From positions 1 to 38,147 of the IMG/VR virus record IMGVR_UViG_3300017909_003696: 38,147 nt of DNA. One strand, 5' to 3'. The translations under genes and the position numbers were made by a program. The DNA comes from a virus (taxonomy: Duplodnaviria; Caudoviricetes). Under the pieces are notes generated by a model. It saw only the letters and a program-made list of their open reading frames with translations, had not been told where the DNA came from and did not search any database. This document shows, piece by piece, positions 1 to 38,147 of this stretch (position 1 is its first letter; the number at the start of each line of letters is the position of its first letter).

Positions 1-612
1 GAAGAGCAGGCTGTTGTTAACTTGATGCCTATTCCTGTAGATGCAATCGCACGAGCACATGCGCGTGCAGTTGAGGATGCAATTCTTAATGGAGCAGGCT
101 CCATTACAGGTCTTGCAGGTGAAGCAGACTCTGCAGCATTTGATTACGACTTTAGTGGTGATGGCAGCAGCCCTCACACCAACAAGCTGACTTCAGCCAA
201 CTTGCTAGACATGCGTCAAGGAATGGGTAAATATGGTATGAATCCTTCTGACGTTGTATACATCGTAAACCAGCAAGGCTACTATGACTTGCTTGATGAT
301 GCTAGCTTCCAGACTCTTGATGAAGTCGGTAGTGATCTAGCAGTACGAGTAGTTGGTACGTTGGGTGCCGTTTACGGCTCTGCAGTTGTTGCTTCTGAGG
401 AAATGACTCATGCGGCCGGTAGTGAGGCAGCATTTGCAGTTAATACCCGCAACTATGTGATTCCTCGACTTCGTGGCGTAACTGTTGAGCAAGATTACGA
501 AGTACGTGCACAGCGTAAAGTAATCGTTGCTTCTCAGTCTCTCGGTTTTGAAGAGTTGGTAGCAGCCTCTGGTGGCGACAAGCCTTCTATCAAGATCTCT
601 AACGTAGCTTAA
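1..612 (+). CDS. Major capsid protein (HK97 fold, T5 pb8-like), 5'-truncated by the window edge
   Basis: Frame is open from position 1 (EEQAVVNLMP...). Spine-helix segment ARAHARAVEDAILNG, then GKYG.NP..VVYIV, G.VYGS.VV.SE and VEQD....Q..VIVASQ.LGF resemble T5-type MCP. Followed by a strong terminator and head-completion gene. Confidence 0.92.
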   Translation, partial: EEQAVVNLMPIPVDAIARAHARAVEDAILNGAGSITGLAGEADSAAFDYDFSGDGSSPHTNKLTSANLLDMRQGMGKYGMNPSDVVYIVNQQGYYDLLDDASFQTLDEVGSDLAVRVVGTLGAVYGSAVVASEEMTHAAGSEAAFAVNTRNYVIPRLRGVTVEQDYEVRAQRKVIVASQSLGFEELVAASGGDKPSIKISNVA

Positions 613-629
613 TATTTTTTAAGCCATAC

Positions 630-660
630 AACCTGGGGCGGTTCGCCGCCCCAAGTTTTT
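630..660 (+). terminator. Rho-independent terminator after the MCP gene
   Basis: TGGGGCGG-TTCG-CCGCCCCA hairpin (634-653) followed by AGTTTTT. Confidence 0.9.
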
Positions 661-672
661 ACTAATATACTT

Positions 673-1260
673 ATGGCAGACCTAATAACATTAGCAAAAT
701 ATAAAGAGTTTGAAGGGATTGATTCTACAACGAATGATCTTAAATTTCAAACTATTATACCTGCTGTGAGTCAATTAGTAAAGACTTACTGTGCAAACTC
801 GTTTGTAGATTTTTTCTCAACGAATAAGACAGAAACATTCACCTTAGACTGGAATACTTATGTAGTTCAGCTCACAGAAAGTCCAGTTAATAGCATAGTT
901 AGTGTAAAGGAAAGACAGTCTTACTCAGACACTTATACAACACTAACTACATCTAGTTTTGAGTATTATTTAGATTATTCTACTGATAGTATTATTCGTA
1001 CAGATAACAGTGGCAAGCGTAAAAATTTTCCCAAAGGAGTAGGAGCTGTAGAGGTTGTTTACACAGCAGGCTACTCTACTATACCTAATGATCTTATGCT
1101 AGCAGTAGTTGATTTAATTACTTATTACTTTAAGAAAGAACATAAGCAGCGACGAACTTTGGGCGGAGCTACTTTAGATAATCCAGGAACTAGCAGCTTA
1201 GATAATGGAGGACTACCCGATCATATCAAGCGAGTACTAGATATGTATAAAAACTTTTAA
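673..1260 (+). CDS. Head completion / head-tail connector protein (T5 p144 / gp6-like)
   Basis: LITL..YK N-terminus, V.V.YTAGY..IP.DL.LAV and LP.HIKRVLD.YK C-terminus; lies directly after MCP. Confidence 0.85.
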   Translation: MADLITLAKYKEFEGIDSTTNDLKFQTIIPAVSQLVKTYCANSFVDFFSTNKTETFTLDWNTYVVQLTESPVNSIVSVKERQSYSDTYTTLTTSSFEYYLDYSTDSIIRTDNSGKRKNFPKGVGAVEVVYTAGYSTIPNDLMLAVVDLITYYFKKEHKQRRTLGGATLDNPGTSSLDNGGLPDHIKRVLDMYKNF

Positions 1261-2690
1261 TGTCTAGGTCCAATGTTAGAAAAACGGTAGCTGATAAGCT
1301 CTTACATAGGCTAAGCGCAGAAGAGAATAGAAGAACTCGAAAGGCTGTACAAGGTACTAGACCTCAGCTTTTATATCTTGAAAATATAAATTTTATTAAC
1401 GAAGCTATTCAAGAGATGAATAGTAGGCACGGAGATAAGCTAGGGCAGCTAAAGATTTTACAAGGAAATCAGTCTGCAAATTTAAAAAAAGCAAGAGAAC
1501 TAGCTGATATAAGACAAAAAAGGTACATAAATAAATATAAATTTAGTGGGCCTGCAGTAATAGAAAACACTCCGGCAGGAAAAGCAATTTTTGCTACAAA
1601 GGCTATGGGAGGAGACCCTAGGGCTAAAAAGCTAATAAAAGAAGGAAAAGCTTTCATTGTTTCTAGTTTTGGTGTTTTAAGAAAGCTAAAAGTAGATATA
1701 ATAGCAGAAATAGTTTCAGGAACAGAAGATCAAATAGCAAAGCTAAAAAGCACTATTGATAGAGGTCACGGTCCAGAAGGGAGCGCAGTATCAAGCCTTA
1801 CTATTCAAAGAGGATTGAAACAACTAGATACGGTGGTTGATGATGAGTCTGCAATGCTTCAAATAACAAATGATTTGAAAGCATATGTAAATAACTCAAT
1901 AAAGTCAGGAGATATTGATGCTTCTATTGGCTCAGAAATAAAAAGTATAGTTGTAGACTATCATAGTAATATAACAAAAAAGGGTGCAGTTTCAGCAGCG
2001 TACATTCCTAGCATAGTCTACCAGAATAAGTATGAAAATAGAGCTATAGATGCTATAAGAGAGAGGCAGGCTCTTGATGTTGTACGAAAGTTTTTTGAAG
2101 ATGTAGGATCAGAAACCTTAGCAAAATTAGAAAGTTCCAGCAGCCTGGAAGATAGAATATATGCTAGAGTCATTGAATCTTTTATTGCTAATCCAAAAAA
2201 TAAACAGATAAAATTAAATAAAAAGATAGATTCAAGAAAAATAAAGTTTAAAGCTGAAGGAAAAGTTAAGCAACAGAATAAGTCCAAGAACAAATCTAAG
2301 GGCTCGATTATACCACACAAAGTTTCGAAGTCTGTACCAGCAAATAGAAAAACTAGAGCAACGCAAGGAGCCGCTAATCTTGCAAATATACTAGGTATAT
2401 TAAACGCTAGACTTCCATCAAAAGTAGTGGCTAACATGAACCCTCCTGCTCTTGAGAATAGGACAGGTAGATTTGCAGCTAGTGTTAGGGCTACGGATAT
2501 TATACCTACAAAGCAAGGGTATCCTAGTATAGGATACACCTATCAAAAAAATCCGTACCAAGTGTTTGAGAGCAGTAGCGGTAGTCGCTTTTCTAGCCCG
2601 CAAAGAGACCCAAGAGTACTTATTGACAAATCAATTCGAGAAATTTTGGCAGAATATTTAATCGGAAGAATATATACTAGGAGAGAATAG
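1260..2690 (+). CDS. Tail completion protein (T5 p143-like C-terminal domain) with a long basic N-terminal extension
   Basis: Synteny between connector and terminator; C-terminal LN.RLP..V..NM..PAL.NRTGRFA...YTY...PYQVFE...RDPR.LI..SIREI; TAATG overlap with the upstream stop. Confidence 0.75.
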   Translation: MSRSNVRKTVADKLLHRLSAEENRRTRKAVQGTRPQLLYLENINFINEAIQEMNSRHGDKLGQLKILQGNQSANLKKARELADIRQKRYINKYKFSGPAVIENTPAGKAIFATKAMGGDPRAKKLIKEGKAFIVSSFGVLRKLKVDIIAEIVSGTEDQIAKLKSTIDRGHGPEGSAVSSLTIQRGLKQLDTVVDDESAMLQITNDLKAYVNNSIKSGDIDASIGSEIKSIVVDYHSNITKKGAVSAAYIPSIVYQNKYENRAIDAIRERQALDVVRKFFEDVGSETLAKLESSSSLEDRIYARVIESFIANPKNKQIKLNKKIDSRKIKFKAEGKVKQQNKSKNKSKGSIIPHKVSKSVPANRKTRATQGAANLANILGILNARLPSKVVANMNPPALENRTGRFAASVRATDIIPTKQGYPSIGYTYQKNPYQVFESSSGSRFSSPQRDPRVLIDKSIREILAEYLIGRIYTRRE

Positions 2691-3142
2691 TGGCTGTACG
2701 AGATTATGTTTCTAAGAGATCAAATATTATTGAAGCATTAGTAACGGCCCTAAAGACTATAAATGGCTCTGGCCAGTTTCTCACTGATTTAAATAATAAT
2801 GTTTCAGGTCGATTAAAGTTTTGGGATGAAGTCGAGGATTTTCCTGCAGTTCATTTAAATGCTGGATCTGAAACAAGAGAATATCAGGGAGGGGGCTTTA
2901 AGGATAGATACCTATCTGTAACAATTCGTATCTATGTTCAAGAAGAAGATGCCCAAGTAAAACTGAACGAAGTAATGGAAGATATCGAGACTGTGATTGA
3001 AACAAACTCTAATCTGCAGTATACTGATAAACTAAATACTGTTTACAACGTTCATCAAATGTCCGTCGTTAGTATAGATACTGATGAAGGCGTACTAGAG
3101 CCTTTAGGCGTAGGAGAGATGCTTATCGAGGTTCGTTATTAA
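2690..3142 (+). CDS. Tail terminator protein (T5 p142-like)
   Basis: 150 aa, GTG start overlapping the upstream TAG; FWDEV.DFP.V, ETREY, I.TDEG.L.PLG.GE...EVRY; precedes the tail tube gene. Confidence 0.85.
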   Translation: MAVRDYVSKRSNIIEALVTALKTINGSGQFLTDLNNNVSGRLKFWDEVEDFPAVHLNAGSETREYQGGGFKDRYLSVTIRIYVQEEDAQVKLNEVMEDIETVIETNSNLQYTDKLNTVYNVHQMSVVSIDTDEGVLEPLGVGEMLIEVRY

Positions 3143-3184
3143 GAAAATACTGGCACGAACAAATGTTCACGTTCAAGTCTTTTC
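3143..3184 (+). promoter_or_regulatory. Imperfect RNA hairpin in the leader of the tail tube gene
   Basis: GAAAA-T-ACT...GAAC[AAAT]GTTC...AGT-C-TTTTC pairs across the intergenic gap and leaves the SD AGGAGA (3193-3198) free. Confidence 0.4.
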
Positions 3185-3203
3185 AAGTTCATAGGAGAAA
3201 ACT

Positions 3204-4472
3204 ATGGCAGAACAATTATATTTTAGCCGCGACACAAAAATGTTTTTGGAGTTCGACGGCTATGTGTGGTCTATTCCTGTATTGGATGGATTCAGTTTTT
3301 CGCAAGCTACAAACAGTACTGAGGTAAGTCTTAATGAGATGGAATCATCTGCTGGTGTATCTCGTCGTGGTCGAAGAGCTTTTAATGACTCTCTTGCGCC
3401 AGCAGAGTGGTCATTTTCTACTTATGTAAGACCTTTTACTTCAGCGGGCTCAGGAACCGGTGCTGCCGACTCAGCGGCAGAAGTACATGCTGTTGAAGAG
3501 GTTTTATGGGCACTTATGGCCGGCGCAAAGAACTATGCTTCTAGTAAGTTTGATGATGGCGCAAGTAGTCCTACGGATGTTCTTGTTCCTGGAAGCTCAA
3601 ATATGACTGTTACATTTGCTCAGTCTCAGTCTTCTACTCTTGGAACAGCAAATATTTATTTTGTTCTTGGAGATGCAAACTTTACTGTAATGAAAATGGA
3701 AGGCGTAACTGTAAATGAAGCAACTCTTGACTTTGATATTGATGGTATTGCCACAATTAGTTGGTCAGGAAATGCTACAAATCTAACAGATCATACAGCA
3801 AATACTGTAGTTGCTGCTGCTGCAGCTAAGCCTACTTCCGGTACAGGATCTGCAGTTGGTGACGTCGTTCTTGTTTCAGATGATGAAAATAGGCTTCTTG
3901 TTACTCTTTCAGCAAGCGGTGCAAGTCACACGGCTCAAGTTTATGAAGCAACTACAAGTACGACTAACTTTATTCGTAATCGACTAACTATTCTTACTAT
4001 TGCTCCTACCGATCAAGACCCAGATGGAGATGGCTCTAATGAGCTAGAAGCTTCTTATAGCCTAACCCTGACGGGAGGAAGTATTACGATTTCAAATAAT
4101 AACACTTATATTACCCCGGAAGAAATTGGTCTCGTAAACGTTCCAATCGGGCATGTAACAGGAACAAGAAATGTTTCAGGTTCCTTTACATGTTATCTAA
4201 CGGAGAATACAACTGGAACAAATGCAGATAATTCTTCAAACGACTTCTTTACGGATTTGAGAGCAATCACAAATGTTGTAACTAATTCATTCAACCTAGT
4301 GTTTAAGGTTGGTGGCGCATCAGGAACAGGTCTTGAGCTTGCGATGCCTACTTGCCACGTTGAGATACCGACACACAGTATTGAAGATATTATTTCATTA
4401 GAAACAAACTTCATGGCTTTGCCGTCGGCAATCACAGCCGCAGACGAACTAAACCTAACCTACAGACCGTAA
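3204..4472 (+). CDS. Major tail tube protein (T5 pb6-like)
   Basis: RG.R.FNDSL.PAEWSFSTY..P motif characteristic of pb6, plus VNEA.LDFDIDGIATI.WSG, I.NNNTYITPE and H.TGTR.VSGS.T.YL; strong SD. Confidence 0.92.
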   Translation: MAEQLYFSRDTKMFLEFDGYVWSIPVLDGFSFSQATNSTEVSLNEMESSAGVSRRGRRAFNDSLAPAEWSFSTYVRPFTSAGSGTGAADSAAEVHAVEEVLWALMAGAKNYASSKFDDGASSPTDVLVPGSSNMTVTFAQSQSSTLGTANIYFVLGDANFTVMKMEGVTVNEATLDFDIDGIATISWSGNATNLTDHTANTVVAAAAAKPTSGTGSAVGDVVLVSDDENRLLVTLSASGASHTAQVYEATTSTTNFIRNRLTILTIAPTDQDPDGDGSNELEASYSLTLTGGSITISNNNTYITPEEIGLVNVPIGHVTGTRNVSGSFTCYLTENTTGTNADNSSNDFFTDLRAITNVVTNSFNLVFKVGGASGTGLELAMPTCHVEIPTHSIEDIISLETNFMALPSAITAADELNLTYRP

Positions 4473-4487
4473 GGGCAGTTTAGCATG

Positions 4488-4514
4488 AAGAAAGGGGCTT
4501 TGGCCCCTTTTTTC
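4488..4514 (+). terminator. Rho-independent terminator after the tail tube gene
   Basis: AAAGGGGC-TTTG-GCCCCTTT hairpin (4491-4510) plus T tract. Confidence 0.88.
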
Positions 4515-4521
4515 TTATACC

Positions 4522-4565
4522 TATAAAAAATAGTTCTTGACATTTATGCTCCTGTCAATTATACT
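4522..4565 (+). promoter_or_regulatory. Sigma70-type promoter with A-tract UP element, driving the baseplate/TMP operon
   Basis: TTGACA (4537-4542), 17-nt spacer, TATACT (4560-4565), upstream TATAAAAAATAGTTC. Confidence 0.85.
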
Positions 4566-4610
4566 ATACTTTAATAAAAGGAGTATAAGGTTCCTCAAAG
4601 AGTATAAGAC

Positions 4611-5519
4611 ATGCCAACTTACAATTTTAAAAGAAACAGCTCTGTCTTTATAGTATCTGGAGGTAATCGTTATAAGCTAGATATAAGTGATATTAATTTT
4701 AGTCAAACTTTTCGGGAAGAAAGTTACCCGGTAAAAACCCTTCATGGAACAATTCAATCCGCTCATACAGAAGAGTTTTTCGAAGGAAGCGTAACCAATT
4801 CCGCAGGAAATGCAAATTTTAGTTTTACAATACCTGCTTTAAGTGAAGCAGATTTTACTATTGTTGAGACTCTGCTTGTATCTGTGGATACTTTTGATAT
4901 TTTTATTGAAGCTGATACTGAAACATTTAAACTAGAAACTTGCGTCATAACAAATGGAGCGTTCGTAATTGAGAGATCACGACCCCTGAGTATTGACATT
5001 CAAGGACAGGCAGGAAAGTTAGTAAAAGATGCAACAGTAACAGGCACTTTAGTTTCACGAAGTGGAACTAGAACTTATATAACTAATCCAACCATTTCTA
5101 TAGATATTGATGGTAACTCACTTGATAGTGTAACGTCTATTTCTTTAGAATTACAAAATGAAGTAAGCTGGACAGGTTATAAAACTATACAAGGCGCTTT
5201 AGCCGCTACCTCTGCTGCAAACTCGATGTATCCTTCGAGTTTTACTGTCTCTAAAAAGATTCTTTCTGGGTCTATTTCTCAATATTTATCTGATACAAAT
5301 AACTCTACTGTTAATACGTGGGATACTTCCGCCTCTATGACTATAAAGGCAGGAAATGGATTGTCAGGCGGAGCTTTTAGAGGTTTTTCTTTTGGACCTG
5401 CTACCTGCTCATTTACAAATAGAGTAGCAGTAGGAACATTGTATCAACAAAGTTATGACTGGAGACTTGTAGCAAATCCAAGTGATTTAGCTACTATACT
5501 TAAATATGAAACTGACTGA
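4611..5519 (+). CDS. Baseplate tube protein / minor tail protein (T5 p140-like)
   Basis: 302 aa, directly after tail tube; paralogous two-subdomain pattern (FSQTF, ANFSF, LQNEV.W, LSGSI.QY). Confidence 0.78.
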   Translation: MPTYNFKRNSSVFIVSGGNRYKLDISDINFSQTFREESYPVKTLHGTIQSAHTEEFFEGSVTNSAGNANFSFTIPALSEADFTIVETLLVSVDTFDIFIEADTETFKLETCVITNGAFVIERSRPLSIDIQGQAGKLVKDATVTGTLVSRSGTRTYITNPTISIDIDGNSLDSVTSISLELQNEVSWTGYKTIQGALAATSAANSMYPSSFTVSKKILSGSISQYLSDTNNSTVNTWDTSASMTIKAGNGLSGGAFRGFSFGPATCSFTNRVAVGTLYQQSYDWRLVANPSDLATILKYETD

Positions 5520-5530
5520 GGAGGTCATTG

Positions 5531-5977
5531 ATGGAACTTAAAAAGTTAATGGTTGATAGTAAATCAACTTGGGTCGATTTTCCTGGATTACCAGGATTCA
5601 GTGTAGAAGTTGTAAATCTATCTCGAAAAGAACTTTCTTTACTGAGAAAAAGATGCACTACACAAAAATTTGATAGAAAAACTCGTCAACCTATTGAACA
5701 GTTGGACGAAGACAAGTTTGTTGAAGAGTTTTCTAAATCAAGCATTAAAGGTTGGAAGGGATTAACTCTTGAAAGCTTAGAAACTTTGATTCTGATTGAT
5801 ATATCAGGGCAAGATCCTAAAGCTGAAGTAGATTATACGTTAGAAAATGCAGAGTTGCTTGTCGCTAACTCTAGTGAATTTGATACATGGCTCAACGAGG
5901 TAGTCTTTGACTTAGATAACTTTCGTAGCAAGCCAAAAGGAAGAAGTATTAAAGCGCCTAGAGAGGATGTTTCTTAA
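5531..5977 (+). CDS. Tail assembly chaperone (gpG-like)
   Basis: SD GAGGAGG (5518-5524) favours ATG 5531 over TTG 5528; IKGWKG and Y..ENA.LL.. motifs; two genes upstream of TMP. Confidence 0.82.
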   Translation: MELKKLMVDSKSTWVDFPGLPGFSVEVVNLSRKELSLLRKRCTTQKFDRKTRQPIEQLDEDKFVEEFSKSSIKGWKGLTLESLETLILIDISGQDPKAEVDYTLENAELLVANSSEFDTWLNEVVFDLDNFRSKPKGRSIKAPREDVS

Positions 5978-6326
5978 CTTTGATACAGGAATGACTCGCG
6001 ATAAATATTTTGCGATGAAAGAACAGTTAGGACAAGAACCTGTAGAAAGTGAAATTCCTCCAGACTTAGAAGATTTTCCTGAGATAGTAAATTATGCGAT
6101 TTCTGCTTTTAATCTATTAGGCGATAGAGTATACCCCGAAATTGGATATACAGGCAAAGATTATTCAAAATTACCTTATATTTTAGAAATTTACAATATA
6201 GACGATAAAGAGTATTTTCTTGAACTACTGAACTGGTTGGACGCCAGAGCTATTAAAAAATCTTCAGAACAAATGAAGAAGGAGTATGAAAAGCTAAAGA
6301 GACAATCTAGTGGCAAACGAAGTTAA
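5967..6326 (+). CDS. Tail assembly chaperone extension (gpT-like), probably reached by +1 frameshift; frame open from 5916
   Basis: Overlaps the chaperone ORF in the +1 frame and overlaps the TMP start; L.DR......YTGKDY motif; ATG 5967 has no properly spaced SD. Confidence 0.75.
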   Translation: MFLNFDTGMTRDKYFAMKEQLGQEPVESEIPPDLEDFPEIVNYAISAFNLLGDRVYPEIGYTGKDYSKLPYILEIYNIDDKEYFLELLNWLDARAIKKSSEQMKKEYEKLKRQSSGKRS

Positions 6327-9300
6327 ATTAACAGTTAAGATTTCCGATGACGGAACTCTTGACATTGTTGCAAAAAAGTCAAAAGCAGCGGCAAAAGCTA
6401 CTGATCAACTTGGTGCGTCCACAGAAAAAACAGCTAAAAAAAGAAATAAGTACCATAAAGGAGAGAAAGGAGTAGCAGGAGCTACTGCAAACAGTACTAA
6501 AGCTTTTTCTAAGATGAACCAAAGCATGACTGGCAGTTCTGGTCTTGTTGGTGCATATGCAACTTTAGCTGCTAACGTATTTGCTGCAACTGCAGCATTT
6601 GGAGCTTTACAAAGAGCGGCAGAGTTTACTCAGCTAGAGCAGAGTGTCGCTTTCTTTGGAGATTCTGCAGGTAGAAACCTAGACATAGTTGTCGCAAAGC
6701 TAAAAGAAGTATCAGATCAGGCTCTTAGCACAGAAGTTGCCTTAAGAGGTACCGCTCTTGCAACAGCTTCAGGCTTTTCAACAGATCAAATAGAAGAACT
6801 TACAAGAGTAGCAGCAGGAGCATCAAAAGCTTTAGGAAGAGATTTAAGCGATGCTTTTGATCGACTCGTAAGAGGTGCAGCAAAGCTAGAGCCAGAAATA
6901 CTAGATGAATTGGGTATTATGGTTCGCTTAGATGATGCTGTAGAAGAATATGCAGTATCTCTCGGAAAATCTGCAGATAGTTTATCTCAATTTGAAAGAC
7001 GACAAGCCTTTCTAAATGCAACAATAGAAGCTGGTACAAAACAGTTTGGGCAGTTAAATGAATCGGTTGATACAAATCCATACTCTCAACTAGCTGCTTC
7101 TTTTAATAATTTGGTCAAAGCAGGTGTAGGGCTTGTAAACGGCTTTTTGCGTCCTGTTGTTGACTTACTTGCGAATAATCAAGCAGCTCTTACTGGTGCT
7201 TTGATTCTATTTTCTTCAACCATATCAAGAACAATGCTTCCAGCTCTTGCAGAACAAGCACAGGGCATGGCCGATGTTGCCTCTCAAACTGCGGAAAACT
7301 CAAAGCAACAACTACAAGGCCTGAATGTTGTAGGTAAGTCAACAACTAAATATAATCAGTTTTTAGCAGGATTAAAGTCAGGAAAGAAAGGAATAGGAGA
7401 CTATAAAGAAGGCCTTACTAGCTTGAACAGAACTATTTCGCTGCATGATGCAGGCATAACAAAGATGAAGGCACAACACGATGTAGAGTCAACCAAGTTA
7501 AAAGAAAAAAGGATTGCACTAGCTGCTGCTAAAACAGAACGAACTAGACTAATTACTGCTGTACGTCTTCATCAAGTTTCTTCTGCTAAACTTACATCAA
7601 CACTTGCACTTGAAAATTTAGCACAAGGAAACCTAATCACTGGTTTTAAGACACTTGTAGCGAGCATATCCCAATATAGCGCTGCACAGACTGTTGCGGG
7701 CGTTAAAAATGGTCTATTCTCAATTACTCTAGCTGGAATAAGAACAGCGGGCTTTGCTGCAATGCTAAGCATTCGTGCTTTAGGACAAGCTTTCTTTGCT
7801 TTACTTGGCCCCCTTGGATTATTGCTTTCTTTTGGCCCTTTAATTTATGATTTTTTCCAAAAAAGATTTTTCCCTGTTGACGAAACAAAAGAAAAATTTG
7901 AAGAAATAAGAAAAGGCACGGAAAGAGCAATAGATGTAGAAAAAGCTTTTGTAGAATCATCTTTACAAGGTACTGCTAGACAACTTCAGGGACAAAGAGC
8001 TGCACTAGGGTTACAGTTGGAGGTTGCTAATGCAATACAAGCTACTATTGACTTAGAAAAGAAGAATGCTGCTGACAGAATTGAAGCAAACAATGACCAA
8101 CTCCAGTCTCTTCGTGCCCAAGTTACTCAGGACGAAGAAAGACTAAAAAGATTAAAAGGTATTTCTAAAAACCTCAGGGGACAAATAGATGACCAACGCG
8201 ACTTACTATCTAATATTGAAAGAAATACACGTGCTATAAACGAATTAAATGCTAGTAATAACGCTACTTTTGCTAGTTTAAGCAAAATTGGGCCTGAAGC
8301 TATTGAAGCCATAAAATCCTCAGTAAATGATTTAAAATCGGCTCCTAAAGTAGCAGAGTTTATGTCACCTCAAATTGCTCAATTAGAAGAGTTTTTAAAG
8401 TTAGGAAATGATTTAACAAAGAATCAGCTACTAGACTTATTGGAAGATATACAGACAGACTCTCAAAAAGGTACAGCATTTTTAAATGGATTAACTGGCA
8501 GTGTGCAAAAGTTAATAGATGAACAAACAAAGTTTAGCACAAAAGCAGCCACTCCTTACGATAGAATTTTAGAATCTGCGAAAGCTGTTCAGGCTGAGTT
8601 CGGTAATCTTACGGAAATAACACCAGAAGTAGCTAAAAAATTAGAAGCAATGGGCTTTGAAGATGCTGGAGAAGCTTTAGACAAAGCTTTTGGGGGCAGA
8701 AGTAGAAAGCTGATAGATGACTATGTAACTGGATTAGATGAAGCGATAGAAATTTTACAGAAGTTTCCAAACCAGCTTGCACAGAATAAGCAGGCACAAA
8801 AAGATATTACAGTTGTAGCAAACGAAGGAGTTGCTGCTTTACAGGAAAGCTTTCGATTAAGAAATGAAGGATTTAGGCTACGAGAGAAGGAGATACAAGC
8901 TCAAAGAACTGCAATAATAGCAGCACATACTCAAAACGGTGTTCTTTCTGAACAAGGAGAAATACTATTAGAGAAGCAAAAACTGCGTCAAGCTCAGTTA
9001 GACGGAGAGATAAAGTTTAATACAGCCGCTATGGATACTGTTAGGGTACAAACGCTTCAGGTAGAACAACTAAAAGAGCAATTGGATCTTCAAAAAAGTG
9101 TTCAGCAGGAGATAAGCAAGTCTTTAGACTTAAGAATTAAATCTGCACGAACTCAGGCAAAGATGCGTAATATTTTAGATCCCTCTAGGGGATTCAGCTC
9201 TGAGCTTTCAGCCGCAGACGAACTAGCTATTTTTCAAAAGTATAGGAAACAAAGAGAAGAAGTAGCGGGCCAGGAGTTTGAGCTAAGGCTTCAAGCTATA

Positions 9301-10689
9301 CAAGCTGACACAGATTTAGCAAAATTAAAGTTCAAATTAGTAAAATTACAACTAAAAGCTGCCGGTGCGTTAGATGATCAGGCTGAAAAAACTATTAGTC
9401 AAAGTTTACGTAGCCTAGATGCTCTCCGAGACCGTCAAATAGAAAATGCACAACTGCAAGCAAATCTTAGTCTTGATTTAATTGCTTTAGAGGGGGACGA
9501 AAGAAAGCGTGCGCTTATTGATGCAGCAAAAGCTGCAATGGGAGCAACTGGTAATTTATTTCAAGATTTCCAAAAAATAAAAGATACGCTAGCAACCTCT
9601 GCGGGCGATACTGGCATAAATAACATACAAGATTTGCTAGAGAGTATGAACCCTGAAGAAAGATTAGAAATGTTTAAAACATCTGTATCGGGGTATATGG
9701 AAACTCTGTCACAACTAGGCCCAGAAGGAGAGTTTGTATCTACTGTAGCTCAGGGAGTCTTTGCTATTTCTGATTCGTTTATGGCTATGGGAGAGCAGCT
9801 GGAGAAAAATAAAGATTCAATGGGCAAGTTCGGAGCTGTTGCAGGCGCTGTTGGCCAAACAATAGGACAAGTAAATTCTATTCTTCAAGCAGGCTATCAG
9901 AAAAATATTGCAACTATTGATGAGCAAATTGCGGCAGAGAAAAGACGAGATGGAAAGTCTCAAGCAAGTTTACAAAAAATTGCTGAAATGGAGAAGAAGA
10001 AAGAGCAGACGCAAAGAAAAGCATTTGAAATGAACAAGAAAATGCTTATGGCTCAAACAATAGCTAATACTGCGGCAGGTATCGCAGGAGTTCTTGCAGG
10101 AATTAGAGATCCGTTTATATCTGCGCCGCTAGCTTTTACTATGGCAGGAATTATTGGTGCTATGGGTGCCGCACAGCTTGCTGTTATTTCTGGACAATCT
10201 TTCCAAGGTGGAGGAGGCTCGGCTTCAACTTCTGTTGCATCGCCGACTTCAATTACAGCAGGAAGTCGAGCGAATACAGTTGATATTGCAAAATCGCAGT
10301 CTTCAAGAGGAGAAATAGCATATATGCGTGGAGAAAGTGGAATGGGTACGGGCCCAGAAAACTTTAGACCAGCCTTTAGTGGATATAAGAATCGTGCAGA
10401 AGGAGGAAACGCAGCCTTTATGGTGGGAGAACAAGGACCAGAGCTATTTGTACCCCAAACTCCTGGCAATATAGTTCCAAATGATGATATAACTACTGGT
10501 AGACCTACAAATGTTACTTTTAATATTAGTGCAGTTGATGCAACAGGTATAGAAGAGTTACTTCTTGAGCAGAGAGGAAACTTAATTGGAATGATTCGTG
10601 AAGCCTCAAACTCTTACGGTCAAACTTTTCTTGAGGATATAGACACTACTGTGTACACTCCTCAGGCAGGAGGAGTCGGCAGATACTAA
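6310..10689 (+). CDS. Tape measure protein (T5 pb2-like)
   Basis: 1459 aa, Ala/Leu/Gln/Lys-rich helical; GLVGAYA.LAAN.FA, K.EPE.LDELGI.VRL, hydrophobic segments near aa 465-510, C-terminal AEGG..VGEQGPELFVP motif. Confidence 0.95.
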   Translation: MANEVKLTVKISDDGTLDIVAKKSKAAAKATDQLGASTEKTAKKRNKYHKGEKGVAGATANSTKAFSKMNQSMTGSSGLVGAYATLAANVFAATAAFGALQRAAEFTQLEQSVAFFGDSAGRNLDIVVAKLKEVSDQALSTEVALRGTALATASGFSTDQIEELTRVAAGASKALGRDLSDAFDRLVRGAAKLEPEILDELGIMVRLDDAVEEYAVSLGKSADSLSQFERRQAFLNATIEAGTKQFGQLNESVDTNPYSQLAASFNNLVKAGVGLVNGFLRPVVDLLANNQAALTGALILFSSTISRTMLPALAEQAQGMADVASQTAENSKQQLQGLNVVGKSTTKYNQFLAGLKSGKKGIGDYKEGLTSLNRTISLHDAGITKMKAQHDVESTKLKEKRIALAAAKTERTRLITAVRLHQVSSAKLTSTLALENLAQGNLITGFKTLVASISQYSAAQTVAGVKNGLFSITLAGIRTAGFAAMLSIRALGQAFFALLGPLGLLLSFGPLIYDFFQKRFFPVDETKEKFEEIRKGTERAIDVEKAFVESSLQGTARQLQGQRAALGLQLEVANAIQATIDLEKKNAADRIEANNDQLQSLRAQVTQDEERLKRLKGISKNLRGQIDDQRDLLSNIERNTRAINELNASNNATFASLSKIGPEAIEAIKSSVNDLKSAPKVAEFMSPQIAQLEEFLKLGNDLTKNQLLDLLEDIQTDSQKGTAFLNGLTGSVQKLIDEQTKFSTKAATPYDRILESAKAVQAEFGNLTEITPEVAKKLEAMGFEDAGEALDKAFGGRSRKLIDDYVTGLDEAIEILQKFPNQLAQNKQAQKDITVVANEGVAALQESFRLRNEGFRLREKEIQAQRTAIIAAHTQNGVLSEQGEILLEKQKLRQAQLDGEIKFNTAAMDTVRVQTLQVEQLKEQLDLQKSVQQEISKSLDLRIKSARTQAKMRNILDPSRGFSSELSAADELAIFQKYRKQREEVAGQEFELRLQAIQADTDLAKLKFKLVKLQLKAAGALDDQAEKTISQSLRSLDALRDRQIENAQLQANLSLDLIALEGDERKRALIDAAKAAMGATGNLFQDFQKIKDTLATSAGDTGINNIQDLLESMNPEERLEMFKTSVSGYMETLSQLGPEGEFVSTVAQGVFAISDSFMAMGEQLEKNKDSMGKFGAVAGAVGQTIGQVNSILQAGYQKNIATIDEQIAAEKRRDGKSQASLQKIAEMEKKKEQTQRKAFEMNKKMLMAQTIANTAAGIAGVLAGIRDPFISAPLAFTMAGIIGAMGAAQLAVISGQSFQGGGGSASTSVASPTSITAGSRANTVDIAKSQSSRGEIAYMRGESGMGTGPENFRPAFSGYKNRAEGGNAAFMVGEQGPELFVPQTPGNIVPNDDITTGRPTNVTFNISAVDATGIEELLLEQRGNLIGMIREASNSYGQTFLEDIDTTVYTPQAGGVGRY

Positions 10690-11432
10690 TGTCTTTTTCA
10701 AATTTTCAAAATATTTTACCAGATCCAAACAATAGTATTGGTGAAGCGGGGCAAGTTCAGGGTAGCTCAGGTCCGGGCTTTTCTACGGTATCGCTAACGT
10801 CTGAACAGCCGACAATGAAAGACTTTACAAATGGAGGAAGACTTCTTGCAAGGGCAATTGCTTCCCATGCTTGGAAGATAAAAATAGGATATAACCCTCT
10901 TACACAAATAGAGTTTGATAGAATTTATACCTTTTTGCTTCATAGAAGAGGGAGCATAAATCCTTTTTTCGTTTCTCTTCCTCAATATAGAACCCCAAGA
11001 GACACTAATTTTGCTACTTATTCTACAACATCTTCAAATAAATTAGAGGTTCCTAGTAATACAACTGTTTCTGCAGGGGCAACCTCTGGTTTATTTGAAA
11101 AAACGGGGTATAACTTTAATACCAATGGAACTCCCACACCTGGAGATTTATTCACTGTTGAAGATTCGGCTAACTCAAATCATTTAAAAGCATATATGGT
11201 TACCCGGGTAGAAACAAGCAGTAACTATTTAAACACTGCAGTACAACCATCAGGAAACACTCAATTAAGAATTCATTTTACTCCAGGAGCCTCTAAAGTA
11301 ATGAATGCCGGAGCAAAGTTAGTTTTTCATAATCCTTTAATTAAAGTAATTTCTACAAGAGATATTCAGGAATATGCCTTGAATACAAATAATCTATATT
11401 CATATAGCTTAGACTTAAGAGAGGTACAGTAG
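10689..11432 (+). CDS. Distal tail protein (T5 pb9-like)
   Basis: Follows TMP with TAATG overlap; LPDP...PGF..V.L, W.I.I.YNP.T, G...PFFVSLPQY. Confidence 0.82.
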   Translation: MSFSNFQNILPDPNNSIGEAGQVQGSSGPGFSTVSLTSEQPTMKDFTNGGRLLARAIASHAWKIKIGYNPLTQIEFDRIYTFLLHRRGSINPFFVSLPQYRTPRDTNFATYSTTSSNKLEVPSNTTVSAGATSGLFEKTGYNFNTNGTPTPGDLFTVEDSANSNHLKAYMVTRVETSSNYLNTAVQPSGNTQLRIHFTPGASKVMNAGAKLVFHNPLIKVISTRDIQEYALNTNNLYSYSLDLREVQ

Positions 11433-14400
11433 TGGCTCGTTCATTAAACACAACTTTAAGAAACTCTTTATTAGATGGAGATAGCTTTGTTTATGCACAT
11501 CTAGTTAAGTTTGAAAGACCTAAGACTTTTTCTTCTTTTTCTAGAAAAGAGGCAAAAGATTATTTGTATCTAACTGATGGCTCTCACGATATATTATTTG
11601 ATGATGGCAGTACTGATGCTTTGAATTCTGCAAACGGCACTCAGACATATATAGCAAATAAAGTGAAAAAAGTTGGTGCTGTATCAGAAACTACACAGGC
11701 CAGAGTAACGGGTGTTTCTTTAAATATTTCCTCAACAGCATTAAGTACTGCTATTTCGTCTGCTCGTTTAATTATTTCAGGTAGCTCTATAACTTCTGAC
11801 ACTGATTTAGTAGAGGCAGGTTTTAGGGAAGGCGATACTATTCAGCTTTTAACTACTTCTGGGGGTAATAATACAGCTAGAGTACGAATAAATAGTTTTT
11901 CTAACTCTAACCTTACTGCTGCCGTAACAGCTTTAGATAAAGTTGTTAACGGAGACGTAACTCGTATTACAGCACTAACTACTGAGGGAAGCACGCCTAT
12001 AGCTTCCTCAGGAATAGTTTATAGTTTAAATTTTGCATCCCCAGAAGTAGAAGGGGTAATTACTCCTGCAACTGCAAATAGGTATGCCAAATATATAAAT
12101 AGAGACGTTTTTATTTATAAGGCGCACTTAGATTCAGAAACAGGTGCAATTATTGGTGCCCCTTACTTATTATTTAAAGGTATAGTTCAGTCAGGAAAAG
12201 TATCCGAAGATCCAAATAAAGAATCTACCGTTTCCTGGTCTCTTTCGAGTCACTGGGGAGATTTTTCTAGAGTAAACGGCAGAATAACATCAGATTCAGC
12301 CCATAGAGCTCTAGGCAACGATGGTCAGCCAGATGTTAATGCCCTTATACGGCCTGAGTATGCAGGAGATTTTGGCTTTCAGCACTCAGAGCAATCAGTA
12401 AATCTTGTAGCTAAGTACAATAGAAGAGAAAAAGCGTATAAAATTAAAGAGAGTGGTGGTTGGTTTTTTGGTTTAAATAAAAGCTACTCTACTGTAGAAT
12501 ACTACAAAGATGTTGAAACAGAGACAGATTTATCTTTTAATTTAAATGCAAAAACTCTTCCTGTAGTATACGGCGTAAACAAAATAGACAGTATTCCTGT
12601 TTTTGTTGATACAGCTGCAAGCTCTTCTTCTAAAGTTTTTATTGCATACGCTTTGTGTGAAGGTCCAATAAGTGCAATTCTTGATATATACCAAGACGAT
12701 ACTACTACTATTTGTATAAATAGTCCTGATGCGACAGGCAGAGGCGATTTGGCTGACGGAGTACAAGACGGTCTAATTCCTGGTTCAATTGATGTTCCTT
12801 GTGTAGGAAGAATGGATGCCGGTTCTGTAATTCGAGGCTATGATGTTTTAGATACTTCGGCAACTCCTACTGTTTTTGGGTCTCATACTAACTCTTTTGG
12901 TCAACAAAGTTTTTCTTCAAATACGGGAGAACTTAACGTTCATACTGAAGTCAGTGCCTTCCCTCTTAAAACTACTTTTGGTCAAACTTATTCCACAGCG
13001 GGTGCAACAAATTTTACGGGTATAGGATCAATAAGTGGCACTCTTTCTGGTACTAACAGTGGCGGTACTCCTATTTTTACTCTGTTCGATAAAAAAGGAA
13101 TGCATTTTGAAACGCCTATTGACTTAAAATTAATTTTTCATTCCGGAAAAGCTTTTCAAGACGCGGATAGTTTGCTTCTTTTTAACTCTAATAATATGAA
13201 ACTGGGCAATGACTATCATTCTGGAAAGCCTACTGAGTATTGGGGTGCAGGACATCGCTTATTAGATACTGCATATGTTGCAGGAGAATTTAATATAAGT
13301 GAAGGAGAAGTAACTATTCCTTCTCTTGACTTTGTTGTACGAGGAAAAGCTGTAAACTGTTTTAACTATGATTTTACATACAGACAGCACCCAGATTATA
13401 TTTCCAGTAATTCTCTTGTTCCTCAGGGGACCGAAAATGCAGAATTAGAGGTTAGAAGCACTGCGGACAACTCATTACTAGATACTGCACGATTGGCAGA
13501 CAAATACACCATAACAGATATAGACGGAGGGTCTGTAGAAGTTATGAGATTTGTCGATAAATTAAATCTTGGAAATGTAACTTCTTTTTATGTAATGAAA
13601 GCAGGCCAAAATAATACTAAATATTATTTAAGAACGTTTGACGACGAACTAACAACTAATACAGTATCGACTCTTTTAACCGAAGAAATAACTGCTGCCT
13701 CTGCAAATAGTGGTAATAATGGTACAAATATAACTAAAGCAGGAACTAGTAGTAATAAAGTTGATGCGGCTCTTTCGCTAGGTGCGAGATTTGCAATAGC
13801 TCCTAGTCACTTAAATAATGACGAAAAGTTATTGCATACCTTTACCTCATATACTTATTCAAGTGGAAATACAATTAATAACGTTGGCCAAACAGCCAGC
13901 GGGGCAAGCTCTTTAGTGGGCCAGGATATTATTATAAAGAATGCGATTGCATTACATTCAGGAGCTACAAGTAGTGTCGTAGGAAGTACAATAGAGTTAA
14001 CATATAACTCTTATACTGATGGCTCTATACGAAAGATGACAAGAGAAATCACTGCTTTTGATAGTACTACAAAAGTAGCTTTGGTGGATCAAGACTGGGA
14101 TGTGATTCCTCTTTCTGGGCAATCTTTTAAAATATTTTCTGATGGAGGGCACGATTTAAGGGTTACAAATAATCCTGCAATGCAACTTTTAGACTACCTT
14201 ACAAATGAAAGGTATGGAAGAGGCTTAGATATTGATACAGATATTGATGCTGAAAGCTTCTTTGAGACTGCAAGACTTTGTGATACTCGGTCAGATGTGA
14301 CCATACTAATGGACACAAACCATAACTCGAGTGCAACTCAAGCCGATTTTCAAGATATGATCGGCACTGTATATACATGCCCCGGAGAAACTAGTAGTGA

Positions 14401-17400
14401 CGGAGGAAGCAGTTTTAGTGGCATCAATGTTCCTCGCGCAAAAGATAAATGGTATGGAAGAGTAAAAAGTGTTACTCCTATTAATATAGGGGGAAATACT
14501 ACTCGATACTTTAAGGTAGTTTTTGAAGATTGTATAGGTAAATTGACTCACCGATATCATAACTGGAAAGGCTATCGAGAGGGGCAGCTTTACTATGATG
14601 CAAATGGAAATCTAGGAATTGTGGCAAGCGATTCAACCGAAGAAGCAAATCCTTTATCTGCTCCCTCTCCTGCGCCTTCTTCAGTTTCTTCAAACTTTAT
14701 ACTGCGTCTCAATAAAACTACTTTTGGAATAGCGGGTGGCTCTGGACCAAACCGTATTGGAGTAGATACAGATAAAGGCAGAATAACTTTTGAAGGAAAT
14801 CCTGTAGTAAAAGATATTAATGTAGATTCTTCTGGAAACATTATATCTATTTCTAATGGATATAGTTTATATGACTCTGATGATGTCAAATATTGGAGAT
14901 ACTGTGGGTGGGAAGAGCAACACCAAAGGTGGGTAACTCGTCATCAAACAAACCATGTAATAAATACTGCTACGTCCATTTTTGATAATATTAATGGAAT
15001 GCTAGGGCACTTTAACGGCATACTACGCTATTCTAATGGAAAGTATGCTCTGGGTTTGAAAGCAGGATCTGATTCTAATAGTTTTAATACTGTAAGCACC
15101 GGCAGCAATAGTTATGTTATAGAAGACATTAATGAAGATGATATAATAGGGTCAATTAATGTTAGTGACCCAGGTACAAAGGGAACAAATAATTCAGTTA
15201 CTCTTAGTTTGGTTGATCCTCAAAATAAATTTGAATCGCGCTCTATAACGCTTTTAAATTCAGAATATTTAAAGGAAGATAAACGAATCCCTAGAAAGGG
15301 AGACGTTCGTGCGCCTGGAGTAACTAACTATCAAAATGCTCGAATTAATGCTAAGCAGTATTTGGATCAGTCTCGTAAATCTTTAAAGATTAATTTTACA
15401 ATGGGTCCTCGTGGAGTCCTTTTGCATTCAGGAGACCTAATACGTCTAACTTATCCTAGATTTAATTTTTCTAGTAAAATGTTTAGAATATCGAATCTTA
15501 GTATAGAAGAGAACTGCTTAATTAAAATTACAGCAGAAGAGCACGATGATGACAGCTATTTAATTAGGGCAGACTTACCTATTTCTATACTTCAAGAGGA
15601 TCCAACTTTTGCTAATTTTCCGACTCCAGCGGCTCCCACAGCTCTCTCAGCAAGCCAAAACTCTAGAGGCGGGATTGATTTAACTTGGTCTAATACAGCT
15701 CAGTTTAATCCAGCTATATTCACTGTTCAAATATATAGAGGAGTTAGTAATAACAGGGATGCAAGTACAACTAAATTAATAGGGATATCAAAAGGGTCTG
15801 CTTTTACTGATACAATTACAGGGGAAGGGCAGCAAACTTTTTACTACTGGATAAGGTATCAGGTATTACAGCCAGCAAGGACAGTAGACGGAATTGTTCC
15901 CAAAGAAATATTGTCAGCTTATCATCCGACTTCAGCTACGGCAGGAGTTGTTGGCATATCGGATGGAGCAATTGATGCATCAAATATTAATTTAACAAAT
16001 GATAATGTTACAGTAACTGCTGATCAAAATGGTAATGTAACTTCATTTGCTAATACGGGCACTGCAATAACTGTTTTTATAGGAACAACTCAACTCGCAT
16101 ATGATAATTCTGGTGCCCACGATGTCAATAATAGTTTTAGGATAACTCATGTTGCTTCTGTTGGTGTAACACCGGACTCTTCCCCCTCCATTACTTCAAA
16201 TAGTTATGCTTTGGGTAATATTACTGCTATGTCTGCAGATGTAGGATCTATTACATACTCTATAGCTGTTAGGGATAGTCTTGGAAGAACTGTTACTTAT
16301 GATAGGATACAAACTTTTACAAAAAGTAGTAGAGGCTTAACTGGACCCCCTGGCAGCTCTGGGGCTACAGGGCCCAGAACTGCAACCGGAATAATCTACT
16401 ATCAGGTGGCGGCTACAAACGCTCCAAGCGCTCCTACGGCTTCGAGTTTTAACTTTAGTTCGGGAGCTTTCAGCTCTCTTACATCTAACTGGGGCAAAAA
16501 CGCTCCCACATTTGCAGGTAGTAATCAAAATAAATATTGGTATGCAGGATTTACTGTAGTAGAGTCTACTTTTGGTGGTAGTCAGACTATTTCTTTTGGA
16601 ACTGTAACTCAAGCTATTGGATTCACGGGTCTTGTAAGTTTTTCGGATGGTAATACTTTTGGAGACGGCACAAACCAAATGAGTTTTGGTGCAAGTGGTA
16701 CAACTCTTATAAATGGCGGAAATATTACTACGGGAGTTATAAATTTAGGAAACTCAAGCGGAATGGCAATTAGGCAGGGTAAAACTGCTTTTGGTCAAAA
16801 TACTGCAGGAGTTTTTATAGGTAATGATAATGGCACCGCAAAACTAGATATTGGAACAAATGCTAGTCATATAAGATGGAATGGTAGTACTCTAAGTATT
16901 AATGGTGATATTACAATCACAAGTACTCAAATTAATAATGCTCTCGGATATACTCCTACAGATGATACAGCAGCAAATGCGGCGCAGTCATCTGCAAATA
17001 CAGCTCAGTCAACTGCAAATACTGCTAATAGTAATGCTGCTACAGCTCAGTCAACCGCAAATACCGCTCTGGCAACTGCAAATACTGCAAATAGTAATGC
17101 TGCTGCTGCTCAGTCAACTGCAAATTCTAAGCTTTCATCGGCGGATGTAACTCAGTCTTTTATAGAAGGTAAGATAACAAATGCTGCTTCTTTTAGATCA
17201 GATATTGCAGCATATGCTGCCAGCAACCCTAGCGGGTTTACAACTTTTGCAGCAGGGGATGTACAAAGTGCAATATCTAATAATGTAACTTCTATTAGTG
17301 GTAGTAAAATTACTACAGGAACCCTTAATGCGGCAAATGTAAATATAATAAATTTAAGTGCATCAAATATTAATACAGGAACTCTTAATGCTGCGAGAAT

Positions 17401-17941
17401 AAATCTAGGTACAACTACTTTTGAGACAGACTCAAACGGTCGACTTGTTATTAAAAGTGGAGGAGTTGTTACAGATAACATTGGGTCAAATGCAATAACT
17501 TCAACAGACAGCTCTCTAAATCTTGCGACTGCAAGTGCTCAGTACGCTAAATATCAACTGATTGGAAGTGTAGATATTAATTCTGCTGGTGGAGTTGTTC
17601 ATTTATGGCTTAGCTTTGACTATACTAGAGGACTTTCGAGCAAGAGCTCGGGCTTTATTGTAAGAATTACACAACAGTGCACAAGTATTCCAACAAATTT
17701 GGGTAACAGTAACTCTTCTGCCAATCCACCGGACGGGGGTAATTTAGTAACTCTTAAAACTGTAAACACTGTCTATTCAGGTACAAGTGGTAACAGCAGG
17801 GCGCCTATAACGTTATTTCATCAATTTACTTCTACTACAACAGGAGCGAATAAAATAAATGTTTATGCAAAAAATACTGGCGGTACAACAAGTGGAACCT
17901 ATGATAAAAGAGATGTAATGGTAATAGAGACAAAACGATGA
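11432..17941 (+). CDS. Baseplate hub protein fused to central fibre/spike (pb3-like N-part, lambda gpJ-like architecture)
   Basis: Hub motifs LPVVYG, YALCEG.I, NPA.QLLDYL...RYGRG, GDLIRLT; FN3-like domain from about aa 1397; then Gly-X-Y stretch, heptad coil, ITTGTL.A repeats and a C-terminal beta domain. Confidence 0.85.
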   Translation: MARSLNTTLRNSLLDGDSFVYAHLVKFERPKTFSSFSRKEAKDYLYLTDGSHDILFDDGSTDALNSANGTQTYIANKVKKVGAVSETTQARVTGVSLNISSTALSTAISSARLIISGSSITSDTDLVEAGFREGDTIQLLTTSGGNNTARVRINSFSNSNLTAAVTALDKVVNGDVTRITALTTEGSTPIASSGIVYSLNFASPEVEGVITPATANRYAKYINRDVFIYKAHLDSETGAIIGAPYLLFKGIVQSGKVSEDPNKESTVSWSLSSHWGDFSRVNGRITSDSAHRALGNDGQPDVNALIRPEYAGDFGFQHSEQSVNLVAKYNRREKAYKIKESGGWFFGLNKSYSTVEYYKDVETETDLSFNLNAKTLPVVYGVNKIDSIPVFVDTAASSSSKVFIAYALCEGPISAILDIYQDDTTTICINSPDATGRGDLADGVQDGLIPGSIDVPCVGRMDAGSVIRGYDVLDTSATPTVFGSHTNSFGQQSFSSNTGELNVHTEVSAFPLKTTFGQTYSTAGATNFTGIGSISGTLSGTNSGGTPIFTLFDKKGMHFETPIDLKLIFHSGKAFQDADSLLLFNSNNMKLGNDYHSGKPTEYWGAGHRLLDTAYVAGEFNISEGEVTIPSLDFVVRGKAVNCFNYDFTYRQHPDYISSNSLVPQGTENAELEVRSTADNSLLDTARLADKYTITDIDGGSVEVMRFVDKLNLGNVTSFYVMKAGQNNTKYYLRTFDDELTTNTVSTLLTEEITAASANSGNNGTNITKAGTSSNKVDAALSLGARFAIAPSHLNNDEKLLHTFTSYTYSSGNTINNVGQTASGASSLVGQDIIIKNAIALHSGATSSVVGSTIELTYNSYTDGSIRKMTREITAFDSTTKVALVDQDWDVIPLSGQSFKIFSDGGHDLRVTNNPAMQLLDYLTNERYGRGLDIDTDIDAESFFETARLCDTRSDVTILMDTNHNSSATQADFQDMIGTVYTCPGETSSDGGSSFSGINVPRAKDKWYGRVKSVTPINIGGNTTRYFKVVFEDCIGKLTHRYHNWKGYREGQLYYDANGNLGIVASDSTEEANPLSAPSPAPSSVSSNFILRLNKTTFGIAGGSGPNRIGVDTDKGRITFEGNPVVKDINVDSSGNIISISNGYSLYDSDDVKYWRYCGWEEQHQRWVTRHQTNHVINTATSIFDNINGMLGHFNGILRYSNGKYALGLKAGSDSNSFNTVSTGSNSYVIEDINEDDIIGSINVSDPGTKGTNNSVTLSLVDPQNKFESRSITLLNSEYLKEDKRIPRKGDVRAPGVTNYQNARINAKQYLDQSRKSLKINFTMGPRGVLLHSGDLIRLTYPRFNFSSKMFRISNLSIEENCLIKITAEEHDDDSYLIRADLPISILQEDPTFANFPTPAAPTALSASQNSRGGIDLTWSNTAQFNPAIFTVQIYRGVSNNRDASTTKLIGISKGSAFTDTITGEGQQTFYYWIRYQVLQPARTVDGIVPKEILSAYHPTSATAGVVGISDGAIDASNINLTNDNVTVTADQNGNVTSFANTGTAITVFIGTTQLAYDNSGAHDVNNSFRITHVASVGVTPDSSPSITSNSYALGNITAMSADVGSITYSIAVRDSLGRTVTYDRIQTFTKSSRGLTGPPGSSGATGPRTATGIIYYQVAATNAPSAPTASSFNFSSGAFSSLTSNWGKNAPTFAGSNQNKYWYAGFTVVESTFGGSQTISFGTVTQAIGFTGLVSFSDGNTFGDGTNQMSFGASGTTLINGGNITTGVINLGNSSGMAIRQGKTAFGQNTAGVFIGNDNGTAKLDIGTNASHIRWNGSTLSINGDITITSTQINNALGYTPTDDTAANAAQSSANTAQSTANTANSNAATAQSTANTALATANTANSNAAAAQSTANSKLSSADVTQSFIEGKITNAASFRSDIAAYAASNPSGFTTFAAGDVQSAISNNVTSISGSKITTGTLNAANVNIINLSASNINTGTLNAARINLGTTTFETDSNGRLVIKSGGVVTDNIGSNAITSTDSSLNLATASAQYAKYQLIGSVDINSAGGVVHLWLSFDYTRGLSSKSSGFIVRITQQCTSIPTNLGNSNSSANPPDGGNLVTLKTVNTVYSGTSGNSRAPITLFHQFTSTTTGANKINVYAKNTGGTTSGTYDKRDVMVIETKR
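16970..17128 (+). repeat. 21-nt (heptad) tandem repeat encoding an A-N-T-A-Q-S-T coiled coil, about 7.5 copies
   Basis: AANAAQS SANTAQS TANTANS NAATAQS TANTALA TANTANS NAAAAQS TANS. Confidence 0.9.
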
Positions 17942-18339
17942 ATTATATTATATATAAAGAAGCTACAGGAGAAATTGTAAGAGTAGGACACTGTACTAGT
18001 GATAATGACCATTTAGTACCTAGTAAGTGTGGGGAAGGAGAAAGTGTACTTGAAGGTTCCGTGTCCGATATAAGCACTCAAATGGTGAAAAATGGGGCTT
18101 TAGTAAGTAAGCCCCAAGATGAAATAGATGCAGCAGCAAGTGCAGAAGCTAATTCCAGAAATAGAATGGATAGAAATTTTGAACTAACGGCTACAGACTG
18201 GACTCAAGCATCGGATGCTCCACTTACAGATAGCAAAAAGGCTGAGTGGCGAAGTTACAGACAGGCGTTAAGAGACTTGCCAGCACATACAAACTGGCCT
18301 CTTCTTAATGAGGAAGACTGGCCAACTCCGCCCACATAA
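17938..18339 (+). CDS. Tail fibre assembly chaperone
   Basis: R..RN..L..TDWTQ..D.PL......W..YRQALRDLP...WP..P motif; ATGA overlap with the hub/fibre gene. Confidence 0.85.
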   Translation: MNYIIYKEATGEIVRVGHCTSDNDHLVPSKCGEGESVLEGSVSDISTQMVKNGALVSKPQDEIDAAASAEANSRNRMDRNFELTATDWTQASDAPLTDSKKAEWRSYRQALRDLPAHTNWPLLNEEDWPTPPT

Positions 18340-18342
18340 CCA

Positions 18343-18386
18343 TATAAAAAATAATTCTTGACTCCCCACGTCCCTTTTGTTATAAT
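18343..18386 (+). promoter_or_regulatory. Sigma70-type promoter (extended -10) heading the fibre cluster
   Basis: TTGACT (18358-18363), 17-nt spacer, TGn-TATAAT (18381-18386), upstream TATAAAAAATAATTC; GGAG SD before ATG 18407. Confidence 0.88.
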
Positions 18387-18406
18387 TTCATCATGGAGAA
18401 ATTGAA

Positions 18407-18757
18407 ATGAGTGCAGCAAATTATGATATCGTAATTGACCAAGGCTCAAACTTTGCTATAGACGTAGAGGTAAAAGAGTCTGGTCTTGTAAAGAACCTTG
18501 CCGGGTATGCAGCTCGTGCGTCCGTAAAAAGCTCCAAAAGTGCAACTACTAATGCTGCCACCTTTGACTGTACTATTCCTGTTCCTACAGATGGAAAAGT
18601 AAAAATGGAAATGGCTGCAAGTACTACCGCCAGTCTTTCCCCTGGTCAATATTTCTACGACTTAGAAATTCATACTTCCGATAATAGTATTGTAAAAAGA
18701 CTTATCGAAGGCACTGTTAATATCTCTGCGGGTATAACAGTAGGTGTAGCAAGCTAG
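18407..18757 (+). CDS. Collar / fibre-anchoring protein (T5 p132 / BppU-N-like Ig fold)
   Basis: I.IDQG..F, NL.GY.AR, G.V......T..L..G.Y.YDLEI, R.IEG.V.I...IT; position between central fibre and side fibres as in T5. Confidence 0.72.
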   Translation: MSAANYDIVIDQGSNFAIDVEVKESGLVKNLAGYAARASVKSSKSATTNAATFDCTIPVPTDGKVKMEMAASTTASLSPGQYFYDLEIHTSDNSIVKRLIEGTVNISAGITVGVAS

Positions 18758-19185
18758 TGGCAGAACTAGGCACTCAGGCCATAATAACTGAAGAAATTAC
18801 TACTCTTACAGTAGGTGGCGCAGATGCCGATGCAATTACTGTAAGTCTTTCTGGTGATGAAACCGAGCTTTCCGTAAATAATTTTGCTCTACCAGCACAA
18901 GTAGCTGCAGCTCAGATTGGTTTCGCACAATACGGCCAAATTGCAGGCCCCTCTATGCTAGAGGCCGTCAGACAACTAGCAGATTTAGCAATGTATAGAC
19001 AGGCTGCTACTCCTGTTGCGGGTCTTGGTGGCGCTTCCCTTAGTGAGGGAAATTTGTGGTATGATACTGCAAATAATCAACTAAAAGTATATCGCGAAAC
19101 TAGCACAGGGTTCTTTGAGTTCGTACCTATAATAGTAGGCAACATCTCACCAGATTCTGATACGCTAGATGCAGGAGCCTTTTAA
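18757..19185 (+). CDS. Putative fibre adaptor protein
   Basis: GTG start overlapping TAG; contains EGNLWYDT..NQLKVY module; ends TLDAGAF. Confidence 0.6.
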   Translation: MAELGTQAIITEEITTLTVGGADADAITVSLSGDETELSVNNFALPAQVAAAQIGFAQYGQIAGPSMLEAVRQLADLAMYRQAATPVAGLGGASLSEGNLWYDTANNQLKVYRETSTGFFEFVPIIVGNISPDSDTLDAGAF

Positions 19186-19204
19186 GGCCAACCGGAGTTC
19201 CTAA

Positions 19205-20950
19205 ATGGCTCAAACAATTCAAATTAAAAGAAGGTCTGGAAGTTCGGGAACTCCTAGTACAATGGCTTCGGGGGAGCTTGCGTATAATTCGCATTCAACT
19301 GAAGAAAAATTATTTATAGGAAGACCCGGCACCGAAGATGGAAATGGTAATACTTCTACTATTGACGTAATTGGCGGTAAGTACTTTACAGATTTAATGG
19401 ATCACACGCTGGGAGCTCTTACCGCATCCAGCGCAATTTTAGTTGATTCAAACAGTAAAATTGATAAGCTGCTTACGGGCAACATACGCATCAATGATAC
19501 TACAAATAAGATTGATACCTCTACAGGTAATCTTATATTAAATCCTGCCGCAAATCTTGATATCGAAGCAGGAACTGTTGATTTTTCTACTCAAGCAACA
19601 GAATTTTCTATTGCTGATAACTCAGCAACAGGCCTTACGATCAGCGAAGGTGCTAATAACTATGTTACTTTAGTTACTACTAATTCCTCTGAGCAAATTA
19701 AATTAAATAAACAACTGCATCTCGGTCTTAATGGAGCTGCGGGCTATACTTTTCCTACAGCCGACGCTACAACTACAGGACATGCTTTAGTTTCTGATGC
19801 TGCTGGAACACTTACGTTTCAGGCAGTATCAACAGTGCTTACAATATCGGATGATAATTCAGCGCAACAAGATCTTGCACAGCTCAATGGTGAGCTTAAA
19901 ATTCTTGGAACTAATCCGATTAATACAGCAGTTACTACTAGTGGAAATGATGTACTTCTCACTGTTAGTGCAACTGCGGCCACCCAGGGAGCAAATGCTG
20001 GAGCAGCTTCTCTGGGGATTGCTTCATTTAACAGCGCGGATTTCAGTGTCTCTGGAGGCTTTGTAAGCCTTGGCACAGTTCAAAACTTAAGTGTTGATAA
20101 TATAAATATTGATGGAAATGTAATTTCCTCTACTGATACTAATGGAAATATTTCTTTAAATCCAAACGGTACCGGTGTTGTAGATGTAAACTCCAGCCGA
20201 ATTACTAATGTTGTAGACCCTACTCAGGCGCAAGATGCAGCTACTAAAGCATACGTAGATGCTGTAAAACAAGCATTAGATATAAAAGACTCCGTTCGCG
20301 TTGCGACTCAAGCTAACTTTACCGCCTCCTATAATAATTCTGCGGGAACTCTTACTGCAACAGCTACGGGCGCACTCACTATTGATGGCATTGCTTTATC
20401 ACAAGGTGATAGAGTGCTTGTGCAGAATCAAACAAGTCAAGTTGAAAACGGCATCTATGAAGTAACAACTGTGGGCTCAGCAGATCCTGCAGTAAGTGCT
20501 GTTCTTACAAGGTCTTCCGACGCAAATGTGAATGCTGAAGTAACTGGGGGATTATTTGTATTTGTAGAAGAAGGCTCAGATGGAGATAACGGCTTTGTTC
20601 TTACAAATGTAACAGGAGAGGCAACTCTTGGTACAACTAATTTAGTATTTACTCAGTTTTCAGGTGCCGGTCAAATTGTTGCTGGTGACGCGCTCTCAAA
20701 AAGCGGTAACACGTTAAATGTAAACGATGATGATATTACATTAGAGGTATCAGCAGATGCTTTACGAATTAAGGGAATTTCAACAACAGCAATAGGTGAT
20801 TTACTTATTGGAGCAGCCTCTGATGCAGGCTATACTCGACTTGTAAAGCCATCCGGAGATGCAAGTACAACTAATCATGATTACATTCTAGCTATGAACG
20901 GCAGCGGAGCAGCTCAATGGTCTAATACGTTAGACGGCGGCACATACTAG
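19205..20950 (+). CDS. Tail fibre protein with Mtd_N-like N-terminus
   Basis: N-terminus IQIKR....P.....GELAY; neck-like RITNV.DP..AQDAATKAYVD; SVRVAT...IDG..L..GDRVLV.NQ....ENGIY domain; ends TLDGGTY. Confidence 0.78.
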   Translation: MAQTIQIKRRSGSSGTPSTMASGELAYNSHSTEEKLFIGRPGTEDGNGNTSTIDVIGGKYFTDLMDHTLGALTASSAILVDSNSKIDKLLTGNIRINDTTNKIDTSTGNLILNPAANLDIEAGTVDFSTQATEFSIADNSATGLTISEGANNYVTLVTTNSSEQIKLNKQLHLGLNGAAGYTFPTADATTTGHALVSDAAGTLTFQAVSTVLTISDDNSAQQDLAQLNGELKILGTNPINTAVTTSGNDVLLTVSATAATQGANAGAASLGIASFNSADFSVSGGFVSLGTVQNLSVDNINIDGNVISSTDTNGNISLNPNGTGVVDVNSSRITNVVDPTQAQDAATKAYVDAVKQALDIKDSVRVATQANFTASYNNSAGTLTATATGALTIDGIALSQGDRVLVQNQTSQVENGIYEVTTVGSADPAVSAVLTRSSDANVNAEVTGGLFVFVEEGSDGDNGFVLTNVTGEATLGTTNLVFTQFSGAGQIVAGDALSKSGNTLNVNDDDITLEVSADALRIKGISTTAIGDLLIGAASDAGYTRLVKPSGDASTTNHDYILAMNGSGAAQWSNTLDGGTY

Positions 20951-20958
20951 AACTCTTT

Positions 20959-20990
20959 TTCTCCCGCGTATATACGCAGATTTAGGAGAG
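20959..20990 (+). promoter_or_regulatory. Palindrome plus anti-SD in the leader of the 97-aa gene
   Basis: Perfect 12-bp palindrome GCGTATATACGC (20966-20977), flanked by TTCTCC (20959-20964) complementary to SD GGAGAG (20985-20990). Confidence 0.5.
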
Positions 20991-20994
20991 CCAA

Positions 20995-21288
20995 ATGGCA
21001 CAAACTATCAAATTAAAACGTTCTGCTACGGCAGGAAACGTTCCCACTACCTCGGATTTAGCTCTGGGCGAACTTGCTATGAATACTGCGGATGGCGCTA
21101 TATACATGAAAAAGAATGTTGGCGGCACAGAGTCTATTGAACACATCAATCGAGGAAAAGTATTTTTAACTCAAAGTCCAAATCCCCCATCAAATGCACA
21201 GGTAGGAGATATGTGGAGAGACTCTGATGATTTTAAAACTTTTATATATTACTCTGACGGTTCGTCGGCATTTTGGGTTCAAATATAG
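20995..21288 (+). CDS. Two-module fibre adaptor (Mtd_N-like + GDxW module)
   Basis: MAQTIKLKRS...P....L..GELA.N..DG..Y followed directly by P.PPS....GDMW.DS......IYY.DGSS..WV. Confidence 0.72.
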   Translation: MAQTIKLKRSATAGNVPTTSDLALGELAMNTADGAIYMKKNVGGTESIEHINRGKVFLTQSPNPPSNAQVGDMWRDSDDFKTFIYYSDGSSAFWVQI

Positions 21289-21297
21289 GAGTTTTAA

Positions 21298-24200
21298 ATG
21301 GCAATAAGTTTTCCTACAAGCCCTCAAAGTGGAGACGTAATAACTTCAGGAGATGTCTCTTGGACTTTTGATGGTGTTCGATGGAACCATAATATTAAAG
21401 GTTTAAGTGGTGTTGATTTTACTCTCTCCGCTGATTCTGGTTCAAATGATACTGTTACTCTTGGTGTAGATACTCTAAATTTTGAAGGAGGCACCGGTCT
21501 AAGCACTACCGTATCAAATAATAATATAAAGATAGACTTAGATAATACAGCTGTATCTGCTGGAGTCTATGGTAGTTCTAGTTCAATACCGCAAATCACT
21601 GTTGATGCTCAGGGCAGACTAACGAGTGTTAGTGCTGTTTCAAGTATTCCTACGGCAGAGCTAGGCGTAGAAAGCGCAACGCTTGCTGCCACTGCTATTA
21701 CAAATGGTACTGCTTACGGTATTAAAACTCTTGGTAATACTAATTTTGTATCTTTAGGTGCTCAAAGTGTAAATATATCTTCTACATCTAATCCTCAATT
21801 AGTAGAGACTCGTGAGTATATTATCACAAGTCTCGGTACTCCTGCGGCTGCAACTACTACTGCTGCGAATAAAGTTTATAAAATTGTAACTCTAGGTAAT
21901 ACAGACTTTACCACTATAGGAGCAAGTGCAAATACAGTTGGTGTTGGTTTTACTGCAACGGGAGCAGGCAGCGGAGACGGTACTGTTGTAGAGATTACTA
22001 ACTGGATTATTTTAGGAGCAGGAAGTCAAAGTGCTCCTCCTGCTGTGGGAGACAGATTTAGATCTAGGGGCACTGGAAATGCTAGCTATGGTACTGGAAC
22101 TGTTCTTGAAACGTTATTCACTGCAACAGGCGCAGGCTCAGGAACAGGCACTGTTTGTTTAGATACTACTCATTTTATAACTTTTGTAGACAGCACTTCA
22201 GGAACCTCAAAGATATTTGTAGAAAACGGACTCCAGTATAATCCTGGAAAAGGTACTATTTTTGCAAGTAATCTGGATGGTCAGTTTACAGGAAGATTTG
22301 AGGGCGTATTTAAAGGTTCTTTAGATACTGAAGTTATTGCGGGTCAAGCAACTTCATCTGCAACGGTTGATATTACTCAGCATGATGACGGAAATAAACC
22401 TAGCGGTGATAATTTATTTTTTGTAGGTATTGAGAGCGCTCTAAGTGGAGTAGGTCAGAGCCTGAAAGCTGACTCTCGTTTCTATTATAGTGAAGATGAT
22501 GATAAGTTTGTAGTAAATGCTATTTCAACTTCTGGAAATGTTGAAGTTGGTGGTAATCTTACTGTTACAGGAACAACAACTTTTAATGGCGGCACAATCA
22601 CTATGGGTGATGCTGCTACTGATAATGTTGTATTTGGTGCAGATGTAAATTCTAGTATTATTCCAAATACTGATGATACATACGATCTTGGTAGCTCTAC
22701 GCAAGAGTGGAGAAACTTATTTATTGATGGCACTGCAAACATTGATAGCCTAGTAGCTGATACAGTAGATATTAATGGGGGTACGATTGATGGCACAACC
22801 ATTGCGACCTCTGATATTACTGTAGGCTCTGGTAAAACTTTAGATGTTTCTCTAGGTACGCTTACTCTTGCGGATAATCAAATATCTGGCGATAAAATTA
22901 ATGCTGGTACAATTGATAATATAACTATTACTACTTTAGCGTCAACAACTGTAGATACAGAAAATATAGAAGTCTCTAACTTAAAAGCAAGAGATGGAAC
23001 CGCGGCAGGGTCTATAGCAAATAGCACCGGAAAAATAACTCTTAATGACGCTATTCTTACTACAGCAGACATTAATGGTGGTAATATTGATGCAACAGCT
23101 ATTGGGGTTAATTCACACAGTACTGGTAAGTTTACCACATTAGAGGCAACTAATTCAATTACTGGCGACTTAACTGGTGACGTAACAGGAGGATTAACTC
23201 TTGGAGGCTCTGACACTTTAGATGTTTCTGCAGGTACGCTTACTCTTGCGAATAATCAAATATCTGGTGATAAGGTGGATGGAGGAGCCCTCAGCTCTGT
23301 TACCATTGATGCCGAGTTAAATACAATAAGTAATTTAGATGTTGACGATCTTAAGTCAGGCGTTCTAGATACTGATCTAAACTCTGTATCCTCAAACGAT
23401 GATACTCTTGCTTCCGCAAAAGCAGTAAAAGCCTATGTTGACTCTAATATCACTACACAGGACTTAGATTTTGTAGGAGATGATGGAACTGCTAGAAGTG
23501 TTGATTTAAACTCTCAGTCTCTGACTATCGCGGGCGGCACAGGTCTTACAACAGTAGGAAGCGGTCAAACTCTTACTGTAAACTTAGCAGCAGCTAGCGG
23601 TGGTGGTATAACTGTAAATGCTAATGATATACAAGTTGATGATACCGTTGTAAGAACAAGTGGTGCTCAAAGTATTGGCGGCAATAAGACCTTCAGCAAT
23701 GATATTCAAATTGATGGAAACCTAACAGTAGGAGGCACAACTACAACTATTAATTCAACTGTTGTTTCTGTTGCGGATCCTGTTTTTGAGATAGGAGACG
23801 ATAGCTCTGATGATAACTTAGATCGTGGTATTAAGTTTAAATATAATAGTGGAATTTCTCCTCAAATTGGATTCTTTGGGTTTGATGACTCTAAAAATAA
23901 ATTTGTAGCACTAAGAAACGCTACTGATTCTTCTTCTGTTTTTAGCGGAACTGCACTGGATGCAGAGTTTGGGGCTATAGATACTGCGGGGCTAACCGGC
24001 ACTCAATCAATAACGGCGGCAACGGGCGGATTAATACTACGTCACTCTGATAACACGGTTGTTTTGAGAACTACTCAGGGAGGCAACTTTTTAAATAACC
24101 CTGTCTTTTATGGGAATATATCAAACCAGGATGGTACCACCGTAGCTTTATCTGTTAGAACCGGGGACCCGCAAGGAACTGTTCCGTTTCTAGAAGGAAG

Positions 24201-27200
24201 AAGTAGAAGAGCTGAAAGAATTTCGGTAACAACTGCTGACGAAAGTAGTGATACGAATCGTAAACTTATATTTGAGAGCGCCAGTGCAACCAACACCGGC
24301 GAAAATTCCACCTTCACAAACTATAATTCATCTAATTTTTATGCTGTTGAAAGTGACTCAAATAACTTAACTTTTAATCCGTCTACCCATACTTTAACAG
24401 TAGATAATGTAACTGGTAATGTAACTGGTAATCTTACTGGTATAGCAACAAAGTCTACAAAGGCTGCTGTAACTGAAACGGGTACAACTAATTCTGAGTT
24501 TCCCGTTATATTTGGAGATGCTACTGCAGAAACAGTTAGCTCTGTAGACTATCATGGTTTAAGGAAGGATGTAAGTGTAGCTGGTGATATTAATGCGTTT
24601 ACATATAACCCAAGCACTGGAGCTTTACGAGCTACTTCTTTTATTGGTAATATTAGTGGCTCTTCTAGTGTTGCAAGCCAGATTGATATTTCTGTACAAG
24701 ACTCAAGCTCTGATAATCATTTTATTACCTTTGTTGATGGTACATCCTCGGCACAAGAAGTAGAGGTAGACTCAAATCTTAAATATGTTCCTTCAACAGA
24801 AGCTCTTACTGTTGGGGGCGCACTAACAGCAGGTTCTTTTGTTAAATCGGGAGGCGCTGCAACATCATTTTTAATGGCGGATGGTACCACTACAGATATA
24901 AGCGGTGGAACATATAATATTGATATTAGCGGTAATGCCGCTACAGCAGGCACGGCAACAACGGCTACAAGTCTAGGAAGCCTGAGCACTGTAGGCACTA
25001 GCTCCACTGCTGTAGCAATACTTCTCGATGACAGTGGAACAAAAAAATCAGACACCAATAAGTTAAAGTATAATGCTTCTTCAAATCAGCTAGAATTAGA
25101 TAAAATTCAAATTGGCTCGTCAGGCTCTTTTAACCAAGCCAGTAATGGCACCTTTACTGTAAGTAGTCCTGCAACTTTTAATCATAATTTAACTCTTGGG
25201 GATGGCACTACAAGAACTCTTACTATTACAAGCAGACTTGCTAGTGACTTTTTGCCCAATGTAAATAACAGTAGAAGTTTAGGCTCAACCTCACTAAAAT
25301 TTGCAAATGTTCATGCCACAACATTTACAGGTAGTCTAACTGGTGATGTAACTGGTAACACAGCAGGCACACACACGGGTGCTGTCTCTTTTACTGGCGA
25401 TTCGTCTTTCGCCTCTGGAAGCACGCTTAACTTTGCAAATGTAACTGTAAGTAATTTGACTCTACCTATAGATTTAAATGGGCTTACTGCGGCAGATATA
25501 GACTCTTCTCAAGACAGTATTGCATTCATTGATGCCACAAATAATGGTAGCAGAAAAGAGAGTATTGCAGATTTTGCAACAAATTTTGTAAATGGAGCAA
25601 ACAGTGCACTTACAGCATCATCTGGAAAGCTTTCTCTGAATCTTGATGGTTTAGCAAGTGAAGTTCTTTCCGTTCCAAATGATTCAATCGTATTTATTGA
25701 TGCGGATGGTTCTGCCTCCAAGAAAGAATCCGTGTCTGACTTTGTGGGTGCAATAGCTGGAACAAATCTTACACAAGATGGTTCAAATAAAACTATTGGC
25801 ATACTAAACGAAACCATAGAAGACATTGTAGGGGCAATGTTTACAGATAGTTTTGTTACTTATAATGATAATGGTGGCAGCAGTGGAACAATAACAATAT
25901 CGCAAAACACTTCAAGTGGTGTAAATCTTGCGGGCTCTACGAATAATACCAATCATTTTATTCTTATGAGCGATGGCCAAACGGGTGCTTCAACACTACG
26001 AACGGATGCTATTTTACGATTTGATACTACTGATGATACTTTAAATGTACCTAAGCTGGATATTGATACTGACTTAGATTTGGATGGAGCAACTGTATCA
26101 TCAAGCATTATTCCGGCTGCAAACAATCAGCACGATCTTGGTAGCACGAGCAGTAAGTGGAAAGATATTCATGTAGCGGGCACTATTTCAGGTAGTACTC
26201 TTTCTGGAACTACTCTAACTGGAACATTAAACACAGCTTCTCAAACAAATATTACTGCAGTAGGAACACTTGGATCGCTCGCAGTAACAAATACTATAAC
26301 AGCAGCCAATGTTACAGCAAGCGGTACAGTAGAGTATGGTTCCTTAAGTGATGGTGCAATTACTATTACTGCATTTGTTGATGAAGACGGCATGGACTCT
26401 AATAGTGCTACATTAGTTCCAACTCAACAATCAGTCAAAGCATATGTAGACTCTCAAGTCGGAGGATCAGTAACAAGTGTTGAAGTAACTGCTGGCACTG
26501 GTTTATCCGGTGGAGGCACTGTTACAACTTCAGGGACAATTAATTTAGATGTAGACTTATCTGAACTTACTGATATGACAGCCACAATGGTCGGTACAGA
26601 TGAGTTTATAGTGCTTGACGGAGGCGCTGATAGAAGAAAGGCCGCCAATGAAATTGGATTAAGTGTATTTAATAATGATAGCGGTTTTACTACAAATACC
26701 GGTACTGTAACTGAAGCATTCAAAACTATTTCAGTAAGCGGACAATCGGATATAGTAGCGGATGGTGCTACCGATACTCTTACAATTGCTGCTGGTACAG
26801 GCGTATCTTTGACAACCACTGCGGGCACTGATACACTTACAATTGGAACCTCTTTAGGTATAAATGATCTGTCCGATGTTGATACGTCGGGACATAGTAA
26901 TGGCAAAGTTTTAACCTCAAATGGAACTAACTTTACATTTGAAACTCCTGCAAGCCAATCTGTTGCAACAGATTCGACGCTAGGAATAGCACAATTTGAC
27001 TCTACAGACTTTACGGTTTCTTCTGGTGATGTTACTCTGAACGCCGAAAGGGTGCAGGACATTGTTGGGGCTATGGTTTCCAGCAATACAGAAAGCGGGA
27101 TCGCTGTAACCTACGAAGATTCAGATGGTACGCTCGATTTTGCAGTTTCACTTAACAGTTTTGATACAGACAATTTAAGCGAAGGTTCAACTAATCAGTA

Positions 27201-29043
27201 CTTTACAAACGCTAGGGCTCAAGGCGCTATCACAGTAAATGATGCAGGTGGAGATGGTTCCTTAGGATATAGTAATGGGACAATTACTTACACAGGCCCG
27301 AGCCAATCTGAAGCAAATGCACGTATAGATGCCTATATAGTAGCGGGAGCCGGTCTCGATTACGCCAGTGGACAGCTCGATGTTGATACTAGCGTCATAC
27401 GAACAACGGGCAATCAAACTATTGGTGGTATAAAAACATTTAGTTCAGATGTTACTGCTTCAGAAAACTTAACAGTTACTAAAAATTTAACAGTAAATGG
27501 GAATACTACTCTTGGAAATGCTACGTCAGATACTACATCTGTTTCGGGAAATCTTAGTGTTGCTGGAGACTTAACAGTAAGTGGCGGCAGTTTTACAGTA
27601 GACGCTACAAGTTTAAGTGTACAGGATCCTCTTATAGAGCTAGCAAGAGGTAATGATACAGCAGATTTACTTGATATTGGTTTATTCGGAAAGTATGATA
27701 CTTCTGGAAGCCAAGACTTATACGCAGGACTATTTAGAGATGCCACTGATGGAAAGTGGAAACTGTTTGAAGATTCACAAAGTGCTCCTTCAAATAATGT
27801 AATTGATATTACTGCTACAGGTTACACTAAATCCAAACTTGTAGCAGATCTTGAAGGAACTGCAGATTTAGCAACTAAAGTAGTTGTAAGTGCAAATAAT
27901 ACTGAGTCTGGTACTTTCTTTGTTCCTTTTGTTTCGTCTCAGGCAGGAAATCATGATTTAGAAACAGATAGTCAACTTTTTTATAATCCAAGCACGGGTA
28001 GACTTACTGCTGGTAATATACAGGGAACATTTATTGGAAACCTTACTGGTAATGTAACAGGCAACATTACGGGTAATATAACAGGCGGTGTTACAGGTAA
28101 TGTAAGTGGTAATGCAGGAACAGCATCCGCTTTACAAAATGCAGTTGCTTTTGTAATTAAAGATACTTCTCATGCTTTTGATGGTACCCAAAGCCCTAAC
28201 TTTACAGATGCAATCGGTACTTTATTTCCAAGCACCAAGCAGCTTGGAACTACGATAGCATATGATTCAAGTGATGAAGATTTTGATGTTACAACAACAG
28301 CACTGTATAATGGAACAAGTAAAAAGCTAGAGTCTACGTCTACAGGTTTAGAGTTATTTGGTCACATAATTCCGAGTGCAGATGTTACTCATGATTTAGG
28401 AAGTAGCACAAAAAGATTTAGAGACCTATTTCTAAGTGGCACAACGATTACGCTTGGCTCACAGACAATTAGTTCGGACAGCACAACTGTAACTGTTTCC
28501 GGAACTTTATCGGCAACAAATATATCAGGAAGTCTTACAGGTAATGTGACAGGATCAGCAGATACTCTGACTACCGCTAGAAACTTTACTGTTGGATCAA
28601 CAGATCACTCGTTCAATGGATCTGCAAACATAAATCTTACAGAGGCAATCCAAGATACAGTAGCCTCGATGTTTACTCATTCAAATCATAGTTCTGTTAC
28701 TGCAAGCTATGATGATACAAATGGTGAGATTGATCTTACAGCATCTGCTGGAGGAGAAGGCGGCGGCGGTGCTACTGTAAACTGGCTTATAAAAACAGCC
28801 TCTTACACAGCATCTGCAGAGGATCAAATAATAGTTAATGGTAGTGGCTCAATTACGATAACATTACCGAGTAGTCCTAGCGCAGGAAACTTTGTAAAAA
28901 TTAAAAATATTTCTAGTAGTGTTACCACTGTGGGCAGAAATGGTAGTAATATAGACTCTTCAGCACAAGATGGTACTGTTGCTGCAGGAAGATTTGTAGA
29001 ATTAGTTTATGTAGATTCTACTATAGGCTGGGTGGAGATTTAA
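21298..29043 (+). CDS. Giant mosaic tail fibre protein (2581 aa)
   Basis: G/S/T/N/D-rich; many recurring fibre modules (YNPST knobs, IIP....DLGS....W, TGNVTGN, KAYVDS, QDIVGAM); SD AGGAG; C-terminal ITLP.SP..G...I..GRNG..I...LVY.....GW domain. Confidence 0.85.
22837..23273 (+). repeat. 59-nt direct repeat (22837-22895 and 23215-23273) inside the giant fibre gene
   Basis: Both copies encode TLDVS.GTLTLA.NQISGDK; 55/59 identical by eye. Confidence 0.85.
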
Positions 29044-29046
29044 AAA

Positions 29047-32000
29047 ATGACAAAAGTATTAGGTAAAGATGTAAGAAGCCTAACTACCGGAGCAGGAGTA
29101 ACTAAGTCGGGTACAGACGACAATCCTACTATAGTAGTTACTAATGTTGCTACTGCTGATGCTTTGAGCACAGCAAGAACTATAGGTGGAGTATCATTTG
29201 ATGGCTCTGCAAATATTAACTTGCCTGGAGTAAATACAACAGGTAATCAAAATACTAGCGGCTCTGCAGCTACTCTAACAACAGCAAGAACTATTGGTGG
29301 GGTATCCTTTGATGGTTCAGCAAATATTAATCTACCTGGCGTAAACACCACAGGTAATCAAAATACTAGCGGCTCTGCAGCTACTCTAACAACAGCAAGA
29401 ACTATAGGTGGGGTATCCTTTGATGGTTCTGCAAATATTAACTTGCCTGGAGTAAATACGGCAGGTACTCAAGATACTTCTGGTAATGCTGCAACAGCCA
29501 CTATACTTGCAGTAAGTAGAAATATTGGTGGTGTATCTTTTGATGGATCTGCAAATATTAACTTGCCAGGAGTAAATACATCAGGTAATCAAGATACTTC
29601 TGGAAATGCAGCAACAGCAACCGCACTTGAAACTGCTCGAACTATTGGTGGAGTATCATTTGATGGCTCTGCAAATATTAATCTGCCCGGCGTAAATGCA
29701 ACTGGTAATCAAAATACTACAGGATCTGCTGCTACACTTACAACCGCTAGAACTATAGGTGGAGTATCATTTGACGGTTCAGCAAATATTAATCTACCTG
29801 GAGTTAATACAGCAGGTAACCAAAATAGTTCTGGAAACGCTGCAACGGCAACAGCTCTTGAAACAGCAAGAAGTATTGGTGGTACTTCTTTTGACGGCAC
29901 TGCAGATATAGTTCCAAATATAGTTACAGATACTACACCCCAGCTTGGTGGAAATCTGGATGTCAATGGAAATACTATAACATCGGTAAGTAATGGAAAT
30001 ATAGAGATTGATCCTAATGGCTCTGGGTTATTCAAAATTAAAGGTAACTCTACAGCCGGTTCTGGTTCTATAACTCTTAACTGCGAGCAGAACTCTCATG
30101 GTATTAAGCTTCAAGGTCCTCCGCACAGCGCAGGAGCAAGCTATACTTTAACATTTCCTAATGATGATGGAAATGCAGAGCAAGTGCTTCAAAGTAATGG
30201 AAGCGGGACTCTATCGTTTGTTGACCAAATTAAAACTATACAGGCAGAACTTACTATCTCTGATTCAGCCAGTGCAGGAGATGTAATTGTTTATGAATTA
30301 GCAAACTCTCAGTATGCAACTGCGGGAGAGAGTACAACTCCAGCAAGTCTTACTGAAACAACTACAAGCATTGAATACTTAGGGACTAATAATAATAATT
30401 TTGAAGAAGCATTGCTTGTTCCTGCTTATGATAATAAAATATTTATATTAACCAATGAGTCCTCCACAGTTTACTATAGGTGGGTTACATTAGCTTCAAA
30501 TGGAAGCGCAACAATTACTAGCACTACTGCTTTACCTGGCACAACGGCTCAAGTTACTGGTGGTCCTATGTTTATGGCTGCAAGTAATAAGCTTGTTATG
30601 ATTGGCTCTGATGGTTCAAATACTTACTACAAAGTTGGCACTGTTAATACATCAACAGGAGCAATAACTTGGGGTAGTAATACACAAATCTGGACTGGAG
30701 GTTCAACTTGGAACAGCAACAATAATATTGTATATGATGACAATGACGGAAAATGGATAATAGTATACGAAGATAGCTCAAATGGACTAATGAGAGCATT
30801 AACATATGATAGTTCAAATGATACTTTTTCCGCCGGATCAGCGGTAACTCTGGGTTCTGCTCCTTCTGCAACTTCAGTGGCATACGATCCTGTTAGAGAT
30901 GCCGGCTTAGCAGTTTATGGGTCTGGAGAAGACGTTTACTTTAGAAAATGGACTTCTTCTAACGGCACAATTACACTTGGCTCTCAAACTCGTGTAGAGA
31001 ATACAGAATTAGATAGCGACGATCAGCCTGGAAGCGTATTTTTTGATGGAGAAAATGCCACTGGTCTAAATATAGTGTATCTTCCAGATCGTGCAAAATT
31101 TATGATGATCTATCAAATTAGGTTTAGTGATGGATCTAATTATAGAATTTGGCCTGTAGGATTTAATAGTGCTACCATAGAAGCAAATGGCGATGTTACA
31201 ATTGCAAATAAAGGAACGGATTCTGGAATAAACTATAATTTTCTTAGTGCTTCTACTGTTGCAGCGGCTGCGGATACTGATACAAATACTGTAGTACTGC
31301 TTATAAATGGCAGCTATAATCAAAGCCGTAAATTAATGCTAAGTCGTCTTACTATGGCTTCTAACGGAGCAATCTCTGCATCGGGTTCAAGTGTTAATTT
31401 AATGACGCACAGTGCTAGCATTAATCCCGGTACATTAGTATATAAAACTGGTGGGTTAATGTTTGGGTATACCAGATATGGTTCATCCGCAAATATGATT
31501 AGCGCGTTAGATGGTGAGATGTATGGTATACAGCAGCAGATCACTGCAACAAATATTTCTAATACGATAGTTGGTATCGCTGAAGAAGCTATTTCTGCGG
31601 GCGCTTCGGGCACTGTAAATTTAATTGGTGGAGTTGACAGAAATCAATCCAGTTTAACAACAGGCTCTACATATTATCTTACATCTGATGGCACGATTAG
31701 CACAACTGCTGATAGTTATAACAAGAAGTTAGGTATTGCTATTTCTGCAACAGAAATTTTAATGGAGCATACTACTACTACTAGCTCTTCCGGAGATATA
31801 GAGGGAGTAACAGCGGGCACAGGACTTTCTGGGGGAGGTACATCTGGTACAGTTACTTTAAATGTTGCGGATTTAACAGTTTCAGAGTTTGCCGCTGACT
31901 CTATACAATTAAGTTCTGAGTCTTTTGCAAATAATGATACGTCTTTGATGACTTCTGCTGCGATTGAGGATAAAATTCTAAGCTATGGATATTCTACTTC

Positions 32001-33174
32001 TGGTGGAGGAATAGCCTCTGTAGTAGCAGATACTACTCCACAGCTTGGTGGAAATCTGGATGTTAATGGTCAAAGTATAGTAAGTGTTAGTGGTAATAAT
32101 ATTGCCATAACTCCAGATGGTAGCGGAAAAATTATATTAGATGGACTAAGCTGGCCAACTGCAGATGGAAGTGCAAACTATGTATTAAAGACGGACGGTT
32201 CAGGAAATCTAAGCTGGACAGCGCAAAGTGGTGGTGGAGGAGCTTCCGTAACAGTCTCAGATACAGCCCCTGGCAGTCCTTCCTCCGGGGATTTATGGTG
32301 GAGTTCTGCTTCTCTAACACCATATATTTATTATGCTGACGGTAGTAGTAATCAGTGGGTAGAATTTGCAAATCCTGACTCCGGAACTATATCTGGTGTT
32401 TTGTCAGACTTAACAAATGTAAGTAGTACAAGCCCAAGCACTGGCCAAGTTTTAAAATGGAGCGGAAGTGAGTGGGCTCCTGCCGCAGATTCAACAGGAA
32501 CTGGAGGAATAGCCTCTGTAGTAGCGGATACGACTCCGCAGCTTGGTGGCGCATTAGATGTAAATGGGCAAGACATTACTAGTGTAAGTAATGGAGACAT
32601 AGAATTAGACCCAAATGGAACTGGCGTTGTTGTATTTAAAGGAAACTCTACAAAGGGTGCCGGACAGTTTAAACTAAATTGTGAACAAAATTCGCATGGA
32701 ATAATTATAAAAGGGCCTCCGCACAGTGCGGCTGCTTCTTATACCCTTACGCTACCGGATAATGACGGAGATGCGAATCAGGTATTAAAAACAGATGGAT
32801 CTGGTAATTTAAGCTGGGTAGCACAAAATGGAGGGGGAGGAAGCTCTGCTTTCATAAAAGCATATAGATACGATGATACTCTTGCGGTAAATACAGGGTC
32901 AAAACGACTATATCTGCATGACTCTTTTACGCTTGATTCTATTGATGCTTTTGTAGACACTGCGCCTGCTGGGGCGGCCGCTACTGTGGATTTAATTAAA
33001 AATGGTGCCGGGAGTGCCTTTAAAACAATAACAATTGCTGACGGAGCTACGTCTAGTGTCAATAATAGTGATACTACAACGTTTTCTGAAGGCGACTATA
33101 TAACAGTAAATATAACTCAAGTGGGCTCCAGCACCGCGGGTGCCAACCTATATTTAGTATTCAGTTTTTCATAA
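29047..33174 (+). CDS. Tail fibre protein (1375 aa) with tandem repeats, internal beta-propeller-like region and C-terminal beta-sandwich
   Basis: Seven TARTIGGVSFDGSANI repeats; three DTTPQLGG.LDVNG modules; propeller-like region; GDLWW module; C-terminal TAP.G....VD..KNG...GD.I.V.I.QVGS..AG domain. Confidence 0.85.
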   Translation: MTKVLGKDVRSLTTGAGVTKSGTDDNPTIVVTNVATADALSTARTIGGVSFDGSANINLPGVNTTGNQNTSGSAATLTTARTIGGVSFDGSANINLPGVNTTGNQNTSGSAATLTTARTIGGVSFDGSANINLPGVNTAGTQDTSGNAATATILAVSRNIGGVSFDGSANINLPGVNTSGNQDTSGNAATATALETARTIGGVSFDGSANINLPGVNATGNQNTTGSAATLTTARTIGGVSFDGSANINLPGVNTAGNQNSSGNAATATALETARSIGGTSFDGTADIVPNIVTDTTPQLGGNLDVNGNTITSVSNGNIEIDPNGSGLFKIKGNSTAGSGSITLNCEQNSHGIKLQGPPHSAGASYTLTFPNDDGNAEQVLQSNGSGTLSFVDQIKTIQAELTISDSASAGDVIVYELANSQYATAGESTTPASLTETTTSIEYLGTNNNNFEEALLVPAYDNKIFILTNESSTVYYRWVTLASNGSATITSTTALPGTTAQVTGGPMFMAASNKLVMIGSDGSNTYYKVGTVNTSTGAITWGSNTQIWTGGSTWNSNNNIVYDDNDGKWIIVYEDSSNGLMRALTYDSSNDTFSAGSAVTLGSAPSATSVAYDPVRDAGLAVYGSGEDVYFRKWTSSNGTITLGSQTRVENTELDSDDQPGSVFFDGENATGLNIVYLPDRAKFMMIYQIRFSDGSNYRIWPVGFNSATIEANGDVTIANKGTDSGINYNFLSASTVAAAADTDTNTVVLLINGSYNQSRKLMLSRLTMASNGAISASGSSVNLMTHSASINPGTLVYKTGGLMFGYTRYGSSANMISALDGEMYGIQQQITATNISNTIVGIAEEAISAGASGTVNLIGGVDRNQSSLTTGSTYYLTSDGTISTTADSYNKKLGIAISATEILMEHTTTTSSSGDIEGVTAGTGLSGGGTSGTVTLNVADLTVSEFAADSIQLSSESFANNDTSLMTSAAIEDKILSYGYSTSGGGIASVVADTTPQLGGNLDVNGQSIVSVSGNNIAITPDGSGKIILDGLSWPTADGSANYVLKTDGSGNLSWTAQSGGGGASVTVSDTAPGSPSSGDLWWSSASLTPYIYYADGSSNQWVEFANPDSGTISGVLSDLTNVSSTSPSTGQVLKWSGSEWAPAADSTGTGGIASVVADTTPQLGGALDVNGQDITSVSNGDIELDPNGTGVVVFKGNSTKGAGQFKLNCEQNSHGIIIKGPPHSAAASYTLTLPDNDGDANQVLKTDGSGNLSWVAQNGGGGSSAFIKAYRYDDTLAVNTGSKRLYLHDSFTLDSIDAFVDTAPAGAAATVDLIKNGAGSAFKTITIADGATSSVNNSDTTTFSEGDYITVNITQVGSSTAGANLYLVFSFS
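29170..29910 (+). repeat. Tandem array of 111/120-nt units (37/40 aa), 6 full + 1 partial
   Basis: Unit starts at 29170, 29281, 29392, 29512, 29632, 29743, 29863. Confidence 0.95.
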
Positions 33175-33197
33175 CTAGCATATCAGGAGAAAATAGA

Positions 33198-34397
33198 ATG
33201 TATGCAAAATTAAAATTTAACAGCGGAGTAAGCACAGCTCTGGTTATTAGGGATATAGTTCGTCTAATTACAGAGTCTGCGGCAGGCAACGCATCGCTTT
33301 CTAATTTAGGCTCAATTGATACCAGTAATTCAACACTTACAGCAGGCACGAATAGTGGCTGGACGTTGTATACTGGGCAATCTATACCTGCAAATAGTGC
33401 CTCCGCGTCTAACAGCTCTGACTCATATTACACTCTGCAAGCTACATCAGCTACTAATAGTCGAACAAAATACTGTGCGATACATGGAAATTGTCACTTT
33501 AGTTCTGGAAGTGGTATGACTTTAACAAGTACGTCTCAAGCTGGAGTTATGTTAAGTAATGTAGACGATCCTACTTTATCTAATGCAAATACAAATTTTA
33601 ATTTTAGCACCGGATATAACTCTACAAGCACTAGTTATATGAACGATAAAGGCTTCATTATGGGAGCAAACGGAAAGGAGTTACATATTTGGGCTGATCC
33701 TACTAGAATTGTTCTCTTTTCTCCGGAGCACAATGGGGCGAACTCTGCAAGTGCCGGTCCATTACTTATTGCAAATTTGGAGGGAAACCAAGGCACACTT
33801 GATGTTTGGAAGCAGAAATGTCCTACAATGACACTTTATGATTCTGTTCGTACCGTATCTACTAGTGGAGGCTACGACGCGCACGGAAGGGGTGAAACAT
33901 ATTATACTAAGAACTATGGGGGTAGATTTTTTCAATTACATAATTTCACAACTCAAGGCCCAAATCATCCTGGGACAACATGGTCGATAGTATCATATAT
34001 AAGCATTAGTACCACAGCTAACGTTACAGGCAATCTTAGAGGCAGACAAATCAACAGCCCCTGGACAGAAGATGTCGGATCAACTATGGTCGATGATTTT
34101 CATGACGGTTTTCATAGCACTATACTTAACTACACCGGAGTAGGAGATGCAGGTCAGGGTACGAGCACTCATGTTGCATTTGATAACTCTGGGAATAGTG
34201 CACTGTCTGTAAAACCTCTAACTATAAAAGTTGCTGCATCACCCACGGCATATAACTTCTCTGATCTTACGGCAATTTATATAGCACCCTCCAATATAGG
34301 CACTACTCCTAGTCAAGTAACAATAGGGAGTGATACCTATACTTATATTACAATGGATGCAGCAAACTACCGATCTTATTTGATTAAGCACACATAG
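33198..34397 (+). CDS. Hypothetical virion protein, candidate fibre tip / receptor-binding protein
   Basis: 399 aa, S/T/N/G and aromatic-rich, non-repetitive; SD AGGAG; inside the fibre operon. Confidence 0.55.
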   Translation: MYAKLKFNSGVSTALVIRDIVRLITESAAGNASLSNLGSIDTSNSTLTAGTNSGWTLYTGQSIPANSASASNSSDSYYTLQATSATNSRTKYCAIHGNCHFSSGSGMTLTSTSQAGVMLSNVDDPTLSNANTNFNFSTGYNSTSTSYMNDKGFIMGANGKELHIWADPTRIVLFSPEHNGANSASAGPLLIANLEGNQGTLDVWKQKCPTMTLYDSVRTVSTSGGYDAHGRGETYYTKNYGGRFFQLHNFTTQGPNHPGTTWSIVSYISISTTANVTGNLRGRQINSPWTEDVGSTMVDDFHDGFHSTILNYTGVGDAGQGTSTHVAFDNSGNSALSVKPLTIKVAASPTAYNFSDLTAIYIAPSNIGTTPSQVTIGSDTYTYITMDAANYRSYLIKHT

Positions 34398-34406
34398 GCG
34401 TTTATT

Positions 34407-34604
34407 ATGTCATTAACAGTACAAGATGAAAATGGAAATAACGTTACGGTAGCTTATTTAGTAATAGAAGACCCTATTGCTGACTCACTTACTTTAGGTA
34501 CGCAGGGGTTACTAAAACCTAATAGTATTGTTTTTGAAGATGGAGTAGCTTCATACTTTACGTCTGCTACAAGCACAGCAACAGATCCAGAATCTTGGGA
34601 GTAA
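34407..34604 (+). CDS. Hypothetical protein (65 aa)
   Basis: Fills the gap between co-oriented genes; acidic; no family recognised. Confidence 0.6.
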   Translation: MSLTVQDENGNNVTVAYLVIEDPIADSLTLGTQGLLKPNSIVFEDGVASYFTSATSTATDPESWE

Positions 34605-34608
34605 TATA

Positions 34609-34905
34609 ATGGTTTTAGACGAAACAATCACGATAACAAAAACGTATGTTGACACAGCAGGCTTTTTAAGGGCTGTGGGTATAACTCTTACTTTATCAAA
34701 TGGTACTAACGAACATATTTACACAAAAACTTTCTGCATAGAAGAAGGGGTTTTACTAGAAAACTCACTTACTTGGGAAGAGCCGATATTATTAGATATA
34801 GTTAATTCTAGATCCTTTTCGGCTTTCAGGCATAGTTGCTTGCAAGAAGTAGATATTATATGGAAAGGTTATACTGAAAGTCAAACAAATATAATATACG
34901 AGTAG
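34609..34905 (+). CDS. Hypothetical protein (98 aa)
   Basis: GGGAG SD upstream; tight packing; no family recognised. Confidence 0.6.
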   Translation: MVLDETITITKTYVDTAGFLRAVGITLTLSNGTNEHIYTKTFCIEEGVLLENSLTWEEPILLDIVNSRSFSAFRHSCLQEVDIIWKGYTESQTNIIYE

Positions 34906-34920
34906 TGGTAGGAGAATAAA

Positions 34921-36492
34921 ATGCCAGTTAATTTTACAGATAGCCCAAGTAATGGAGACACCCTCACAGCCGGTGGAAGAACTTATACGTATGATAGCAC
35001 TGCAGGAGTATGGGATATTACTTCCACAAGCGGTGGAGGTGGTGACAGTGCAGCCGGGGGTGGAACTCTTACAGCAACCGCAAGCGGCTCCCTTGCAAAT
35101 GGAGATTTAGTTCTAGTAAACTCCGATGGTAGCGTAAGTGCAGTATCGCAAACATCAAGCAGTGCAGGCGTAGGATCTGCAACTGTATTTGAGTCTGCTT
35201 CTACTTCCTATACTGCAGCTACGTTTGACTCAAATTCGGAAAAAGTTGTAATTGCATATGAAGACGTTGGAAACTCACAATATGGGACAGCCGTGGTAGG
35301 AACAGTATCGGGTAATAGTATTAGTTTTGGTACTCCAGTTGTTTTTGAAAGTGCAGAAGTAAGCTATGTTACAGCTACATTTGACTCAAACTCAAATAAA
35401 GTTGTAATTTTTTATAGAGATCACGGTAATTCAAATTATGGAACAGCGGTTGTTGGAACAGTTTCTGGTACAAGTATTAGTTTTGGCACTCCTGTCAATG
35501 TAGCTTCGCACAATGTCACAGACACTGCAATTACATTTGATTCTACCAATAATAAGATTGTAGTTGCTTATAGGAATAATACTGTTTCTAGCTATGGAAC
35601 AGCCGTGGTAGGAACAGTATCGGGTACAAGTATTAGTTTTGGTACTCCAGTTAATTACTATACAGGAATTAGTCTTCGTAATGCTCTTGCATTTGATTCT
35701 AGCAACGGTAAAGTTATAGTTGCTTACAGGGCTCACTCAAATAGTGGGCACGGGAGAGCACAAGTAGGAACAGTATCGGGTACGAGTATTAGTTTTGGCT
35801 CATCAGTAACGTATAACTCTTCAGGAACTACTTTAGAGTATAATAATGTGGTATTCGATTCTACTAATAATAAAGTAGTTATTCTGTACAGGGATTTAGC
35901 AAGCAGCTATTTTGGGGCTGCTATTGTAGGAACAGTTTCTGGTACAAGTATTAGTTTTGGCAGCGAAGCTACGTTTAACAATGCAACCACAAATTACATA
36001 TCTGCTCATTTTGATTCAGCAGCAAATAAGGTTATAATTGCTTATCAGGATGGAGGAAATTCTAGTTACGGGAATGCCATAGCAGGAACAGTTTCTGGTA
36101 CCAGTATTAGTTTTGGCACAGAAATTACATTAGAGAGTGCAAATAGTTCTTTTTTTGGATCTACCTTTGATACAGCTTCAAATAAATCTGTGTTTTCTTA
36201 TGTGGACGGAGGAAATTCAAATTATGGAACTGCTATTGTAGGACAACTTGCTGCTTCGAGTTCTACAAATCTTACAGAAACCAACTATATAGGAATCTCC
36301 GATGCAGCATACTCAGACTCTGCTACTGCAACAATTCAAGTAATTGGTTCAGTAGATGATGCTCAGTCGGGGCTAACGGCTGGTCAAGCTTACTATGTAC
36401 AAACTGATGGGTCCCTTTCAACAACTGCAGACTCTCCTTCAGTATTCGCAGGAACTGCTGTTTCAGCCACTGAAATAATAGTTAAAGGATAA
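34921..36492 (+). CDS. Beta-propeller fibre-associated / receptor-binding protein
   Basis: N-terminal F..SP..GD module, Gly linker, about seven 52-aa repeats (FDS...KVV..Y.D......YGTAVVGTVSGTSISFG); SD AGGAG. Confidence 0.8.
   Translation: MPVNFTDSPSNGDTLTAGGRTYTYDSTAGVWDITSTSGGGGDSAAGGGTLTATASGSLANGDLVLVNSDGSVSAVSQTSSSAGVGSATVFESASTSYTAATFDSNSEKVVIAYEDVGNSQYGTAVVGTVSGNSISFGTPVVFESAEVSYVTATFDSNSNKVVIFYRDHGNSNYGTAVVGTVSGTSISFGTPVNVASHNVTDTAITFDSTNNKIVVAYRNNTVSSYGTAVVGTVSGTSISFGTPVNYYTGISLRNALAFDSSNGKVIVAYRAHSNSGHGRAQVGTVSGTSISFGSSVTYNSSGTTLEYNNVVFDSTNNKVVILYRDLASSYFGAAIVGTVSGTSISFGSEATFNNATTNYISAHFDSAANKVIIAYQDGGNSSYGNAIAGTVSGTSISFGTEITLESANSSFFGSTFDTASNKSVFSYVDGGNSNYGTAIVGQLAASSSTNLTETNYIGISDAAYSDSATATIQVIGSVDDAQSGLTAGQAYYVQTDGSLSTTADSPSVFAGTAVSATEIIVKG
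35281..36243 (+). repeat. About 156-nt period blade repeats
   Basis: GTVSG(T/N)SISFG recurs six times with a seventh partial YGTAIVG; 35281-35340 and 35593-35652 are 57/60 identical. Confidence 0.9.
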
Positions 36493-36498
36493 AAAATT

Positions 36499-36738
36499 AT
36501 GAAAACAATAATCAGAAATGAAAGTAATTGGTCTCTATATATTTTTGAAGATAGCGTATCCATTTCTATAAACTCAGACTCTATAACTACGCCCGATTTT
36601 ATTATTGGAGACTTAAACTCTAGTAATGCTACTGTAGTGGAAAATATTACGCCTCCCAGTGACTGGACAGGCTGTAAATATATCTATGAGAACTCAACGT
36701 GGACATTAAATTCGGAGTGGATTGAGCCACCCACTTAG
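36499..36738 (+). CDS. Small fibre-associated protein, possible Tfa-like chaperone
   Basis: P.DW.G.KY.Y....W..N..W..PPT pattern; SD AAGGA; last gene of the operon. Confidence 0.6.
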   Translation: MKTIIRNESNWSLYIFEDSVSISINSDSITTPDFIIGDLNSSNATVVENITPPSDWTGCKYIYENSTWTLNSEWIEPPT

Positions 36739-36739
36739 T

Positions 36740-36768
36740 AAAAAAGGGGCCGAAGCCCCTTTCTTTTT
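36740..36768. terminator. Bidirectional Rho-independent terminator between convergent modules
   Basis: A6-GGGGC-CGAA-GCCCC-TTTCTTTTT; T tract on both strands (TTCG loop on the - strand). Confidence 0.92.
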
Positions 36769-36988
36769 ACTCCTCTGGGGGAGTTAGTGCTGTCTCTAGA
36801 TCTAAAACAAACCCCTCTTTTGCTCGGGTGAGCTGATGAGTTTTTGCTCGTAAAGGAGACAACTGGTTTTCAATATCTTGAATTTGATTTACAAGATATT
36901 TTTGCTCGTCTGTAAGATCTGCAATAGGATATTCCTGCCCATTAAAGTTCAATACAGGATTTTCTTCAGTTTGATCAACTTCTGACAT
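36767..36988 (-). CDS. Hypothetical protein (73 aa, beta-hairpin + coiled coil)
   Basis: L.FNG.EY.I.DL.DEQK.LVNQI.D pattern; co-oriented with nrdB; ends at the terminator. Confidence 0.75.
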   Translation of the reverse strand: MSEVDQTEENPVLNFNGQEYPIADLTDEQKYLVNQIQDIENQLSPLRAKTHQLTRAKEGFVLDLETALTPPEE

Positions 36989-36999
36989 GATAAGGTCCC

Positions 37000-37959
37000 T
37001 TATTTAAAAATGTCTTGCCAATTACCTGTAGTACTAGCGCGCGAGTACTCAGTGGCACGATTTTCGAAAAAGTTGGTATGTTCTATACCGTTTAACATAT
37101 AATCTAACCAAGGAAGAGGATTGTCTTCGCTTAGAAAGATTTTCTTTAATCCAAGACCTAGAAGCCTACGATCCGCAATATAACGAATATAGCTCTTTAC
37201 TTCTTCCGGCGTAAGGTCCGGAACTTCCGCTCCCTCAAAGCAAAGATCAATAAACGCATCTTCAAGCTCTACCGTGCGTTCTGCTGCACAATAAATTTCA
37301 TACTTTAGATCGTCTGTCCATAGTTCTGGATTTTCTTTTATAAAAGTACGAAATAGCTGTGACATACCTTCAACGTGCAATGTTTCGTCACGAATTGACC
37401 ATGTAACAATCTGTCCCATACCTTTCATTAAGTTATGACGAGGAAAGTTCAGTAGAATAGCAAAACTACTAAACAGCTGAACTCCCTCTGTGAATCCAGA
37501 ATAGATAGCCATGGTTTTTGCAATATCCATAGGTGTACCCATTCCAAAGTCATGTAGATATTCATGCTTATCAAGCATAGCCTTATGCTCAAAAAACTTT
37601 TGGTATTCGTCATCGCCGAATCCAAGTGTTTCAAGTAGCAAAGAGTATGCTTCCTGGTGTACTGCTTCCATAGCAGCAAATGCAGATAGCATCATTCTTA
37701 CTTCTGGCTGCTTGAATGTTGGTAGATAATGTTTTGCATATCCACAACATACATCAACATCCGCTTGAGTGAAGAAACGAAAAAGGCTTGATAGCAACTT
37801 TTTCTGTCCCTCAGTCATTTTCTCCCGATAGTCTTTTAAATCATCTGCAAGCGGCACTTCGTCAGGAAGCCAGTGCATGTGCTGCTGACTTTTATAGTGC
37901 TCAAATGCCCACGGATAACTAAAAGGTTTGTAATATTCTCTTTCCTGCAATAAATTCAT
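37000..37959 (-). CDS. nrdB: Ribonucleotide reductase class I beta subunit
   Basis: KPF.YPWA, HW.P.EV, FFTQAD, E.VH..AYS (radical Tyr), FTEG.QLFSSF, W..RDE.LH, NFFE.R.TEY. Confidence 0.97.
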   Translation of the reverse strand: MNLLQEREYYKPFSYPWAFEHYKSQQHMHWLPDEVPLADDLKDYREKMTEGQKKLLSSLFRFFTQADVDVCCGYAKHYLPTFKQPEVRMMLSAFAAMEAVHQEAYSLLLETLGFGDDEYQKFFEHKAMLDKHEYLHDFGMGTPMDIAKTMAIYSGFTEGVQLFSSFAILLNFPRHNLMKGMGQIVTWSIRDETLHVEGMSQLFRTFIKENPELWTDDLKYEIYCAAERTVELEDAFIDLCFEGAEVPDLTPEEVKSYIRYIADRRLLGLGLKKIFLSEDNPLPWLDYMLNGIEHTNFFENRATEYSRASTTGNWQDIFK

Positions 37960-37963
37960 TTTT

Positions 37964-38128
37964 TTACCAATTGTGAACTACGTTCGCCATGATGAAGAAA
38001 CAGGTTATAAAGTTGACAAGAACAATCAAAGTTCGTAGTACTGCTACAATATTATCATGTTCGGCTGTTTTTTCATCGCTAAAACTTCCGATTGTATATT
38101 TCCAAATCGTCCAAACTCTACCCCTCAC
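37964..38128 (-). CDS. Small hypothetical membrane protein between nrdA and nrdB
   Basis: W..WKY.IGSFSD.KT...DN plus hydrophobic C-terminal helix. Start uncertain: GTG 38128 overlapping the nrdA end is preferred over ATG 38146. Confidence 0.6.
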   Translation of the reverse strand: MRGRVWTIWKYTIGSFSDEKTAEHDNIVAVLRTLIVLVNFITCFFIMANVVHNW

Positions 38129-38147
38129 AAGCAAGACAACCATCATC
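38118..38147 (-). CDS. nrdA: Extreme C-terminus of ribonucleotide reductase alpha subunit (partial, not in ORF track)
   Basis: - strand reads GAT GAT GGT TGT CTT GCT TGT GAG GGG TAG = DDGCLACEG*, the typical NrdA redox CxxC tail, about 160 nt upstream of nrdB. Confidence 0.85.
   Translation of the reverse strand, partial: DDGCLACEG

Follow-up and report, generated by a model that had tools for sequence, protein, structure and literature searches.

How could eleven consecutive genes of a tailed virus build a single fibre? The window, i.e., the whole stretch of DNA analysed (38,147 nucleotides, IMG/VR record IMGVR_UViG_3300017909_003696), carries at 18407..36738 a block of 11 ORFs, all on the + strand and separated by gaps of -1 to 44 nt. 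Together they encode 6056 aa, as expected from the 11 co-oriented genes (about 6000 aa) reported in the initial annotation. The tail genes of the window belong to a T5-type non-contractile set, with p140-, pb9- and terminator-like genes upstream of the collar. The source is an uncultured T5-like siphophage, and its 11-gene block likely encodes the side (L-shaped) fibre as separate proteins. Matching modules occur in the same order and in mostly equal numbers across phages, and therefore likely clip into a chained, branched host-binding fibre whose parts can be exchanged. In our reading, the fibre proteins probably join end to end and branch via matched terminal modules of three kinds. What the genomes show is the modules themselves, where they lie, and how they are ordered, counted and swapped; physical contacts, trimers, a location on the virion and adhesin roles would be added by this reading. 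The chain proposed earlier (collar>142>581>97>2581>1375, with the 523-aa protein as a branch) fits the adjacency, count and swap data, and its contacts are inferred from these.

The block had also been described as lying between one promoter and one terminator. Both sites are present. A sigma-70-type promoter-like site (TTGACT-17-TATAAT with a TG extension; 18358..18386, + strand) is intergenic, matches 11 of 12 consensus positions and is one of two 11/12 sites among the 55 found, and a terminator-like hairpin plus U tract (36743..36762, + strand) lies between converging genes. The totals of the scan are nevertheless at chance level (55 promoter-like sites against 52.1 in shuffles, 15 terminator-like sites against 12.4), and significance by count of sites was rejected for this reason. 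The scan also gave no + strand terminator between the fibre block and the upstream tail genes.

The first gene encodes a 116-aa T5 p132/LtfC-like collar (18407..18757), assigned by its profile match (PHROG 3304, E 5.8e-16) and its place 3' of the T5-like tail tip genes. According to PMC10713586, the T5 p132/LtfC collar is a dodecameric ring holding three fibre trimers, and LtfB of DT57C is carried on LtfA. By analogy with LtfC/LtfA, the ring would hold the 142-aa root segment (18757..19185), whose family comes after the collar gene in related loci too. The likeness to T5 p132/pb1 and DT57C LtfC/LtfA/LtfB covers the collar family, the T5-type tail tip and a branched lateral fibre. However, one or two fibre proteins are described for those phages (PMC10713586), while the window has at least seven, with other connector modules.

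The root segment ends in TLDAGAF (19162-19182) and the following 581-aa fibre segment (19205..20950) in TLDGGTY (20927-20947). As the initial annotation had noticed, each of these DGG-type ends precedes a gene starting MAQTI.[IL]KR...GELA, here called the P1 head. The P1 head of the 581-aa protein (19205-19330) scores 27.5 bits on the P1 HMM, and this protein also has tail-fibre PHROG matches. Across the loci, 74/114 P1-start genes lie directly 3' of a DGG-type end, compared to 44/2468 other genes, the DGG-x class having been drawn up after the data were seen. Many of these 44 genes begin with diverged Mtd_N-like heads (by eye); the 40/114 P1 genes that have no DGG-type end directly upstream count against the pairing. 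P1 is N-terminal in 241/241 complete genes.

The pairing logic was put forward as not known to be described, and this is not supported. By sequence, the DGG/P1 pair is the junction of gp36 and gp37 in T-even phages, its head being Mtd_N-like, and is not new; moreover, assembly through a branch domain and a docking peptide has already been shown experimentally in podophages (PMC13352976). The P1 profile gives 52.8 bits for residues 1-50 of T6 gp37 (NC_054907), and tblastn from a P1-head protein matches T-even gp37 genes. T6 gp36 ends in QDFGYY just before gp37, a D-x-G-x-aromatic end like LDAGAF and LDGGTY (a short motif, compared by eye). The gp36 trimer is reported to bind the N-terminal region of gp37 (PMC3004832); as proposed for the window, separate trimeric segments follow one another end to end in gene order, and gp37 begins with a P1 head. 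Mtd_N (PF18454), the head of Mtd of Bordetella phage BPP-1, matches 15/62 P1 family members at E<=0.1 (best 2.3e-7), and P1 appears as a diverged branch of it; the P1 head of the window's own 97-aa protein had no Pfam match. In the proposed assembly, the DGG end would meet the P1 head twice, 142>581>97, as gp36 meets gp37. Unlike in the T-even fibre, this type of joint would come twice in a row, borne on the collar of a siphophage, before two other joint types take over, and there is no gp35 knee. The whole T-even set (gp34/gp35/gp36/gp37 on a contractile baseplate) is not found in this locus, whose tail is of the T5-type, non-contractile kind.

The second of the P1 heads belongs to a 97-aa protein (20995..21288; P1 at 20995-21147, 84.0 bits), which matches the T6 gp37 N-terminus and carries a second module, S2, behind its head (21166-21285, 54.3 bits). 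From its sequence, it looks like an adaptor turning the first joint into another. S2 is a 40-aa, four-strand module, the putative internal socket, and P2 is the putative N-terminal plug. Near-invariant positions are Y35, D37, Q42 and W43 in S2 (alignment A1) and F5, P6, P9 and W29 in P2 (alignment A2). As annotated before, S2 occurs in two proteins, once at the end of the 97-aa protein (residues 58-97) and once inside the 1375-aa protein (residues 1067-1107; 32245-32367), and P2 begins exactly two window proteins, the 2581-aa trunk fibre (21298..29043; plug 21298-21396) and the 523-aa protein (34921..36492; plug 34921-35025, 44.4 bits). A third S2-like module in the 142-aa protein (19012-19113) is weak (12.1 bits) and falls below the S2 profile cut-off of 20 bits. 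The 523-aa gene does lie downstream of an S2, although four genes behind it and not one. The adaptor would offer its S2 socket to the P2 plug of the trunk, and the internal S2 of the 1375-aa fibre would receive the plug of the 523-aa protein as a side branch.

Neither S2 nor P2 could be assigned convincingly to a Pfam family. Among PDB sequences, no significant match came up for the 97-aa protein or for profiles of S2, P2, P1 and KNG (best match, P2 to phiKZ gp184, E 0.0015), and we found no paper describing the S2/P2 pair. The pair is nevertheless common: strict S2/P2 patterns still find about 660-750 of the IMG/VR stretches stored. A joint alignment of the whole 97-aa protein for folding was dropped because MAFFT placed S2 rows on P1.

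The initial annotation had proposed adjacency across genomes as a check, and the outcome was strongly in favour of both pairs (direction, no crossing, matched counts, swaps), in loci that were chosen by the motifs themselves and among related phages that are not independent of one another. P2 is N-terminal in 270/273 complete genes, as is a docking segment in gp10-like branching systems, and a P2 gene lies within 4 kb downstream for 33/36 S2 genes; in control loci from the P1 scan, P2 or S2 was present in 1/59. If a chain's final P1 gene also has an S2, a P2-start gene comes directly after it in 7/10 cases, compared to 0/56 without S2. The two pairs do not cross: DGG-only ends precede P2 in 0/117 cases, and S2 genes lacking a DGG end precede P1 in 0/146. 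In 29/52 contigs, S2 and P2 occur in equal numbers (permutation mean 9.0, max 20). The unequal ones, with S2 exceeding P2 in 18 and falling short of it in 5, count against the pairing, as do the 13 S2 and 9 P2 matches of the cultured Synechococcus phage MA10. The motifs are short, which could suggest chance resemblance among low-complexity fibre proteins. This is hardly credible, and is already refuted by these statistics: profile scores are bimodal, with window matches of 27-84 bits, and the results for adjacency and counts lie well away from what permutation gives.

A quite unlikely explanation is that the modules are homotrimerisation or registration knobs, or that they anchor their proteins to one shared site on the virion, with order and counts arising from tandem duplication and shared ancestry of fibre gene arrays instead of from binding between S2 and P2. 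S2 could be a mere trimerising knob because hhalign gives distant similarity among S2, P2 and P1 (83% and 80%) and the nearest solved folds of S2 are trimerisation modules: the CBA120 TSP3 C-terminus (Z 4.7), collagen XV/XVIII domains, Mtd and HylP, none of them significant in searches with the S2 monomer (no match at E<=0.001, all Z<5). P2 and S2 also often stand in tandem within one protein, which inflates the raw count correlation. Against this, direction is strong: an S2-only gene comes before a P2 gene 38 times and after it 3 times, and among 77 P2 genes S2 is only upstream for 44, only downstream for 5, on both sides for 19 and on neither for 9. Counts still match when same-gene carriers are removed (equal in 25/43 contigs, mean 13.3), P2-start genes with their own S2 more often precede another P2 gene (24/54 vs 16/102), and relatives exchange socket and plug together. 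We retain docking as the better reading of these data. Natural S2-P2 or DGG-P1 fusions were sought in the fetched loci and none was found.

The 1375-aa fibre (29047..33174) combines a VLG-type start (29047-29082), seven TARTIGG repeats and a propeller-like insert (weak match, 23.7 bits) with S2 and a C-terminal 'KNG' beta domain (32878-33171). The 523-aa branch protein has seven 52-aa repeats behind its plug, predicted to form a 7-bladed propeller, a C-terminal domain also present in the 1375-aa protein, and matches to Atlas clusters of viral hypothetical proteins. A Cyclophil_like2 match on it (E 1.6e-5, no passing stretch) was rejected as a repeat artefact. Plugs have been exchanged naturally on one and the same fibre body in two relatives: a 1407-aa protein (G002) has 66% identity to residues 124-1375 of the 1375-aa protein and yet begins with P2, and a 426-aa protein (G003) consists of P2 and a part matching the final 400 aa at 73%, with the 399/65/98 cassette kept.

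A further question is whether every plug has its own socket. If P2 plugs were interchangeable among S2 sockets, the joints would be real and the tree different or mixed, with virions of mixed layouts and the 399-aa protein away from the tip. One profile indeed covers all S2 and one all P2, the branching domains of KP32/K11 tolerate a partner that is not their own (PMC13352976), the KNG domain is found without the 399-aa family, and the single S2 and single P2 matches of ACG-2014f are about 68 kb apart. We nevertheless consider such mixing unlikely. Within the window and among its relatives, trunk modules are marked by one signature and branch modules by another, the adaptor S2 GDMW[RK]..KT[FY] going with P2 FP...W.NN, and the internal S2, with TPY, going with P2 FT[DN] (compared by eye among kin that are not independent). 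In addition, free interchange would let the 2581-aa and 1375-aa proteins polymerise endlessly; in the fixed tree that we favour, module subtypes would keep the order and block self-polymerisation, and the joints are likely trimer-on-trimer.

The initial annotation named no motif behind the links 2581>1375 and 1375>399. For the former, a module pair was found, pointing to a third joint. Behind its plug, the 2581-aa trunk has BppL_N-like shaft repeats and ends in an XD1-type domain (28783-29040) of the gp9/gp10/TSP4 kind, into which the 1375-aa fibre would fit with its VLG start. By sequence profile, this domain is like XD1 of CBA120 TSP4 and of T4 gp34, gp10 and gp9, with matches to TSP4 residues 95-175 (E 7e-14), gp34 (1.6e-8) and gp10 (2.4e-5). 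Among XD domains, 36/41 C-terminal ones precede a VLG or Y/LxxI[KR] start and 0/52 internal ones do, the VLG/YxxIK class being likewise drawn up after the data were seen. XD1 of gp9, gp10 and TSP4 is described as an internal spacer that does not bind trimeric partners (PMC8825819), which speaks against a docking role; in the window it ends the protein and covaries with the start of the next gene.

The principle of a branching domain and a docking peptide is already known. In KP32/K11/KP34, G7C (gp66/gp63.1) and CBA120 (TSP1-4), an internal module holds the conserved N-terminal docking peptide of a second receptor-binding protein, and bodies are swappable (PMC13352976; PMC8825819). Compared to the gp10-like XD2/XD3 jelly rolls, the 40-aa, four-strand S2 has no sequence match and only weak rows in fold searches; it is used recursively, one S2 being counted for each plug that it would bind. 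More broadly, and with an even chance of being right, aquatic phages may share a few orthogonal, interconvertible connector standards (DGG/P1, S2/P2, XD1/VLG or YxxIK) with matched subtypes. Fibre architecture would then be readable from plug and socket counts, tiny adaptors such as the 97-aa protein would convert standards, and fibre bodies and adhesin cassettes would pass between T5-like and T4-like phages. If the proposed binding holds, fibre trees of uncultured phages become predictable from genome sequence, many 'hypothetical' genes can be given a role (trunk, adaptor, branch or tip), and the exchange of plugs can be tested directly as a route of host-range evolution. With its three joint types in series and its relatives with natural swaps, the locus makes a compact test case.

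The 399-aa protein (33198..34397), previously placed at the tip, would cap the KNG domain as a candidate adhesin. Its structure model (pLDDT 74, pTM 0.85) is predicted to have the fold of the JBD30 pilus-binding arm: in VIA it matches 8rk3 at Z 17.1 (rmsd 4.0, 278 aligned; next row Z 4.4), and Foldseek gives E 2.4e-3. We took the matched chains to be gp47/gp48 because both the 317- and 305-residue chains match and the paper text agrees (PMC11445458). Identity to the JBD30 arm is 9-11%, and the window has a single gene where JBD30 has the gp47/gp48 pair; phmmer among the window ORFs gave no second 399-aa paralogue, though paralogues may be too diverged to match. Support for the tip position is moderate. 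In G004 and G005, the KNG domain is present and no 399-aa homologue was detected, and the KNG>399 link is thinly sampled because the variability of the KNG alignment precluded a locus scan and a single-protein scan gave only 4 close loci. The same three-gene 399/65/98 cassette lies behind the KNG domain in L558, G002 and G003. The last gene of the block, encoding 79 aa (36499..36738), had no family match in Pfam/PHROG-type searches or by phmmer among window ORFs, and is possibly a fibre chaperone by position only. The 65-aa and 98-aa genes (34407..34905), which gave no family match in Pfam/PHROG-type searches, travel with the 399-aa gene and likely encode assembly helpers or small subunits.

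The side-fibre block comprises 11 plus-strand genes (18407..36738; 6056 aa). The locus feature is real: the two motif pairs lie where the initial annotation placed them, as do the promoter-like site and the terminator. The whole virus record spans 38,147 bases, of which 1-18,339 encode the head and tail genes of a T5-type siphophage, among them a tail terminator, a major tail protein, a p140-like tube, a tape measure, a pb9-like distal tail protein and, as the hub/central fibre, a protein of 2169 aa. The nearest cultured relatives of the tail proteins are T5-like phages (about 29% identity). The fused hub/central fibre and the Phage_tail_APC chaperone (PF16778) behind it (11432-18339) stand apart from the side-fibre block. 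A 476-aa gene (1260-2690) matches the T5 p143 tail completion protein (model about 255 aa) only weakly and in its C-terminal part. The terminator is approached from the other side by two minus-strand genes (36767-37959), one DUF6447-like (73 aa) and one for a ribonucleotide reductase small subunit.

We defined four modules: the C-terminal end LD[AG]G[AT][FY]* (DGG), the head MAQTI.[IL]KR...GELA (P1), the module P..P..GDxW...YY.DG...W (S2) and the head M...F..SP..GD (P2). Profiles were built from IMG/VR pattern scans (117, 133 and 118 segments); these scans gave at least 131, 133 and 120 stretches, and flanks were taken for 80 each. Profile scores were bimodal, and at 20 bits P1, P2 and S2 each occur twice in the window.

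The initial annotation knew of no description of the pairing logic. DGG and P1, however, form the known T-even gp36/gp37 junction. T-even gp37 starts match the head of the 97-aa protein, and in T6, gp36 ends in QDFGYY* immediately 5' of gp37, whose residues 1-50 match the P1 profile with 52.8 bits. The available text of PMC3004832 describes binding of the gp37 N-terminal region by trimeric gp36. Pfam Mtd_N was matched by 15 of 62 P1 members. Gene adjacency across genomes, proposed earlier as a check, was counted on 4496 gene pairs (2769 after deduplication) among the matches listed, and both adjacencies were enriched. Among these matches, a DGG-type end lies directly upstream of 74/114 P1-start genes, the P1 scan pattern containing no upstream bases, compared to 44/2468 other genes; it is absent for 40/114 P1 genes. 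By eye, diverged Mtd_N-like heads or array ends account for many of the 44. The residues that come next after DGG and after GELA covary (10/11 versus 6/64, in classes picked post hoc), a hint that pair-1 subtypes may exist. A cultured pair-1 chain occurs in Vibrio phage 1.293.O (6318-10049 of locus L002): three of four genes in a row have DGG(D/S)(Y/F) ends, P1 heads lie beyond the last two junctions, and the final gene encodes a pectin-lyase-fold protein.

For S2 and P2 we found no paper on the pair, nor one that treats XD1 as a socket at the end of a chain, in literature covered chiefly outside subscription journals and through main texts. Among the matches listed from S2-scan loci, a P2 gene directly follows 28/68 S2 genes compared to 25/695 other genes. 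The remaining gene-order counts also refer to the matches listed. An S2-only gene precedes a P2 gene 38 times (opposite order, 3), and an S2-containing gene precedes a P2-only gene 40 times (opposite order, 9). Another P2 gene comes next for 24/54 P2 genes with their own S2 and 16/102 without. S2 in a different gene no more than 4 kb away was upstream only for 44 of 77 P2 genes, downstream only for 5, on both sides for 19 and on neither for 9; around 36 S2 genes, P2 was downstream only for 23, upstream only for 1, on both sides for 10 and on neither for 2. No crossing between pairs was detected, either as DGG-only ends before P2 (0/117) or as S2 genes lacking a DGG end before P1 (0/146); the four DGG ends preceding P2 genes each also carry S2. 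As a control, either S2 or P2 occurs in 1/59 P1-scan loci.

Whole-contig counts (E<=1e-5; three copies of one phage and three weaker rows left out) were made on contigs that are mostly fragments picked for holding one module, with kin that are not independent. S2 equals P2 in 29/52 of them (permutation expects 9.0, maximum 20), and the counts differ by at most one in 42/52. S2 is in excess in 18/52 and P2 in 5/52; MA10 breaks the rule with 13 S2 and 9 P2. When genes with both modules were removed, 25/43 contigs were still balanced versus 13.3 expected, those with incompletely listed S2 rows being omitted. In gene order and copy number, S2 and P2 act as a socket and its plug would.

Searches with S2 and P2 gave neither a Pfam family, a PDB sequence nor a significant match by fold. 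A model of the S2 monomer has four strands (pLDDT 93); the folds closest to it, though none significantly so, belong to trimerising modules (TSP3 C-terminus, Mtd, HylP, collagen XV/XVIII). By profile comparison, P1, S2 and P2 appear to be distant relatives. A weak S2-like module (19012-19113; 12.1 bits) lies in the 142-aa protein, with stronger copies in loci L389, L402, L436 and L476; since it has neither a spare P2 partner nor the YYxDG..QW signature, it is probably a plain knob. PHROG 3304, a T5 p132-type collar profile, ends in an S2-like module (model positions 126-168) to which the two S2 copies of the window both match, so in some collars the socket may be part of the collar protein itself.

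Relatives conserve the order collar, 142-like protein (DGG), P1...DGG, P1-X. Among the matches listed, the gene after X starts with P2 in 7/10 cases where X has S2, an eighth being diverged P2-like, and in 0/56 where it does not. As the 97-aa protein consists of P1 and S2 and nothing more, it likely acts as an adaptor from the first joint to the second.

A third, putative joint, overlooked in the initial annotation, lies at 28783-29082, where a C-terminal XD1-type domain is followed by a VLG-type start. The 2581-aa protein ends in 86 residues that match the XD1 region of CBA120 TSP4 (E 7e-14) as well as T4 gp34, gp10 and, weakly, gp9. Using start patterns defined after looking, genes ending in an XD domain are followed by M-x(0-3)-[VI]LG in 16/41 cases and Y/LxxI[KR] in 22/41 (36/41 overall, two fitting both), compared to backgrounds of 17 and 49 of 5296; internal XD copies are followed by neither (0/52). 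The 16 VLG cases, the window among them, share a short-ended XD subtype, and a second XD1 subtype precedes Y/LxxI[KR] starts. It counts against this joint that the accessible part of PMC8825819 presents XD1 in gp9, gp10 and TSP4 as a spacer with no binding to trimeric partners; in the window, by contrast, the chain stops at XD1, which would leave that face free. Another use of the domain is seen in L496-L557, tandem arrays of genes (400-490 aa) whose XD1-type domain lies close to the N-terminus and which have no VLG/YxxIK start after them.

End-to-end fibre segments have been published for T4. Branched fibres are described for the T5-like phage DT57C in the available part of PMC10713586, and for KP32 that of PMC13352976 shows, by deletion and swapping, assembly through a branch domain and a docking peptide. 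We consider it probable that the side-fibre modules dock in the proposed pairs; the exact fibre tree is less certain.

Natural swaps occur among the relatives. G002 encodes a 1407-aa protein that shares 66% identity with the 1375-aa protein from residue 124 onwards but has a P2 start, and the 399/65/98-aa cassette is kept behind it; the G002 trunk has two S2 and is of the other XD subtype, and a YxxIK-start gene comes next. The 426-aa protein of G003 joins P2 to a stretch that matches the final 400 aa of the 1375-aa protein at 73%, and the cassette is kept. S2:P2 counts are 2:2 in the window and 1:1, 5:5, 4:4, 4:4 and 7:6 in G001 to G005. Separate trunk and branch module signatures are retained across these relatives; this pattern supports the proposed docking of 97 to 2581 and of 1375 to 523. 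Such distinct signatures would prevent self-polymerisation.

By profile match, the 116-aa gene encodes a p132/LtfC-type collar. In DT57C, LtfA forms three trimers whose N-termini are held by twelve LtfC, and it carries LtfB (PMC10713586, available text), so the 142-aa protein is by analogy the likely fibre root. The 523-aa protein contains seven 52-aa repeats, which we read as a putative propeller. A KNG domain, the C-terminal beta domain of the 1375-aa protein, occurs in G004 and G005 with no detectable 399-aa partner; the same search missed a similar-start 393-aa gene in G026 and thus can miss such partners. KNG is followed by the 399-aa protein in the window, L558, L175, G002 and G003. The 399-aa protein has 23 homologues, and its predicted fold resembles JBD30 side-arm chains (Z 17.1), which bind type IV pili according to the available text of PMC11445458; we lean slightly towards placing it at the fibre tip.
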